64,000 bases of DNA from Candidatus Peregrinibacteria bacterium CG_4_9_14_0_2_um_filter_53_11 (GTDB lineage Bacteria > Patescibacteriota > Gracilibacteria > UBA1369 > UM-FILTER-53-11): the NCBI GenBank assembly GCA_002788775.1, contig PFRX01000028.1, positions 18,959 through 82,958 on the forward strand, in the 5' to 3' direction. Position numbers and translations under genes: made by a program. Each line of letters starts with the position of its first letter. Positions within the stretch are counted from its first letter, which is position 1. Below the pieces are notes generated by a model. It searched no databases. It had not been told where the DNA came from and saw only the letters and a list, made by a program, of their open reading frames with translations. Of this stretch, positions 1 through 64,000 are shown in pieces.

Positions 1-36
1 ATGTCACTAAGCGGAACGTGCCCGGGAAAAGGAAAT

Positions 37-62
37 AAGCTATACTTTATGAAGTATAGCTT
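37..62. promoter_or_regulatory. Perfect 11-bp inverted repeat AAGCTATACTT-tatg-AAGTATAGCTT upstream of clpP; candidate operator or RNA hairpin
   Basis: Arms 37-47 and 52-62 are exact reverse complements. No T-run follows, so it is not a classical terminator. Lies 25 nt upstream of the clpP ATG. Confidence 0.3.
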
Positions 63-86
63 CTAACTATCTCATTAATAAATCCT

Positions 87-749
87 ATGCAAACACAGAT
101 ACAGAATGGTCAGATCGGAGGCAGCCAGACGGGCGGGGCCCAGCAGATCACCGCATCACTCCTTATACCTACGGTCATCGAAAAGACCAATCAGGGTGAG
201 CGAGCTTACGACATCTACTCGCGCCTTCTTAAGGATAGAATTATCTTTTTGGGCTCGGCCATCAACGACCAGGTTGCGAACTCGATCATCGCCCAGCTTC
301 TCTTTCTTGAGAATGAGGATCAGAAGAAAGACATTATTATGTATGTACAGAGTCCGGGCGGACATGTAACGGCGGGGCTCGCCATTTATGACACGATGCA
401 GTACATCAAGCCGGACGTTGTTACTGTCTGTATAGGTATGGCCGCCTCGATGGGTGCCGTCCTTCTTACGGGGGGAGCTACGGGCAAGCGTTTCTCACTC
501 CCCAATGCCGAGATTATGATTCATCAGCCGCTCGGAGGTGTTGAGGGCCAAGCTTCAGACATCGCCATTCATGCCGAACACATCCTCCGCACAAAAGACC
601 GTTTAAATAACATCATTGCAAAACACTCGAAGCAGAAGTTGTCCAAAGTTGAGAAGGATACCGATCGTGATAACTTCCTGACGGCGGAGCAGGCACTCTC
701 GTATGGTCTTATCGACAAGATCATCGAGAAGCACCCGGCTGCCATTTAA
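87..749 (+). CDS. clpP: ATP-dependent Clp protease proteolytic subunit ClpP
   Basis: 220-aa ORF. ClpP core runs from LIPTVIE onward. Catalytic contexts GMAASMG (Ser), IMIHQPLGG (His) and DTDRDNF (Asp). A ~25-aa Gln/Gly-rich N-terminal extension has no alternative start. Confidence 0.95.
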
Positions 750-779
750 TAGCGATCCAAGCTGAATACGAGAACTACT

Positions 780-1367
780 ATGCGCCGCATTGTCATACTC
801 ACAGCAACCTTGGGTGGTCTTGTCCTGGGAGGGATCTTCTATCTGACCATAGCGATTTACAGCATGGCAGCTCTCGACCGTGCAGCACCTGCTGATGCCA
901 TAACAGTTCTGGGAGCAGCCCAGTACGACGGCAGACCCTCTCCCGTGCTTGAAGCCCGCCTAGAACATGCGCTCGCCCTCTATAATAAGGGGCTCGCCCC
1001 TCTTATAATTACAACCGGAGGAAAGATCGAGGGGGACCGCTTCACTGAGGCTGAGGCGGGGAAGACCTACCTTGTTGAACATGGAATCCCGGAAAGTGCG
1101 ATCCTTATGGACCAGGATAGCCTGACGACAAAACAGAACCTCTCCCGCGTCAAGGAGATCATGAATGAGAACCGTCTGGTCTCAACGATTATAGTCAGCG
1201 ACCCCTTCCATATCTACCGGGCGACCTTGATCGCAAGTGACCTGGGGCTAACGGCACTCCCCTCACCGACCCGTACCAGTCCGATAGCGGAAAACCGTTG
1301 GCTCGAGTTTGAGTTCGTTATGCGCGAGGTCTTCTTAACCATCTCGCACCTCCTCTTCGAAGCCTAG
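780..1367 (+). CDS. DUF218 / YdcF-SanA-like membrane-anchored protein
   Basis: N-terminal TM helix, then ITVLGAAQYDGRPSPVLEARLEHA...IITTGG...SDPFHIYRA, typical of the YdcF/DUF218 fold. Confidence 0.75.
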   Translation: MRRIVILTATLGGLVLGGIFYLTIAIYSMAALDRAAPADAITVLGAAQYDGRPSPVLEARLEHALALYNKGLAPLIITTGGKIEGDRFTEAEAGKTYLVEHGIPESAILMDQDSLTTKQNLSRVKEIMNENRLVSTIIVSDPFHIYRATLIASDLGLTALPSPTRTSPIAENRWLEFEFVMREVFLTISHLLFEA

Positions 1368-1374
1368 TAATCTG

Positions 1375-2301
1375 CTATATCTGCTTTGTCATATCAAAGA
1401 GGCGCTCGGCGTACTCTACAATGTGACCGGCGATGTCCAGCTTGGTAGCGCCCGTAATTCCACGCAGTCCCGGATTGGCATTCACCTCTAAAATTTTAGG
1501 ACCTGTTGCAGTACGAATAAGGTCGACGCCGGCGACCGAGAGTCCCAAGATTCTGCTCGACTCAATGGCCATGATCGTCTCCTCCGGAGTAATCTCAATC
1601 GCAGTTGCACTTCCCCCTATCGCAACGTTTGCGCGGAACTCCCCACGACGTGCCTTGCGCTGCATGGCGGCAATTACCTTACCATCAACCACAAAGACTC
1701 GAAGGTCTTTCCCCTTCGCCTCACGAACATACTCCTGGATCAGAACGTGGTTGCGCTGATTCTCGCTGGGAGGACCGACAAGGTCGAGAATAGAACGAAG
1801 CGAGCGCGGAGACTCAATAATCGAGACGCCCGAGCCAAAGCTCCCCTGAGCCAGCTTGATGATCATGGGGAAGCTACCGAGCTCCTTTATTGCAGCATCA
1901 AGATAGTTCATATCGGTGACGACGAGAGTTTTAGGCACGGCGATGTTGGCGTGAGCCATGACCTGAATGGTACGGAGCTTGTTCTTAGCTCGTGCGATGG
2001 CAACGGAGCTGTTATAGAGACGGACCCCCATGAGCTCCATCTGCTTAACGAGGGCGAGATGAAGATCGATATTACTCAGGATATTCGCACTTACAATAAG
2101 TACGTCCGGTGGAATAAAGCGCTTACTCCGATAGAGAAGGCCCGGCCTGCTATTATAAAAAGTATACTGGAAGTCATTAGAGTAGTAGATGCGAGCCGCA
2201 TGCCCGCGGGCTAGTATCGCCTTTTTCACGAGCTGACTAGAATAAAGCGACTCCTTTGATACCTTAGTTTTGGTGCCGAAAAGAAGAATTCCGATTTTCA
2301 T
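1375..2301 (-). CDS. RimK-type ATP-grasp ligase (alpha-L-glutamate ligase-like)
   Basis: ATP-grasp motifs (IIKLAQGSFGSGV, LIQEYV, DLRVFVVDGKV, GVDLIRT..GPKILEVNANPG). Start placed at the MKIGILLFG ATG (2301). The track ORF extends to 2376. Confidence 0.8.
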   Translation of the reverse strand: MKIGILLFGTKTKVSKESLYSSQLVKKAILARGHAARIYYSNDFQYTFYNSRPGLLYRSKRFIPPDVLIVSANILSNIDLHLALVKQMELMGVRLYNSSVAIARAKNKLRTIQVMAHANIAVPKTLVVTDMNYLDAAIKELGSFPMIIKLAQGSFGSGVSIIESPRSLRSILDLVGPPSENQRNHVLIQEYVREAKGKDLRVFVVDGKVIAAMQRKARRGEFRANVAIGGSATAIEITPEETIMAIESSRILGLSVAGVDLIRTATGPKILEVNANPGLRGITGATKLDIAGHIVEYAERLFDMTKQI

Positions 2302-2393
2302 AGAATCGTGGGCGGTAAAAGCCCGTGCACATTCTACGAACCCCGCTCCAAAATGCAAGGAAAACTCTGCTGTCATCGAAAAAGTGCTTGGAG

Positions 2394-2399
2394 TATACT
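2394..2399 (+). promoter_or_regulatory. -10-like box TATACT, 7 nt upstream of the ATG at 2407
   Basis: gagTATACTctgaataATG. No Shine-Dalgarno sequence. Same geometry as several other unit-leading genes in the window. Confidence 0.4.
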
Positions 2400-2406
2400 C
2401 TGAATA

Positions 2407-3006
2407 ATGAGTGCACTAAGAAAAGGATCAACCATCCTACTGCTTGTTTTGAGTCTGTCGGGATGCTTCGGTGGGGGTGATTCGGCTGAGACGCCGGCAC
2501 CCGATGGCTACACCTTTTTTGAGAATGAGGAGTTCCAGATCGCACTCCCCACTGAGTGGGAGATACTCGACCCCGGAATGCTTTCCAGCTCCGTCGAGCC
2601 GACAACGGTCCTTGTGGCCCGAAGCAATCTCCGCGATCCTATCTTCACGGCAAACATCGTAATCCTGAAAAATCCCCTTGACCCCTCACCGGAGGGCCAG
2701 GCTCAGATTTCAGCTCGAGATTACGCCGGGGCCCTGCGATCAAAGCTCAAGGACACGCTCAGCAACTATCGCGAACTCACCGCCGAGGAGGTAACGGTTC
2801 CCGTTGGAGACACTCAGGTGCCGACGCTGTTTACTCAAGTTGAGGGGCGGCCTGCAAGTGAGACTGACATAAAAAACTACACCCACCTCAGCGTCGTTGT
2901 GGGCGATTACGCCTACATTGTTGTCGGAGCGGCACGAGCCGATGCCCCGGTTGAGGGAACGCTCGACAAGATCCAGTCTGCAGTCCGATCACTCAAGATT
3001 AACTAG
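2407..3006 (+). CDS. Lipoprotein, function unknown
   Basis: Signal peptide with lipobox LSLSGC. 199-aa soluble domain with no motif I recognise. Confidence 0.6.
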   Translation: MSALRKGSTILLLVLSLSGCFGGGDSAETPAPDGYTFFENEEFQIALPTEWEILDPGMLSSSVEPTTVLVARSNLRDPIFTANIVILKNPLDPSPEGQAQISARDYAGALRSKLKDTLSNYRELTAEEVTVPVGDTQVPTLFTQVEGRPASETDIKNYTHLSVVVGDYAYIVVGAARADAPVEGTLDKIQSAVRSLKIN

Positions 3007-3007
3007 G

Positions 3008-3062
3008 CCAGCCAAAAATCTCGCGGGAGCTGTCCGCGAGCCGAGACTAGGCTGGTATTTTT
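3008..3062. terminator. Compound hairpin between the convergent lipoprotein gene and tRNA-Lys
   Basis: Inner stem CTCGCGG (3020-3026) / CCGCGAG (3034-3040). Outer stem CCAGCC (3008-3013) / GGCTGG (3050-3055), followed by TATTTTT. Confidence 0.45.
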
Positions 3063-3064
3063 CA

Positions 3065-3140
3065 TGGTGGGCGAGCCGGGGCTCGAACCCGGGACCATCT
3101 CCTTAAGAGGGAGTTGCTCTACCAGCTGAGCTACTCGCCC
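3065..3140 (-). tRNA. tRNA-Lys (anticodon CTT), CCA encoded
   Basis: The reverse complement folds as a cloverleaf: acceptor GGGCGAG/CTCGCCC, D arm GCTCAGCTGGTAGAGC, anticodon loop CTCTTAA, T arm GGGTTCGAGCCCC, then A-CCA. Confidence 0.9.
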
Positions 3141-3241
3141 ACACCTACGATCCACAGTATTAGAACAAAAAATCTGCGAAAATGCAATTACTCATTTACC
3201 ACATTTTTTAAAAACGAGACAAACCCTTTACCTAAAACTAG

Positions 3242-3270
3242 TTGACGATTTTTCGAAAGTTATGTAGAGT
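3242..3270 (+). promoter_or_regulatory. Candidate sigma70-type promoter TTGACG-17-TAGAGT
   Basis: -35 at 3242-3247 and -10 at 3265-3270. Upstream of the small ORF starting at 3300. Confidence 0.4.
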
Positions 3271-3299
3271 GACACCAATATATTTTAACGTACGATCTA

Positions 3300-3499
3300 T
3301 GGCCTATTCTCATACCAACTCCCGTGGACAGACGTACTATCTCCACTCAAAGAAGGTAACACTTCGTGGAGGACGTGAGCAGACAATTTTTTACTTTGCA
3401 CGCGACGAGCGTCCAGAGGCACTCGACTCGGTCCCTGAGGGATACCAAGTTGTAGAAAACAAGAAGACAGGCCTACCAATGCTCAAGCGTGCAGCATAG
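3300..3499 (+). CDS. Small conserved hypothetical protein (66 aa)
   Basis: MAYSHTNSRGQTYYLHSKKVTLRGG...GYQVVENKKTGLPMLKR. Followed by a strong terminator. The track ORF starts at TTG 3242, which I read as the promoter -35 box instead. Confidence 0.5.
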
Positions 3500-3521
3500 T
3501 GCGATGCCTTGATTCTTAAAA

Positions 3522-3549
3522 GGTCCCCAGCAATGGGGGCCTTTTTTTT
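3522..3549 (+). terminator. Rho-independent terminator
   Basis: Stem GGTCCCC (3522-3528) / GGGGGCC (3535-3541) with one G-U pair, a 6-nt loop, then T8. Confidence 0.8.
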
Positions 3550-3610
3550 GTTTTAAATATAGACGACTACCTAGCGCTCACGGTATGCTGCACAGGTATT
3601 TAACGAGGGC

Positions 3611-3696
3611 GCCCGGGTGGTGGAATGGTAGACACGCGAGACTTAAAATCTCGTCTCCTTATGGAGGTGTGGGTTCGAGTCCCACCCCGGGCACCA
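3611..3696 (+). tRNA. tRNA-Leu (anticodon TAA), long variable arm, CCA encoded
   Basis: Acceptor GCCCGGG/CCCGGGC, anticodon stem-loop CGAGA-CTTAAAA-TCTCG, variable arm TCTCCTTATGGAGGTG, T arm TGGGTTCGAGTCCCA. Confidence 0.9.
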
Positions 3697-3792
3697 TTCT
3701 GATTCAGTAGACTCCCCAGTTAACGACTTCTCTTCACAACCTCCCCTCGCTTAGGGTATGCTACGCCCGATACGAAAGTTCAACTCCCCTGA

Positions 3793-3868
3793 GGCCGCGT
3801 AGCCAAGCGGTTAAGGCAGCGGTTTGCAAAACCGCCATGCGGCGGTTCGAATCCGCCCGCGGCCTCCA
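3793..3868 (+). tRNA. tRNA-Cys (anticodon GCA), CCA encoded
   Basis: Acceptor GGCCGCG/CGCGGCC, anticodon stem-loop GCGGT-TTGCAAA-ACCGC, T arm GGCGGTTCGAATCCGCC. Confidence 0.9.
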
Positions 3869-3962
3869 GAGTTGAGACTCGTACCTCGCCAGAAATCGAT
3901 GGTTTTCCTTGTGGGGAAAAGCGGGTACAATAATCTTACTTAATTTAATAAAAATCACCTCT

Positions 3963-4292
3963 ATGTATACTACTTCAGTTGCGCTCTCTTTACTCTGGAT
4001 GCTCCTTCATGGAATCTTTGGTGTTCTCGTCTTGGCGGGCCTCGTTAGTGCCATCATCTGGATGGTTCGCTTTGCAAAGAAGGAGATGCTCGTGAAGATT
4101 ATGCGCTGGGCCCTTGCGGTTGGACTCATTGGAATGGTCCTCATGGCGGTACTCATCAGCTTCTGGGGGTGGGGACTTGGAGGTGGTAGCGGCTTTCACT
4201 CTCGCATGATGTGGGGCGGTGATGGATTTGGCGTAATGGATAATAAGACCCTTCAGCAGATGCAGGACGTCATGAATAACCAGAATAACTAA
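3963..4292 (+). CDS. Small integral membrane protein (3 predicted TM helices, Gly/Trp-rich tail)
   Basis: Hydrophobic segments from MYTTSVALSLLWMLLHGIFGVLVLAGLV onward. The start could instead be 3909, as in the track. Confidence 0.5.
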   Translation: MYTTSVALSLLWMLLHGIFGVLVLAGLVSAIIWMVRFAKKEMLVKIMRWALAVGLIGMVLMAVLISFWGWGLGGGSGFHSRMMWGGDGFGVMDNKTLQQMQDVMNNQNN

Positions 4293-4300
4293 CTCGCGCC

Positions 4301-5032
4301 ATGAAAACTATAAAAAAAGGATCATTTTCCCTCAGGAATGTAAATCTGTGGATGATCAGCACGCTCCTTCTGGGAGGCATTGTTGTCGGCTATACCGCCG
4401 GTGGGCTTACTCCGACACCTTGGACGAGTGGAGCTAGTGTGGTAGAGGCAACTCCGAGTGAGGCACCACAAAGGCAGATTCAGATTCAACCCGTTACCGA
4501 GGAAGATAATGTTCGGGGCAGCACAAACCCAATCATAACACTAGTTGAGTACTCCGACTTTGAGTGCCCCTACTGCAAGAGCTTTCACGAGACGATGAAG
4601 TCGATTATTGCAGACTACGGTGACTCGGTTCAGTGGGTCTACCGCGACCTGCCCATTGACTCTATCCACTCAAAAGCACGAACTGAGGCCGAGGCTGCGG
4701 AGTGCGCCGGTAAGCAAGGAAAGTTCTGGGAGATGGCTGATGCTATCTTCGCCGTAACACCGTCCAACGACGGCCTCGATCTGGCACTCCTACCCGAGCT
4801 TGCACGGGAAATCGGCGTTGATATGGATGAGTATTCTCAGTGTGTTGAAGAGCGCCAGACGCAGCAGCGTGTTGAGGATAATATCCGTGACGCCGCTCAA
4901 GCGGGAGCCACCGGAACACCGTTTAATGTGGTAATGGCAGAGGGAGAGCTCATTCCTGCTGCCGGGGCCCTATCAAAGGCTCAACTGGTTCAGTTTATCG
5001 AGGGAGTTCTCAGCCGAGCAGAAGCTCAGTAG
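4301..5032 (+). CDS. DsbA-family thiol:disulfide oxidoreductase, membrane anchored
   Basis: N-terminal TM helix. Thioredoxin-fold CxxC motif FECPYCKSF. DsbA-like tail GATGTPFNVV. Confidence 0.8.
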   Translation: MKTIKKGSFSLRNVNLWMISTLLLGGIVVGYTAGGLTPTPWTSGASVVEATPSEAPQRQIQIQPVTEEDNVRGSTNPIITLVEYSDFECPYCKSFHETMKSIIADYGDSVQWVYRDLPIDSIHSKARTEAEAAECAGKQGKFWEMADAIFAVTPSNDGLDLALLPELAREIGVDMDEYSQCVEERQTQQRVEDNIRDAAQAGATGTPFNVVMAEGELIPAAGALSKAQLVQFIEGVLSRAEAQ

Positions 5033-5054
5033 CTCAATGAAACAGAGTAACTTC

Positions 5055-5100
5055 GGCCACGATCAGTAGACTCTCCGTCGTCTGATCGTGGCCTTTTTTT
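5055..5100 (+). terminator. Rho-independent terminator
   Basis: Perfect 12-bp stem GGCCACGATCAG (5055-5066) / CTGATCGTGGCC (5082-5093), followed by T7. Confidence 0.85.
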
Positions 5101-5170
5101 ATGAATAATTTATGAAAAATACCTGCGCAAAATCTTGCGCGTGTACACTCACATGCCGTAAGCTGGGCTT

Positions 5171-6283
5171 ATGCGCGTAGGAGTCGACACACAGGCACTA
5201 AATGGGGCCTTTACAGGCCACCGAATCTACCTCGACGGCCTTATGAAAGGTTTCGAAGAGCTATATAAACTAAACACCCGCGAGCTCAATCTGAACGAAC
5301 AACGAGAGGGGGCCAATGGTAACCACCAGCTTATTCGCCTAAACCTCGTCTCGCACGAGCTGCGGACGGCTCGGCGTATTCTGCATGACCAGATTCAGCT
5401 TCCCTGGGCGGCTTGGCGCAGCAAACTCGACCTGCTCTTCGTTCCGGCCTTTTCTGTCCCACTCCTCTACCCCGGGAAGATTGTCGCAACCGTCCACGAT
5501 CTAACCGCGCTGGACTATCCTGAGAACTTCCCCGCCGTCTCGCGCTTCTACTGGACGCGTCTGGTCCCCTACTCATTGAGACGTGCCGATCGCCTTATAG
5601 CAATCTCCCAGTATACAAAAGACTGGGTCGTGGAGCGGCTCGGAATTGATCCTGAAAAGATAGATGTCGTTCACTCCGCCTGCGATCAACGGTATTTCCG
5701 CACCGTCTCTTCCCAGGAACAGAAGGAAGCCTGCACGCGCAACAACCTCCCTGAAGAGTTTGTTATGATGGTGGGAACGATTGAGAAAAAACGCAATCAT
5801 GAGACTTTGATCAGGGCATATAGCCAGCTCAAGGACGCCCCACCTCTCCTCCTCGTCGGTAAGAAGGCCCACGCCTGGCCCGCACTGGAGGAGCTGATCC
5901 ATGAACTGAAACTTGAAGACCGTCTACTCGTGCGTAGCGAGATCAGTTCCAAGGATCTCCCCGCTCTTTATCAGAGAGCAGCACTGACCGTCGTCCCCTC
6001 TCTCTCGGAGGGTTTTGGCCTTCCTGTCTTGGAGTCGATGGCCAGCGGCACTCCCGTTGTCGTTGCAAAGAGCACGGCTCTCCCAGAGATTGCCGGCTCT
6101 GCCGCCCTCTTCTTCGATCCACACGCTCCTGAGGAGTTGGCAGACCAGATGGCGAAGCTCCTTCACGACTCAGCACTTCGCGAGAAGTTGAGCCAGCTGG
6201 GGAAAACCCGTGCAACAGAGTTCACCTGGCTTAGAACAGCTCAACAGACCTCTGCCGTCTTCAGCTCCATTACCACCATATAA
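5171..6283 (+). CDS. GT4-family glycosyltransferase
   Basis: C-terminal GT-B signature PSLSEGFGLPVLESMASGTPVVV (E-x7-E) and typical length. Confidence 0.8.
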   Translation: MRVGVDTQALNGAFTGHRIYLDGLMKGFEELYKLNTRELNLNEQREGANGNHQLIRLNLVSHELRTARRILHDQIQLPWAAWRSKLDLLFVPAFSVPLLYPGKIVATVHDLTALDYPENFPAVSRFYWTRLVPYSLRRADRLIAISQYTKDWVVERLGIDPEKIDVVHSACDQRYFRTVSSQEQKEACTRNNLPEEFVMMVGTIEKKRNHETLIRAYSQLKDAPPLLLVGKKAHAWPALEELIHELKLEDRLLVRSEISSKDLPALYQRAALTVVPSLSEGFGLPVLESMASGTPVVVAKSTALPEIAGSAALFFDPHAPEELADQMAKLLHDSALREKLSQLGKTRATEFTWLRTAQQTSAVFSSITTI

Positions 6284-6293
6284 TCCCAACACC

Positions 6294-7610
6294 ATGAAAA
6301 TTAAAACAATCTACACCTGTGGGAGCTGCGCCTATCAAGTATCAAAATGGGTTGGGCGCTGCCCGTCCTGTGAGGAGTGGAACAGCTTTTCCGAGGAGGA
6401 GGTGAAGAAAGAGTCGGCGCAGAGCAAGAAGGTAGCCTCACATGCGCGAACGCCTCAGGCCTATGAGACGCTCCTCAATGAGGCTGCTCGTGAGTTCAGG
6501 ATGCCTCTGGGAATGGGCGAGGTGGACCGCGTCCTGGGTGGCGGAATCGTCCCCTCCTCGCTCACACTTCTAACGGGAGAGCCCGGCATTGGTAAGTCCA
6601 CTCTAACTCTCCAGATTGCCGACAAACTTTGCTCCGGCGGGAAGCGCGTCTTGTACATATCCGGAGAAGAAGCCGAACGGCAGATCGCCATGCGTGGCAA
6701 GCGCCTGGGCCTTGAGCTTAAGGGCCTAAATCTGCTGTGCGAGTCTGATCTTGAAACGGCTTTAGCCACGGCCGAAGGCGTTAAGGCGGAGTTCATCATC
6801 GTCGACTCGATTCAGGTTATGCACAGCGGAAGTGCCCCTGGAAATGCGGGTGCCGTATCACAGGTTCGCTTTTGTACTGAAGTAATAATGGAGTGGGCAA
6901 AACGACGAGGCACGAGCGCCCTCCTCATCGGACACGTTACTAAAGATGGGACTCTCGCTGGACCACGCGTCCTGGAGCACCTTGTAGACACGGTCATCTA
7001 CCTTGAGGGAAGTCGTCAGGGCGAACTCCGCATCCTCCGAAGTGTGAAAAATCGCTTTGGGAGCACAAGCGAGGTCGGCCTCTTTGAGATGAGTCAGGAG
7101 GGCCTCCTAGAGGTTACCGATCCCGCCGCCCTCTTCGTCCAGGAGCACGACTCGAAAAGTTTTGGCACCGCGCTTACAATGACCTACGAGGGAAGCCGGC
7201 CCCTAATCCTCGAGATTCAGGCACTCACGAATACGACCGTTTTTGGCTACCCCCAGCGAACTACGAGTGGCTTTGATGGCAAGCGGCTCCAGCTCCTCGT
7301 TGCTGTTCTTGAAAAATATATGGGTGCCAAGTTGGGAAATCAGGATATCTACATCAACGTCGTCTCGGGCTACAAGCTCACCGACCCCCGTGCTGATCTG
7401 GCTCTCTGTCTTGCGATCCTCTCGTCCTACTACAAAAAGCCTCTTCCCCAGCAGACGGTCTTCATCGGGGAGGTTGGCCTTGCCGGAGAGGTAAGAAGTG
7501 CTACGCGTGCTGCAGCCAAGTACCAGAAACACCTAGCCCAGCAGGGCTTCAAACTCTTCGAGACGCCAAAAGCTATGCGCGCCCTCTCCAAGCTGCTCTT
7601 CTCTGCCTAG
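6294..7610 (+). CDS. radA: DNA repair protein RadA
   Basis: Zn-finger CGSCAYQVSKWVGRCPSC, Walker A GEPGIGKST, KNRFG motif and a Lon-like C-terminal domain. Start placed at MKIKTIY (6294). Confidence 0.95.
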   Translation: MKIKTIYTCGSCAYQVSKWVGRCPSCEEWNSFSEEEVKKESAQSKKVASHARTPQAYETLLNEAAREFRMPLGMGEVDRVLGGGIVPSSLTLLTGEPGIGKSTLTLQIADKLCSGGKRVLYISGEEAERQIAMRGKRLGLELKGLNLLCESDLETALATAEGVKAEFIIVDSIQVMHSGSAPGNAGAVSQVRFCTEVIMEWAKRRGTSALLIGHVTKDGTLAGPRVLEHLVDTVIYLEGSRQGELRILRSVKNRFGSTSEVGLFEMSQEGLLEVTDPAALFVQEHDSKSFGTALTMTYEGSRPLILEIQALTNTTVFGYPQRTTSGFDGKRLQLLVAVLEKYMGAKLGNQDIYINVVSGYKLTDPRADLALCLAILSSYYKKPLPQQTVFIGEVGLAGEVRSATRAAAKYQKHLAQQGFKLFETPKAMRALSKLLFSA

Positions 7611-7648
7611 CGCTCATGCTGAAGTTATGTAAGAGCTTCGGCAAGAGC

Positions 7649-9457
7649 CTACTGAAGCAGTGCGGCCAGACGCTCGGGATCCATAGCTCCTGAACCAAGA
7701 GGTGGGAAGATGTCTTGGGGCCCGATGCGTCGAGGCATAACCGCTCCTGCGACCGTCTCAACCTGTCGCTCTTTGTAAGCACTTACACCGGTCTTCCCCG
7801 GAAGCTGTTTGCGCAGATGTGTCTCAGCAGCCAAAATTTGGACCTCGACAGGAACACGGACGGGCTTTTTTGATGAAGCTTCTCCGCCTGCGAGCGGCCG
7901 TGCAAGCTCAACAGGATACATCCCCTGCAGCTTTGCAACTCTGAACCCACCGGATGAGTGCGTATTGCCCTCGTTTGAGTCCCACAGATAATTCTCAAAC
8001 TGTACGTCTTGCAGGCCAAGCTGTTCGGTGAGATACCGCGACAGGCTCGTCATAACGTCCGTAAGTTGATTCCTCTCCGTTTGATCGAACTGATCAAGAG
8101 GCTTACTAATGTTCACTACGAGAGTAAACCCAACGTTGTCATCAATACTTTCGAGCGAGACGGGGCGGACGTCAATAGTGGCATCCGGTAGACCCTGATT
8201 AGCAAGCCGTGCCCTCATTTCAGCCAACTTTTTCCGAGCGAACCCTCTCGCCTCATCATCCGCGTCATAAGAGGTAAGGATACCTTCGCAAACAGCCCTG
8301 TGGGCATCACGGGTAACCAGCTTGAGGACAGCTGAGAGGGGGGTCTTCGCACGAGCTGCATAAAGTAGGCGGTCCGGCTGGGATATCAGCTCACCCGCCT
8401 CGGCTAAGATTTGGCGAGTCTGATGACTCACAAGACGGGCACGCTGCCCAATCTCTCCCTCCTGCCCCCAGTCGGCACTGGCAGTCATCCCCTCTTCCCC
8501 AAGCTCTTCCTGCATGAGATGAGCAACAACCGAGCGCGGAATAGCCATGGGCCCCAGAGCATTTCCACTATCCCAGACAGATTCAGCAAGAAGGTCCTCG
8601 ACCTCGGCACGAACCTGGTTATGAGCCTCGAAGATAGGATTTGAGCGGATAGAATAGAGAGCGATACCCCAGATCAAAAGCCTCAGCGCTTCGAATCTCT
8701 TACGCATAGATTGTTCACGATCCCAAAAGATATCCATTAAGTTGGTAAGACCACGTGTCGAGAGGTCGGCGAAGCTGCTGAAAGGTTGACGAGCGGATTC
8801 GTTGGTAACAAGCTTTGGGATGAGCGTACCGTCAATGAAGGAGAAGGCCTCATCGAGGGATTCACGAACATCTGCTTGTGCGTCTCGCATCCAGCGGACC
8901 AGACGGATGAGCCGCGGAGACTGGGCCATCTGATCCTGTGTCAGCGTAGGCAGGACCTCCGCATAATGGTCAATCCTATCAACGGGAAACCAGTTGGGAA
9001 TAAGAGTTGCAAGAGGTGCCGTAGCAACATCGTGCTCACTGTGCCCTCCCTCAGCGACACTGCGTCCCCGTGAAAAGGTACTTTTGGGCAAAAAGCCGAG
9101 GACGTCGAGGATTTCCGCATCGGCAACTCTCTCTGCCTCATGGCGCGCACGTATCTGTCCTATACGAGCAGCGGCGGGGGTCTCACTGCGGCTACTACTC
9201 CTTCTGGAACTTGCAGAAGTGAACTGAGCGGCATGCTCACCGTAGTGAGCCATAATATCTTGGATACGCTCGACACGCGTAGGCATCTCCTCTCTTCCCA
9301 GTACTTCGGGAGAGAGAAATGGCCGCAGCCGCTCGATCAAAAGGTTCACGAGCTGAGCGTCGGTCACCTCGGGATGAGCCATGAGGTCATAGGCACGCTC
9401 GGGGTCGTAGGCCCGGGGCAGGCTCAGAGGTGTTGGAGTTGAGTCCTCTCGTTGCAT
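7649..9457 (-). CDS. Hypothetical protein (602 aa) with a possible degenerate RelA/SpoT-like nucleotidyltransferase C-terminus
   Basis: Long ORF with its own promoter. The C-terminal strings DDNVGFTLVV ... GGFRVAKL ... VEVQILAAETH ... SAYKER resemble the RSH synthetase motif order. This resemblance is weak. Confidence 0.6.
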   Translation of the reverse strand: MQREDSTPTPLSLPRAYDPERAYDLMAHPEVTDAQLVNLLIERLRPFLSPEVLGREEMPTRVERIQDIMAHYGEHAAQFTSASSRRSSSRSETPAAARIGQIRARHEAERVADAEILDVLGFLPKSTFSRGRSVAEGGHSEHDVATAPLATLIPNWFPVDRIDHYAEVLPTLTQDQMAQSPRLIRLVRWMRDAQADVRESLDEAFSFIDGTLIPKLVTNESARQPFSSFADLSTRGLTNLMDIFWDREQSMRKRFEALRLLIWGIALYSIRSNPIFEAHNQVRAEVEDLLAESVWDSGNALGPMAIPRSVVAHLMQEELGEEGMTASADWGQEGEIGQRARLVSHQTRQILAEAGELISQPDRLLYAARAKTPLSAVLKLVTRDAHRAVCEGILTSYDADDEARGFARKKLAEMRARLANQGLPDATIDVRPVSLESIDDNVGFTLVVNISKPLDQFDQTERNQLTDVMTSLSRYLTEQLGLQDVQFENYLWDSNEGNTHSSGGFRVAKLQGMYPVELARPLAGGEASSKKPVRVPVEVQILAAETHLRKQLPGKTGVSAYKERQVETVAGAVMPRRIGPQDIFPPLGSGAMDPERLAALLQ

Positions 9458-9490
9458 GACTTAGATAATATTATTAGATTGCAGCAAGCT

Positions 9491-9519
9491 ATTACATCAC
9501 AATAGTACCCGCCTGTCAA
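9491..9519 (-). promoter_or_regulatory. sigma70-type promoter TTGACA-17-TGTAAT (minus strand)
   Basis: Plus-strand tgtcaa at 9514-9519 and attaca at 9491-9496. About 27-nt leader to the ATG at 9457. Confidence 0.55.
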
Positions 9520-9538
9520 GTTCAGGCGAGGGTGGGGT

Positions 9539-10300
9539 CTAAAGTCCGAAAAGGACCTGGACGTTCGTGCTAATGCTCACCTCAAGGACCTGAGCATCAG
9601 CAGGGCGAAGAGACTTAATCATCTCGAAGGTCTCAACCATAAAAGCCGGCTCGTTCCGCTCGCCCCGGTGAGACTGAGGTGCAAGGTAGGGACAGTCTGT
9701 TTCTACGATGAGCTTGTCGAGCGGACAGGTTCGAGCAACCTCTCTCAAAGCCTCAGCGGATGGGTAGGTGATAATACCCGTAAAAGCAGTGTAGTACCCC
9801 CGGTCCCAGGCCATCTCCGCCTCTTTCATCGTGCCCGTGAAGCAATGAATGAGCGCGCGCTCAGTCCCCTCCTGATCCATAATCTCGTAGGCGTCAGCAA
9901 AAGCGTCACGGCAGTGGACGATAACAGGGAGGCCCAGATTTTTCGCAAGACGCAGCTGGGCTCGAAAGACCGTCTGCTGAAGCTCAACGGGCTCGAAGGT
10001 TTTGTAGTAGTCCAGCCCCATCTCGCCAAGAGCCACGATTTTTGACTCAATCTTGCAGGTCTTGAGGATCTCGCTGGCAACCTCCTCATTCCACTCTGAG
10101 GCGCAGTGAGGGTGAATTCCCATCGTGCTGTACATAAACTCGTAGTCCTGCGCGAGCGCGAGCGAGCGGAAGTTCCCCTCAACATCGAAACCCACATTGA
10201 TCAGCTTTTCAACGCCTGCCGCGCGTGCGCGTGCGACTGCCTGAGCCCGATCCGAGTCGAAGGCGTCTACATGAAGGTGAGCATGACAGTCGATAAGCAT
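9539..10300 (-). CDS. tatD: TatD-family metal-dependent deoxyribonuclease/hydrolase
   Basis: N-terminal IDCHAHLH. Conserved HCR, HCF and ETDCPYL motifs. Confidence 0.9.
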   Translation of the reverse strand: MLIDCHAHLHVDAFDSDRAQAVARARAAGVEKLINVGFDVEGNFRSLALAQDYEFMYSTMGIHPHCASEWNEEVASEILKTCKIESKIVALGEMGLDYYKTFEPVELQQTVFRAQLRLAKNLGLPVIVHCRDAFADAYEIMDQEGTERALIHCFTGTMKEAEMAWDRGYYTAFTGIITYPSAEALREVARTCPLDKLIVETDCPYLAPQSHRGERNEPAFMVETFEMIKSLRPADAQVLEVSISTNVQVLFGL

Positions 10301-10367
10301 TGTGCAGTGGGGCGAAGAAGCGTTAATCTAGAGCAGGCACCAAGTTAATACACTATTATGGTACACG

Positions 10368-10396
10368 TTGATACAAGCTTTAAGGAGAATTATAAG
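10368..10396 (+). promoter_or_regulatory. sigma70-type promoter TTGATA-17-TATAAG
   Basis: -35 at 10368-10373 and -10 at 10391-10396. Upstream of the 10426/10447 ORF. Confidence 0.5.
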
Positions 10397-10446
10397 AGAG
10401 TTCGACAAAACTGCAAGAAGATAGGTTGATCCTTCCACCATTCAGA

Positions 10447-11517
10447 ATGAAAATAACCACCCTGCTCTGGGAGCTCTATGCTCTCTTCACCCCCTATGTA
10501 AGCCCTTTCGAACGACGCGTCGATCGCTTCTTTCTCTGGGTTAACTCATCAAGAAGCCGGGGGGAGGTGGAGCGTCGCATGAGGGAGTTGATGAGTGAAG
10601 ACATGATCACCTTCTCGGTCTGGGTTGAGAAACGCTTCAAAAACTACCACTACCTCACCAAGCGCCACCGACGTCAGATGTACCGTAATGCTGAGGCGAT
10701 CAAGGTGCAGTTTAAAGCTTTCGCTCAGAGCCAGTTGGTGAGTGGTAAAGCACTCGAAGAGGAGCTTGCGCGGGCCCGCGTTGCCGTCGCCCCCACTCGG
10801 CTTCCCGAACTCCAACATCTCGTCAGCATCATGCGGTATCTCGATCCACGCAGCCGCTTCCGCTATGAGGAGAGCCGCAGCTTCGGAAAGCTCCTCGCCG
10901 ACCCGAACAGCGCGCGACTCGTGGGCGACTGCAACCAGATCGTCACGCTCTATGCCGCCCTCTTCTCCCTCAAGTTCCCGCTCCGTGAACTACAGATAAA
11001 ACTTCTTCCAAAGCACGTCTGCCTCCACCTGGATGGAGTGGATATCGAGGCCACCAATGCGACTTTTCAGAACTACACCGAGTACGAGTATATCGCCCCA
11101 CTAACCGAGATCGTCGCCACAAACCTCTTGGATGTTAACGACCCCGATGAGCTCGTCATGAGTGTCGAGCCGGAGGTTTTCGTGAAGGGTGCCCAGCTCG
11201 CCTTCGCACTTTCGCAAAAACGAGAGGTTGTTGAGCACAATATCCGCGTCGCCTATCATAACCTCGCCCTTGCGGCCCTTAAGAGCCGCAACTTCACACG
11301 CGCTTACTTCTACGCTGACAAGATCCGTGACCCCAAGCTCTTACGGAGCTGTCAGGCGGCCGAGTACAACTCACTCGTGGCAAAAGTGTCACACGTTAAA
11401 ACTCTCAAGGAGGCCAAGGGCTATCGCTCAGTCTACCGCCGAATGATGACACTGGCCCGCGCGATGGGCGACAGTCAAGCGGCAGACCAGATAGGCAAAA
11501 CACTCGGAAAGATTTAG
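10447..11517 (+). CDS. Transglutaminase-like (SirB1/YchA-like) protein with helical C-terminal region
   Basis: Cys-His-Asp arrangement GDCNQIVTLYAALF ... PKHVCLHLDGVDIEATN, followed by a TPR-like helical tail. Start at MKITTLL; the track lists a TTG at 10426. Confidence 0.45.
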   Translation: MKITTLLWELYALFTPYVSPFERRVDRFFLWVNSSRSRGEVERRMRELMSEDMITFSVWVEKRFKNYHYLTKRHRRQMYRNAEAIKVQFKAFAQSQLVSGKALEEELARARVAVAPTRLPELQHLVSIMRYLDPRSRFRYEESRSFGKLLADPNSARLVGDCNQIVTLYAALFSLKFPLRELQIKLLPKHVCLHLDGVDIEATNATFQNYTEYEYIAPLTEIVATNLLDVNDPDELVMSVEPEVFVKGAQLAFALSQKREVVEHNIRVAYHNLALAALKSRNFTRAYFYADKIRDPKLLRSCQAAEYNSLVAKVSHVKTLKEAKGYRSVYRRMMTLARAMGDSQAADQIGKTLGKI

Positions 11518-11548
11518 GCTTGGCCCACTCCCCCCAAAAGACCGGAAG

Positions 11549-11577
11549 TTGACAACACCCCGAAACTACCTTACTAT
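11549..11577 (+). promoter_or_regulatory. sigma70-type promoter TTGACA-17-TACTAT driving the aro leader
   Basis: Consensus -35 at 11549-11554, exact 17-nt spacer, -10 at 11572-11577. The ATG of the leader ORF begins 7 nt after the -10 box. Confidence 0.65.
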
Positions 11578-11584
11578 GCCCACG

Positions 11585-11638
11585 ATGAAGCGCACTCCTG
11601 CAACCAACTGGTTTTATTTTTTTACCCTGACGGCTTAG
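11585..11638 (+). CDS. Aromatic-amino-acid leader peptide MKRTPATNWFYFFTLTA (17 aa)
   Basis: ATG AAG CGC ACT CCT GCA ACC AAC TGG TTT TAT TTT TTT ACC CTG ACG GCT TAG. Five consecutive aromatic codons (W-F-Y-F-F) sit directly upstream of the shikimate operon. Confidence 0.6.
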   Translation: MKRTPATNWFYFFTLTA

Positions 11639-11679
11639 GGAGAGCTTTTCGTATCACGAAAAACACTAATCCCTAGGTC
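11632..11679 (+). promoter_or_regulatory. Candidate antiterminator helix of the aro attenuator
   Basis: GGCTTAGGGA (11632-11641, containing the leader stop TAG) pairs over 10 bp (2 G-U) with TCCCTAGGTC (11670-11679). It shares 11670-11677 with the terminator 5' arm. Confidence 0.5.
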
Positions 11680-11699
11680 ACCCGCCGGGGATTTTTTTT
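11668..11699 (+). terminator. Intrinsic terminator of the aro attenuator
   Basis: AATCCCT(A)GG (11668-11677) pairs with CCGGGGATT (11685-11693), with one bulge and one G-U. The 3' arm runs into T8 (11692-11699). Confidence 0.6.
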
Positions 11700-11838
11700 A
11701 TTTATTACCTTTTTACTATGAACACACCGGGTATCAGATCATCGTTTAGACTGGCAGGCGCTCCTACGAGCACAGCCTGCCTTTGGCGAAGCAACGCTAC
11801 GAACTACCTTTATCGATAAGACCACTAACCCCACACCC

Positions 11839-12861
11839 ATGATTATCGTAATGAAACGTCATGCGCCCGAGGAGACGATCCAGCGCGTCATAGACGAGAT
11901 TGAAAAAGCAGGAATGCAGCCGGTTCCCCTCATCGGTACCGAGCGCACGGTCATAGCCATTATCGGAGATGAGCGGGGGCTCGACGAAGCTCATTTCAGA
12001 AGTTTACCGCATGTCTCAACCGTTATGCCGGTCCTACGACCGTACAAGCTCGCGAGCCGTGAGACAAAGCACGAATCGACGATCATACGCGTTGGAAATG
12101 TGGAGATCGGAGGCCAGACCATTGCCATGATGGCCGGCCCCTGCTCCGTGGAAAATGAAGACCAGATTGAAGAGTCAACGCGCGGTGTAAAGGCTCTCGG
12201 AGCTAACATTCTCCGCGGCGGCGCCTTCAAGCCAAGAACCGGCCCTTACGCCTTCCAGGGACTGGGTCGTGAGGGTATCGACCTTCTCTCGGCCGCCGGC
12301 AAGCGCCACGACATGGTGACCGTCTCAGAAATTATGGATGTTCGTGATGTTGAGTTCACCGCCTCAAAAATTGATATCCTACAGATTGGTGCACGCAACA
12401 TGCAGAACTTCGACCTTCTTAAGGAAGTGGGCCGTCTACAAAATCCCATCCTTCTAAAGCGCGGCATGTCGGCGACCATTAAAGAGTTCCTCCTCGCGGC
12501 CGAGTACATCCTCGCTCAGGGAAATCCCAACGTCATTCTCTGTGAACGTGGCATCCGCACCTTTGAAGACGAGACGCGCAACACACTCTGCATCGCGACC
12601 GTGCCTATCGTAAAAGAGCTCTCCCACCTTCCGATTATCGTAGACCCCAGCCATGGAACGGGCAAGGTCCAGCTGATCCCACCGATGGCAAAGGCTGCCA
12701 TTGCAGCCGGCGCTGATGGTATTATGGTGGAGGTCCATCCGAATCCGGATGTCGCCCTGTCAGATGCCGATCAGGCCCTCGACCTCGAGCGCTTTGGCGC
12801 TCTGATGAATGAGCTCGGCCCGATCACTCATGCGGTCAACCGCACCCTTCCCAATGACTAA
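11839..12861 (+). CDS. aroF: 3-deoxy-7-phosphoheptulonate (DAHP) synthase, type I-beta, with N-terminal ferredoxin/ACT-like regulatory domain
   Basis: Collinear, from my recollection of the Thermotoga-type enzyme: MIIVMKR...[12 protein letters not shown] regulatory domain, then [40 protein letters not shown]. Confidence 0.9.
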
Positions 12862-13906
12862 GATCCAGCAACAACCTCAGCTTATTATTCGCACGAAGGC
12901 CGTGGGCGAGCTCCCTCGGCTCGTGAGAAAAGCTGGGCACCAGTGCGTCGTTATTACCGACAGCCATCTTCGGAGCAAAGCCAACGAGCTCTCTCTGGAG
13001 ATCAAAAAAGCGGGCCTCCCCTGCTCCCTCCTTACCGTCCCCGCTGGAGAGAAGAGTAAGTCCCTCGTGGTGGTCGAAGAGCTGTGTGAGGCTCTGGTTA
13101 AAACCGGCCTGGGGCGGGATGGTGTTCTTGTGGCCCTGGGAGGCGGGGTTATAGGTGATCTTGCGGGATTTGTCGCATCGGTTTACATGCGAGGCATACC
13201 TTTTATCTCGGTACCGACCACTGTCATCGCGATGGCTGACTCGAGTCTGGGAGGCAAGACGGGAGTCGATCTCGCAAGTGGAAAAAATCTTGTGGGAACC
13301 TTCTATCCTCCGATGGCGATCCTGATGGACCCCACCCTGCTTGAAACCCTACCCGACCGTGAGTTCAAAGCCGGCTGTGCCGAGATCATCAAGCATGGTG
13401 TCATACATGACGAACGGTTCTTCACCTTTCTCGAGAAGAACCGAGAGAGTATTCTGGCCCGCAAACCAGCCCTCATTCTGAAAATGCTCAAGCAAAGTGC
13501 CAAGGTCAAGCTCACCATTGTGGGGGAAGATCCCCGGGAGGCACTACCGGCACGCCCGAACTCAACCAACCGGTCACGCATGCTCCTAAACTATGGACAC
13601 ACCATCGGCCATGCCCTCGAGAAGCTAAGCGAGTACACTCTTCCCCACGGGGAGGCGGTGGCCATTGGCATGATCGAGGAGAATAGGATTGCAGTGAAAA
13701 AGGGAATACTCACAAAAGACGCAGCGACTCGGATCAGCACCCTTATAGAGAACTTCGGCCTACCAACCAAGCTCCCCAAGGAGGCCACAATGGCACGCAT
13801 GAAAAAGCTCATCGCCCGCGACAAGAAAAAGGTGGGGAGCAGTATTTACTTCGCACTTCCCACCGGGATTGGAAGTGCTGACCTCTTCCCCTATGATCTC
13901 GCTTAA
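12854..13906 (+). CDS. aroB: 3-dehydroquinate synthase
   Basis: GGGVIGDLAGFVA, VPTT..A..DSS.GGKTG, and HGHT.GHA.E metal ligands. The ATG at 12854 overlaps the aroF stop (ATGACTAA). Confidence 0.9.
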   Translation: MTKIQQQPQLIIRTKAVGELPRLVRKAGHQCVVITDSHLRSKANELSLEIKKAGLPCSLLTVPAGEKSKSLVVVEELCEALVKTGLGRDGVLVALGGGVIGDLAGFVASVYMRGIPFISVPTTVIAMADSSLGGKTGVDLASGKNLVGTFYPPMAILMDPTLLETLPDREFKAGCAEIIKHGVIHDERFFTFLEKNRESILARKPALILKMLKQSAKVKLTIVGEDPREALPARPNSTNRSRMLLNYGHTIGHALEKLSEYTLPHGEAVAIGMIEENRIAVKKGILTKDAATRISTLIENFGLPTKLPKEATMARMKKLIARDKKKVGSSIYFALPTGIGSADLFPYDLA

Positions 13907-15653
13907 GGTTCCTGGTTCCAAAAGTTTGACCAATAGAGCGCTCATCATCGCCGCTCTTGCCACCACAAAGACGCGTCTCAATGGCTGCCTTTTCAGTGAT
14001 GACACGCGGGCTATGATAAAGTCACTTAAAGCGCTGGGGGTTGGTATTGAGCGGGAGGGCAGCAGCGTCATCGTCAGACCACCTAAAGGCGGCCGGCTCA
14101 CCAAGCCACGAGGCAGACTGAGCTGTGGAAACTCGGGAACGAGTGTGCGTTTTTTAAGCGCCCTTTTAGCCACACAGCCCTTCTCAACACTGATCGATGG
14201 AGACAACCGCATGCGCGAGCGCCCTCTTAAAGACCTCACCGATGCCCTCAGTCAGCTGGGAGCCTCGGTTGGCTTTTTACAGAGCTCCAACTGCCCGCCG
14301 GTGGAGATTGCCGGCCCCCTTGCGGGAGGAGCATGCACTCTTCGAGGGACGATGAGCAGCCAGTACCTCTCCGCCCTCCTCATGGCCGCCCCCTATGCAC
14401 AGAAGAGTGTCACGATAAGTGTTAAAGGCGGCCTCAGCTCAAAACCCTATGTTGACCTGACGATCGCCCTGATGGCGGAGTTTGGAGTTGTGGTTGGACG
14501 GGAGGGCTACCGACGGTTCACCATCAAGGCCGGCCAGCGCTACCGGCGGGCTCGAGCGCTTGATATCGAAGGAGACGCCTCAGCCGCGAGCTACTTCTGG
14601 GCTCTGGGAGCTCTGCTCGACGAACCTATCGACATAACCAACGTCCCTGATACGACGCTCCAACCCGACAAAGGCGCCTTCCTGAAAGCACTCCACCGCG
14701 TCATGCGCACCAAGAGTGAGGGGGGCCTTGAGCTCAGTGGTGAGGCCTTTCCCGATGCCGCTATGACGCTGGCGGTCGTCTGCGCTCTCCGCCCCGGACA
14801 GTGGAGACTGAGCGGCCTGCACACCCTCCGCGTTAAGGAGTGCGACCGCCTGAGAGCTCTCGCTACAGAGCTCAGAAAGCTCGGGGTTAAGGTAAAAGAA
14901 GAGGCAGAGGCCCTCACGATAAACGGCCGTGAGCCCACTAAACTTCATGGTGCTACCATCGAGACCTACAACGACCACCGGATGGCCATGTGCTTCGGAC
15001 TGGCCGGACTCCTCATCCCCGGAGTGACCGTCCTCAACCCCGGCTGCGTACGCAAGACCTACCCAACGTTTTGGAAAGATCTGAAGATGATCCAGAAGCG
15101 ACTCGACGAGCGACTGATCGTCATCAGTGGTATGCGTGGGACCGGCAAGAGCACTCTGGGGAGGGAGCTCGCGCAGAGGCTCAGACGGCCCTTTTACGAT
15201 CTCGATGAGGAGGTGGAGAGGCGGCTCGGGAAGAAGATTGTGGACCTGGTAGCAGAAAAAGGCTGGGAGGCATTTCGTGAAGAGGAGAGAAAAACCGTCG
15301 CGCTTTTTGTAAAAAAGAGGGGGGCGGTGCTGGCCACGGGAGGGGGAACCCTGATGGATGAGTCCAGCCAGCTCACGCTTAAGGCCGTCGGAAAGATACT
15401 CATTCTAGATGCTCCCCCGGAAGTTCTTATCAAGCGCCTTAAAAAAAGTAAAAACCGCCCCTCGCTTACCGGTACACAGACATTTCTGGATGAGTTGAGT
15501 AGTGTCTACCAAGAGAGGAAGGCTCGCTATCTCGCCGCGGCCGACTCGGTCTTTGACGTCTCCATCACTACGACTAACAAACAAGCCGACCGGATGAAGA
15601 AGGTAAAAGGGCTCGTGGAGATCGTCCGAATGCTCGGCTTTTCCACAGAATAA
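13893..15653 (+). CDS. aroA: Bifunctional EPSP synthase / shikimate kinase fusion (AroA-AroK)
   Basis: N-terminal ~430 aa is EPSPS (LKVPGSKSLTNRALIIAAL, NSGTSVRFL, KECDR, DHRMAM). The C-terminal ~165 aa is shikimate kinase (Walker A GMRGTGKST, DLD, ATGGG). The start may be 13869; either choice overlaps the aroB end. Confidence 0.9.
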   Translation: MISLKVPGSKSLTNRALIIAALATTKTRLNGCLFSDDTRAMIKSLKALGVGIEREGSSVIVRPPKGGRLTKPRGRLSCGNSGTSVRFLSALLATQPFSTLIDGDNRMRERPLKDLTDALSQLGASVGFLQSSNCPPVEIAGPLAGGACTLRGTMSSQYLSALLMAAPYAQKSVTISVKGGLSSKPYVDLTIALMAEFGVVVGREGYRRFTIKAGQRYRRARALDIEGDASAASYFWALGALLDEPIDITNVPDTTLQPDKGAFLKALHRVMRTKSEGGLELSGEAFPDAAMTLAVVCALRPGQWRLSGLHTLRVKECDRLRALATELRKLGVKVKEEAEALTINGREPTKLHGATIETYNDHRMAMCFGLAGLLIPGVTVLNPGCVRKTYPTFWKDLKMIQKRLDERLIVISGMRGTGKSTLGRELAQRLRRPFYDLDEEVERRLGKKIVDLVAEKGWEAFREEERKTVALFVKKRGAVLATGGGTLMDESSQLTLKAVGKILILDAPPEVLIKRLKKSKNRPSLTGTQTFLDELSSVYQERKARYLAAADSVFDVSITTTNKQADRMKKVKGLVEIVRMLGFSTE

Positions 15654-15722
15654 CTACCGCACTGAGACCTTGCCCGCCACACCAAAAGGAGTACTCTTAT
15701 ACCAGAACCACAACACACTCTT

Positions 15723-17240
15723 GTGAAGACACCCTCCCCTTTTGACGCAATCATCATCGGCTCGGGCATTGCCGGCCTCCACTCGGCACTCAGACTCGCT
15801 GAGACGGGGAGAGCGGTCCTCGTCGTGACCAAGAAGAAGATCGCACATACCGCCACAAACTTCGCCCAAGGCGGAATAGCCGCCGTCCTCTCACAAACGG
15901 ATGATGTTGAGAAGCATAGTGAGGATACGCTCGAGGCCGGAGCCTTTCACAACAACAAGCGTGCCGTAAGCTACATGGTCAAACATGGAGCTGCTTCGAT
16001 CCGACGTCTTATTGAGTACGGCGTCCCCTTTGCAACTCACGGAGGCGAGCTCCTCCTTACGCGCGAAGGCGGCCACAGTGAGCGCCGCATCGTCTTCGTC
16101 TCGGACTATACCGGTAAGGCAGTCGAAGAGGTTCTTGTCAAAAGGGCAAAAAAGCATCCGCTCATTACAATTTGGGAGGATGCCACCGCGGGCGACTTCA
16201 TCGTTAGAGACGGGCACTGTTTAGGCGTTGAGGTCATCCAAGAGGGGGAAGTTACAAAGATCTACGCCTCAGCCGTTATACTAGCCAGCGGAGGCGTGGG
16301 CCAGATATACGCATACACGACCAACCCCCTCATCTCTACCGGTGACGGAATCGCCATGGCTCACCGCGCGGGCTGCACAACCCGCGACCTCGAGTTCATA
16401 CAGTTCCACCCCACAGCCTTCCATCACGGCGGCAAGACCCGCTTTCTCATCTCTGAGGCGGTCCGGGGCGAGGGAGCTCACCTTCTCAATAGTAAGCACA
16501 AGCGCTTCATGGTTGGGCGCCATCCCCGAGCTGAGCTCGCCCCACGTGATATCGTCAGTCGTGAGATCTATAAGGAAGAGCGCGACGGCCCCGTCTACCT
16601 CGACCTCCGGCACAAAGATCCCGTAAAGGTCCATACCCGCTTCCCTCAGATCAGCGCCGCGCTCAAAAAATACGGCTTCGATATGGCACGTGACCTCATC
16701 CCGATCTCACCGGCCGCCCACTATCTCTGTGGAGGAGTAGAGGTGGACCTCAAGGGCCGCACCAGCCTCCCGGGCCTCTTTGCCTTTGGCGAGGTCGCCT
16801 GGACGGGTGTCCATGGAGCCAACCGCCTCGCCAGCAACTCTCTCCTCGAGGCTCTGGTCTTCTCCGAGCGCATCGTAGATGAGATACGCGGAACAGTCAG
16901 GGGGGATAAAAGTATGAACAGCCAGATAAACGGGCCACCCCCCAGCGCACGGGGTACAAACCTTCCCCCCTGCACGCCATCACAAAAGCGCCTCTACGCA
17001 AAACTACGCCGCTCACTCCAGAAGACGATGTGGGAGTCGGCCGGCATTATTCGCACTGAGGAGGGACTCAAGAAGGGGTTGAGCGAGGTCAAGGCAGCCG
17101 AAAAACTCATCCAAAACCCGGACTCTCTTGAGGGCCGGGAGCTAAGCAACATGCTCACTGCAAGTGAGCTCATTATTCTGGCTGCACTAAGACGAAAGAC
17201 CTCACTCGGCTGCCACTTTAGAAGCGACTCAGAAGACTGA
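15723..17240 (+). CDS. nadB: L-aspartate oxidase
   Basis: FAD fold DAIIIGSGIAGL; NadB/succinate-dehydrogenase flavoprotein-like motifs (FAQGGIAA, QFHPT, GGV.VD, GANRLASNSLLE). GTG start. Confidence 0.9.
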   Translation: MKTPSPFDAIIIGSGIAGLHSALRLAETGRAVLVVTKKKIAHTATNFAQGGIAAVLSQTDDVEKHSEDTLEAGAFHNNKRAVSYMVKHGAASIRRLIEYGVPFATHGGELLLTREGGHSERRIVFVSDYTGKAVEEVLVKRAKKHPLITIWEDATAGDFIVRDGHCLGVEVIQEGEVTKIYASAVILASGGVGQIYAYTTNPLISTGDGIAMAHRAGCTTRDLEFIQFHPTAFHHGGKTRFLISEAVRGEGAHLLNSKHKRFMVGRHPRAELAPRDIVSREIYKEERDGPVYLDLRHKDPVKVHTRFPQISAALKKYGFDMARDLIPISPAAHYLCGGVEVDLKGRTSLPGLFAFGEVAWTGVHGANRLASNSLLEALVFSERIVDEIRGTVRGDKSMNSQINGPPPSARGTNLPPCTPSQKRLYAKLRRSLQKTMWESAGIIRTEEGLKKGLSEVKAAEKLIQNPDSLEGRELSNMLTASELIILAALRRKTSLGCHFRSDSED

Positions 17241-17471
17241 GCTCTCCTCGTGGGCCAGGGCCTCCAAAAACTTCCCGAGGGCCTCCTGTGTGAGCGCAAC
17301 TTCAAACTCTGCCTCGCGCTCAAGGTTACCGCGCAGCTCATTCTTTTCCTCATCCTCCATCGCCGGAAGAATCGTCAGCCAGAGCTGCTTTTCAACGGTT
17401 GGAAGGTTGGTCACCGCCAGAAGGCTGACGATTGTTCGATCCAGTTCGTTTTGTAGGAGTGGATGATCCAT
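17229..17471 (-). CDS. Small acidic hypothetical protein (80 aa)
   Basis: ORF begins at MDHPLLQNELD, 4 nt after the stop of the upstream gene. Its 3' end overlaps the convergent nadB stop by 12 nt. Confidence 0.45.
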   Translation of the reverse strand: MDHPLLQNELDRTIVSLLAVTNLPTVEKQLWLTILPAMEDEEKNELRGNLEREAEFEVALTQEALGKFLEALAHEESSVF

Positions 17472-17475
17472 AAGT

Positions 17476-18927
17476 TTAGGTGAGGGCGGCCTGGCAGGCC
17501 TCATTAATAAGCTGCTCAGCCTCGGCAGAGCGAACTACTTTATCGGGAGCATTTGTTGCCTCTCCGTCGATAGACTGCTGTGAAGAATCCTTGAAGAAGG
17601 CACGGCCGGGAATCAGTGAGCGACCAACATGTCTGAGGCGATCCTTCATAACCTCGGCGGCTCCTTTTCGTGAGAAGAGAAGTTTAGCGGCGATATTCTC
17701 TGTGGCAAGGCGCTTCATCAGCTTCCAGGCACTGCCCTTTTCATAGGCCTCAGCAACATCTGCGGGCGTAATACCTGTCGTCGCCTCTAAAGCACCTTTA
17801 GCTGCCAACAGACCAAAGCCGACACCGAATGAGCCGGCAAGAATCGCACCAGTTGCTCCGGTATGCACTGCGATGTCGAGCATCCGTCCCTTTCCTCCAC
17901 CCTTCATTCTATCCAGAAGGTTCCGCTTTGTGGGATCAACCCTTTTTACCACACGCTCGAGTAGATCACGACGCTGCTTTTCGAGCTCTGGACTGCGACG
18001 ATCCATCTCCGCCACACTCGCGAAAGCGACGGGCAGATGGGGAGAGAGCAGGCCCAGATCACGCTGGGAACAGAGGCGATCGAAGAGCTCACGTGACGAG
18101 GCATCACTAAAGGCTCCACCACCCGGCTTATACTCAGCGGTTGGCTTGATTCCCAAAACCTCAGCAGCACGGGGATTCTGCTTCATTTTAGCAAAAACCT
18201 TGCGACGGTAGAGGTCGCTCCCCTTTGTGATGCGAGACTGAAGGTCTGCCATAGAGGTCACAGGGCGGTTTGGGGGGAACTCGGCTCTGAGGGCCTGAGG
18301 AAAGGCGTTATCTTCCCAAATGGCCTCACCGAGAAGCTGAATAAGCAGAGGTGTCATATTCGACATGCTCTCGGGGTTTCGCGAAGCGTCACGTATCTGC
18401 TCAAGGGTAAGCCCAAGCTCATCAAAGATACCGTCGAGAGTTGTACTCCCCTCAGGTGTCTGAGTCCGCTTGAGAAGGGTCTGAAGGGGCCCCTTTACGC
18501 GGGAGCGGAGCGAGTCGACAGGTGTTAGGGACTGGCCCGGACGACCTCCTGAAGGTGGCAAAGAAGAGAGGCTTACACCAGGTGCAGCTGCTCCGGCACG
18601 TGGCGATACGGGTGCGGGTGAGCCAGGAGCCTGTGGAGAGGCGGGCTGGGCCAGCCCGAGCTGAGGCGTCGCAGGCTTCAGCTGTGGATTTTTTCCCGGC
18701 TCGGTAATCTCAAACTGATAGTAAAACTGTGCCCCTTCGGGCATCTCAACTGTGGTCTCAAAGAGGCCATTATTATCGGTGAGCTGCTGATCCTGCCAGG
18801 ACTGGCCGGGGAGCGCAAAACGAATGCGAACCGTGGAGCCCGGGAGGTGAGGGGCACGGTAGATAAAAGGCACGGTTATCTGACCGGGAGCTTCATTAAA
18901 CTCAATGGGGTGTGCACGTTGGGACAT
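17476..18927 (-). CDS. Hypothetical protein (483 aa): N-terminal beta-sandwich-like module, Pro-rich linker, C-terminal Gly-rich hydrophobic segment
   Basis: Long ORF in an operon context. A -10-like TATAAA sits 7 nt upstream of the ATG. I recognise no catalytic motif. Confidence 0.6.
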   Translation of the reverse strand: MSQRAHPIEFNEAPGQITVPFIYRAPHLPGSTVRIRFALPGQSWQDQQLTDNNGLFETTVEMPEGAQFYYQFEITEPGKNPQLKPATPQLGLAQPASPQAPGSPAPVSPRAGAAAPGVSLSSLPPSGGRPGQSLTPVDSLRSRVKGPLQTLLKRTQTPEGSTTLDGIFDELGLTLEQIRDASRNPESMSNMTPLLIQLLGEAIWEDNAFPQALRAEFPPNRPVTSMADLQSRITKGSDLYRRKVFAKMKQNPRAAEVLGIKPTAEYKPGGGAFSDASSRELFDRLCSQRDLGLLSPHLPVAFASVAEMDRRSPELEKQRRDLLERVVKRVDPTKRNLLDRMKGGGKGRMLDIAVHTGATGAILAGSFGVGFGLLAAKGALEATTGITPADVAEAYEKGSAWKLMKRLATENIAAKLLFSRKGAAEVMKDRLRHVGRSLIPGRAFFKDSSQQSIDGEATNAPDKVVRSAEAEQLINEACQAALT

Positions 18928-18974
18928 AGATTTGTTTATATTTCTTTTTATTCTACCATTTTTAGCCTATTTCA

Positions 18975-20039
18975 TCAACCTGCCTCGGCCAGAAGCCGCG
19001 CCTGATCTTCCATCATCAACTTTTGCATAATATCCTCAATATTTCCCTCCATAATACCGGGCAGGTTACTAAAGCTTGCCCCAATGCGATGATCTGTGAC
19101 CCGATCCTGGGGGAAGTTGTAGGTTCGGATTTTTTCGCTTCGCTCACCCGTGCCAATCTGAGCGAGGCGCGTGTTGCGTCGTTCTCGGTCGCGCACCTCT
19201 TTCTGATGGACATAGACACGTGAACGCATGATATCCATGGCCTTAGCTCGGTTCTGCAGCTGTGAGCGCTCATCCTGACAGGCGACGATAATTCCGGTGG
19301 GCTTGTGAGTGATACGAACGGCCGACTCTGTCTTGTTAACGTGCTGGCCTCCGGCACCACCGGCACGGTAGGTATCAAACTCAAGGTCATCTGCCTTGAG
19401 CTCAATATCGACGGGCTCAACCTCGGGAAGGACGGCGACCGTTGCCGTAGAAGTGTGGATGCGCCCTTTTGCCTCCGTCGCCGGAATGCGCTGGACACGG
19501 TGCACACCACTCTCGTACTTCAATTTTCCATAGGCGCCGTTGCCCTTAATCGAGAAGATCATCTCCTTTGTTCCACCGGCCGAGGCCTCGCTCTGACTCA
19601 TCAGTTCAACCTTCCAACGCTGCCCCTCGGCAAAGCGCATGTACATACGACCAAGCTCACCGGCAAAAAGAGCCGCCTCCTCACCTCCCGTTCCGGCCCT
19701 AACCTCCATAATACAGTCTTTAGAGTCATCGGGATCTTTTGGGATGAGCTCAACTCGGAGCTTCTCCTCAAGCTCTTCAACCTTCTTTTTGCCTTCGTAA
19801 TACTCATCAGAGGCGAGCTCGCGCATCTCGGCATCGGACCCCTCCATAAGCTCATGAGCCTCGCCGACCTCCTGTCGCGCCTTTTTCAGCTCCCTATACA
19901 GAAAAACCGCTCCCTCGATCTCACTTTTACGCTGTCCGCAGTGCTTGTATTCCTGCTGGTTGCTCAGAATTGCCGGATCGCTCATTTTTGCGATCAGCTC
20001 CTCATATTCGGAATCAAGTTGTTCAAGTTTTTCTAGCAT
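18975..20039 (-). CDS. prfA: Peptide chain release factor 1
   Basis: GGQHVNKT (GGQ) and the RF1 tripeptide context RIPATE (PxT). Confidence 0.95.
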
Positions 20040-20042
20040 GGT

Positions 20043-20900
20043 TCAGTTGAGCTCGGCGATACAAATACGGGGAATACCCGCCAGATCATTCTTCCATATG
20101 ATGGGAGTTTGGGCAAAGTGCTTTTCCAGAAGGGCAGTAAAGGCTTCTTTCTGGTCGAAGCCGACTTCAACAATCAACCAGCGTGGTTTGTGGCTGAGGC
20201 CCTTGATCTCTTCAAGAAGCCGCCCATAGAGTTCGAGCCCATCAACACCGCCAAAAAGCGCACTGTGTGGCTCGGAGTTAAGGACTCCGCGCTCAATATA
20301 AGAAGGAGCGGCTTCCGGCTCACCTCCCGGAGCGAGCTCAGCTATGTAGGGGAGGTTGGCAACAATTCCGGTGAAAGCGGGCTCGTGGAGAGCGGAAAGC
20401 AGATCACTCTCAATAAAGTTGATACGTGACTCAACACCGTGAGTTCGTGCATTCCGCTGTGCCACCTTAAGTGCCCCGGGAGAGATCTCCAGAGCAGTTA
20501 TCTGAGCATCGGGAAGCCCAAGCGCCAGAGAGATTGCAATACAACCCGAACCGGTTCCGATATCACAGATAGTTGGAGCCGACTCACTCTCAGCGTACTC
20601 AAGGGCCATCTCAACGAGCAGCTCCGTCTCGGGACGGGGGATCAAGACGTTCTCATCGACGTAAAAATTGCGACCATAAAAAGAACGCCTATTGTGCAGG
20701 TAAGCCAGTGGCCTACCTGCTTTAAGCTGGCTCATAAGCTCACCGAGCGCCTCAGCCTCAGCCGTCGAGACCTCCCTCTCAGGGTAGGCTATAAGCCGCT
20801 CTCTTGAGACTCCCAAGACGTGCGCCAATAAGAGCTCCGCCTCCAGACCGGCCAGCCCCCGTTCACGCGCATCCTGACGAATAGCCTCAACTGTCTTCAC
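20043..20900 (-). CDS. prmC: Release-factor glutamine N5-methyltransferase PrmC/HemK
   Basis: SAM site DIGTGSGCIA. Substrate motif IVANLPYI, i.e. NLPY in place of the canonical NPPY. Sits 3 nt upstream of prfA. Confidence 0.9.
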   Translation of the reverse strand: MKTVEAIRQDARERGLAGLEAELLLAHVLGVSRERLIAYPEREVSTAEAEALGELMSQLKAGRPLAYLHNRRSFYGRNFYVDENVLIPRPETELLVEMALEYAESESAPTICDIGTGSGCIAISLALGLPDAQITALEISPGALKVAQRNARTHGVESRINFIESDLLSALHEPAFTGIVANLPYIAELAPGGEPEAAPSYIERGVLNSEPHSALFGGVDGLELYGRLLEEIKGLSHKPRWLIVEVGFDQKEAFTALLEKHFAQTPIIWKNDLAGIPRICIAELN

Positions 20901-20915
20901 AAAAAATTTCAGTTA

Positions 20916-20942
20916 CGCAAAAGACATCACCGTAGGGCGATG
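20916..20942 (-). terminator. Weak hairpin plus T-stretch after rpsU (minus strand)
   Basis: Minus strand reads CATCGCC-ctac-GGTGATG (one G-U) followed by TCTTTT. May act as a partial terminator inside the gyrB-prfA block. Confidence 0.35.
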
Positions 20943-20959
20943 CTTCTGTCTAAGTAGGA

Positions 20960-21163
20960 CTATCGGTACTTCTTCTTTTCCCGAAGGTCGCGGTAGTGCT
21001 CACGCATCATGGCCGCATTGCGGACATAGCGCTTCGTTGAAGGTTTTTTGAAGTACATACGCTCCTTTGCAATGGAGAGGATGCGCTTTCCCTGAACCTT
21101 CTTCTGAAAGCGAGAGATGAGCTTCTCGTTGGACTCTTTGGGGTCTCGGTAGAGAACGATCAT
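20960..21163 (-). CDS. rpsU: 30S ribosomal protein S21
   Basis: 67-aa highly basic protein with an S21-like pattern (ESNEKLISRFQKKV...KPSTKRYVRNAAMMRE). Confidence 0.85.
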   Translation of the reverse strand: MIVLYRDPKESNEKLISRFQKKVQGKRILSIAKERMYFKKPSTKRYVRNAAMMREHYRDLREKKKYR

Positions 21164-21175
21164 GAGGTAAATAAG

Positions 21176-23110
<1,935 letters not shown>

Positions 23111-23234
23111 TCAGGCAGACTCTAGGCAAAACCAATTATGAAAAACGGGCCGGATAAACTCATCTCAGTCTAGATTACAAGCCGGCGCATTCTTGAGCCT
23201 TAGGCACCAGAGAGCCGCACTTACACCGGTGCCA

Positions 23235-25655
23235 TCAAGCCCCGGGGGTTCCTTGGAGAAGACGCTTGACCTCGTCATCCTTCTCTTTCTCAAAAAGAGC
23301 ACGCTGGTAGACCTGCTCTACTCGATTGGGGAGTTCGGCAAGAGAGAAGGTGTCGTTAACCGGTATTGGTCCGGCAACAGTCTGGATTTCAAGGCGAGAG
23401 ACCCGTGATGCCTTACTATCAATATCGAAGGAGAAGAGCCGAGTTGACTCCCCCTCTCCAAGACGTGCGAGCCGAATATGAATAACATCAGATGCGAGGT
23501 CTGAAAGATCAAGGTACTGCTCCTCTACCTTAACCCCAACACGAGCCAGCGCGTTCGCGAGAGTGATATGTGCAACGCGCTCAAAATCAGACTGCGCATC
23601 CTGTTCAACGAGCGTCTCAGTAGTTTTGCCGTCCTTGAGGACCAGCTTGCCGAGAGTGACGAGCATGTAGGTCTTGAGATTTTCAAGTCTGATCGAGTTC
23701 CCCACTTCTTGCCCCCTGAAGACTACCTCGGAAAAGAGCTTGCGGTTGGTGTCGTAATTGGCTGAAAAGGTGGCCGACTCGAACTTCGCGGTAACGATAC
23801 GCACAACCGGATTCTGTTCGGAGTCGGGCAGCTGGACCTTAATATCCTTGAGACCTATACCATAGAGGTCCTTTGAGACCTCGGCGGCAAGCTCCTCGCG
23901 GCGGAAGGGCGAGATAGCTCCGCCTCCATCGGCTGAAGAGAGAAGTTCTCGAATCTTCTGCGCCTCCTCAACGGCCTTCTTGTAAACGTCGAGCTCCTCG
24001 GTAAAACTGCCATTTGCCTGCTCACCCTCTGGAGAGCGGACAAAGGCGATAAAGTCGGCGAGCTGCATCAGCTGGCTATCGACATAGGTCAGATAGGCCG
24101 CCTCGGAGAAGACAGGACGTACCGCATCAATACGAGAGACTAAGTACAGAAGAGCGCGGCGCGTGGGCTGGAAGTCTATCTTCTCGGCCTCAAGCTGTGC
24201 CTTGAGAAACTTTATGAGCGAGAGCTTCTCGGAAACAAAGTACTGCTGACGATCGACGGCATCCGCACGAGAGAGGAAGTTCAGGTGAACTTCCTGCAGC
24301 TTCTCGTTAACCGTAAGAAACTCCTCCGTGATAAGCATCGGCTGATTACGTAACAAGCTCATGTATCGAGTTGAAAAGAGCAGAAGCTCCTCTGCATCGG
24401 CCTGACCAAGTGATGAGAGAAAACTCCCATCGATCGCCTGGGTAAGACGCCGCATACCAAGGGTCATCTGCTCATTCCTTTCCGTAGCGGGATCACTGAC
24501 GGCAGCGTCCAGAACATCATTAAACAGTCGCCCGAGCTTCTTTATTGACGTGTCCGCACTGAGCTTACGAACAGCCTCACGGGCCTTGAAAAAAGCATCC
24601 CGGGGTTGAGCGAAAGCCAGCCGAGCACGATAGCTTGCCATGAGAGGATCCGAGGGCGCTACTCCCGCCGCAGTCGCCTCTTGATTGAAACGATTCAGAA
24701 AGAGATCCGCAGCACGCTGATTGCCGACAACGAGGGCGTACAGCGCCGTATCCAGATAGTCGAAGATCGTCTGAGTTGAGCGCTCAAGGCGTTTTTTCCC
24801 ATCAAAAGTAAGCGAGAGAGAGATACTTTTCAGAACGCCCTCAAAAGACGAGAGGAGGTTTTCGCCGCTGAGCGGGAAGCGAGGCCCCGAGGTTCGAACG
24901 TGGTCGGCAAAGCTCAACCTGACTTTTTGGGCGTGGGCCTCATCCTCACGAGTATTGTAGCTCGTCCAGGGATCCGATTTGTCCAAAACGTCCAGTGGAA
25001 ATTCTTTTATAAGCTTGTCGTAGTGAAGCTGTGCAAGCTCCTTCTGTGAGCGCTGAATCTTTGCCAGTAGGAGAGAGAGCTGCCTGTCTTGAGGGACAAG
25101 GATCGTCTTATTGGCAAAAGTGGCGCGCGCGTCATGACGTACCGATGCGATGAGGAGCTTCCCCTCACCGAGCTGAAGGTCCACAACGCCCGGCTCAAAG
25201 AGAGCGGAGACCATCGGGCCTGCGGTTACATTCGTCGAGGTCGTATGATTCTGTGTATTAACCCAGAGCCTCCCGGCGGTGAGCTCAAGATTTAGACCGT
25301 CCAAGGGGCTGAGCCGTTCCCAGCTCACCTCAGCCTTCGTTCCGGGAGAGAAGCGCAGCACAATCGTCCGGTCCAGAGTGAGAACGAGAGGTTCTTGAGA
25401 GGTGACCGCGACACTCAGACCGCGCTCAGTCTCAGTTACGGCTGCCGACTCCCCGGCTAGCGCCGTGAGAGCTGAGCTCTGAGCATACTGCACTTTAGCT
25501 GAGAAGAAGCCGTCCATAAAGTACCCTCCAGCAAGCAAGATAAACGCTGTGGCGACCACACCGAATCTGAAGATTTTCCGGCGATCGGGACCCTGACTGT
25601 TTTTTTGTAGCTGCTCCATTTTTGACCTTTTTATGCTCGCGCCTTTTACACTCAA
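23235..25655 (-). CDS. Membrane-anchored hypothetical protein with FecR-like beta domain and long helical region
   Basis: Single N-terminal TM (FGVVATAFILLAGGYF), then a FecR-like segment and ~550 aa of helical repeats. The start is TTG 25655 or ATG 25619. Confidence 0.65.
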   Translation of the reverse strand: MSVKGASIKRSKMEQLQKNSQGPDRRKIFRFGVVATAFILLAGGYFMDGFFSAKVQYAQSSALTALAGESAAVTETERGLSVAVTSQEPLVLTLDRTIVLRFSPGTKAEVSWERLSPLDGLNLELTAGRLWVNTQNHTTSTNVTAGPMVSALFEPGVVDLQLGEGKLLIASVRHDARATFANKTILVPQDRQLSLLLAKIQRSQKELAQLHYDKLIKEFPLDVLDKSDPWTSYNTREDEAHAQKVRLSFADHVRTSGPRFPLSGENLLSSFEGVLKSISLSLTFDGKKRLERSTQTIFDYLDTALYALVVGNQRAADLFLNRFNQEATAAGVAPSDPLMASYRARLAFAQPRDAFFKAREAVRKLSADTSIKKLGRLFNDVLDAAVSDPATERNEQMTLGMRRLTQAIDGSFLSSLGQADAEELLLFSTRYMSLLRNQPMLITEEFLTVNEKLQEVHLNFLSRADAVDRQQYFVSEKLSLIKFLKAQLEAEKIDFQPTRRALLYLVSRIDAVRPVFSEAAYLTYVDSQLMQLADFIAFVRSPEGEQANGSFTEELDVYKKAVEEAQKIRELLSSADGGGAISPFRREELAAEVSKDLYGIGLKDIKVQLPDSEQNPVVRIVTAKFESATFSANYDTNRKLFSEVVFRGQEVGNSIRLENLKTYMLVTLGKLVLKDGKTTETLVEQDAQSDFERVAHITLANALARVGVKVEEQYLDLSDLASDVIHIRLARLGEGESTRLFSFDIDSKASRVSRLEIQTVAGPIPVNDTFSLAELPNRVEQVYQRALFEKEKDDEVKRLLQGTPGA

Positions 25656-25667
25656 GATAATCTGTTA

Positions 25668-25696
25668 ATTATACTCTTTTGTGCCTCCGGTGTCAA
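25668..25696 (-). promoter_or_regulatory. Perfect consensus sigma70 promoter TTGACA-17-TATAAT (minus strand)
   Basis: Plus-strand tgtcaa at 25691-25696 and attata at 25668-25673, with an exact 17-nt spacer. Confidence 0.75.
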
Positions 25697-25743
25697 AGGT
25701 GTAGAGTCCCACGCAAAGAGGCTGGGAATCAAGCGAAAAGCGG

Positions 25744-25772
25744 TAGTCAACGTCGTTGAAGAGCGTTATAGT
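25744..25772 (+). promoter_or_regulatory. Promoter TAGTCA-17-TATAGT, -10 box 6 nt upstream of the ATG at 25779
   Basis: -10 at 25767-25772, then tgcacc and the ATG. No Shine-Dalgarno sequence. Confidence 0.5.
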
Positions 25773-25778
25773 TGCACC

Positions 25779-27473
25779 ATGAAAAAACTAATCGCTCTCG
25801 CAACCGGCCTTCTCTTCTTTGTTAACGGCGCCCTGACGACACTGGCACAGTTCGAAGACGTCACGAGTACGACTCTCTACCGCGAAGATATTCAGTACCT
25901 CTGGGACAGCGGCATCGTAACCGGCACGCTCTTCGACCCCCTTCACTCGATCTCGCGTGAAGATTATGCCGAGTGGATCTTACGCAATGCGGGATTTTCA
26001 CCTCTGGACTACACTCCTCAGACTGAAGAGCGCTTCGATGATGTCTCCATGAAGCTCGATCCTCAGGCCCCTTTCGTCTACCGCCTTGTTGATCTTGGTA
26101 TTATTACGATCGGTGAGTCTAAAAAATTCCGTCCAAATCGGGCCCTCTATAAGGCGGAAGCCCTCGACTGGCTCTTCCAGCTTGAGGGGATACCCGTTCC
26201 AAAAATCTTTGAGGAAGACAGCTTTCAGGCCACAGATCTTAAAACCAAGGATAAACTGGCACCGATAGTCAATAAAAGTATCGAGCTCGGCCTGCTCGAG
26301 CCGGGCAAGGTTTGGATAAAACGTCGCCTTACTCGCGCACAAGCGGCTCACTTCCTCCACCAGGTAAAGTCACGGACGGGCGTCCTTACAATTACAGTGG
26401 CCCCGACAGTGAATAGTGAGCTCATTAGCGAGCCACAGTTCAATACCTTCGCCGCTGCCTGGAACAGCATAACTCGCGACTACCTCCACAAAGATAAGGT
26501 AAATAAAAAAGACCTCATCTACGCGGCCATCGAAGGCATGGTGCGTGAGCTCGGTGACAAGCACACGACTTTTGAGCGGCCCGGCGACCCCAGTGTCGCG
26601 GACTCACTGAGCGGACAGGTCGAGGGCATCGGCGTCATCATCCAAGATCAGGAGGGTGAGATTGTCGTCGTCACTCCTCTGGAAGGCTCACCGGCCTTTA
26701 AGGCCGGCCTCAAGCCACACGACGTCTTCACGAACATCGACGGGAAGCCTCTTGATGGGCTCAGCCTCACCGACGTTGCCCGGCTGATTAAAGGTGAGCG
26801 AGGCACATCTGTAAAAATTACCGTTAAGCGTGGGGCGCTCCTAAAGAGTTTCACTATAAAGCGTGAGGTGATCATCGTTCACTCCGTTACTGAACGCCGA
26901 ACCGACGACAACTACAGTATTATAAAGATTAACAACTTTGCTCAAAATACCAACGAGGAGTTCGCCAAGATCGTAGCGGGCATGGAGACAAATGCTCCAA
27001 AAGGTATCGTCCTCGACCTACGCAACAACCCGGGAGGGTTCCTCACGACAGCCGTCGACCTCGCGAGCTACTTCGTCCTTAACGGAGACCTTGTAACAAC
27101 CATTCGCTACCCGAATCGCAACGAGCCCCTCGCCGCAAATGGCGCTGCACAACTCCACGACACAAAGGTAGTCGTCTTGATTAACGCGGGCAGCGCCTCG
27201 GCCTCTGAGATTCTTGCCGGCGCTCTTCGCGACTACAATCTTGCGAAAATTGTGGGGGAGACGAGTTACGGAAAGGGAACGGTTCAGGAGCTCGATCAGT
27301 ACTACGACGGCTCAACACTCAAGTTAACGATTGCAGAGTGGCTGACTCCAAATGGAGTGAGCATCGACGGCAAGGGAATCGTTCCTGACGTCCTTGTCCC
27401 CCTCAGTGATGAAGAGCGATTTGACGACTCAGCAGACCGACAGCTCCAAGAGGCCCTCAACCAGCTCCGCTAA
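25779..27473 (+). CDS. S41 carboxy-terminal processing peptidase with N-terminal SLH-like repeats and a PDZ domain
   Basis: Signal peptide. SLH-like FEDVTSTTLYREDIQYLWDSGIVTG. PDZ (GSPAFKAGLKPHDVFTNIDG). Catalytic GSASASEILAGAL (Ser) and SYGKGTVQ (Lys). Confidence 0.85.
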   Translation: MKKLIALATGLLFFVNGALTTLAQFEDVTSTTLYREDIQYLWDSGIVTGTLFDPLHSISREDYAEWILRNAGFSPLDYTPQTEERFDDVSMKLDPQAPFVYRLVDLGIITIGESKKFRPNRALYKAEALDWLFQLEGIPVPKIFEEDSFQATDLKTKDKLAPIVNKSIELGLLEPGKVWIKRRLTRAQAAHFLHQVKSRTGVLTITVAPTVNSELISEPQFNTFAAAWNSITRDYLHKDKVNKKDLIYAAIEGMVRELGDKHTTFERPGDPSVADSLSGQVEGIGVIIQDQEGEIVVVTPLEGSPAFKAGLKPHDVFTNIDGKPLDGLSLTDVARLIKGERGTSVKITVKRGALLKSFTIKREVIIVHSVTERRTDDNYSIIKINNFAQNTNEEFAKIVAGMETNAPKGIVLDLRNNPGGFLTTAVDLASYFVLNGDLVTTIRYPNRNEPLAANGAAQLHDTKVVVLINAGSASASEILAGALRDYNLAKIVGETSYGKGTVQELDQYYDGSTLKLTIAEWLTPNGVSIDGKGIVPDVLVPLSDEERFDDSADRQLQEALNQLR

Positions 27474-27524
27474 GGCGCAGTAAGAAACCGCGAGCAGGCC
27501 CGGGGAGAAATAACGAAAAAACCC

Positions 27525-27555
27525 AAAAGCTAGCTACCGAAAGGGGCTAGCTTTT
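27525..27555. terminator. Bidirectional terminator between the convergent protease and VirB4-like genes
   Basis: AAAAGCTAGC (27525-27534) / GCTAGCTTTT (27546-27555), with an inner CC-GAAA-GG. A/T runs on both sides. The right arm overlaps the last codons of the minus-strand gene. Confidence 0.7.
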
Positions 27556-29895
27556 TGCGAGCTGCTCTTCATTGCTAATGACCTCCTGAGGGTTGGTCGT
27601 GACCAGCTTGTCCTCACTATACGAGGCGATGATCTGTATCGCCGCATGCTGGAGGCCGGCGAAGAAAAGTCCCTGGCCCACGCCTGAGTTAAGAAGAAGG
27701 TAGCGCTCCCCTTCTGTGAGATTGAAGACTTTGGCGAGCGGCTCAATCGCCGACGGTGCCTGCTTCAAGAGCAGCTGCATGGAGGAGTTGGTGATGATCG
27801 GCTTACCGAACTCACTCTTCACAAAATCCTCAACATCCTGCGTTATCGTCGTCACACCAAGGTAGTACTTACGAGCCCGCTTCACCAAACCGAAAAGGAA
27901 GCGCGCCGAGTCTTCGTGCTGCATGAGCGACCAGGCCTCATCAATAATAAGGAGACGACGCTTCAGATTAGAGCGGACGCGCGTCCATATGTAATTCAAA
28001 ATAATATACATGGCGATCGGCCGGAGAGCATCCTCAAGATCTCTTATACAGAAGACCATCAGCCCGTTGCTCAGATCGACATTCGAGGGCTTGTTGAATA
28101 TTCCCGAGTAGGTACCGGTCGTGTACTTCTGGAGGCGCTGAGCAAGATCTTGAGCTCCATCCATCGAGGAGAGAATCGACTCGAGATCCTCCATGGTCGG
28201 TGGCGTCTTTTGGGAAGGATCAAGATCGTCCATGGTAATACCCTTAACCGCGTAGGTGTCGTTGAGGGCCTTATCGAGGAGCGCCTCCTCTTGGGGCGAT
28301 AGCTCCCCCATCATAAGCTTGAGCAGGCCCTGGAGGGTTATAATATTACTTCGAAGCAGATCACCGGGCTGAACCTCCTCATTTTCAAGAGGCGGTGGGA
28401 TATCAAAAGGATTAATGCGACGATCTGAGGTAAGAGAGACGCGGAGGTAGGTTCCCCCCACTGTCTGGGTCAGCGTCTCGTACTCGTTTTCAGGGTCGAT
28501 AATAATCACATCGGTTCCGAACATAAGGCTGCGCAAAATCTCCAGCTTAACTGCGTAAGATTTTCCCGCACCGGACTTTGCAAAGACGACCGAGTTGGCA
28601 TTCTCAAGGGTAAAGCGGTCGAAGATGATAAGGCTGTCATTGTGCCGGTTGATACCATAGAGGATTCCATCGTTCCCCGTGAGTGTTGAGGAGTTGAAGG
28701 GGAAGGTGGAAGAAAGAGGCGAGGTGTTCATGTTACGCGTAACCTCGATCTCATCGAGCCCCATGGGCAAGGTTGAGTTGAGGCCCTGCTCGGAGCGAAG
28801 CTCCGTTCCCCGAGTGAGGATCAGCTTTCCTCCCAGTAGACTCTCGATGCGTTTGACGGTCTTATCGAGTAATTTCTCGGACTTTGCATAAAGAGTTATG
28901 TACATCCCGAACTGAAAAAACTTCTCCTGGCCACGCTGGAGCTGCGTGCGCAACTCCTCCGCATCCTGGAGAGCCGTCTCTAGACCGGGATCTCGGACAT
29001 TTCCCTTCTCGGCATCAATTCTCAGTGAGGACTGCATCTGGGCTACCTTGCGCTTAAGCACACGCATAATCGCGGCCGAGTCGATCGGATAGACAAACTG
29101 AGCTACATCCATGGTTGCGTCGAAATTTACCAGTGGACTGAGCCAGTTGGTATCGAGAAAGCGCGGATAGGTAAAGATCACAAATGTCTTGGCATACATG
29201 CCAGAGAGCTTCACTTGGTTGTAACCGATGTCCATCGAAGAAGGAGCGATAAGATCGCGAATACTGGCGAGACCATCTTGAAAGACCTTCTCGGCGTCGA
29301 GAATATCTTTGCGCTCCTCTGTCGTGAGTTTCTCACTGGAGCTCAGAGTTTTCTCTATGGTTTTGCCGGCCTCGTCGCCGGCCTTGGAAGCTTCGGCCTT
29401 CGCCTTATTTTTCTCAACGTGGGCAGCCCACTGTGCCTTTAGTGAGCCGAGGAAGCCAAGCTTTTTGTCTTCCAGCTTCTCGGCCTTTTCCTTGCTGGTT
29501 GGCGTTGCGGTGGAGGCGGGAAGACCGGTGGGAACCTGTGGAGCTTGGGGCGCGACAGCCGGTACTACCGGGGGCGACTCTGGAGTGGGGACCGAGGGAG
29601 GAGAGGCTACCGCGACTGGTTCCGCAGCGGGATTTTCTGGTGGGACTGCTGGGGCATCGACAGAGGCAGAGCTCGCTGAAGGCAGCTCGGGCGTGGGAGC
29701 CGGAGCTTCTGATGGAGCCTCGGCGGGAGTCGCCGGAAGCTCCACCGGAGCAGGCTCGGGAGCAGAAACCTGAACCACCGCCGGTACTGGCGGTGCGAGT
29801 GTCGCAGCGGGAACGGGCAGAGGTGTGTCTGCACTTGCCGGATCACCCGTCTGGCCGCTCGAACTTCCTGTTTGTTTTTGTTCTAGTTCAGACAT
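27547..29895 (-). CDS. VirB4/TrbE/PrgJ-family type IV secretion-like ATPase with Pro/Ala-rich N-terminal extension
   Basis: Walker A VFAKSGAGKSY, Walker B RLLIIDEAWSL, and VirB4-like blocks (GINRHNDSLIIFD, TQDVEDF). The first ~135 aa are low-complexity P/A/E/V. Confidence 0.8.
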   Translation of the reverse strand: MSELEQKQTGSSSGQTGDPASADTPLPVPAATLAPPVPAVVQVSAPEPAPVELPATPAEAPSEAPAPTPELPSASSASVDAPAVPPENPAAEPVAVASPPSVPTPESPPVVPAVAPQAPQVPTGLPASTATPTSKEKAEKLEDKKLGFLGSLKAQWAAHVEKNKAKAEASKAGDEAGKTIEKTLSSSEKLTTEERKDILDAEKVFQDGLASIRDLIAPSSMDIGYNQVKLSGMYAKTFVIFTYPRFLDTNWLSPLVNFDATMDVAQFVYPIDSAAIMRVLKRKVAQMQSSLRIDAEKGNVRDPGLETALQDAEELRTQLQRGQEKFFQFGMYITLYAKSEKLLDKTVKRIESLLGGKLILTRGTELRSEQGLNSTLPMGLDEIEVTRNMNTSPLSSTFPFNSSTLTGNDGILYGINRHNDSLIIFDRFTLENANSVVFAKSGAGKSYAVKLEILRSLMFGTDVIIIDPENEYETLTQTVGGTYLRVSLTSDRRINPFDIPPPLENEEVQPGDLLRSNIITLQGLLKLMMGELSPQEEALLDKALNDTYAVKGITMDDLDPSQKTPPTMEDLESILSSMDGAQDLAQRLQKYTTGTYSGIFNKPSNVDLSNGLMVFCIRDLEDALRPIAMYIILNYIWTRVRSNLKRRLLIIDEAWSLMQHEDSARFLFGLVKRARKYYLGVTTITQDVEDFVKSEFGKPIITNSSMQLLLKQAPSAIEPLAKVFNLTEGERYLLLNSGVGQGLFFAGLQHAAIQIIASYSEDKLVTTNPQEVISNEEQLAKS
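29490..29895 (-). repeat. Low-complexity Pro/Ala/Val/Glu-rich coding tract (N-terminus of the VirB4-like protein)
   Basis: PVPAATLAPPVPAVVQVSAPEPAPVELPATPAEAPSEAPAPTPELP... This tract generates spurious long ORFs in other frames. Confidence 0.7.
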
Positions 29896-29908
29896 AATTT
29901 ATCTAATG

Positions 29909-29937
29909 AGTATAGCAAAAAATGAGAGTTTTTTCCA
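29909..29937 (-). promoter_or_regulatory. Promoter TGGAAA-17-(TGc)TATACT, minus strand, for the VirB4-like gene
   Basis: Extended -10 TGCTATACT (plus-strand agtatagca at 29909-29917). The ATG lies 13 nt downstream of the -10 box. Confidence 0.55.
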
Positions 29938-29976
29938 GCCCTAGTGCTGATTACGACGATAGACTACGAGACGAAA

Positions 29977-30005
29977 TTGCTAATTAAAAATAAAAGTGCT
30001 ATAAT
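29977..30005 (+). promoter_or_regulatory. Promoter TTGCTA-17-(TGc)TATAAT, plus strand
   Basis: -35 at 29977-29982 and consensus -10 at 30000-30005, preceded by TGC. Divergent from the VirB4-like promoter. Confidence 0.7.
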
Positions 30006-30049
30006 GTCAATAGCCCTAGCAGAACCCTCCCCCAACTAAAAACAAAACT

Positions 30050-31075
30050 ATGCCCGCTCCGGAAAATAACGAACAGGTGGACTCCAGCAAGTATCAACGC
30101 GCCAAAAATGAGACGAGCAGAGATCCCGACCAAGTAGGTCAGGATCTTATTGAAGATGCCCTCGGCAAGTGCACTGATGCTCAGGCTCTGGAAAAAACCG
30201 AAGCTGACCCGCGCGCTAGAGCCGTCATCACGAGCATCGTTCGACGCGCCATTCAGCACCAAAAGGCCCAGCAGGAGGAGAATTACTACGACGAGAACCG
30301 AGAAGAGCTCAGCGCCCTCTCCCAATCGGGTGAGCTTCGCGCTCGGATCGCCAACAGCCGGCTCATGCAGGAGACTATCATCCCTGCCCTCAACGCTGCC
30401 TACCAGAGCGGCACCCCCTACCGCTACATTCCCTATTACACCTGGGAAGATGAGGCGGCTCCACATGATGGCTTCGTCCTAAAAGCCGACGACAAGATGA
30501 AAGAAAAGGGCTTTCAAGATATCGACGTCGACTTTGATGAGGAGTTCGGGGAGCTGCTTCCTGCAAAGAGCGCCGTCGCCTCGACCACAGCGAACGAAGC
30601 GGGGGCGGAAGCCCATGAGGTGAGTGGCACAACGTGGAGTGAGGATGAGGGGCGGCTTAACGAAGCTGCAAGTGGGCTCGTTGATAGTGCTACTCCACTC
30701 TTCCCTGAAGATATCGCCGAACTCTGGAAGAAAGTAGAGGCGACGGGGCGGACGATGCCCGAGATTATTGCGGGTTTTTCGGGCACGAGCATGACGCCGG
30801 CAAAGCTCACGGCGATCCTCAACCAGCGGACTAAACTCAGTCCCGACGACTCGCCCGCAGAGCTCGCCGACTTCATCCAAGACCTTCAGGATGCCAACAA
30901 TACGATGGCGACTTATGGAGACATGATGGTTGACCAGAATAGCTACAGAGAGGGGCGTATTCGCCTGGAGATTCTGAGTGAAGGAGTCCAGCCGACCGAC
31001 GAACTCATACAGACAAGGCGTCAGAAAGAAGACCCAACGGATGAAGAGCTCGACTCAATCCCGGAGCTGCGATAA
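30050..31075 (+). CDS. Acidic hypothetical protein (341 aa), no TM or signal peptide
   Basis: ORF downstream of a near-consensus promoter. Glu/Asp-rich. I recognise no motif. Confidence 0.5.
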   Translation: MPAPENNEQVDSSKYQRAKNETSRDPDQVGQDLIEDALGKCTDAQALEKTEADPRARAVITSIVRRAIQHQKAQQEENYYDENREELSALSQSGELRARIANSRLMQETIIPALNAAYQSGTPYRYIPYYTWEDEAAPHDGFVLKADDKMKEKGFQDIDVDFDEEFGELLPAKSAVASTTANEAGAEAHEVSGTTWSEDEGRLNEAASGLVDSATPLFPEDIAELWKKVEATGRTMPEIIAGFSGTSMTPAKLTAILNQRTKLSPDDSPAELADFIQDLQDANNTMATYGDMMVDQNSYREGRIRLEILSEGVQPTDELIQTRRQKEDPTDEELDSIPELR

Positions 31076-31185
31076 GAAAGCCCCACTCCGCGACCAAAAA
31101 AAGTGGATTTTTTGATTGAAAAACTATACAGTCTATAAGGCTGTATTTTCGAGATGGATCTCGCAGCCCTAGAAGAAATCAACTT

Positions 31186-33810
31186 ATGCCACGAAAGACC
31201 ACAATTAAAAGCGACGATCAGGAGAATGAGCTTCCCGAGGATGAACAGTCTGACGGAAACGACGATGGAGAGGGGCAGACCCAGCTTCAGGTAGACGCCG
31301 AGTACGAGAATCGCGACGTTACCAAAGAGATGGAAGAGAGCTACCTCGACTATGCGATGAGCGTTATCGTCTCACGTGCTCTTCCCGATGTCCGTGACGG
31401 TCTCAAGCCGGTACACCGACGTATCTTATATGCCATGCACGAGCTGGGCCTCTCTTCGAGTGCCAAGTTCCGAAAGTCGGCTGCGGTCGTTGGAGACGTG
31501 CTCGGTAAATACCACCCCCATGGCGACAGCGCCGTTTACGACTCCTTGGTTCGTATGGCTCAGGATTTTGCCATGCGCTATCCCCTCGTTCGCGGCCAGG
31601 GTAACTTCGGCTCGATCGACGGAGACTCCGCAGCTGCCATGCGTTATACCGAGGCAAAGCTGGAAGCGCTTGCCGAAGAGATGATGGCAGACATAGAAAA
31701 GGAGACGGTCGACTTCCACGACAACTACGACGGAACGCGCAAAGAGCCGTCCGTTCTTCCTACAAAGGTTCCCCAGCTCCTCCTTAATGGTGTTTCCGGT
31801 ATCGCCGTTGGTATGGCTACCTCGATCCCCCCACACAATCTCACTGAGCTGGTCGATGGGATCTCTCACCTCGCAGATAACCCGGAGGCGACTATTGAAG
31901 ATCTGATGGAGTTCATCAAGGGCCCTGACTTCCCCACCTCCGGCATGATCTATGATCTCAATGCTATAAAAAATATGTACCTCAATGGTCGCGGTGGCAT
32001 TATCATGCGCGCAAAGGCCGAGATCGTAGAGCGGAAGAACGACCGCTTCGACATTATGGTCACCGAGATCCCTTACCAAGTTAACAAGTCCAACCTCATT
32101 TTGAAGATGGCAGATCTCGTCCGCGACAAAAAGATCGTCGGAATTAGTGATATACGAGATCAGTCCAGTAGTAAGGGAATCGAGGTGGTTATTGAGCTCA
32201 AGAAAGATGCCTACCCTCGCAAGATCCTCAATCAGCTCTTCAAGATGACCGACTTGCAGACGAGCTTTAATATGAACATGATAGCGCTCGTCGATGGCAT
32301 TCAGCCCCGCCTCCTCAACCTCAAGCAGGTTTTGGAGTACTTCATCGCGCACCGCAAGGTTACGATCACGCGTCGCACCGAGTACGAGCTTAAGATTGCC
32401 GAAGCCCGCGCTCATATCCTCGAAGGACTGGAGATCGCACTCAACAATATTGATGCGGTTATCGAGACCATTAAGAAGTCCGAGACAAAGGAGATTGCTC
32501 ATGAGGCGTTGATGAAAAAGTTTAAGCTCAGCGAGAAACAGGCCTCGGCCATTCTCGAGATGCGTCTTCAGACTCTTGCCGGACTTGAGCAGCAGAAGAT
32601 CACCGACGAGCTCGCCGAGAAAAAGTTGCTCATTGAAGAGCTCAAGGGCATTTTGGCTGACACGAGCAAGGTCCTCCAAATCATGAAGGACGAGCTGCAG
32701 GAGCTCAAAAAGAAGTTTGGTGATGAGCGCCGCACCAAGATCATTCCTCACGCCGTTGGCGAGATCTCAAGCAAAGATACGATCCCCAATGAGCCGATGG
32801 TAGTTGTCCTGACACGCGAGAACTATATTAAACGAATTCCTCCATCGACCTTCCGCACCCAGCACAGGGGGGGCAAGGGTATTATTGGAATGAAGACCAA
32901 GGATGCCGACGAGATCAAGATCATCCGTCACACACGCAATCACGAAGATCTTCTCTTCTTTACCGACCGAGGGCGCGTCTTTAAACTCCCCGTCTACGAG
33001 ATCCAACAGTCTTCACGAACGGCAAAGGGCCAGGCGATCGTAAACCTCCTGCAGCTCGAGGAGAATGAGGTTGTTACCGCTATTCTTAACATTCCCGAGA
33101 AGTTCACCGGCCAGTACCTCTGTATGGCAACCCGCAAAGGCACCATCAAGAAAACACCGGTAACTGACTTCTCAAATGTCCGCCGAAACGGACTGATCGC
33201 CATCAAGCTTCGCGACGACGATGCACTCGAGTGGGTTCGTGAGCTCAACGAGGGCGAGCAGATTTTCATGGCAACATCAGATGGAAAGAGCATCCGCTTT
33301 AATCAAGATGACGTCCGCCCGATGGGACGCGTCAGCATGGGTGTCCGAGGTATTAGAACCAAGGGCGAGGACTACTGTGTCGATATGGATGTCGTTCGCG
33401 ATCCCGAGAATGCCGAGGTTCTCATCATCATGCAGAATGGTCTTGGCAAGTCGACGAAGATTAGCAACTACCGCCTGCAGGGACGTGGAGGAAGCGGCGT
33501 AAAGACGGCTCGTGTGACAGCCAAGACCGGAAAGATCATTGGAGCAAAGGTGCTTTCTTCCGGTGCAGAGGAAGCCGACCTGATCATGGTGTCAAAGGGT
33601 GGCGTCGTCATACGTCTCAACCTCAACGACATTCCTTCTCAGGGGCGTGCAACTCAGGGGGTTTACCTTATGCGTCTTGAAAAAAATGACTACGTCGCCT
33701 CGACCTCCCTCATCACCCATGAATTTGACGAAGAGACCGAAGTCGACGCTGAGGGTAAGCCTATTGTGAAGCCGGTCAAAACGACTGAAGAACAAGAGGC
33801 ACTTCTCTAA
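31186..33810 (+). CDS. gyrA: DNA gyrase subunit A
   Basis: [19 protein letters not shown], active-site region AAMRYTE, beta-pinwheel C-terminal domain. Acidic ~35-aa N-terminal extension. Confidence 0.97.
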
Positions 33811-33828
33811 GAATTTCTCTATCTGTTG

Positions 33829-33837
33829 TGCTATAGT
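33829..33837 (+). promoter_or_regulatory. Extended -10 element TGcTATAGT, 6 nt upstream of the ATG at 33844
   Basis: gtTGCTATAGTcagaccATG. No Shine-Dalgarno sequence. Confidence 0.5.
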
Positions 33838-33843
33838 CAGACC

Positions 33844-35100
33844 ATGAAACGAATATCAATCACCTCGCTCACTGTCGGTCTTCTTACTCTCGCTTTGGCG
33901 CAGGGCGTTTTCGCAAACGACTTGATAATTGATGACGCTCACGTCTCTCTCTCTACCCAAACGCTGATCGAGGGAAAGTCCGTTCGAGTTTACGCGACGG
34001 TCCGCAACGAGGGGACGAGCGACCTTCTGGGTTTTGTCCGCTTCCTCTCAAACAACAGCCCCATTGGAGCAGACCAGCCGATCTCGGTTGTGGCGGGAAA
34101 AGATGACACGGTCTTTGTTGACTGGTCCCCCGTCCCCGGCCCTCAGAATCTCCGCGTGACGATCGTCTCATTCGATGGAAAAGATCAGAATCCTAACAAT
34201 AATGAGGTGAGTAAGGCGGTCTCGGTTCTGGCTGATACCGATAGAGATGGAGTTCCCAACATTAACGATGATGACGATGACAATGATGGCGTGCCGGACG
34301 CACAGGATGCCTTCCCTCTAAATAAAAACGAGTGGCTCGACTCTGACGGCGATGGAGTTGGGGACAACGCTGATCCTGATGATGACAATGATGGCACCCC
34401 AGATGAGCTGGACAACCTTCCACTCAATGCAAACGAGGTACTCGACAACGATAAAGATGGAGTGGGAGACAACCAGGATCCCGATGACGATAATGATGGA
34501 TGGAGCGACATTGAGGAGGTTGCTTATGGTACCGATCCCTTCAAAGCGGATACAGACGGTGATGGGGTTAACGACCCTCAGGATCTCTTCCCTCTAGACC
34601 CAAGCCAGACGCTCGACACGGACGGTGATGGAATCAGCGACGAGCGCGACCTCGACGCGGATAATGATGGAATCCCAAAAGATGAGGACGTCGATGACTC
34701 CAACCAAGGTCCCGATATCGTCATTGACTCCGAAGGCACGACCTTTCAGAGGATAGCCTTCGTCGGCGACCCTATCCGTTTTGAGACGGGTAACTCCCGC
34801 GACCCGGATGGAGAGATAACCAAAGTTGAGTGGAAGATAAACGGTATCAGCGTTGAGAGCAAGGGGGCTGAGCTCCAGCAAAGTTTCGCCGAGTCCGGCC
34901 GTCAGCTCATAACCGTAAAACTCACAGACGATAAAGGCGAGTCACGTGAGAAGGAGTTTGCCATCTATGTTATTACTCCCACTGTACCTTGGATCTCGCT
35001 CCTCATTCTGCTCCTGCTTGTAGCCCTTGCAATTTGGGGAATAGTTACCTATAGTAAGCGTCGTCCCACTAAGGCGGCAAAAAGATCCAAGAACTCCTAA
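33844..35100 (+). CDS. Surface protein: signal peptide, CARDB-like domain, thrombospondin type-3 Ca-binding repeats, PKD-like domain, C-terminal TM anchor
   Basis: MKRISITSLTVGLLTLALAQG signal. Repeated DxDxDGxxDxxD units. PKD-like GDPIRFETGNSRDPDGEI...WKING. C-terminal ISLLILLLLVALAIWGIV followed by a basic tail. Confidence 0.75.
   Translation: MKRISITSLTVGLLTLALAQGVFANDLIIDDAHVSLSTQTLIEGKSVRVYATVRNEGTSDLLGFVRFLSNNSPIGADQPISVVAGKDDTVFVDWSPVPGPQNLRVTIVSFDGKDQNPNNNEVSKAVSVLADTDRDGVPNINDDDDDNDGVPDAQDAFPLNKNEWLDSDGDGVGDNADPDDDNDGTPDELDNLPLNANEVLDNDKDGVGDNQDPDDDNDGWSDIEEVAYGTDPFKADTDGDGVNDPQDLFPLDPSQTLDTDGDGISDERDLDADNDGIPKDEDVDDSNQGPDIVIDSEGTTFQRIAFVGDPIRFETGNSRDPDGEITKVEWKINGISVESKGAELQQSFAESGRQLITVKLTDDKGESREKEFAIYVITPTVPWISLLILLLLVALAIWGIVTYSKRRPTKAAKRSKNS
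34234..34698 (+). repeat. Tandem thrombospondin type-3-like repeat coding units
   Basis: About 6 iterations of D-D/P-DDDNDG-x-PD ... PLN-x-NE-x-LD-x-D-x-DGVGDN. Confidence 0.8.
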
Positions 35101-35109
35101 CGAACTCCC

Positions 35110-35481
35110 ATGAAGACAGCTATACATCCCACCTACTACACAGAAGCAACCGTTATCTGCTCATGCGGCAGCACGACTACGGTCGGCTCCACACAGAAAG
35201 AGCTCAAGACTGAGTTGTGCTCACAGTGCCACCCTTTCTACACAGGTCAGCAGAAGCTCGTTGATACTGCCGGTCGTGTTGATAAGTTTGAGCTCAAGCG
35301 AAAGCGCGCAGAGGCCCTTAAGGCCGAGAAAGAGAAGCGTACCGCCGATAAGAAGGCACCAAAGGTATACAAGGAGAAAGAGGTTCCGGCTGAGGTTTTG
35401 GAGCGTGCTATGGGAGCAAAGGCAGCCGCCGATGAGACTGCTCCTGAAGTGGAGGCTCCCAAGGAAGAGACGGCTGAGTAA
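35110..35481 (+). CDS. rpmE: 50S ribosomal protein L31 (Zn-binding type) with ~55-aa Lys/Glu/Ala-rich C-terminal tail
   Basis: [10 protein letters not shown]...CSCGS...[13 protein letters not shown] core, followed by a long charged extension. Confidence 0.9.
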
Positions 35482-35490
35482 GACAGCTCC

Positions 35491-35519
35491 TTGCCCGACT
35501 AAACTAGCTGAACTATACT
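35491..35519 (+). promoter_or_regulatory. Promoter TTGCCC-17-TATACT, -10 box 7 nt upstream of the aroC ATG
   Basis: -35 at 35491-35496 and -10 at 35514-35519, then gagacca and the ATG at 35527. Confidence 0.5.
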
Positions 35520-35526
35520 GAGACCA

Positions 35527-36663
35527 ATGGGTAATACCTTTGGTCTCTTTTTTCGGGTAACAACATTCGGCGAGTCACACGGAGCCGGCCTTGGCTGTGT
35601 TATCGACGGCTGCCCTCCCAACCTCCCGATCGATCTTGAGCTTCTTCAGCATGAGATGGATCGCCGGCGGCCCGGCCAGTCGGATATTACGACGCCCCGA
35701 AACGAGGGAGACAAGGTGAAGGTACTCTCGGGCATTTTTGAGGGAGTAACCCTCGGAACGCCGATCGCCCTTATGATCGAGAATACCAACCAGCAGTCAA
35801 AGGACTACAGTAAGCTCAAAGACGTCTTCAGACCCGGCCACGCCGACTACACCTGGCAGATGAAGTATGGCATCAGAGATTACCGTGGCGGTGGCCGCTC
35901 ATCGGGCCGCGAGACCTCAGCACGCGTTATGGCCGGTGCCATTGCAAAACAGATTCTGGGCCAGCTGGGGATCAGCGTGATCGCCTTTAGCAGGCAGATC
36001 GGGGAGATTCGAGCTGAAAAAATAGACCTCAGCACCATTGAGAAGAATCTAGTTCGGACGGCAGACCCCGACAAGGCCCCCCTTATGGAGGAGCTTGTCC
36101 TCAAGGCAAAAGAGGAGGGTGACTCGGTTGGTGGGATCGTCGAGCTCCTGATCCAAAACGCGCCCGTGGGTCTGGGTGAGCCGGTTTTCGACAAGATCAA
36201 TGCCGACCTGGCCAAGGCGATCGTCTCTATTCCAACGGTAAAGGGGATTGAGTTCGGCGCGGGATTCGACGTGGCGACAAAAAAGGGCTCGGAAAATAAC
36301 GACACATTTGTTGCCGATAAGGAGAGCGAGGCGGGCATCGGACTGGCTAAAAATGATGCGGGCGGGATCGCCGGAGGCATTACAACCGGCCAGGATATCG
36401 TCATGCGCATAGCGGTCAAGCCCCCTTCCAGCATAAACAAAGAGCAGAAGACGGTGGATGCCCATGGAAACCCGATCACGCTCGAAGTGGGCGGGCGACA
36501 CGACCCCTGCATAATCCCCCGCTTTATACCTGTTGCGGAGAGCATGGCGGCGATCGTCATTCTAGACCACCTCCTCCGCTATCGGGCTCTCTGTCCAGAT
36601 AAAGTCCCCTTCCCCGCGGTGTCTGCTACGTCCCCCAAGGCCGCGCGATCTTCCCGAGCATGA
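35527..36663 (+). CDS. aroC: Chorismate synthase
   Basis: FRVTTFGESHG, RRPGQS, RPGHAD, GGGRSSGRET, GGRHDPC. The last ~20 codons are read out of frame through the livF-like relic. Confidence 0.93.
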   Translation: MGNTFGLFFRVTTFGESHGAGLGCVIDGCPPNLPIDLELLQHEMDRRRPGQSDITTPRNEGDKVKVLSGIFEGVTLGTPIALMIENTNQQSKDYSKLKDVFRPGHADYTWQMKYGIRDYRGGGRSSGRETSARVMAGAIAKQILGQLGISVIAFSRQIGEIRAEKIDLSTIEKNLVRTADPDKAPLMEELVLKAKEEGDSVGGIVELLIQNAPVGLGEPVFDKINADLAKAIVSIPTVKGIEFGAGFDVATKKGSENNDTFVADKESEAGIGLAKNDAGGIAGGITTGQDIVMRIAVKPPSSINKEQKTVDAHGNPITLEVGGRHDPCIIPRFIPVAESMAAIVILDHLLRYRALCPDKVPFPAVSATSPKAARSSRA

Positions 36664-36900
36664 CCGTTGAGGAGAACCTCAAGATGGGGGGCTACATTAT
36701 GAGTGACAGAGAGACCGTAACAGCCGCTATCGACTACGTTTATGAGAAGTAGCGCCGTCAGCAGAAGGCCAAGCTGATGTCGGGTTGAGAGCAGCAGATG
36801 CTCGCTCTGGGCCGCGCTCTCATCCTCAAACCACGACTCATTCTTCTTGATGAGCCCTCGATCGGCCTGGCTCCAAAGATTGTCGAGGAGGTCTTTAAGC
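36603..36900 (+). pseudogene. Relic of a LivF-type branched-chain amino acid ABC transporter ATPase (internal fragment, two in-frame stops)
   Basis: Frame reads GVCYVPQGRAIFPSMTVEENLKMGGY...[51 protein letters not shown]. It keeps the Q-loop, ABC signature and Walker B but lacks Walker A and the C-terminus. TAG at 36750-36752 and TGA at 36786-36788. Confidence 0.75.
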
Positions 36901-36960
36901 CTACCTGGGCAAGAGTGCCGCCTAACAGGTTTGATAGAGCTGCAGTGCGAGGAGCAGTAA

Positions 36961-36989
36961 TTGACATAATTAGCCTAAAGTGCTATTAT
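36961..36989 (+). promoter_or_regulatory. Promoter TTGACA-17-(TGc)TATTAT
   Basis: Consensus -35 at 36961-36966 and -10 at 36984-36989, preceded by TGC. Upstream of the ORF at 37030. Confidence 0.7.
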
Positions 36990-37029
36990 ATTCAACTGAG
37001 AGGCTTGAATACTATTTAGTACTACACCC

Positions 37030-37545
37030 ATGGCAGAAAATGCAGAAGAAAAAGTAGAGTCAGGTAAAGCTGAAAAAGGGCGCCTCATCGTTGAGGGGCC
37101 AAAAGCGCTTGGACGTGGTCTGTGGAAAGGTGTTAAAGGTGTAACCGGTTTTGTTAGTCGACGCGTAAAGGGCGCGGTTGGCGGAGCCGTGGATGCAACG
37201 TACGGACAGGTTACCGGAGAGTTAGCTGAAGCCGCCCAGCGCATGGGCTTTGAGCAGAAGGGGACCGGTCCCTTCAGACGGGTTGGTGATGTCGTAGAGA
37301 GAACAAACAGTGCAGTAAGTAAGGCCGTCGGGGGAACAATTGACTATGCCACCAGCATCCCCGGACGTGTTACGAGCAGAACAACCGCAGCCGTACAGCG
37401 TGTCTGGGATGCCTTCTTTGGAATCGATCGTCCTGCAAAGGATGCGGAGCTGGCAAAGAGAGTTGCAGCCAGACGAGCGCGCAAACAGCGTGTGGCCGAG
37501 GCTCTTGCCGGTGATGATCTTAGTGGAGCGGCCGGTGCGCACTAA
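37030..37545 (+). CDS. Hypothetical protein (171 aa), Gly/Ala/Val/Lys-rich
   Basis: ORF downstream of a consensus promoter. Preferred over the overlapping antisense ORF 37222-37941, which would also run across the gshA 5' end. Confidence 0.5.
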   Translation: MAENAEEKVESGKAEKGRLIVEGPKALGRGLWKGVKGVTGFVSRRVKGAVGGAVDATYGQVTGELAEAAQRMGFEQKGTGPFRRVGDVVERTNSAVSKAVGGTIDYATSIPGRVTSRTTAAVQRVWDAFFGIDRPAKDAELAKRVAARRARKQRVAEALAGDDLSGAAGAH

Positions 37546-37590
37546 GGCCGTGAGAGAGTGAAGAGCTCTCGAAGTTTTCCGCCAGCACGG

Positions 37591-37596
37591 TATACT
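37591..37596 (+). promoter_or_regulatory. -10-like TATACT, 6 nt upstream of the gshA ATG
   Basis: cggTATACTtgaggcATG. The -35 region is weak. Confidence 0.4.
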
Positions 37597-37602
37597 TGAG
37601 GC

Positions 37603-38883
37603 ATGCTTCCCTACCTTGTCGAACAGTTCAAAAAACATGACTCTAAAATTCAGGAGTGGTTTTCCTACTACGAGAGCCAGATCGGCTCCGAGCCTATCTA
37701 TGCCTCGGTGGACTTGAGGAATGCCGGATACAAGATCGCTCCGGTAGACACGAACATCTTCCCCGCAGGCTTTAATAACCTCTGCCCCAGCTTCCAGCGC
37801 GAGGCGACTCGGCTTTTCAAGGAGGCTCTTAGCGCGCCCGGAATCGACCGAAAGCTGCTCGGAGGCCGTGGCGAGATAAAAAAGATCCTGATTTTGGCCG
37901 AGGAACACACCCGGAATCTCTTCTACTTCGACCATCTGCACGCACTCAAATCTATTGTTGAGGCGGCGGGCATAGAGGTTGTCGTGGGGAGCTTATCCAC
38001 GGATCTACCCGCTGAAGAAAACTTTTTCGAGAACGCTTCGGGCAAGAAGGTGACGATCGCTCGTGCTGCCGAGAAGAACGGCAAACTCCAGACCTCGACC
38101 TTCCTCCCCGACCTCATCCTGATCAACAACGACTTCTCAGCCGGCCTCCCCGAGGTCATTAGACGGGTCAAACAGCCCATGGTTCCCACTCCGCATATTG
38201 GCTGGCACAGAAGGAAAAAGAGCGACCACTTCACCCACTACCGGAAGTTCATCGAAAACTTTGCGGAGCACATCGAGATCGACCCTTGGCTCATGCTTGC
38301 AGAGTTCAGTATGGTTGACGAGCTGAATCTCAGTGAGAGCTCGAGCACCGAGCGGTTGGCCGCAGAAGTTGACCGCCTCCTTGCCATCATTCGAGAGAAG
38401 CACCACGCTCACGGAGTTTCAGATGAGCCCTTCGTCTTTGTCAAAAACAATGCGGGAACCTACGGTATGGCCATCATGACCGCCCACTCGGGCGATGAGT
38501 TTCTTCAGCTGAATAAGAAGCAGCGCAAAAACATGAAAACGGGCAAAGGAAGTCAGTCCGTAACGAGCCTCATTATTCAAGAGGGGCTCGTTACCGTCGA
38601 CCGCTTTCAAGGACTCGTCGCCGAGCCGGTCGTCTACCTTGTAAACAACCAAGCCTGTGGCGGCTTCTTCCGCCTTCACGACTCCGTTGATGAGCGCGGG
38701 AACCTGAATCAGCCGGGCATGCGTTTCAGTAAGCTCTGCTTCCACGAGCTAACAGGCTATGAAAACGTCTACGAGAAGGCCTGTGACATGGACTGCCTCA
38801 GCATGGTCTACAAGTATACTGCTCGCATTGCCTCACTGGCAGCCGGTTGTGAAATTAACTCTATCCCACTTCATGAGATCTAA
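37603..38883 (+). CDS. gshA: Glutamate--cysteine ligase, GshA (Acidithiobacillus-type, Pfam GshA / TIGR02049-like)
   Basis: The N-terminal block IYASVDLRNAGYKIAPVDTNIFPAGFNNL matches my recollection of this family. Its 3' end overlaps the start of gshB, a coupling that supports the call. Confidence 0.7.
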   Translation: MLPYLVEQFKKHDSKIQEWFSYYESQIGSEPIYASVDLRNAGYKIAPVDTNIFPAGFNNLCPSFQREATRLFKEALSAPGIDRKLLGGRGEIKKILILAEEHTRNLFYFDHLHALKSIVEAAGIEVVVGSLSTDLPAEENFFENASGKKVTIARAAEKNGKLQTSTFLPDLILINNDFSAGLPEVIRRVKQPMVPTPHIGWHRRKKSDHFTHYRKFIENFAEHIEIDPWLMLAEFSMVDELNLSESSSTERLAAEVDRLLAIIREKHHAHGVSDEPFVFVKNNAGTYGMAIMTAHSGDEFLQLNKKQRKNMKTGKGSQSVTSLIIQEGLVTVDRFQGLVAEPVVYLVNNQACGGFFRLHDSVDERGNLNQPGMRFSKLCFHELTGYENVYEKACDMDCLSMVYKYTARIASLAAGCEINSIPLHEI

Positions 38884-39829
38884 ACTCCTCTTTATCATCG
38901 ATCCCCTTCCGACCTTTCACTTTGAGACGGATACGACTTTCGTCATCATGGCCGAGGCACAGCGACGGGGCCACGAGGTCTGGACGACTACCATCGATGA
39001 GCTGATGATGGCTGGCTCTCGACCGACGGCACCGATGCGCAGACTGAATATAACTAACCCGGCAGAGTTTGAGTGGCAGGAGTCAGAGGAGACGAAGCGC
39101 CCTCTTGATGAGATGGAGCTTATCTTCATGCGCAAAGATCCGCCCTTCAACATGGACTACATTATGGCGACCTACATCCTCTCTCTAGTGGATGAGGAAA
39201 AGACGCTCATCTTCAACAAGCCTTCGGGGCTCCGCGAGTTTAGTGAGAAGATGGGAATTTTCCTCTTCCCCGAACTCATCCCCGAGACTATTGTTGCCAA
39301 GAAAAAGGCCGAGCTCCGCGCCTTCCAAGAGACACAGGGGACGATCGTCCTCAAGACGCTTGACGGTTTTGCGGGAAGCAATATTTTCGTCCTGCACAAG
39401 GATGACAAGAACCGCAATGTCATTCTAGAGACAATGACCCGTGGGGAGCAGCGCTATGTTATGGCTCAGCGCTTTCTGCCCGAGATAAGTCAGGGCGACC
39501 GACGTGTCCTCGTTCTCAACGGGGAGATTCTGGGAGTCCACAACCGGCTGGCGGCTATCGATGACTACCGAAGCAATATCTCCGCAGGCGGGAGGAGTGC
39601 CGCCGCCAGGCTCAGTGAAAAAGAAGAGGAAATCTGCCTCACGATCGCACAGCGCCTCCGCAAACTGGGAATCGTCTTCGCGGGAATAGACCTGATTGGA
39701 ACCTTTGTAACCGAGATTAACGTTACAAGTCCCACAGGCCTGGTTCTCATAAACAGTCATGAGGGAGTACATCTTGAGGCCCACGTCCTCGACTTCTTCG
39801 AACAGGCCATCGCAGCTCATACGGCATGA
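38873..39829 (+). CDS. gshB: Glutathione synthetase (prokaryotic ATP-grasp GshB)
   Basis: Collinear with E. coli GshB: FIIDPL..DT.F..MAEAQRRGHEV, MRKDPPF, KTLDGFAGSNIF, DRRVLVLNGE, AGGR, EINVTSPTG. The ATG at 38873 overlaps the gshA end by 11 nt. Confidence 0.88.
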   Translation: MRSKLLFIIDPLPTFHFETDTTFVIMAEAQRRGHEVWTTTIDELMMAGSRPTAPMRRLNITNPAEFEWQESEETKRPLDEMELIFMRKDPPFNMDYIMATYILSLVDEEKTLIFNKPSGLREFSEKMGIFLFPELIPETIVAKKKAELRAFQETQGTIVLKTLDGFAGSNIFVLHKDDKNRNVILETMTRGEQRYVMAQRFLPEISQGDRRVLVLNGEILGVHNRLAAIDDYRSNISAGGRSAAARLSEKEEEICLTIAQRLRKLGIVFAGIDLIGTFVTEINVTSPTGLVLINSHEGVHLEAHVLDFFEQAIAAHTA

Positions 39830-39878
39830 TAGCAAAAAATAAGAATACCCGACCCGTCGCCTAAACCTATACCCCCTA

Positions 39879-40673
39879 ATGTTTTCAAAATACCTCTCCA
39901 TTATGCGGCTCGGCTGGCTCGACGCCATTGAGTATCGGACGGAGTTTTTTATCGGAATATTTGGCTGGAGTATCAGGCTCGTTATAGCCCTCTTTCTCTG
40001 GGCGGCGGTCGCACAAGCCTCTGGTGGAACGGTCGGCGGCTACACCTTCCCGGAAATAATGGTCTACTTCTTGGTCGTCCAGATTCTCTCGAGCTTTATC
40101 TTCTCGAGGGTCTCGTTTGTAATGGCGATGGATATCTATCGTGGCGACTTCGTGAACTTCCTCCTCAAACCCATCAACTATGTCGGGATGAGAATGGTCC
40201 ATGAGCTGACACGTAATGCCTTCCGGACGATCCTAACCTTCCTCCTCTTTGGGGTCGTCATAGCTTTTGTCGGAGAACTTCCCGGGCTAACGGCTACACG
40301 CCTGGGGATCGCAATTCTGAGTATGATCGGGGCCTACCTCCTCAACTTCTTCATCGTGGGGATCATTGCACTAAGCGCCTTCTGGATCACGAGCAGTAAC
40401 CGCCTCACCTTCATCTACTTTGGCATTCTGACCATCTTCTCGGGCATGATGATACCCCTCGACCTGTTTCCCGAGCCCTTTAAGGAGATCGTCCTCAACC
40501 TGCCCTTCGCTTTTATCTTCTACTTCCCGGCGAAGGTCTTTCAGAACCCGGCCGACCCCCTAACGTTTCTGCCCCAGCTTGGGCTTCAGTGGCTTTACCT
40601 TAGCCTTATAGGCCTGCTCATGTGGTTCCTCTACAGGCGCGGCGTCCGCCACTTCGAGGCCGTTGGACGATAG
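39879..40673 (+). CDS. ABC-2 type transporter permease (DUF990-like)
   Basis: 6 predicted TM helices. First of two paralogous permeases followed by an ATPase. Confidence 0.7.
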   Translation: MFSKYLSIMRLGWLDAIEYRTEFFIGIFGWSIRLVIALFLWAAVAQASGGTVGGYTFPEIMVYFLVVQILSSFIFSRVSFVMAMDIYRGDFVNFLLKPINYVGMRMVHELTRNAFRTILTFLLFGVVIAFVGELPGLTATRLGIAILSMIGAYLLNFFIVGIIALSAFWITSSNRLTFIYFGILTIFSGMMIPLDLFPEPFKEIVLNLPFAFIFYFPAKVFQNPADPLTFLPQLGLQWLYLSLIGLLMWFLYRRGVRHFEAVGR

Positions 40674-40698
40674 TGCACGGGCGATAAGATCTTCCTTT

Positions 40699-41484
40699 AT
40701 GCGACACACCTTCATCATCTTCAGTAAGCTCTGCGACCTTAACTTTAAAAGGCTGCTGACCTACCGCGCGAGCTTCCTTATCTCGATGCTTTTGATGGGA
40801 ATGTGGGTCTTTGCCTACGCGCTACTGATCGAGGTGATCTTCAGCCACACACCAGACCTTGCCGGCTGGGGGAAGGGAGAGGTTCTTATGATTATGACCT
40901 TCTACTACTTGGTTCAGAACCTAAGTGACATCTTCTTCAAGGACGATATCGAAAACTTTGGCGAGCTGGTTCGGCGAGGCGACCTCGACCTGCGTATAAC
41001 AAAGCCGGCCCCCACACGCCTCCTCTCTTTTTTCTGGACGATGCGTTTCGATCACACCGCCAGCCTGATCTCCACGGGCCTCCTCTTCGCCTATGCCCTT
41101 CACAACCTGGAAGTTCTCCCCACACTTACACAACTGGCCGCGGGCTTTGGACTCATGCTCGTCGCCCTCCTCCTCTACTTCAGCATTCTCTCACTCATCG
41201 CCACCTTCACCTTCTGGATCAGCAAAAACGACAGCTTCAACTCGCTCATCTTCAACCTCTCCCAGCTAGCTCGCTACCCACGTCAGATCTACACCTCCTT
41301 CTTTTCACGCTTCATTACCTTTGGGCTTCCTCTAGCCCTGATCGCAACTGTTCCCGCCGAGGCCGCCCTCGATCGATCGGAGGCCTTCGTACCACTTTAC
41401 CTGATCGGCATAACGGTTGTTTTCTACGCCGGCAGTCGGCTCTTCTGGTACTATGGCATGCGTCACTACACCTCGGCCAACTAA
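40699..41484 (+). CDS. ABC-2 type transporter permease (DUF990-like), second subunit
   Basis: Multi-TM protein, paralogous architecture. The start is ATG 40699 or TTG 40663. Confidence 0.7.
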   Translation: MRHTFIIFSKLCDLNFKRLLTYRASFLISMLLMGMWVFAYALLIEVIFSHTPDLAGWGKGEVLMIMTFYYLVQNLSDIFFKDDIENFGELVRRGDLDLRITKPAPTRLLSFFWTMRFDHTASLISTGLLFAYALHNLEVLPTLTQLAAGFGLMLVALLLYFSILSLIATFTFWISKNDSFNSLIFNLSQLARYPRQIYTSFFSRFITFGLPLALIATVPAEAALDRSEAFVPLYLIGITVVFYAGSRLFWYYGMRHYTSAN

Positions 41485-41501
41485 ACGGCACCCGACACCC
41501 C

Positions 41502-42515
41502 ATGAGTCTTATACACGTACAGAATCTCACAAAACAGTTCGTCCAGTACAAGCGAAAGGCCGGCATCTGGGGCTCCATACGGGGCCTCTTCCACCGCGAG
41601 TCGAGCCTTGTCGAGGCTGTAAAAGAGATCTCTTTCGATATAAAGAAAGGTGAGTTTGTGGGATTTGTGGGGCCAAATGGTGCGGGAAAGACGACCACGC
41701 TCAAGATGCTCTCGGGCATCCTGACCCCAACCACAGGTGAGGCGACGGTGATGGGGTTTACTCCATGGAAGCGTGCCGACGAGTTCAAAAGACGCTTTGC
41801 TCTTGTTATGGGGCAGAAGAACCAGCTCTGGTGGGATCTCCCCGTTGTTGAGAGCCTTGAGTTCAACCGCGTCATGTACGATATTCCAAAAACGACCTAC
41901 ACGAGCCAGAAAGATACTCTCGTGAAGCTTCTTAACATCGAGCATGTACTCGAAACTCAGGTACGTAAGCTCTCTCTGGGTGAGCGCATGAAGTGTGAGC
42001 TTGCAGCTGCACTCCTACACCGTCCGGAGGTCCTGTTTCTGGATGAGCCGACGATCGGGCTGGATGTGGTCTCGCAACAAAATATCCGGGAGTTCCTCCG
42101 TAGCTACAACAAAGAGGAGGGCGCGACGATAATCCTCACCTCCCACTACATGGAGGACATCCGCCGTCTCTGCGAGCGCGTCATAATAATTTCAACGGGA
42201 ATGATTCTCTATGATGGCGATTATCAGCGACTCGTGGAGCACTTTGCCGATAGTAAATTAATTGAGATGAGCTTCAGGGAGGAGGTCTCACGCTCTGAGG
42301 TCGAGCGTTTTGGCGAGCTAGTGGAGTATAGTAAGACCCTCTGCAAGCTGGCGGTTCCGCGCAACGAGGTGAGAGAAAAAACCGCTCAGCTCCTGGAGCA
42401 CCTTCCCATCGAAGATATCTCGATCCGGGAGGAGTCGATGGAAGACATCGTCAGTGATATCTTTCAGGGAAAGAAGCTCGCCCCACACGATAACCCACCC
42501 CGGCAGATACCCTAA
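41502..42515 (+). CDS. ABC transporter ATP-binding protein
   Basis: Walker A GPNGAGKTT, signature LSLGERMK, Walker B LFLDEPTIGLD, H-loop TSHYM. Confidence 0.9.
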   Translation: MSLIHVQNLTKQFVQYKRKAGIWGSIRGLFHRESSLVEAVKEISFDIKKGEFVGFVGPNGAGKTTTLKMLSGILTPTTGEATVMGFTPWKRADEFKRRFALVMGQKNQLWWDLPVVESLEFNRVMYDIPKTTYTSQKDTLVKLLNIEHVLETQVRKLSLGERMKCELAAALLHRPEVLFLDEPTIGLDVVSQQNIREFLRSYNKEEGATIILTSHYMEDIRRLCERVIIISTGMILYDGDYQRLVEHFADSKLIEMSFREEVSRSEVERFGELVEYSKTLCKLAVPRNEVREKTAQLLEHLPIEDISIREESMEDIVSDIFQGKKLAPHDNPPRQIP

Positions 42516-44166
<1,651 letters not shown>

Positions 44167-44172
44167 CACTCC

Positions 44173-44751
44173 ATGATCGCCTATCTCGACGGAACCATTA
44201 TCGACAAGCACGAGCGCACGCTGATTATCGGCGTGGGCGGGGTGGGCTATCTGGTACACGTCTCACGCGCCATTCACGACCTCCACAACAAAGGTCAGGC
44301 CGTTGAACTCTTCATACATACCAACGTCAGAGAGGACGACCTCTCGCTCTACGGCTTCCCCGAGATGCGCCAGCTCGAGTTCTTTAAGCTCCTCATCGGG
44401 GTTTCAGGAGTTGGGCCGAGGAGCGCACTTGAGATTATGAACACGCCCCTTGAGCGCCTCCGCTCGGCGATCGCCCGCAAAGAGATCTTAGTCCTCACAA
44501 AGATACAGGGGATCGGGAAGAAGACGGCGGAGCGAATCTGTGTAGACCTTGAAAACAAGATGAGCCAGGAGGAGCTGACCGCACGCGCGGAGGAGGCTGA
44601 GCCCGATGAGCTAAGAGTGGGCGAGGACATAATCCAGGCCCTCATCTCTCTGGGCTACAAACGGCACCACGTCATGCACGGCCTGAAGGACATTCCCGAG
44701 ACGATCAGCAAAGAAGAAGATGTGATAAAATACTTCCTTCAACACGCCTAA
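44173..44751 (+). CDS. ruvA: Holliday junction DNA helicase subunit RuvA
   Basis: MIAYLDGTI..., tandem HhH motifs (LIGVSGVGPRSALEI, LTKIQGIGKKTAERI). Confidence 0.9.
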   Translation: MIAYLDGTIIDKHERTLIIGVGGVGYLVHVSRAIHDLHNKGQAVELFIHTNVREDDLSLYGFPEMRQLEFFKLLIGVSGVGPRSALEIMNTPLERLRSAIARKEILVLTKIQGIGKKTAERICVDLENKMSQEELTARAEEAEPDELRVGEDIIQALISLGYKRHHVMHGLKDIPETISKEEDVIKYFLQHA

Positions 44752-44754
44752 TCG

Positions 44755-45900
44755 ATGAAGATCCGCTACTCGCAAACGAGCACCACAGATAAGGCTGCAC
44801 TCAAGAGTCTCCGAGCTAAGCTCGACCTCCAGCGCGGCACGATCCAGGGACTCCCCTTTGCACGACTAAAGGACAACGACCCCGAGGAGATAATCAAGCT
44901 AGCCGCTCCCTACAAGCACTTTTCTCATATCTGCCTGGTGGGCCTCGGCGGCTCGAGCCTGGGAGTAAAGGCCATTGCTCATGCCCTGGGAGTGAGTAAG
45001 ATAACCTTTCTGGACAATATCGACCCACAGATGGTGAGTCAGCTCCTGGCCGGCCTCGATCCCAAAGAAACACTCTTTATCATTAGTAGTAAGTCGGGAG
45101 GAACGATTGAGGTGATAAGTCTTGCACGGATTCTGCTCGAAAAGATCGCCCGCCCCTCACAGGTTGTAATCATCACAGACCCAACTCCAAGCCCTCTGAT
45201 GGAGCTGGCAGAGAAGCACAAGATACGTCAGATCATCAACTCTCCTGCCGACGTGCCCGGACGATTCTCGCTCCTGAGTGAGACGGGCCTCTTTCCCCTG
45301 GCCTGTGCCGGAGTTCCCATTGAAAAACTTGTGGAGGGTGCCCGCCAGACCAAGTGGAAGCAGGTTACAGAGCTCGCCGCACAGACCTACCTCAACGCAA
45401 AAAAAGGCCGCACGACCCTCCCCCTCTTCGTCTACAGCGAGCGCCTCTCAAAGCTCACCGACTGGTACATACAGCTCCTGGCGGAGAGCATCGGCAAGCG
45501 GCGTACCGTCGGCATCACTCCTCTTAAGGCGGTTGGAGTTAAGGACCAGCATGCCCAGCTTCAACTGTTTTTAGATGGCCCACGTGACAAGTTCTTCCTC
45601 TTTGTTAAGGCGGAAAACGATGGTCCCCAGCTCACGATTCCCGGTGAAGGCTACTCGCTCAATGCTCTCTTTGATGCGGAGTATCGCGGCGTAATAGGGG
45701 CCTTTAAGAAGCGGAAAAACTCATTTGGGGAGCTTGTCATTGAGGAGGTAGCCACAACGCAGCTTGGAGAACTCGTTTACCTTCTAGAACTGCAGGTTGC
45801 CTGTCTCGGCTCCCTCTACGGAATCAACTTTCAGAACCAGCCGGCCGTGGAGCTCAGTAAGCAGCTCACAAAACTGAGCCTGTCTAAACTCGTGCCATAA
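44755..45900 (+). CDS. pgi: Glucose-6-phosphate isomerase (short SIS-type)
   Basis: GLGGSSLG, SKSGGTIE, GRFS, and an ES.GK-type block (LAESIGKR). Confidence 0.8.
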   Translation: MKIRYSQTSTTDKAALKSLRAKLDLQRGTIQGLPFARLKDNDPEEIIKLAAPYKHFSHICLVGLGGSSLGVKAIAHALGVSKITFLDNIDPQMVSQLLAGLDPKETLFIISSKSGGTIEVISLARILLEKIARPSQVVIITDPTPSPLMELAEKHKIRQIINSPADVPGRFSLLSETGLFPLACAGVPIEKLVEGARQTKWKQVTELAAQTYLNAKKGRTTLPLFVYSERLSKLTDWYIQLLAESIGKRRTVGITPLKAVGVKDQHAQLQLFLDGPRDKFFLFVKAENDGPQLTIPGEGYSLNALFDAEYRGVIGAFKKRKNSFGELVIEEVATTQLGELVYLLELQVACLGSLYGINFQNQPAVELSKQLTKLSLSKLVP

Positions 45901-45992
45901 GATGAGTTTGTGTTGTTAAAAAAAAACGACACGGGCATATTTTGTTTCTGTGAAGCCCCATAAACCCCTCACTCTATAACTAGTACATCAGT

Positions 45993-46020
45993 TTGACTAT
46001 ACGACAACAAGCAGTAGAAT
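45993..46020 (+). promoter_or_regulatory. Promoter TTGACT-16-TAGAAT (distal of two tandem promoters)
   Basis: -35 at 45993-45998 and -10 at 46015-46020. Confidence 0.45.
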
Positions 46021-46044
46021 GCTTAAATAGGAGTCCAAACAAAA

Positions 46045-46073
46045 TTGACATCCTCCCTCATGCCCTCTAACAT
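46045..46073 (+). promoter_or_regulatory. Promoter TTGACA-17-TAACAT, -10 box 9 nt upstream of the ATG at 46083
   Basis: Consensus -35 at 46045-46050 and -10 at 46068-46073. Confidence 0.55.
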
Positions 46074-46082
46074 CGTGTTATT

Positions 46083-47147
46083 ATGTTTACGACCCAAGAC
46101 GATACGCAAGCTGTGACTGCAATACCAGCAGTTAAGGAGCTTGTAAACAACTTGCTCATCCTCCTCTCCCCCAAAGAAAAACATATTATAGAAAATCGCT
46201 ACAGTCTGAATGGGCGGCCCCACTCAACGCTGGAGCGGATTGGCCAGGAGTTCGGCGTCACCCGGGAGCGCATTAGGCAGATCGAAAAAAATGCACTTAA
46301 GAAGCTCTCAAGAAACGTCGTCAACACAAAGCTCAACATCTTCAATCAGCTCGGCAATACGATCATACAAAAATACGAAGGACTCGTCCTCGAAGAAAGA
46401 ATCATCAGTGAGATACTAAGCCTCGTGAGCTCTCCCGAGACTGTTGACCGATCCTCAATTCGCCTCTCACTCGAGCTGGACAGCAATCTTGAGCGCGTTC
46501 CAAATACCATCAACTGCTATCCCTACTTCAAGCTAAAGACACTCGAGAAGAGTGAGATCAATCGTATCGCCAGCTGGGCCCTTAAGTATCTGACCAAGAA
46601 AAAAACTGTCGAGGCCCTCGATGCTCTGGTTGCAGCTTACTCAAAGGAGTTTGCAAAGAATATCAGCAAGCAGTTTATGAGCTCAGCCCTCTCCCTCGAT
46701 CGACGGCTGAAGCTCCTCAAAAAGGGCGTGGGACTCGCTTCATGGCGCTCGATTAATCCACGCACACTCCGTGACAAGATAACCTACATCCTCAAGGATC
46801 ATGGGAAGTCCCTTCACTACGTTGAAATTGCAAATCGCATTGCCGAGAGCAAGTTCGACAAGAAGATGATCAACGTACAGGCTGTTCACAACGAGCTGAT
46901 TCGCGATGAGACCTTCGTTCTTATCGGCAGAGGGATCTATGCGCTCCGTGCATGGGGATATGTTGATGGGACGGTCGCTGATGTCATTGCGGATATCCTC
47001 CGCACCAATGGTTCTCTCGAGCGCGACGCCATCATAGCTGAAGTACTGAAGCGACGGCAGGTTAAGCGGATCACGATCATTCTCAACCTTAAGAACAAGC
47101 CTATATTCGAGCGTGTGGGACGTAACGTCTACTCTCTCAAGGGTTAA
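46083..47147 (+). CDS. Sigma-70 region-4-like HTH protein with C-terminal HARE-HTH domain
   Basis: N-terminal LSPKEKHIIENRYSL...TLERIGQEFGVTRERIRQIEKNALKKL (region 4.2-like). C-terminal ILKDHGKSLHYVEIANRI...VHNELIRDETFVLIGRGIYALRAWGY (HARE-HTH, as in RpoE-delta). Confidence 0.6.
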   Translation: MFTTQDDTQAVTAIPAVKELVNNLLILLSPKEKHIIENRYSLNGRPHSTLERIGQEFGVTRERIRQIEKNALKKLSRNVVNTKLNIFNQLGNTIIQKYEGLVLEERIISEILSLVSSPETVDRSSIRLSLELDSNLERVPNTINCYPYFKLKTLEKSEINRIASWALKYLTKKKTVEALDALVAAYSKEFAKNISKQFMSSALSLDRRLKLLKKGVGLASWRSINPRTLRDKITYILKDHGKSLHYVEIANRIAESKFDKKMINVQAVHNELIRDETFVLIGRGIYALRAWGYVDGTVADVIADILRTNGSLERDAIIAEVLKRRQVKRITIILNLKNKPIFERVGRNVYSLKG

Positions 47148-47407
47148 GACGGCGCGAAGGACAGGCACGACGGGAGGTTCACAAATGATTAGGGGCTCTT
47201 TTGGCAGCAGCAATAAATTAACGGTAGCTTTTTGCTATACTCAGCCCCAGAGCGGTGCCTATCAGCCCGCCGGCTACCGCATCCGAGAGCGTCCGTAAGG
47301 GCCATGTAGGATGAGGAGACGAGCCAGCCGAGGACAACTGCCTGAACGACGGCGGACGCAGTCCTAATGGCCTTGGGGCTTCCTGTGAGGGGGCCACCCT
47401 ATTGGGC

Positions 47408-50230
47408 CTACTCTACCTCGACAATCTCCACGTCATCGATCCACAGCTCGCCGACCTCGTGGTCGATGTAGCGGAGGCCATCGGCGGAGACCTCTCCGTC
47501 AGAAGAACGGAAAATTAGGCGGAAGTCTGACTCGTAGTTGTTGGGAACCGTGAAGGTTCGCTCGTAGTAGGTCCAGTCGTTCACGGTATAGAGAATAGGC
47601 AGCTCCTCAAAGGCAACGAGCTCAAAGTCCTGGTTTGAGTTGGCGATACCTAGACGAGGCGTCACCGAGCCGGTTACCTTGTACCAGAAGGAGAAGGTAT
47701 ACTGTTGGCCGGCTCTAACGGGAATGCCAAGTTGCTGCGTACCGGCATCGTCGCGGCGCTGGGGGATCGGATCAGGTGGCGTCGTAATGTAGAGAGCCTG
47801 CTCACCGGAGTGAACAACATCTCTCACTTTCTGGAAGATACCGGGGCCGGCAAAAGGCAGCCACTGATCGACACCATCAGCTTCCATATCACCATCTCGG
47901 ACAAAGGCGAGCTCGGGAACCTCCTCGATCAGCACCTCATCTAGGTACCCCTCACCATTGTTAATGCGGATAACGAGACGGAAGTCCTTGATAGTACCAT
48001 CGGCATTTACGCCGATAGCCTCGGGCGTGAAAAAGCGTTCGTAGGTCTTCCAGTCACCATTCGTTGGTTGGAGGTTGACCTGTACTCCTTCAATATCCAC
48101 ATTTGATGAGCGGTTACCAAGCGTGGTCGAGAGCTTACCCGAAACCAGCTTGTATTTGAAGGCATAGCGGTAGGTTTTTCCGGCAACAACCGGGAGGTAG
48201 AGCTGCTGAACTCCCGCGTTCTTACCACGTGTATCGAGGTAGATGCCCTGGGAGGCACTCGACGCCTCTGCCGAGGTCTTTTCAAGAGTGACAGGCCTGC
48301 CCCAACTCTTCCAAGCGTCCAGCCCCGGAAGCTCCATATCTCCATCACTCACATACTCTATGGCATCCACCGCTTCAATATTCACATCATCAAGGAAGGC
48401 CTCACCACCACGGACTCTGAGTACCATTCGGAAGTCCGGAATGATTACACCCTCGCCCGCTAGAGCTGACGGAGCCATAAAGTAGCGCTCATAGGTACGC
48501 CACTCATCCGGCGCTGCACTCAGAACGGTCACCTTGCTTTCGAGGTCACCATTCGAGGTGTGGATGCCCAAGTTCGTTTCGAGGGTTCCCGACTTGAGTT
48601 TGTATCTGAAGCTGTATTTGTAAGCCTGTCCTCCCAGTACGGCAAGACCAAGCTGCTGCACTCCGGCATGCCTATTTCTCGCATCAAGATAGAGACTCTG
48701 GCGTCCGGCTGAGAACTCAGTCGTGCTCTTAGATTTGGCCGTTGGCGTTCCCCAGCTGCGCCATGCGGCGACGCCGGCAGACTCCATCGTTCCATCATTA
48801 ACCAAGTTTGTTGAGACCTGCGCCTTCAAGTTGATGACAAATGAAGGAACCAGTGGGTCGTTTAAGTTGATCGTCATCCGGGCAGTACGCTCACCAAGAT
48901 TGGGCTGGGAGAAGCGCACTTTAAATTCGGTTGAGGCACCAACGACAAGAGCATCATTAGGCACTCCCACCAAAGTGAAGAGCTCAGCCTCAGCTCCGGT
49001 AAGAGCTACCCGTGGATTACCGGTAAGCAAGAGGGTATCGGTTCCCAGATTTGAAAGGCGAATCGTAACTTCTCCAACCTCATCGGGCGCCAAGATACCG
49101 AAACTCGCCTCACCTCCTGTAGAACGAACGGAGTCATTCACCGTCAGCTTAATGCTGGGCTGCCCTTCGACAACCGGAATCTTAATGCGTCCCAGATAAG
49201 TCGCAACGCGCGTAATATTACCGTCAAAAATCCTTATAAAGAAACCACGGAGGAGGTTGAAGCGAGCACGTGCGACCACATCAGCGGTATCGAGCCCCAG
49301 AGAGGCGAAGTTCACGCCGGAGCCATCGGGCAGAACGACTCCATCACCGGCAACGACCACAGCCGAGCCATCGGAGCGCGTCACGACGATCTCATTCCCC
49401 TGAGCTCCCTGATTAACATCTCCAACAGCCGGAGCACCAACAGACTGACCTACGTTCACCGGAAAGCCGGCCAGCGCCTGCCCTGTGGCTTTACTCAAGC
49501 CGAGCAGAGTTCCATTTCGCGTAACACCAAAAAGTTTATCTCCATCCTCAGCAAGAGGTTCTACAACTGCTGAAGGCGTTGCAAACTGAGCCGTTCGGGC
49601 CCACTGACCATTAGTTTCGGCATACAGTTCAATGCGATTTTGTCCGGGAAGAGCGACGGCAAGACCCCCCTCCGATGGTGCAGTGAGGGCCCCGGCCTCA
49701 CCCAGATTGAAGAGAGGTAGAGAAGTCCAGGTACCGTTCACCAAAGAATAGTCATAACGAACAACAGCCCCACCTGTTGTCGAAAGTACAACTGAATCCA
49801 AAGCACCAGCTACGCCACGTAAGACGACGGGATCATAGTGAACATCACCCGCGATAAGTGCGCTAACAACCTCATTGCCGCCTGATGAAAAGGCATTAAG
49901 GCTGTAGACGTTCTGGGCGGTTCGCGTGACTACAACGACCTCGTTAAGTCCATTCCCCGCCACATTGGCCATCACCGGTGAGGAGACGACCACGGCATTA
50001 TCTATAAAGATCGGAAAGCCGCTCAGGAGGTTCCCCTCATATGAGTAGCCCTGAAGAGCTCCATCGCTGCTTGTTGCGAAGCGTTCGGCTCCGGGAGAGG
50101 TAGTATCGAGCTCACCGAGGGTGGGCAGAAAACTGCTCTCACGCGCGAGCGCCGTTGTGGAAGCCACGATTAGTGAGGTGAGCGCCAGCAGAGCCAGCAG
50201 ACCGAGTTTTTTACGGATTGGGATAACCAT
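47408..50230 (-). CDS. Secreted 940-aa protein: FG-GAP/VCBS-like N-terminal region, ASH/choice-of-anchor-D-like domain, three CBM-like jelly-roll modules
   Basis: Signal peptide. LLSGFPIF...ANVAGNGLNEVVVV motifs. LSNLGTDTLLLTG. Three ~150-aa paralogous modules. Confidence 0.7.
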   Translation of the reverse strand: MVIPIRKKLGLLALLALTSLIVASTTALARESSFLPTLGELDTTSPGAERFATSSDGALQGYSYEGNLLSGFPIFIDNAVVVSSPVMANVAGNGLNEVVVVTRTAQNVYSLNAFSSGGNEVVSALIAGDVHYDPVVLRGVAGALDSVVLSTTGGAVVRYDYSLVNGTWTSLPLFNLGEAGALTAPSEGGLAVALPGQNRIELYAETNGQWARTAQFATPSAVVEPLAEDGDKLFGVTRNGTLLGLSKATGQALAGFPVNVGQSVGAPAVGDVNQGAQGNEIVVTRSDGSAVVVAGDGVVLPDGSGVNFASLGLDTADVVARARFNLLRGFFIRIFDGNITRVATYLGRIKIPVVEGQPSIKLTVNDSVRSTGGEASFGILAPDEVGEVTIRLSNLGTDTLLLTGNPRVALTGAEAELFTLVGVPNDALVVGASTEFKVRFSQPNLGERTARMTINLNDPLVPSFVINLKAQVSTNLVNDGTMESAGVAAWRSWGTPTAKSKSTTEFSAGRQSLYLDARNRHAGVQQLGLAVLGGQAYKYSFRYKLKSGTLETNLGIHTSNGDLESKVTVLSAAPDEWRTYERYFMAPSALAGEGVIIPDFRMVLRVRGGEAFLDDVNIEAVDAIEYVSDGDMELPGLDAWKSWGRPVTLEKTSAEASSASQGIYLDTRGKNAGVQQLYLPVVAGKTYRYAFKYKLVSGKLSTTLGNRSSNVDIEGVQVNLQPTNGDWKTYERFFTPEAIGVNADGTIKDFRLVIRINNGEGYLDEVLIEEVPELAFVRDGDMEADGVDQWLPFAGPGIFQKVRDVVHSGEQALYITTPPDPIPQRRDDAGTQQLGIPVRAGQQYTFSFWYKVTGSVTPRLGIANSNQDFELVAFEELPILYTVNDWTYYERTFTVPNNYESDFRLIFRSSDGEVSADGLRYIDHEVGELWIDDVEIVEVE
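47411..48808 (-). repeat. Three tandem ~450-nt paralogous coding modules (CBM-like)
   Basis: Each module starts with x-DG(T/D)ME-x-x-G-x-x-x-W and contains AG(V/T)QQLG/Y and W(R/K/T)TYER. Modules begin near 48808, 48357 and 47910. Confidence 0.75.
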
Positions 50231-50255
50231 AAAGTGGGGGAAATTAAGGGGTCAG

Positions 50256-51788
50256 TTACTGTTGTAGGTCGATATCTTCTTGCTCTCTCTCCCATGGAGC
50301 GATCCACTGGTCGAGCTGCTGCTGAGAGATTGTTGCGGGGAGTTTAAAGAGGAAGGGAAGGGGCGTGTAATCTTTTTTATTGGCAACTCCCATAATATAG
50401 CCCTCGTCGTTGATCGACTGGACCGTGTAACTGAACGGCCCCCACTCGTAGGTCTGCCAGTCCAGATTTTCGGGAAGAAGTTTCTCAATCTGCACAACCT
50501 TCTCGCCATCCCATAACAGAGGACGCATGCGGGGATAAAAGGCCTTATCCTCAACAAGGCCCGATCCAACCACCTGCCCCTTGTTATTGAGGCTGAGGTT
50601 TTCTGCACCCTCCCAGAGCTTCTTCATTACACCATCCTGCCAAAGATAGGTAGCGGAGGGAAATGCGTTATCAGGCTCGGCAGGCTCCTCGGCAAATCCC
50701 ACCACCTGCCCCTGTTCGTTGATCTCGAGCGGGGTGTTCCTCGCGCCGCCAAAGGTCGGTAAGACGGTTAGCGTGCCATGATCAAATAAGAAACCTATAT
50801 CGTAGGCAGAATCCGGCTTACTCGGCATCGTGCCGATCATCTGGCCCTTGTTATTGATGCGAAAGACGGAGATGTTTTTACCTTTGTTTGGAAGCTCATC
50901 ATTATGAAATGCCCCATCGTACCAGAGGAAGCTGGCAGACTCGGCTCCGCCCCTCAAGACTTGATCCCCAACAACCTGTCCAAGATCGTTAATTGAAGTA
51001 GCTGTGCCTTCAAAACCGCGGCCGCCAATTAAGGTGATCTTGCCATCGTCCCAGAGGAAGGGGCGATTAGGAGTGTCTCCTTCTCTGCCACCAACAACTC
51101 CCACAACCTGCCCCTTACTATTAACATCGAAAGGCACGTAGTAGTAGTTGGAGTCGGTAGAATAGGCCCGGGAGCTACCATTGCTCCAGAGATGGCCCTC
51201 AAAGGCCAGTGCTCCTTCACTATTAAGGTGGAGGTCGCCATTTGAAAGATGATCGGTCCCCAACTCCAGCTCGAGCACTCCCCCCTCGGGAAGGTAGAGC
51301 TTGGGTAGCTTCCGACTCTGCTGGATCGTATAAGCCTCCTCCTTATAAGTCTTGAGCTGAACCTCCGGAAGAGTTACCACATCTTTTTCAGAGTGGCGCT
51401 GATCGGCCTCCAGATAGCCCTGATCAATTGCGACCTTCTGAGCAGACTGAATAAGATAGAGCTGCTCCGTCTCAGCCGACCGAACAAAAGTCGTTCGTCG
51501 CAGCCTTAGGAGCTCGCGGAACGAGACCTGCCGAGCATCACGATAGCTGAGTCCCAACTCTCTGAGTGTTTTTGAAGAAATAGCCACCCGCCTGCCCTTT
51601 TCTACGACGTAAACGGTACGACGATTTTTAGCCCGCACCAGATCGACTCCCAGTGCCGTTGCCTTTTCAGAGACGACGCTGAGCTGCCCGCTCTCGCCTC
51701 CCGCACCAACGGCCGCATGAGCGGGAAGAGTCCCGACAAGAAGGGTTAGAAGCAGAAGTCCGCTGGTGAGTGAGATGGATTTTTTCAT
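50256..51788 (-). CDS. Secreted HAF-repeat-like (beta-propeller) protein
   Basis: Signal peptide, then repeated units ...INDLGQVVG..., NNKGQMIG, NEQGQVVG, NNKGQVVG, NDEGYIMG alternating with FLW-DG / YLWQDG / LLWDG. This is the pattern of the HAF extracellular repeat. Confidence 0.7.
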   Translation of the reverse strand: MKKSISLTSGLLLLTLLVGTLPAHAAVGAGGESGQLSVVSEKATALGVDLVRAKNRRTVYVVEKGRRVAISSKTLRELGLSYRDARQVSFRELLRLRRTTFVRSAETEQLYLIQSAQKVAIDQGYLEADQRHSEKDVVTLPEVQLKTYKEEAYTIQQSRKLPKLYLPEGGVLELELGTDHLSNGDLHLNSEGALAFEGHLWSNGSSRAYSTDSNYYYVPFDVNSKGQVVGVVGGREGDTPNRPFLWDDGKITLIGGRGFEGTATSINDLGQVVGDQVLRGGAESASFLWYDGAFHNDELPNKGKNISVFRINNKGQMIGTMPSKPDSAYDIGFLFDHGTLTVLPTFGGARNTPLEINEQGQVVGFAEEPAEPDNAFPSATYLWQDGVMKKLWEGAENLSLNNKGQVVGSGLVEDKAFYPRMRPLLWDGEKVVQIEKLLPENLDWQTYEWGPFSYTVQSINDEGYIMGVANKKDYTPLPFLFKLPATISQQQLDQWIAPWEREQEDIDLQQ

Positions 51789-51807
51789 GGGGGTGGTTAA
51801 GATAGTA

Positions 51808-52215
51808 CTAATTGGCTTGGATTAGGTGTGCATCGGGAGAAGGCACTGCTTCAGGCTTCTGCTCATCTTCGTCAAAAAAAATCTTATCTTCCAAATCGAT
51901 ACAGGGCCCCATTTTCGTTATATTAGGGCTCGTCGTGTCGAATAGGCAGACGTAACGAGCATTATCACTTAGACGTAGTTCAATACGGCCGTATCCCGCA
52001 TGGTTCTGCCCAAAACTATAGGCTTGGTGCTCTCCGTCCGGATAGACTACCTCCAACCTCTTAGTATCGTCTCGGCCCGGTGAATCATTCTCAACCCTGC
52101 TGAACGACACCCTGGTTCCATCCGGTGTGATCCAAAGGGTACCGGAAGATCGTCCGCAGGCAGCCACGAGTATCAGTAGTGTAAGTGAGAGAAGTGTTAT
52201 TATGGTGATTTTCAT
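51808..52215 (-). CDS. Small lipoprotein (135 aa), function unknown
   Basis: Lipobox LVAACG. Lies in the Rhs operon, 31 nt downstream of the preceding gene. Confidence 0.6.
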   Translation of the reverse strand: MKITIITLLSLTLLILVAACGRSSGTLWITPDGTRVSFSRVENDSPGRDDTKRLEVVYPDGEHQAYSFGQNHAGYGRIELRLSDNARYVCLFDTTSPNITKMGPCIDLEDKIFFDEDEQKPEAVPSPDAHLIQAN

Positions 52216-52246
52216 GCTTTAGGTTTTGAAAATAATCATATACGGA

Positions 52247-52828
52247 TTAATAGATTTTAATATAAACCCACTCATCATCAATTCTTTCAGGTGCTAACTC
52301 TCTCCTTTCAAGTACAACTTTTCCACGAACCGTCATAGGAAAATTGACCTCGTAAAGACATGAAAAAATTTGCGGACAATAAAGTATCATCTTTTCTCCA
52401 CCTATTGCTCCAAAACTTTTAAAAAAACTGAGTGCGAAGGCTGGACTTGAGCCAATAATTGAAACCTCCTTGCTCGCGGTAACGCTGGGTTCGTATGTGA
52501 GGAGATCATATCCTAGCGCATCGTCTGGATCGGGAACAGATACAACATACTTGGGAACCAAATCTGAGATACCCACAGGATATTCACCAAGATCCAATTT
52601 ATATTGATTTATTGCCTGTACGAGTGGGGAGTATTGAGCCAATGAACGAGACAGAAATGCGTTCTCAATAAATGGCGATAGTACCATAAATAAGAATAAC
52701 AAAAATACATTACTCAGTAGCAGCATATATTTTCTAGGGAAAAAAATTATCTCCGCATACCTTTTTTGCAAAAAATGGTTGATAACATTAAGTGCCGATA
52801 AAAATAGGAGAAAGTAAAGGTATGTCAT
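52247..52828 (-). CDS. AT-rich small membrane protein (193 aa); candidate immunity protein for the Rhs toxin
   Basis: Starts 8 nt after the Rhs stop. Two N-terminal TM helices. Shares the low G+C of the toxin tip. Confidence 0.55.
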   Translation of the reverse strand: MTYLYFLLFLSALNVINHFLQKRYAEIIFFPRKYMLLLSNVFLLFLFMVLSPFIENAFLSRSLAQYSPLVQAINQYKLDLGEYPVGISDLVPKYVVSVPDPDDALGYDLLTYEPSVTASKEVSIIGSSPAFALSFFKSFGAIGGEKMILYCPQIFSCLYEVNFPMTVRGKVVLERRELAPERIDDEWVYIKIY

Positions 52829-52836
52829 GCTAGTGC

Positions 52837-55800
52837 TTATTTAGTCTTCCAGTAATCATAGCCGGGAGCAGAAATAAAAGTGTACCCTAACTCATATTCA
52901 AGTGCTTTGTTGAGTTTTTGGTCATCAATATTTAAACCGTATTTTTGGTACAAAGTTATGCCGGTTTTAATAAGCATCTGATCCGTTGGATCGTCAAAAT
53001 AAGATGCATACCAGTCGGTGTCAGAAGTACGGCTATATATTTGTGCGGCACCAGCACCGGAAAGCAATGTAGTGGAGGGTATTCCAGCTGCTGCGCCTGT
53101 GTAACCAAAATTTATATTGCCTCTGGCATCAAAAAGCACTCTGTTGTCAGTTACACCAGCTAATGTAACCGGCTCTGTAGAACCAAAACGTTTTACATCC
53201 TGAATTTTATAATCCCAATCTCCACCTGGTTTGACGTGATTAAAAAACTGAATATATGTTGATGCTCTTTCCGCCTCATATAGTAACCCGGCTGCAGCTT
53301 TTGCCCCCACTCTTGCTCCGGGCCTCCACCATGGTATCTTATTCGCCTCTTTCAGTGCTTCCGCACGTACTAACAAGTCGTGCTGATAAGCATTAGCCAT
53401 CTCTTTCCCGTTAGCTTTCAACTTCTGGATAAGATCACTCGTTGGGTCAAAACAGATGGAGCAAACTGATGTTGCAGATGCTGAGGAACTGGCAAGTAAG
53501 ATAGGTGTCGAGGCATAACTTGAGTTATCTTCTATAATCTGTTCCGTTACCGCCTCCGACTCATTTCCCGTCGGGTCAGTATACCTTAAGGGGTTATTAT
53601 TTGCGTAAGCGTAGGAGTTCCTTGAGATCAGACTACCAACTGCCCCCATGTACTTGTCGCGGCTTATAAAGCGGCCCGTTGTTGGGTTGTAGTAGCGGGC
53701 GTTGTAGTAGAAGAGGTTGGACTCGGAGTCGTACTCCTGGCCCGTAAAGAGGTAGCGGGTCTCATCACTTCCAAGCGAACCGATAATCTCTCCGTAGGGA
53801 TCGTAGTCGTACTGCTGAGTGATCTCACCGGCTTCATTACTCAACATAACGGCGGAGCCGAGGGCATCGGAGTGTACGAAGATGATTCGTCCTTGGGCGT
53901 CAATCTCTGCCACCTCTCCAACTCCCTGAACGATCGTCCTTTCCACTCCACCATTGGTGTTGAGCTCGTTCAGGACGGTCAGCCCATCATTGAAGTAGTA
54001 GGTCGAGTCGGAGCCGTTGACGGTCTTCTTGATTCGATTGCCCGCGTCATCATAGGCAAAGGTCAGGCTGTTCTCATTGAGCTGAGGCATGAAGTTGGGA
54101 CGAGAGGCGTCCGTGTAGCGAATCTGGGAGAGTCGGTTCTGAACATCCCAGCTGTAGCTGACGTTCTTGAGTGGCTGGCCCAGACGAGAGTAGCTCTCAC
54201 GGGTGAGTGAGCCGTTGCCGTCATACTCCATCGCAACGGTCAGACGGCCGTTGGTCGTGTAGGAGCGGAGCTCCTCAGAGTCGTTTGCGTAACTGTAAGA
54301 GGTCGAGCCGAGCGCCGAGCCCAGGCTCAGACGATTTCCTTGAGCGTCATAGTTAAAGCGGAGGTCCTGAGCTCCGGCTACGTCGGTATAGTCGACAGTC
54401 TTGAGCTGATCGAGAAGATCATAGGTGTAGTTGATAGTTCGGTCGGTATCGGTACCATCCACAGAGGTGCGCTCCACAAGCTGAGTTCTATTACTCTGAG
54501 CATCGAAGTCGTACTCGTGAGCGAAGAGCTCGTTGTTCTGAGCGTCACGGAGGGTAATGTTATCGAGACGATTCAGTGAGTCATAGCCGTAGCTTGTGGC
54601 CAAGCCGTTCCCATAGGTAAGTTCGGTTGGCTGGGCGAGGGCGTTGTACTCATAGGTCGCGAGTGCACTTCCACCGAAGGTCACAGTGTCGAGCAGGCCT
54701 CGGCTGTCGTAGTTGTAGTCCAGGAGCCGTCCGGCGGCATCCGTTAGAGTGTTGAGCTTACCATCGGCCGTGTAGGTGCGGTTCACAGCATACGACTGAC
54801 CGTTGAGGTCGGTGTAGGTTTTCGTCTCACGGGTTCTCAGGTTGAGGAGGTCATACTGATAGCTGGTTGTACCAACAGGCTCGACGAGCTGGGTAAGCTG
54901 ATCCCAGTTATCGTAGCTGTAGTTGAAGATTGAGCCATCATCAAGAGCCTTGCGGGTAAGGCGACTCTTAGCGTCGTAGGCGAAGGTCGTGAGCTGCCCC
55001 TCTCCATCGGTCTTCTGAGTAATGTTCCCCAGAGCATCATAGTCAAAGCCTTCCGTCTTATTGCCCGGGTGGGTTATCTGCGTAACGCGGTTAAGGGCAT
55101 CGTAACTAAAGGCGGTGACAGTACCCCCCGTCGTCTCGGCGAGACGATTACCGTTGTTATCATAGGTGTAGCTGGTGACTGTTTCTACTGCGTTGCTCTC
55201 TGTTAAGAGGCGGTTGAGCTTGTCGTAGGTGTAGGTCGTCGTGTGATTGAGCCAGTCGCTCTCGCTGGTGGTGTTGCCCGCGGCATCGTAGAGATAGTCG
55301 AGAGTAGCTCCCGAGACGTTGGTAACGGTTGTGAGACGGTTCGCATTGTCATAGTCGTAATTGGTAACGGTGTTATCCGGGGCTGTAACCTGCACCTTGT
55401 TGCCGTTGCCATCAAAGACTGTGACCGTAAGATTCTGGTCGGCATCACGCTGCTGGATGGCTCTGCCGAAGTCGTCATAGGTAGAGCTGACCGTGCGTCC
55501 AAGCTCATCAGTCCTGCTCGTCAGATTAGAGAGCGCGTCGTAGGTGTAGCTAACATGGGCCCCCTTGGCATCCGTCGTCTGAGTCTTTCGATCAAGATTA
55601 TCGTAGGTGTGAGTGGTGACGTGGGCACTGTTGTTACCATTGGCATCCTTGCGGTCAACAACCTGCAGCAGATTGTTCTGCTTGTCATAGGTGAAGGTCG
55701 TCTCTTTGTTCAAAGAGTTCCGCTCCAAGATGAGGCGGTTCATCTCGTCATAGCCATAAGTTGCCGTATTCCCATCCGCATTGCGCAGAGCGGGGTCGGC

Positions 55801-58800
55801 GTTGGCACGGGCATCGCGAACACCTGTTCTATTACCGTTCGCATCATAGGTGTAGGAGGTGAGGCCACCCGCCGTATCAGTTACGGAGGTCAGGCGTCCA
55901 AGGAGGTCATAGGTCGTGGTCGTCGTCTGCCCCTTGGGATCGGTCGTACTTACGAGCTCATCAAAGCCATCATAAGTGTAGGTGGTCTCAACAAATGAGG
56001 TCTGACCGGCATCAACGAACTTCTTCGATGAGAGGAGGTTGTTACGACCATCATAGCTAAAGACTGAAGACTGGCCCTGAGTGTTGCTCTCGCTCACCTT
56101 GTTACCATTGCGGTCGTACTGAAACGTCGTCGTATTATAGGGGGCAGCTATAGCTGAGACACGATTGGCATCGTCATAGCTGTAGCTGGTGACAACATCG
56201 CGCGCATCAACATCCCTCACCTTGTTGCCAACGAAGTCGTACTCACTACTCGTGAAGATGGTCTCACCGCGAGGGCCTGTGATCGACGTTGAGAGAAGGC
56301 TCTCCTCGATGTCAGTGTCGTAAACATAGGTCGTGACACGTCCCTGTGGATCGTTCTTCTGGATAAGATGGTCCTCACTGTCGTAGATGTAGGTCGTGAC
56401 ATTTCCCGCCGGATCCTGGGCCCGCTTCAGGTTGCCGTGACTATCGTACTGGAACTGAGAGACAAAGCCGCGCGCGTTGGTCACACTCGTCTTGTTACCA
56501 AAAACATCGTAGACGTAGCTTCGCTGAACCAGCTGAGTTGAGCCATCGGGAAGGGTTACCGTAATCGACTCCCCCGTTCTGTAGTTCTGGGCGGCATCGT
56601 AGGTGTAGTCGGTGACGTTGTTGTTCTTATCCCATGAGCGGAGGATGTTTCCCCTATTGTCATAACTAAAGCGCTCCTGCCCACCGAGATCGTAGTTGAT
56701 GGTAAGGAGGTTTCCGTTACTCTGGTCGTAAACAAAGTTGGCAGATCGGATAACAACCGTTGCCGGGTTGACGAGAGAGGTTGCCGTCTTGGTCTGAACA
56801 CTGACCTTGTTAACTACGGGGTGGTACTGATAGGTCGTGACCGTGTTCCAGCCGTGACTAAATGGTTGCTGCTGACGGGTTACTCTGCGGTACTGATCAT
56901 AGTCGTAGAGCGTCGCATTGCCGTTTGGATCGGTAACACGCGTGGCCATGCCATCAGGATTATACTGGTATGAGGTCGCTCCACCATTATCGCCTTCTTT
57001 TTCGTAGATCTTAAGACCCTCCTGATCAAAACAGGTATAGGTCTTGTAGAAGTCGGGATCATCACCTGAGCGGAAGTTTTTCACGGTCGTACATGAGGTG
57101 CTTCCGGGGACGTTTCCGTCGGGAGCATCCGTGTAGCTCAAGGTGTAGATGCGTCGTTGATCGTTGGCACCGAGACGAGGGTTCTTTTCGTCCTGGCGGA
57201 TGACACGTCCTTGATCGTCATAGGTATTGTAGAGGACCGTTCCACGCGCATCCGTATAGGTGGCCATACGGTCGTTATCATAGGTGAAGGTTCGAACGAG
57301 ATTTTCAGTTGAGCCGTTAAACGAGCGGACATTGGTCACCGTGGTAAGGAAGCCACTTTCGTAACCATAGCGAACCAGCCGGTGGTCCTGAGTATTCAGA
57401 TTATCGTGAACTTCGGTAATCTTATCGAACATCTCCCCATCATCCTCTGCACCATAAACGAAGCTGACCGTTCGGCCCGAGGCATCGGTAATAGTTGTAA
57501 GAAGTGGAATATCGCGACGCTGAATATAAGTGAAAGCGGTGACATTTCCCTTAAGATCAGTAATCTGCTCAACCATGCCGAGCTGCGTTGTCCTCTTATA
57601 GGTAAAGTCATAGCGAACGCCATCAAATGTGGTGTAAGTCAGGAGGGCATTGTCCGGCGTTCCGTTGTTGACCAAGGTTCCATCAACACCTTTCGGTGCA
57701 ACGAAGGTCGCGCCGTTATCATTGGTCGTAAAGAGGGCCGCGAGGGTACCTCCAAGATAGACGAGAACATTTCTCGTAGCTGGATCCTGGTAGTAGTACA
57801 TGTTGGTGGAGTGATTCCATCCAAAACCGATACGGTTATTCTTGTCGACCACGCGGCTGTTGTAGCTGCGCGTTATGTTTATGGGAATACCACGCCCCTT
57901 GAGCTCAAGATCGGTCTGAATGAACTCAAAGACTCCCGTACGGATGTTAACCGGATCGGCGGCGTAGTTGATTGCCAGCTTGTCAACCAAGGTCGAAAGC
58001 CAGTTTGAGGCATTCAGCTGGAAGAGGGAGACCGTCTGAGCACCATTAACATTAGTTCCGACATACTTCTCTTCAAGATCAGAGAAGGTGTCTCTATCGG
58101 TATCAGAGAGCTCTTCCGGATCTGGTGGGGGGGTTGCACCTCCTCCGCCACCTCCGCCCGGGCTACAGTTTCCACAGTAGCCGCTGCGCTCAACGGTAAA
58201 GATCTGATCCGAGTCAACCGCATTGTTGTTGTAGTTACGCTCGCTCAAACTGTTTGCGGTGTTCATGCCAAGGACAAGCACATAGCTATCGTTGAAGGGA
58301 ATATTTCCGGGCACAACACCTGAGAGCGTCCTCAAAACATTGGCACCGGCAGAGATATCGAGGGAGGCCGGATTGTGCGACGTTAACTGGTAAAGCTCCC
58401 CTGTGCTCGTCGACTGGAGTACAAGAATGTAGGGAAGACCGATGGCCGTGATATTGCCCGAGTTCATGATACGAGCCTGCGCCTCGAGACGCTCGCCTGA
58501 GATAAATGTGTGGACGTTCTGAACGTCCAGATTGACGGGGTAGATATCGCGAGTCTCAGGGACGGTAAAGCTCACTGAGCTCTTATTGTTACCTTCACTG
58601 CTCTCATTGGTGATCTCGTCCAGATTGTCGACCCAGAAGGAGAAGTAGTAGGTCCCCGAGGCAGTCCCCTCCGGAACGGTATAACTTATAGATTCGCTGC
58701 TCGTATTACTTCCGCTACCACTGGCCTGAAGAGTTCCAAACGAGTCATTTCCTATGCTATTTCCATCTGAGTAAGAAGGGTTGGAGCGACTAATATAATA

Positions 58801-61284
58801 GCGCACGTGGCCGGAGTCGTTCGCCGCACCCTGACCATTATTTCGAACCTGCAGGCTGAGCGTCGTGGAGTCACCGGGATAGACCGAATTATCCGTTAGG
58901 CTGGCATTGGCGTAGGTGATATCAGAAAGTTGCGCACGCGCATTTACGGTAAGCGCACGCGTGAACTTGTTATTGCTCTCGTTCGACTCGGCAATCTGTT
59001 GCAGTGAGTCTATCCAGTAGTAAAAAGTGTAGTTTCCGGGAGCCAGATCATTGGGGATTGTATAGCTGAAGCTAACCTGAGTCGTGCTATTTGCATTAAT
59101 CGCGTTAAATGTCCGGTAGCCGACATAGTAGGTACCGGAATAATCCTCGCCAACTCCACTGGGTCTCAGGTAGTAAGAGATGCGCCCGGTCCGTCCGGTG
59201 CTAACACTCCCACGGTTGGAGATCGTATTTGTGATAGTGTAAACCTCGCCTTGATCGATACTTGCCACAGCGGATGAGCCCCCGGAAGTAAGATCCGGGA
59301 AGAGAGCCGGTGCCGTGGTATTTACCTTAAGGTAAGGACCGTTGTCATTAGCATTCCGTGAAGAGCTGAAAATCATCAACTTGTCGGGCCAAGCGGGGCG
59401 GGCACCGCTGTTCCACGTGGGTGTTGGCTCAACCAAGAGGCCATAGTTATTTCGAGCACCACTGAACCAGTCACGAACGAGGTTACTGACCGTCCAGCTG
59501 TACCAGCCGATGCTCTGAGTGTTTACATCTCGAAAACCGATGTCGGTCATCCTACCTCGGATGTCATTGTAGTGGAAGTCCCAATCACGTTGCCAGAAAG
59601 TATCAATCCTTCGCGCAACCGTCGAGACGCTTCCCCTGAAACTACCATTCCCCAGAGTCGTTCGGAGATACATTAAGAGGAAGGCGGAGTTGATCGTGTA
59701 GTTCGCGGGGATCGCACTGATATTGAACTTCATGATCGGATGACGTGTCGCGAGGTCACGACTGGAATAGCCCATATAAAGATCGGCTGATTCGGTCCAG
59801 CTACCAGCTATATACCTAAGGTAAAAGTCAGTTGTCGAAAAGCTATTGTTCTGACAAGAAAGCCCGTTCCCATTGAGGTCGCGATTTCCTGCAAGACAGA
59901 AGTAGTACTCGGGATCGATCGTGACCGGGTACTGGCGCTCTTTGGACAAAAGGTAGTCGGCGCTAAGCTTGAGCCCGATCCTCACGACACTCTGAGTGTA
60001 GTCGATATCGACAATCTGCTTAACAGGGAAAACCTGATCGGAGAGCTCGAGCTCTTCCGGGGTGGTGCCGGCACTTTTATCATAGACTAAAGCATCGGTG
60101 ATCCTGAAGAGACTTCCACTGGGAGTCTTAACATTCAGAGTAGTCTTCTCCATCTCAGTCCGGCCGGCCTCAAGAGGCTTTCCGTTGGAATCGATCAGGA
60201 GCGACCCCGCAGGAAGCTTATACTGCTCCCAGAATACGGCATCCTCGCCTTCCTTCAAATTAGTGGGAAGAGAGTTGAGTATAATTTTTCGCTCTCGGTA
60301 CGCTCCCTTATCGGCGAACTGTACGTCGATTCCCTTATAGACGTTCTCCAAGGTAGTCACCGTGGCCGTATCCTCATCTCTCTGGCTAAACTGAGGCTTG
60401 AGTACGGGCCAGTTCGTCGCCCCTTCCTCGTAAGCGCCCGGCATAATGGTAATGGCCTCACCATCTTCCAGCGGAACACTGAAGAAGTAACCTTCATCGA
60501 CGGCCTCGTTGAACTGGGTGCCCTGAAGCTCATTAAACAAGTTCCAGCCGGCTTCTCGGACCATGAGCTTCTCCCCATCTTTGTAGAGAAGTCGAGGCTC
60601 AGAGAAAAGGCGGTACTCATACTCGCCATTTCCCAGATCGACCACATCAGTCATCTGGTCTACGACTTGCAGATGGTCCGCGATGAACTCGGGTGAGTCT
60701 TTGGTGTAGTCATCGAGTTTGTAGTAGGGATAGATCTTAGTCTCTTGAGGATTAATCGTCGCCTCCGGGTCGGCCTTGACCTCTGTGTCAGCCTCCACCT
60801 CAGGTTCGGTAAGCGGAGTGGCATCTTCTTCTTCTGGGAAGGGACCATAGTAGAGCTGCTCGCCGCTGTCATCCAAGACCTCTGGAGAGTAGGGGCCGTC
60901 CGGATTAGCGAGAGCTTCCTCGACAGCCGATTCTGCGATGGGCTCGGCAAGAGGGAGTTCTTCAGAGTCGTCCTGGACGACCGGGGCGACGGGCTCGACG
61001 GGAAGTTCAACCACCGGAGCCGGCTCGACAGGCTCTTCCACAAGCTCCACGGGAGCCTCTGCGGGCTCGACGGGCTCCTCTGCAACCGGTGCCGCATCTT
61101 CTTTCGCCGGCGCGGGTGTCTCTTCTTCCACAACCGGCTCGGCGGGAGGCGCCTCCACGGCGGGAAGCTCCACTTGAGTCAAGGGAGGTTCTGAGACCGT
61201 CGTCTGAGCAAGGGCTGGAAGCAGCGACTCAGCTACGAGCAAAAAGCTAAAGAAAACCGACGTGGCTACCTTCAAAAGTTTCAT
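52837..61284 (-). CDS. Rhs/YD-repeat polymorphic toxin (about 2815 aa) with Sec signal peptide
   Basis: MKLLKVATSVFFSFLLVAESLLPALAQ signal. P/E/A/V-rich spacer, DNRLRE-like and about 4 CARDB-like domains, poly-Gly linker. Rhs shell runs from DPVNIRTGVFEF through tens of YD repeats to YYNARYYNPTTGRFISRD...NNPLRYTDPTG, then a 242-aa C-terminal tip. The track ORF extends to 61317. Confidence 0.92.
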   Translation of the reverse strand: MKLLKVATSVFFSFLLVAESLLPALAQTTVSEPPLTQVELPAVEAPPAEPVVEEETPAPAKEDAAPVAEEPVEPAEAPVELVEEPVEPAPVVELPVEPVAPVVQDDSEELPLAEPIAESAVEEALANPDGPYSPEVLDDSGEQLYYGPFPEEEDATPLTEPEVEADTEVKADPEATINPQETKIYPYYKLDDYTKDSPEFIADHLQVVDQMTDVVDLGNGEYEYRLFSEPRLLYKDGEKLMVREAGWNLFNELQGTQFNEAVDEGYFFSVPLEDGEAITIMPGAYEEGATNWPVLKPQFSQRDEDTATVTTLENVYKGIDVQFADKGAYRERKIILNSLPTNLKEGEDAVFWEQYKLPAGSLLIDSNGKPLEAGRTEMEKTTLNVKTPSGSLFRITDALVYDKSAGTTPEELELSDQVFPVKQIVDIDYTQSVVRIGLKLSADYLLSKERQYPVTIDPEYYFCLAGNRDLNGNGLSCQNNSFSTTDFYLRYIAGSWTESADLYMGYSSRDLATRHPIMKFNISAIPANYTINSAFLLMYLRTTLGNGSFRGSVSTVARRIDTFWQRDWDFHYNDIRGRMTDIGFRDVNTQSIGWYSWTVSNLVRDWFSGARNNYGLLVEPTPTWNSGARPAWPDKLMIFSSSRNANDNGPYLKVNTTAPALFPDLTSGGSSAVASIDQGEVYTITNTISNRGSVSTGRTGRISYYLRPSGVGEDYSGTYYVGYRTFNAINANSTTQVSFSYTIPNDLAPGNYTFYYWIDSLQQIAESNESNNKFTRALTVNARAQLSDITYANASLTDNSVYPGDSTTLSLQVRNNGQGAANDSGHVRYYISRSNPSYSDGNSIGNDSFGTLQASGSGSNTSSESISYTVPEGTASGTYYFSFWVDNLDEITNESSEGNNKSSVSFTVPETRDIYPVNLDVQNVHTFISGERLEAQARIMNSGNITAIGLPYILVLQSTSTGELYQLTSHNPASLDISAGANVLRTLSGVVPGNIPFNDSYVLVLGMNTANSLSERNYNNNAVDSDQIFTVERSGYCGNCSPGGGGGGGATPPPDPEELSDTDRDTFSDLEEKYVGTNVNGAQTVSLFQLNASNWLSTLVDKLAINYAADPVNIRTGVFEFIQTDLELKGRGIPINITRSYNSRVVDKNNRIGFGWNHSTNMYYYQDPATRNVLVYLGGTLAALFTTNDNGATFVAPKGVDGTLVNNGTPDNALLTYTTFDGVRYDFTYKRTTQLGMVEQITDLKGNVTAFTYIQRRDIPLLTTITDASGRTVSFVYGAEDDGEMFDKITEVHDNLNTQDHRLVRYGYESGFLTTVTNVRSFNGSTENLVRTFTYDNDRMATYTDARGTVLYNTYDDQGRVIRQDEKNPRLGANDQRRIYTLSYTDAPDGNVPGSTSCTTVKNFRSGDDPDFYKTYTCFDQEGLKIYEKEGDNGGATSYQYNPDGMATRVTDPNGNATLYDYDQYRRVTRQQQPFSHGWNTVTTYQYHPVVNKVSVQTKTATSLVNPATVVIRSANFVYDQSNGNLLTINYDLGGQERFSYDNRGNILRSWDKNNNVTDYTYDAAQNYRTGESITVTLPDGSTQLVQRSYVYDVFGNKTSVTNARGFVSQFQYDSHGNLKRAQDPAGNVTTYIYDSEDHLIQKNDPQGRVTTYVYDTDIEESLLSTSITGPRGETIFTSSEYDFVGNKVRDVDARDVVTSYSYDDANRVSAIAAPYNTTTFQYDRNGNKVSESNTQGQSSVFSYDGRNNLLSSKKFVDAGQTSFVETTYTYDGFDELVSTTDPKGQTTTTTYDLLGRLTSVTDTAGGLTSYTYDANGNRTGVRDARANADPALRNADGNTATYGYDEMNRLILERNSLNKETTFTYDKQNNLLQVVDRKDANGNNSAHVTTHTYDNLDRKTQTTDAKGAHVSYTYDALSNLTSRTDELGRTVSSTYDDFGRAIQQRDADQNLTVTVFDGNGNKVQVTAPDNTVTNYDYDNANRLTTVTNVSGATLDYLYDAAGNTTSESDWLNHTTTYTYDKLNRLLTESNAVETVTSYTYDNNGNRLAETTGGTVTAFSYDALNRVTQITHPGNKTEGFDYDALGNITQKTDGEGQLTTFAYDAKSRLTRKALDDGSIFNYSYDNWDQLTQLVEPVGTTSYQYDLLNLRTRETKTYTDLNGQSYAVNRTYTADGKLNTLTDAAGRLLDYNYDSRGLLDTVTFGGSALATYEYNALAQPTELTYGNGLATSYGYDSLNRLDNITLRDAQNNELFAHEYDFDAQSNRTQLVERTSVDGTDTDRTINYTYDLLDQLKTVDYTDVAGAQDLRFNYDAQGNRLSLGSALGSTSYSYANDSEELRSYTTNGRLTVAMEYDGNGSLTRESYSRLGQPLKNVSYSWDVQNRLSQIRYTDASRPNFMPQLNENSLTFAYDDAGNRIKKTVNGSDSTYYFNDGLTVLNELNTNGGVERTIVQGVGEVAEIDAQGRIIFVHSDALGSAVMLSNEAGEITQQYDYDPYGEIIGSLGSDETRYLFTGQEYDSESNLFYYNARYYNPTTGRFISRDKYMGAVGSLISRNSYAYANNNPLRYTDPTGNESEAVTEQIIEDNSSYASTPILLASSSASATSVCSICFDPTSDLIQKLKANGKEMANAYQHDLLVRAEALKEANKIPWWRPGARVGAKAAAGLLYEAERASTYIQFFNHVKPGGDWDYKIQDVKRFGSTEPVTLAGVTDNRVLFDARGNINFGYTGAAAGIPSTTLLSGAGAAQIYSRTSDTDWYASYFDDPTDQMLIKTGITLYQKYGLNIDDQKLNKALEYELGYTFISAPGYDYWKTK
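52840..53565 (-). other. C-terminal toxin domain of the Rhs protein (polymorphic toxin type 44 / Ntox44-like?)
   Basis: The 242 aa after the DPTG cleavage motif. KPGGDWDYK ... GNINFGYTGAAAGIPSTTLLSGAGAAQI resembles the motif pattern I associate with the Ntox44 family. Lower G+C than the Rhs core. Confidence 0.5.
53566..57957 (-). other. Rhs shell (YD-repeat core plus RHS-associated core domain)
   Basis: Bounded by the N-terminal plug motif ADPVNIRTG (57957) and C-terminal PxxxxDPxG (NNPLRYTDPTG, 53566-53577). Repeated xxGxxxxYxYDxxGNL units throughout. Confidence 0.85.
60925..61200 (-). repeat. Low-complexity Pro/Glu/Val/Ala-rich tandem coding repeats (Rhs N-terminal spacer)
   Basis: VEEPVEPAEAPVELVEEPVEPAPVVELPVEPVAPV. 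Creates spurious ORFs in several frames. Confidence 0.75.
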
Positions 61285-61412
61285 ATGAGGGAGGATAAAA
61301 ATGTTCGTAACACACAATGTCCCGCCGGAAGGCGAGTGACATTAGTGGCATAATATATCACGAACTCGGCCCAAAGCCAGCAAAGCCAAAGGAAAACGGT
61401 GGCCTGACCAGG

Positions 61413-62114
61413 CTAATTATTGTCTGGGCGCGAGGGCTCGAATCTAATAATGCAGTTTAGGCAGATCTCCTCGGAATTGTCGTCACTGGGGCTCTCGGTC
61501 GGCTCTTCTACGGTCATCCCGGCCTCAGTAACCAGAGCGATGATCTCCTCCTTTGTGAAAAAGTTAAAAAGGCGGTTTGAGTTGACGCGCCTTTCGCCGC
61601 CACTTCTGAGGTACTTCTCGCCCCCGAGACGTTTTTTAACTCGGATAAAACCCCGAGCTCCCGGCCTGGCAACCCGCCGCACCTCAGCCAAAACCTCGGA
61701 CACCATCTCATCAGGCATATGAAGTAGAACGGAACGGAGACAGACAGCATCAAATGAGGCTTCCGCAAAGGGAAGGGCACGACCATTGGCCACGACAAAA
61801 CTCACATGAGGATGAGCGCGTCGAGCCTCCTCAATAAACTCGGGGACCGGATCAGCCCCGACAGCCCGGTGTCTCTGAGCAAAAAAAGCCGTATCCCTAC
61901 CCCCGGCACATCCCAGATCGAGCACAGTGCCGCCTTCGGGAAGACCCTTATCGAAAGCGCGGATCTCAGCCGGCTGGAGCCCCGCTATCTTAGAAACATA
62001 CTCGGCGGCATGAGCTCGATACCAAGCGAGGGTCTGGTCATGGGCGACCACAGGGTCAAGGCCCGCTGTCGGGGTCTCACCATCGGAATGGGATGTAGCT
62101 TCTGGCGGTCTCAT
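61413..62114 (-). CDS. Class I SAM-dependent methyltransferase
   Basis: Motif I VLDLGCAGGRD, with post-I and motif II spacing typical of Methyltransf_11/25. Confidence 0.8.
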   Translation of the reverse strand: MRPPEATSHSDGETPTAGLDPVVAHDQTLAWYRAHAAEYVSKIAGLQPAEIRAFDKGLPEGGTVLDLGCAGGRDTAFFAQRHRAVGADPVPEFIEEARRAHPHVSFVVANGRALPFAEASFDAVCLRSVLLHMPDEMVSEVLAEVRRVARPGARGFIRVKKRLGGEKYLRSGGERRVNSNRLFNFFTKEEIIALVTEAGMTVEEPTESPSDDNSEEICLNCIIRFEPSRPDNN

Positions 62115-62123
62115 AGGCGGGCT

Positions 62124-62152
62124 AATCTACGCCTTTTCGCTACGCCCGTCAA
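62124..62152 (-). promoter_or_regulatory. Promoter TTGACG-17-TAGATT (minus strand), -10 box 9 nt upstream of the ATG at 62114
   Basis: Plus-strand cgtcaa at 62147-62152 and aatcta at 62124-62129. Confidence 0.5.
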
Positions 62153-62235
62153 TTCAGCCTAGAGGGGCCTCAGACAAGCTTCACTCCAGTTGCCAGAACG
62201 ATTGCCCCATCTGCCACAGCAGTTCAGCCGGGTCA

Positions 62236-62263
62236 TTGACAAATCCCCCGCCCCAGATAAAAT
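62236..62263 (+). promoter_or_regulatory. Promoter TTGACA-16-TAAAAT
   Basis: -35 at 62236-62241 and -10 at 62258-62263. Upstream of the YerC/TrpR-like gene. Confidence 0.55.
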
Positions 62264-62268
62264 AATAC

Positions 62269-62288
62269 CGTTTTAGCACATTAAAACG
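62269..62288 (+). promoter_or_regulatory. Perfect 7-bp inverted repeat CGTTTTA-gcacat-TAAAACG between promoter and start codon; candidate operator
   Basis: Arms 62269-62275 and 62282-62288. Lies in the short 5' UTR of a TrpR-family gene. Confidence 0.35.
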
Positions 62289-62299
62289 ATACAGGTTCT

Positions 62300-62593
62300 A
62301 TGAATACACAGCTCAACAACAAGGCAGCTAAAGACCTCTTTAAGGCACTCGCCTCACTCGAAACGGCCGAGGAGTGCAAGAAGTTTATGCGAGACCTCTG
62401 CACCCTGGCCGAGCTCGGTGCCATGGCTGAGCGCTGGCAGGTTGTTCAACAAATAGACAAAAAAATCCCCTACCGAACAATCGCAAAAAATACCGGCAGC
62501 AGCACGGCAACAATTACCCGAATAGCCCACTGGCTCAACCACGGGACTGGTGGATACCGGCTTATGCTCAAGCGTCTTTCAGCTCCTGAATAA
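62300..62593 (+). CDS. YerC/YecD (TrpR-related) family DNA-binding protein
   Basis: 97 aa. DLCTLAELGAMAERWQV...IPYRTIAKNTGSSTATITRI is the TrpR-like HTH pattern. Confidence 0.75.
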   Translation: MNTQLNNKAAKDLFKALASLETAEECKKFMRDLCTLAELGAMAERWQVVQQIDKKIPYRTIAKNTGSSTATITRIAHWLNHGTGGYRLMLKRLSAPE

Positions 62594-63419
62594 CGATCTT
62601 CTTCATCTTGAGCATGGCCTGTTCGGCCGCCTTGCTGCTCATGAGCTCGCCCATCTTCTCGGGGACGATCTGCCAGCTCACCCCAAATTTATCTTTAATC
62701 CAGCCACACTGTTCGGACTCGGGCACGGCTGAGAGCGTACCCCAGAAGTAGTCGATTTCTTCCTGGTCCTTGCAGTTCACCATCAGAGAGACGGCCTCAC
62801 TAAAGCTAAAGTCGTGCATTCTGGCCGAGTCCATCGCTCCAAACTCCTGGCCGGCGAGTACGAACTGGGCATATTTCACACTTCCCTCCGCGTCCGGCTC
62901 CTCTCCCTTTTCATAGCGGGCCAAAACCTGGGCGGTTCCGCCCGGAAAGACCGAGGCGTAAAAGTTAATCGCCTCTTCCGCCTTACTGCAGAGGCCTTTG
63001 GTAAACATCAAGACGGGCGTGACCCTCTCCTCATACTCCCCCTCAGTACAGATAACCTGCCAGGAGACGCCGAACTTGTCCTGGATCCAGCCGTATTTCT
63101 TGCTGAAGGGATACTCGCCCAGCTCCATCATCACGGTCCCTCCGGGCGTGAGCTTGCTCCAGATGGCCTCGACCTCCTGGGGAGTCTTAAACTTCGCATG
63201 AAATGAGATTGAGGGATTGATACTAAAGTAAGGGCCGGCGCTAATCGACATAAACTGATAGCCCATAATCTCAAAAGCTACAATGTCGCAGTCACCCGAG
63301 GGCGTATCCTTAATCTCAGTTTTTAGGGTAATTTTTGAGTCGGGGAAGGTCGCCGCATAAAACTCAGCGGCCGCTACAGCCTCCTTATCGAACCATAAAT
63401 GGGGTACTATTTTCTGCAT
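62568..63419 (-). CDS. VOC-superfamily protein, tandem PhnB/3-demethylubiquinone-9 3-methyltransferase-like domains
   Basis: Two copies of the I.P.LWF...A..FY...F ... D.FGVSWQ(V/I) pattern. Confidence 0.75.
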   Translation of the reverse strand: MQKIVPHLWFDKEAVAAAEFYAATFPDSKITLKTEIKDTPSGDCDIVAFEIMGYQFMSISAGPYFSINPSISFHAKFKTPQEVEAIWSKLTPGGTVMMELGEYPFSKKYGWIQDKFGVSWQVICTEGEYEERVTPVLMFTKGLCSKAEEAINFYASVFPGGTAQVLARYEKGEEPDAEGSVKYAQFVLAGQEFGAMDSARMHDFSFSEAVSLMVNCKDQEEIDYFWGTLSAVPESEQCGWIKDKFGVSWQIVPEKMGELMSSKAAEQAMLKMKKIVIQELKDA

Positions 63420-63507
63420 AAAAGTAGGTTAAAGGATTTTAGTAGAGTATTAACAATACTAAGCCTCTTTGAGACCGGGTGCAAGCAAGGGGCAAGGGGC
63501 TCGCCGC

Positions 63508-63774
63508 CTACTTCCGAAGCCGCCTAAGCCACCAGTCCTTAACAAAAGGCACGGTGAGAGTCGAAAGCACAAAGGCCACCGAGGGCACGAGCGCGTTCAC
63601 AAATGGGTTGGGGAGCTCAACCACCAAGAACAACACAACGATCACCAAGTAAGTAAACACGAGAACGAGCAGCCTACGAGTCCAGCTCGTCTCCCACGCC
63701 TTATCAAACTCTACACGCCTGTTGCGCTCTTTGATCTCCTCTAACTGCTTTTCTAGTTCCTGAATACTGGCCAT
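63508..63774 (-). CDS. Small membrane protein (88 aa): N-terminal coiled-coil, two TM helices
   Basis: MASIQELEKQLEEIKERNRR, followed by two hydrophobic segments. Confidence 0.5.
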   Translation of the reverse strand: MASIQELEKQLEEIKERNRRVEFDKAWETSWTRRLLVLVFTYLVIVVLFLVVELPNPFVNALVPSVAFVLSTLTVPFVKDWWLRRLRK

Positions 63775-63804
63775 AGAGTGTACCTCCGGAGCGCTTTCCG
63801 GTCA

Positions 63805-64000
63805 TTATAACTTTGTTACATCCCACCACCCAGTTGTTAGGCAGTCATTGCCCGCAGGCAGTTCCGGAGCAACATCTTGAGGGTCGTATGAAGTCACTAA
63901 CAAACCACTATCTAAGGTTAGTGCGATCTTTGGCTGACCATAAACATGGTCTGCCATCTTGGCGTAGACCTCCGGATCCATAACGCTGTAGACCCTACTC
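63805..64000 (-). CDS. Partial or small ORF at the window edge (...MDPEVYAKMADHVYGQPKIALTLDSGLLVTSYDPQDVAPELPAGNDCLTTGWWDVTKL*)
   Basis: Open minus-strand frame from the window end to TAA (63805-63807). An internal ATG at 63981 would give 58 aa. It may instead continue beyond the window. Confidence 0.3.
   Translation of the reverse strand, partial: SRVYSVMDPEVYAKMADHVYGQPKIALTLDSGLLVTSYDPQDVAPELPAGNDCLTTGWWDVTKL

Follow-up and report, generated by a model that had tools for sequence, protein, structure and literature searches.

The locus examined here raises two questions: do the end of a long Rhs gene and the small gene behind it form an exchangeable toxin/immunity cassette, and what would such a toxin attack? 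The DNA, a stretch of 64,000 nucleotides that we call the window, comes from the metagenome-assembled genome of Candidatus Peregrinibacteria CG_4_9_14_0_2_um_filter_53_11, a CPR bacterium that has not been cultured. We consider it probable that the Rhs protein is exported by the Sec pathway and ends in a cassette that has been swapped at its junction, in which an envelope-acting Ntox44 toxin is paired with the 193-aa product of the next gene (ORF193) as immunity protein, and that the lipoprotein gene farther downstream (lipo135) is an orphan.

The Rhs/YD-repeat polymorphic toxin gene occupies positions 52837-61317 of the minus strand; as given in the list of open reading frames it encodes 2826 aa from a TTG codon and ends with a TAA stop (52837-52839). 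Met12, at 61284, is likely the true start. It opens a predicted Sec signal peptide (residues 12-37, 61207-61284, minus strand), MKLLKVATSVFFSFLLVAESLLPALA followed by QT, which was called by reading the residues, without a dedicated predictor: a basic n-region (MKLLK), a hydrophobic core and a cleavage site between ALA and Q. N-terminal accessory domains on the same strand are DNRLRE (59320-59787, NCBIfam scan), CARDB (58957-59298) and DUF6531 (57784-57957; both from the Pfam scan). The Pfam RHS_repeat profile (PF05593) matches 25 stretches of the protein (E=1e-94) and the NCBIfam profile YD_repeat_2x (TIGR01643) matches 14 (E=1e-69). The shell closes with the Rhs repeat-associated core (TIGR03696; residues 2505-2584, 53566-53805, minus strand), which scores 73.6 bits against a cutoff of 32.5 over profile positions 1-75 of 76; its last residue, 2584, is also the last of the closing NNPLRYTDPTG. 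The DPTG codons (residues 2581-2584) lie at 53566-53577 and RYYNPTTGRFISRD, within the core, at 53656-53697, both on the minus strand. The residue after DPTG is N, where L is common. Judging from these motifs, the shell would enclose the tip, and an aspartyl autoprotease of the core would free it at DPTG.

Delivery by a type VI secretion system (T6SS) was considered and rejected: Pfam and NCBIfam scans of the Rhs protein and of its scanned neighbours in the window detected neither PAAR nor VgrG nor Eag nor any further T6SS part, and in place of these the protein has a predicted Sec signal peptide. Like the window, Rhs effectors of the T6SS (for example Tse5 of P. aeruginosa and PAAR-Rhs-CT of E. 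coli) have the Rhs cocoon, the core with PxxxxDPxG, C-terminal toxins that can be exchanged and tip/immunity modules that occur as orphans, but the window protein lacks PAAR, VgrG and Eag and carries a signal peptide for export. WapA/WapI of Bacillus subtilis is reportedly a Sec-dependent, wall-associated YD/Rhs system for contact-dependent intoxication. WapA resembles the window protein in its N-terminal Sec signal, the absence of T6SS parts, the single-membrane cell, the long YD shell, the Rhs core, the DPxG-type junction, the polymorphic tip and the immunity gene directly downstream. However, its tips are tRNases with a small cytosolic WapI, whereas the window encodes Ntox44 and a two-TM partner with a predicted outward domain; WapA has wall-binding repeats where the window protein has DNRLRE, CARDB and DUF6531, and the host of the latter is a CPR bacterium. 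A profile of the window protein also aligned to the end of the RHS core in the Tc toxin components TcB/TcC (YenC2, TccC3). Tc cocoon shells enclose a C-terminal toxic domain that is released by aspartyl autoproteolysis. The Tc toxins differ in that they act against insects as tripartite complexes, with TcA as the injector, and nothing comparable occurs at the window locus.

A sequence-only reading of this DNA had claimed a compositional break at the DPxG motif, and the base composition bears this out. The shell has a GC content of 0.529 and a GC3 of 0.624; the corresponding values are 0.431 and 0.364 in the tip and 0.371 and 0.325 in ORF193, and the GC of lipo135 is 0.485. The sliding GC profile is not flat. 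Across the entire 64 kb the GC is 0.534, with a standard deviation of 0.03 between segments of ~600-700 nt; only ~1.8% of the segments fall below 0.44 and the minimum lies at ~52.2-52.9 kb. The tip and ORF193 make up the lowest-GC stretch. Within the Rhs gene GC3 drops from 0.624 to 0.352 at a maximum-likelihood change-point at codon 2594 (~53538), and the 2-lnL interval of this change-point (codons 2559-2599) contains DPTG. A fit with two change-points to all bases, irrespective of strand, returned a low-GC island of GC 0.378 at ~52172-53260; its boundary lies ~300 nt past the junction because the Ser/Ala-rich linker that begins the tip has GC-rich codon positions 1 and 2. The positions given in the earlier reading are exact (DPTG at 53566-53577, a 242-aa tip at 52840-53565, the ATG of ORF193 at 52828 and lipo135 at 51808-52215). 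Its estimate by eye of 30-40% G+C is right for ORF193 (37%) and slightly too low for the tip (43%), and the shell, put at well over 50%, measures 53%.

The linker (residues 2585-2618, 53464-53565, minus strand; alignment A1) is far shorter in the Magasanikiibacteriota homologue in the same alignment. It is followed by the toxin module (residues 2619-2826, 52840-53463, minus strand), which, on the evidence of the Ntox44 profile PF15607 and an AF2 model, contains, in this order, a CSIC motif, a helical hairpin, the Ntox44 core (Pfam envelope 52942-53250, minus strand) and a short C-terminal beta-hairpin. The resemblance to Ntox44 suspected from the letters alone was confirmed by a full-length match to PF15607 (67.4 bits, cutoff 24, profile positions 1-104 of 104), and the motifs quoted in support of it (KPGGDWDYK, GNINFGYTG and LLSGAGAAQI) are all found in the sequence. 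Ntox44 was defined by DxK, GNxxxG and DxxxD motifs and an all-alpha fold (Zhang 2012). In the window the DxK motif is the DYK (2702-2704) of GGDWDYK (53206-53226, minus strand), of which D2702 and K2704 are invariant (columns D86/K88 of alignment A3 and D21/K23 of alignment A7). The second motif is GNINFG (residues 2733-2738, 53104-53121, minus strand; N2734 invariant) and the third is FDDPTDQ (52978-52998, minus strand), with D2775, D2776, P2777, D2779 and Q2780. The tip thus keeps every residue that is invariant among 60 homologues, namely D, K, N, G, D and DDPxDQ. The AF2 model, which begins at residue 2617 and has a pLDDT below 50 in its first 7 residues, is all-alpha save for the terminal hairpin (mean pLDDT 80.7). 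Foldseek gave no significant structural neighbour for the models of the tip or of ORF193 (best E 0.4-0.6), and neither profile nor model found a relative of Ntox44 in the PDB.

Comparison with related loci indicated that tips are exchanged at the junction. The Rhs protein of locus L006 aligns with that of the window at 45% identity over 1017 aa, and the alignment stops exactly at residue 2584; past DPxG, L006 has a different, LHH/HNH-like tip, then a gene for a non-TM protein of 166 aa and then a member of the ORF193 family (P0006). The nearest tip, that of the Magasanikiibacteriota loci L004/L012, is 62% identical to the tip of the window; identity is lower in the adjoining shell (50%) and in the flanking genes (25-31%). 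The AT-richness could also have arisen by amino-acid composition, relaxed selection or selection for low expression of a fast-evolving, vertically inherited cassette. Such a history would fit the conserved locus order, since Rhs, partner, HAF-repeat protein and large surface protein follow one another both in the window and in the syntenic L004/L012; it would also fit the low GC of the ORF193 homologue there (23% within a genome of 33%), which places it, too, ~10 points under its genome and makes the AT-richness partly intrinsic to the gene. Nor were orphan cassettes, mobile-element genes or repeats seen within the 64-kb window. We nevertheless regard vertical inheritance as improbable: the GC3 break is a signal of codons, not of amino acids, and is sited at the junction; the L004 tip has the GC of its genome (0.33 in both), whereas the window tip lies 10 points below its own; the similarity to L004 is greater in the tip than in the shell or flanks; and an actual replacement of the tip has occurred at the same motif in L006. 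The earlier proposal of a swappable cassette joined at DPxG is therefore upheld by the end of the core model, the GC3 break and the L006 tip. In the favoured reading of an exchanged cassette, the tip and ORF193 would have entered a genome of 53% GC by recombination at the junction, with a low-GC CPR relative as donor.

ORF193 (52247-52828, minus strand), the candidate cognate immunity protein, starts with an ATG at 52828, 8 nt past the Rhs stop. Its predicted topology comprises TM1 (52766-52822) and TM2 (52667-52723), joined by a loop with a net charge of +3 that is predicted to be cytoplasmic, and an alpha/beta ectodomain of ~130 aa (52250-52645) predicted to face outward; within the latter Cys151 and Cys157 (52358-52378; alignments A2 and A4) are invariant in the family. 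All of these features lie on the minus strand, and the AF2 model has a pLDDT of 88.5. By its sequence, ORF193 is a member of an uncharacterised and previously undescribed immunity-like family, membrane-anchored with a predicted outward-facing domain, of which we collected 35 members at E<=1e-3. TM1 is kept in the L012 homologue.

The earlier reading had named ORF193 as a tightly coupled immunity candidate, and in three independent lineages a gene of this family indeed adjoins an Ntox44 tip, with spacings of 8 nt in the window, 5 nt in L004/L012 and 5 nt in L008/L009. The lineages with this adjacency are only three, all of them uncultured low-GC or CPR organisms. Behind the new tip/partner pair of L006 the family gene has been displaced, so that it covaries with the tip and not with the shell. 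Orphan members stand in arrays of small immunity-like genes in L005, L006 and L007, which are short contigs. The adjacency in three lineages, together with the orphan copy behind L006, supports both the swapping of the cassette and a role in immunity. As cognate immunity protein, ORF193 would sit in the cytoplasmic membrane of the producer, where its outer domain may bind and block the toxin arriving from kin.

Alternatively, ORF193 might be an accessory factor that tethers the Rhs protein to the surface or helps in its export or release, or it might be an unrelated pseudopilin-like neighbour. There is a weak similarity to T2SS protein G (E=0.19), which is stronger in the relatives P0008 (4e-10) and P0013 (8e-4), and ORF193 shares with T2SS-G pseudopilins the motif xYxxDxGxYPxxLxxLVPxY. 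CPR bacteria rely on pilus-like surface structures, and a distant family member, P0011 (L010/L011), occurs in non-toxin contexts, which implies that the fold does not serve immunity exclusively. However, an identity as T2SS protein G or type IV pseudopilin was rejected: ORF193 scores 12.3 bits with PF08334, under the cutoff of 21, and its N-terminus, MTYLYFLLF, has no prepilin-peptidase site (G followed by F/M-T-L-x-E). Membership in DUF5412 (PF17428) was likewise rejected (no Pfam match; hhalign probability 0.2%). Against a role outside immunity we also count that L006 has a homologous shell and yet a different first downstream gene, the partner tracking the tip; that ORF193 and the tip have their foreign composition in common; that the spacing is 5-8 nt across the three lineages; and that relatives lie in small immunity-like gene arrays (L005, L007). 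This alternative thus seems to us quite improbable, and immunity remains the preferred role.

The second candidate put forward earlier, the 135-aa lipoprotein lipo135 (PJC36951.1; 51808-52215, minus strand; lipobox LVAAC, Cys20), stays a candidate, albeit a weak one. Several points favour it as cognate immunity protein instead of ORF193 or as a needed second component: it is a small, co-directional, extracytoplasmic lipoprotein encoded 31 nt from ORF193, and in L007 homologues of the two are separated by no more than ~1.1 kb. That role is nonetheless very unlikely: with a GC of 0.485 the gene lies outside the low-GC island, it is missing between the partner and the HAF gene in the syntenic L004/L012, where the ORF193 homologue is kept, and tblastn found no match at any other of ~130 Ntox44 loci. 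Its sole detected homologue (35% identical) belongs to the array of orphan immunity-like genes in L007. Probably lipo135 is a separate or orphan immunity-like gene that is not part of the swapped cassette; it would be a neighbouring lipoprotein of this kind, likely an orphan and not the cognate partner.

The question of the target led to the partner genes of Ntox44 at other loci. The survey, whose search patterns favoured Firmicutes, compared the window with ~130 other loci; ORFs were called mechanically and TM segments with a simple Kyte-Doolittle window. At 100 of 105 loci the gene after the toxin encodes a membrane-anchored or polytopic protein. Among downstream genes of >=80 aa, the first 40 residues included a called TM segment at 63 of 65 genomic and 37 of 40 metagenomic loci; by the same criterion one was called in 78 of 220 control ORFs, which are unverified (Fisher p=8e-16), and in 12 of 29 second downstream genes. 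At the level of partner families 31 of 34 are membrane-associated, and 12 of the 34 consist of polytopic proteins, in which 2-5 TM segments leave little soluble mass. The membrane anchor of ORF193, whose two N-terminal TM helices the sequence-only reading took to be atypical, is therefore typical of Ntox44 partners.

The commonest partner is DUF5412 (PF17428). The Ntox44/DUF5412 pairs of Firmicutes, Saccharibacteria and Gracilibacteria have the same toxin domain and invariant residues as the window, and the partner, encoded a few nt past the toxin stop, has a small, beta-rich ectodomain behind an N-terminal membrane anchor or lipobox; ORF193 differs in its two TM helices and its pseudopilin-like helix-plus-sheet ectodomain. 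In the literature that we searched we found no description of the Ntox44/DUF5412 pairing.

Other contexts of Ntox44 also point to the cell surface. Fusions of Ntox44 to peptidoglycan-binding domains occur on Clostridium plasmids. One protein combines four PG_binding_1 domains, an Rv2525c-like glycoside hydrolase and Ntox44; another has two PG_binding_1 domains before Ntox44 and is followed by the gene for a DUF5412 lipoprotein. In phages of Paenibacillus larvae Ntox44 occurs as a stand-alone protein that carries a Sec signal peptide. The peptidoglycan-binding fusions could instead serve retention at the surface and not the targeting of a substrate. Ntox44 is also found on T6SS PAAR and Hcp-linked proteins and on T7SS LXG proteins.

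Pfam, GenBank and many genome papers label Ntox44 a predicted RNase. The nuclease label was an explicit default guess (Zhang 2012) that later papers repeated, and the literature searched yielded no activity assay for Ntox44. If the domain were a cytosolic RNase, the anchored partners would have to intercept the toxin or block its translocation, or a cytosolic immunity gene would have to lie elsewhere. The grouping of Ntox domains as likely nucleases (Zhang 2012), with which later papers concur, speaks for an RNase, and the conserved polar D, K, N, D and D would fit a phosphodiester hydrolase; moreover, the PAAR/Hcp-linked and LXG carriers often deliver nucleases. Set against this are the missing assay, the fused peptidoglycan-binding and glycoside-hydrolase-like domains, and the membrane association of the partners at 100 of 105 loci, whereas in this data set the partners of nuclease tips lack TM segments (for example the 166-aa product of the gene behind the LHH-like tip of L006) and that of a Tse3 muramidase tip is anchored. 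We judge a cytosolic RNase to be unlikely.

Somewhat less likely still is a non-enzymatic toxin that inserts into membranes or forms pores, like Tse5-CT or glycine-zipper toxins, with partners that shield the membrane. Polytopic partners with little soluble mass are typical as immunity to pore-formers, as in colicins and CdiA-EC93, and 12 of the 34 partner families are polytopic. The modelled all-alpha fold would be compatible with insertion, and the core G-x-x-G...IP...LL-x-AAGAAQ is rich in small residues and passes the TM hydrophobicity threshold in an Enterobacter protein. That protein is, however, the only one with a segment of TM strength among the four Ntox44 proteins scored, a set that lies outside the window. 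Moreover, the invariant D, K, N and DDPxDQ look catalytic or ligand-binding, and the peptidoglycan-binding and glycoside-hydrolase-like fusions suit a wall-directed enzyme better.

Taken together, the predicted outward-facing immunity domain, the membrane association of almost every partner elsewhere and the peptidoglycan-binding fusions make action on the envelope the most likely reading, and they suggest that the target of Ntox44 is in the cell envelope rather than that of the annotated cytosolic RNase. The tip would then act on peptidoglycan, a lipid-linked precursor or the membrane. A functional analogy is offered by TelC/TipC of Streptococcus intermedius, reportedly a lipid II phosphatase of the T7SS LXG class with a membrane-anchored, outward-facing immunity protein. 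Both pairs would combine harm from outside with tethered extracellular immunity and an Asp-rich motif; the likeness goes no further, as TelC/TipC have no detectable similarity in sequence or fold to the window pair and use another delivery system.

For the family as a whole, we lean slightly towards a picture in which Ntox44 is a widespread all-alpha envelope toxin that recruits its immunity proteins from at least ~30 unrelated membrane families, in which ORF193 founds a CPR-specific, pseudopilin-like one of these, and in which cassettes cross phyla. The system itself is of an ordinary kind, and the target of Ntox44 is the one useful and testable reinterpretation that it offers. If the proposal is true, CPR bacteria would wage a Sec-dependent Rhs warfare against the envelopes of other cells and would trade the cassettes for it between Peregrinibacteria and Magasanikiibacteriota.

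The Rhs gene occupies positions 52837-61317 on the minus strand and encodes a 2826-aa product. Pfam and NCBIfam profiles recognize in it 25 RHS/YD repeat stretches (E=1e-94), DUF6531, two CARDB domains and one DNRLRE domain. The match to the Rhs repeat-associated core TIGR03696 (73.6 bits) terminates exactly at the DPTG motif (residues 2581-2584; 53566-53577), which divides the YD-repeat shell from a C-terminal tip of 242 aa (52840-53565; stop codon 52837-52839). ORF193, an ORF of 193 aa, starts 8 nt past this stop and runs on the minus strand from 52828 down to 52247; it is followed on the same strand, after 31 nt, by lipo135, the gene of a 135-aa lipoprotein (PJC36951.1; 52215 down to 51808). 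On recheck, the coordinates that the sequence-only reading had assigned to the Rhs end, DPTG, tip, ORF193 and lipoprotein were all exact. The N-terminus of the Rhs protein, whose translation start is probably Met12 judging by the sequence, reads as a Sec signal peptide (MKLLK, a hydrophobic core, and ALA followed by Q). The Pfam and NCBIfam scans found no PAAR, VgrG or other T6SS element in the protein or the scanned neighbours. With a Sec signal and without a T6SS element, the protein comes closest, among known architectures, to Sec-dependent Rhs toxins of the WapA type and not to those of the T6SS type. The locus is a textbook Rhs toxin/immunity cassette, a known kind of system in an unusual host: an uncultured member of the Peregrinibacteria (CPR), a group whose interbacterial weapons are little studied.

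A compositional break at the DPxG junction, claimed earlier from the sequence, is borne out by the computed GC profile. The GC content is 0.534 (sd 0.03) over the whole window, 0.529 in the shell, 0.431 in the tip, 0.371 in ORF193 and 0.485 in lipo135; the GC3 values of the last four are 0.624, 0.364, 0.325 and 0.485, respectively. Nowhere in the 64 kb does the GC content fall lower than in the tip/ORF193 region. A likelihood fit places the GC3 change-point of the Rhs gene at codon 2594, and its 2-lnL interval (codons 2559-2599) brackets DPTG. When all bases are fitted, a low-GC island extends from ~53260 to 52172, as far as the border between ORF193 and lipo135. The break sits at the junction and is one of codon usage; it takes in the tip and ORF193 and leaves out the lipoprotein gene.

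Two of the loci compared with the cassette (L001 and L002) are 100 % identical to the window and hold no independent information. A metagenomic Rhs protein (L006) is 45 % identical to the window Rhs over 1017 residues, and the G of DPTG, residue 2584, is exactly where this alignment ends. Past its own DPSG the metagenomic protein continues into an unrelated tip, whose similarity to LHH/HNH nucleases is borderline; the next gene encodes a non-membrane product of 166 aa, and an ORF193-family member comes after it. Such a layout would be expected had an incoming tip/immunity pair displaced its predecessor and the earlier immunity gene been kept. The nearest tip relative occurs in a Candidatus Magasanikiibacteriota genome of 33 % GC (L012, identical to L004 where the two overlap), with the syntenic gene order Rhs, ORF193 homologue, HAF-repeat protein and large surface protein. 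Identity to the window is 62 % in the tip, 50 % in the adjacent shell, 43 % in ORF193 and 25-31 % in the flanking genes. The GC content of the tip equals that of its own genome (0.33) in L012; in the window it lies 10 points under the genome. The ORF193 homologue in L012 has a GC content of 0.23, itself ~10 points under its genome, so the AT-richness of ORF193 is partly intrinsic. This pattern would fit gain of the cassette from a low-GC CPR lineage, a direction of transfer that we infer, followed by partial amelioration; it is also evidence for apparent cassette sharing between two CPR phyla, Peregrinibacteria and Magasanikiibacteriota.

Since the codon switch, the tip exchange in L006 and the nearest-tip comparison agree, the suggestion of a swappable cassette at DPxG holds, and we consider it highly probable that the locus holds a swapped cassette of Rhs toxin and immunity gene, the latter being ORF193. 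The orphan cassettes that the sequence-only reading proposed to look for were sought within the 64-kb window, where we found neither orphan tips nor paralogues.

The gene order shared by the two phyla looks like a conserved CPR surface-protein cluster (47408-61317 in the window; 1-5929 in L004). It contains Rhs, an ORF193-family gene, a HAF-repeat/DUF3466 gene (50256-51788) and the gene of the large surface protein, which has CBM_4_9 (47408-50230). Just downstream of the cluster, on the opposite strand, lies the gene of a 354-aa protein with Sigma-70 region 4 and HARE-HTH (46083-47147). No Shine-Dalgarno sequence was recognizable in the 30 nt upstream of nine start codons from 35.5 to 61.3 kb, ORF193 among them; because other genes in the window also lack one, its absence before ORF193 is uninformative. 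A promoter and terminator scan of the window performed no better than on shuffled sequence. The gaps between Rhs and the 940-aa gene contain no terminator-like sites, and the single site of this kind falls within the HAF-repeat gene (~51460-51477). The five genes in this run may be transcribed as a single unit.

ORF193 is not an ORFan. A word-indexed search gave only an identical metagenomic copy starting from Met35, and an exhaustive HMMER search found 35 relatives. A metagenome scan with a 3-sequence alignment matched 528 patterns, of which 0 were confirmed, and one apparent relative (P0005; 2559 aa, 13 matching stretches) was discarded as a low-complexity repeat false positive. The close subfamily, aligned over its full length, includes P0003 (45 % identity), followed by P0004, P0006 and P0007. 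In the wider family one to four N-terminal TM helices precede a shared motif, xYxxDxGxYPxxLxxLVPxY, and a beta-rich domain; the invariant residues are Y76, Y83, P84, L90, V91, Y112, Y150-C151-P152, C157, R182 and W187. The motif resembles T2SS pseudopilin G. We rejected a pseudopilin identity, as the score is under the Pfam T2SSG cutoff and there is no prepilin-peptidase site. The AF2 model (pLDDT 88.5) contains two TM helices, another helix and a six-stranded sheet, and a Foldseek search of the PDB with this model gave no significant neighbour. The loop between the TM helices has a net charge of +3 and the N-terminus is uncharged, which places the C-terminal domain outside the cell; the invariant Cys pair would agree with this placement. 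Conservation of the first TM helix in L012 speaks for the upstream ATG as the translation start.

A gene of the ORF193 family lies directly 3' of an Ntox44 tip, with a spacing of 8 nt in the window and of 5 nt both in L004/L012 and in the Hainich groundwater loci L008/L009. Members are also the second gene after Rhs in L006, with its different tip, and parts of small-gene arrays in two further loci (L005 and L007). These surroundings of ORF193 and of the four relatives closest to it point to a toxin linkage. The fold is not limited to toxin loci, since a distant member, P0011, has Hdr-like redox genes on either side. This protein (L010 163-870; L011 584-1291) combines four TM helices with the same ectodomain; its gene, flanked by heterodisulfide-reductase-like genes in an organism of 59 % GC, is 8-13 GC points under the flanks. 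The conserved adjacency, co-variation with the tip and not with the shell, the shared foreign composition and the orphan copies make ORF193 the candidate for the cognate immunity protein, as had been proposed from its tight coupling to Rhs; binding and protection are putative. Its family is an undescribed immunity-like family.

The lipoprotein encoded by lipo135 has a lipobox, and its gene has a near-genomic composition and lies outside the low-GC island. The gene is absent from the syntenic L004/L012 locus, and tblastn found it in no other Ntox44 locus. The only homologue detected, a lipoprotein (35 % identity, E=7e-30), is encoded at 133-567 of L007, in the same metagenomic array of small immunity-like genes as an ORF193-family gene; the two families hence co-occur twice, in the window and in L007. 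The lipoprotein is best read as a neighbouring immunity-like protein, possibly an orphan.

The tip had been said to resemble Ntox44 (PF15607), a toxin domain annotated as a predicted RNase, and the Pfam scan agrees: the last 246 aa of the Rhs protein cover the entire profile with 67.4 bits (cutoff 24). The motifs that define the family, DxK, GNxxxG and DxxxD (Zhang et al. 2012), occur as DYK (2702-2704), GNINFG (2733-2738) and DDPTD (2775-2779), and their residues correspond to invariant columns in a 60-sequence alignment and in a 23-sequence core alignment. The toxin module exceeds the Pfam domain: a Ser/Ala linker leads to a CSIC motif and then to a long helical hairpin, conserved alike in the nearest relatives. 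A word-indexed search with the tip gave one weak match only, and an alignment query was needed to find relatives; the family is spread over Firmicutes, Proteobacteria, Actinobacteria, CPR, plasmids and phages. The AF2 model is all-alpha (mean pLDDT 80.7). Sequence and profile searches of the PDB matched Rhs shells or nothing, and Foldseek found no significant match in PDB or BFVD, so the chemistry is not readable from a homologue. The literature searched after the original description contains no RNase assay of Ntox44 and repeats 'predicted RNase'. In an E. coli study at times cited for the family, only Rhs-CT1, CT3 and CT5 were tested as far as a review describes it, and Rhs-CT5 is there said to carry a toxin-55 domain.

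Zhang et al. 2012 lists no immunity family for Ntox44. We surveyed the ORF directly 3' of Ntox44 genes in 80 species-representative genome loci and 50 metagenome loci, scoring ORFs of at least 80 aa for a hydrophobic segment within the first 40 residues. With simple TM prediction and, for the metagenomes, short contigs, such a segment was found in 63/65 downstream genes of genome loci and 37/40 of metagenome loci, compared with 78/220 control ORFs of similar size from the same loci (Fisher p=8e-16); for the second downstream gene the count was 12/29. A membrane-associated partner is thus present in ~95 % of Ntox44 loci. The membrane anchor of ORF193, taken to be atypical in the sequence-only reading, is therefore the rule for this toxin; such a partner would be atypical of an RNase and is typical of Ntox44. 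Clustering against pseudo-replication gave 34 partner families, of which 19 are single-anchor, 12 polytopic and 3 without TM segments. The largest, Pfam DUF5412 (PF17428), accounts for 36/105 loci, Saccharibacteria and Gracilibacteria included. The literature searched contains nothing on DUF5412, which as the commonest partner is a strong candidate for an Ntox44 immunity family. This is the first assignment of predicted partner families, DUF5412 included, to Ntox44.

Profile-profile comparison found the ORF193 family unrelated to DUF5412 and to the other families compared. A common origin of its ectodomain with 12 other partner families was rejected (best probability 15 %). A similar C-terminal strand, R/K-[IV]-D/N-x-x-W-x-[YF], recurs in several Ntox44 partner families that are otherwise unrelated (ORF193 52250-52285, L037_d1, L021_d1 and L072_d1), for example RIDDEWVYIKIY in ORF193 and KVDDKWFYFKQR in L037. 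Given that probability of 15 %, the likeness may reflect convergence on a toxin-binding element, or chance.

The usual rule is visible inside the data set: the LHH-like nuclease tip of L006 has a non-TM partner, and a Tse3-muramidase tip in L003 has an anchored one. The latter locus (3-4646; GCA_964395895.1) is a compact array of tip/partner pairs. One gene ends in a C-terminal domain without assignment and has a non-TM partner; an orphan Rhs fragment has an Ntox44 tip, whose stop codon is overlapped by a polytopic partner; and a second orphan fragment carries the Tse3-muramidase tip, with a partner anchored at its N-terminus. Partner localisation, as this array illustrates, follows the toxin's site of action.

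Ntox44 also occurs outside Rhs proteins. On Clostridium plasmids (L142 2010-3863; L143 2811-4214) it is C-terminal to PG_binding_1 repeats; one of these proteins also has an Rv2525c-like glycoside-hydrolase-like domain and adjoins a GH25 lysozyme, and in a Clostridium botulinum plasmid protein Ntox44 is joined to two PG_binding_1 repeats, with the gene of a DUF5412 lipoprotein next downstream. In Enterobacter (beside Hcp) and Pantoea, Ntox44 stands alone in genes of 130 aa, each overlapped by the gene of a partner with an N-terminal anchor. The core-helix motif of the family is small-residue-rich and glycine-zipper-like, and in the Enterobacter protein (L144 2896-3288) this helix, YGAVGYAACIPAKILLIAAGAAQW, passes the TM hydrophobicity threshold. 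In phages of Paenibacillus larvae, Ntox44 is encoded as a stand-alone protein; it has a clear Sec signal peptide, and no partner gene accompanies it. In Paenibacillus phage Bloom (L146 2106-2693) and 13 related phages this 195-aa gene is oriented against its neighbours, and it is annotated as 'bacterial toxin 44' or 'polymorphic domain RNase protein'. A role as a phage endolysin domain found no support: the sole phage matches are stand-alone, secreted, moron-like genes outside the lysis module.

The ~95 % of anchored partners, with DUF5412 as the commonest, and the peptidoglycan-binding fusions predict that Ntox44 has an extracytoplasmic target, which we regard as fairly likely. Judging by its signal peptide, the Rhs protein would be exported by Sec and then displayed or released. 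As known from the family, whose motifs the present protein has, the shell would enclose the tip and a core autoprotease would free it at DPTG. On contact with a neighbouring cell, the ~208-aa Ntox44 module would arrive at the wall or at the outside of the cytoplasmic membrane, where it would damage an envelope component. ORF193 would shield kin, its ectodomain binding the toxin at this very site. The damage could be done by insertion into the membrane, a live alternative, in view of the small residues in which the Ntox44 core is rich, the Enterobacter copy that passes the TM threshold and the many polytopic partners. The occurrence of anchored globular partners beside polytopic ones, the invariant Asp/Lys/Asn and the peptidoglycan-binding fusions lead us to favour a putative enzyme that acts on peptidoglycan or a membrane-proximal precursor.

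The neighbourhood pattern supplies immunity candidates for Ntox44, a family propagated in databases as an RNase, and it makes a testable case that this widely propagated annotation is wrong. Like the immunity-like family and the cassette sharing between phyla, this case is built on comparative inference, with simple TM prediction and short metagenomic contigs. If an extracytoplasmic target is confirmed, thousands of genes would be re-annotated and a new envelope-targeting toxin fold would be added.
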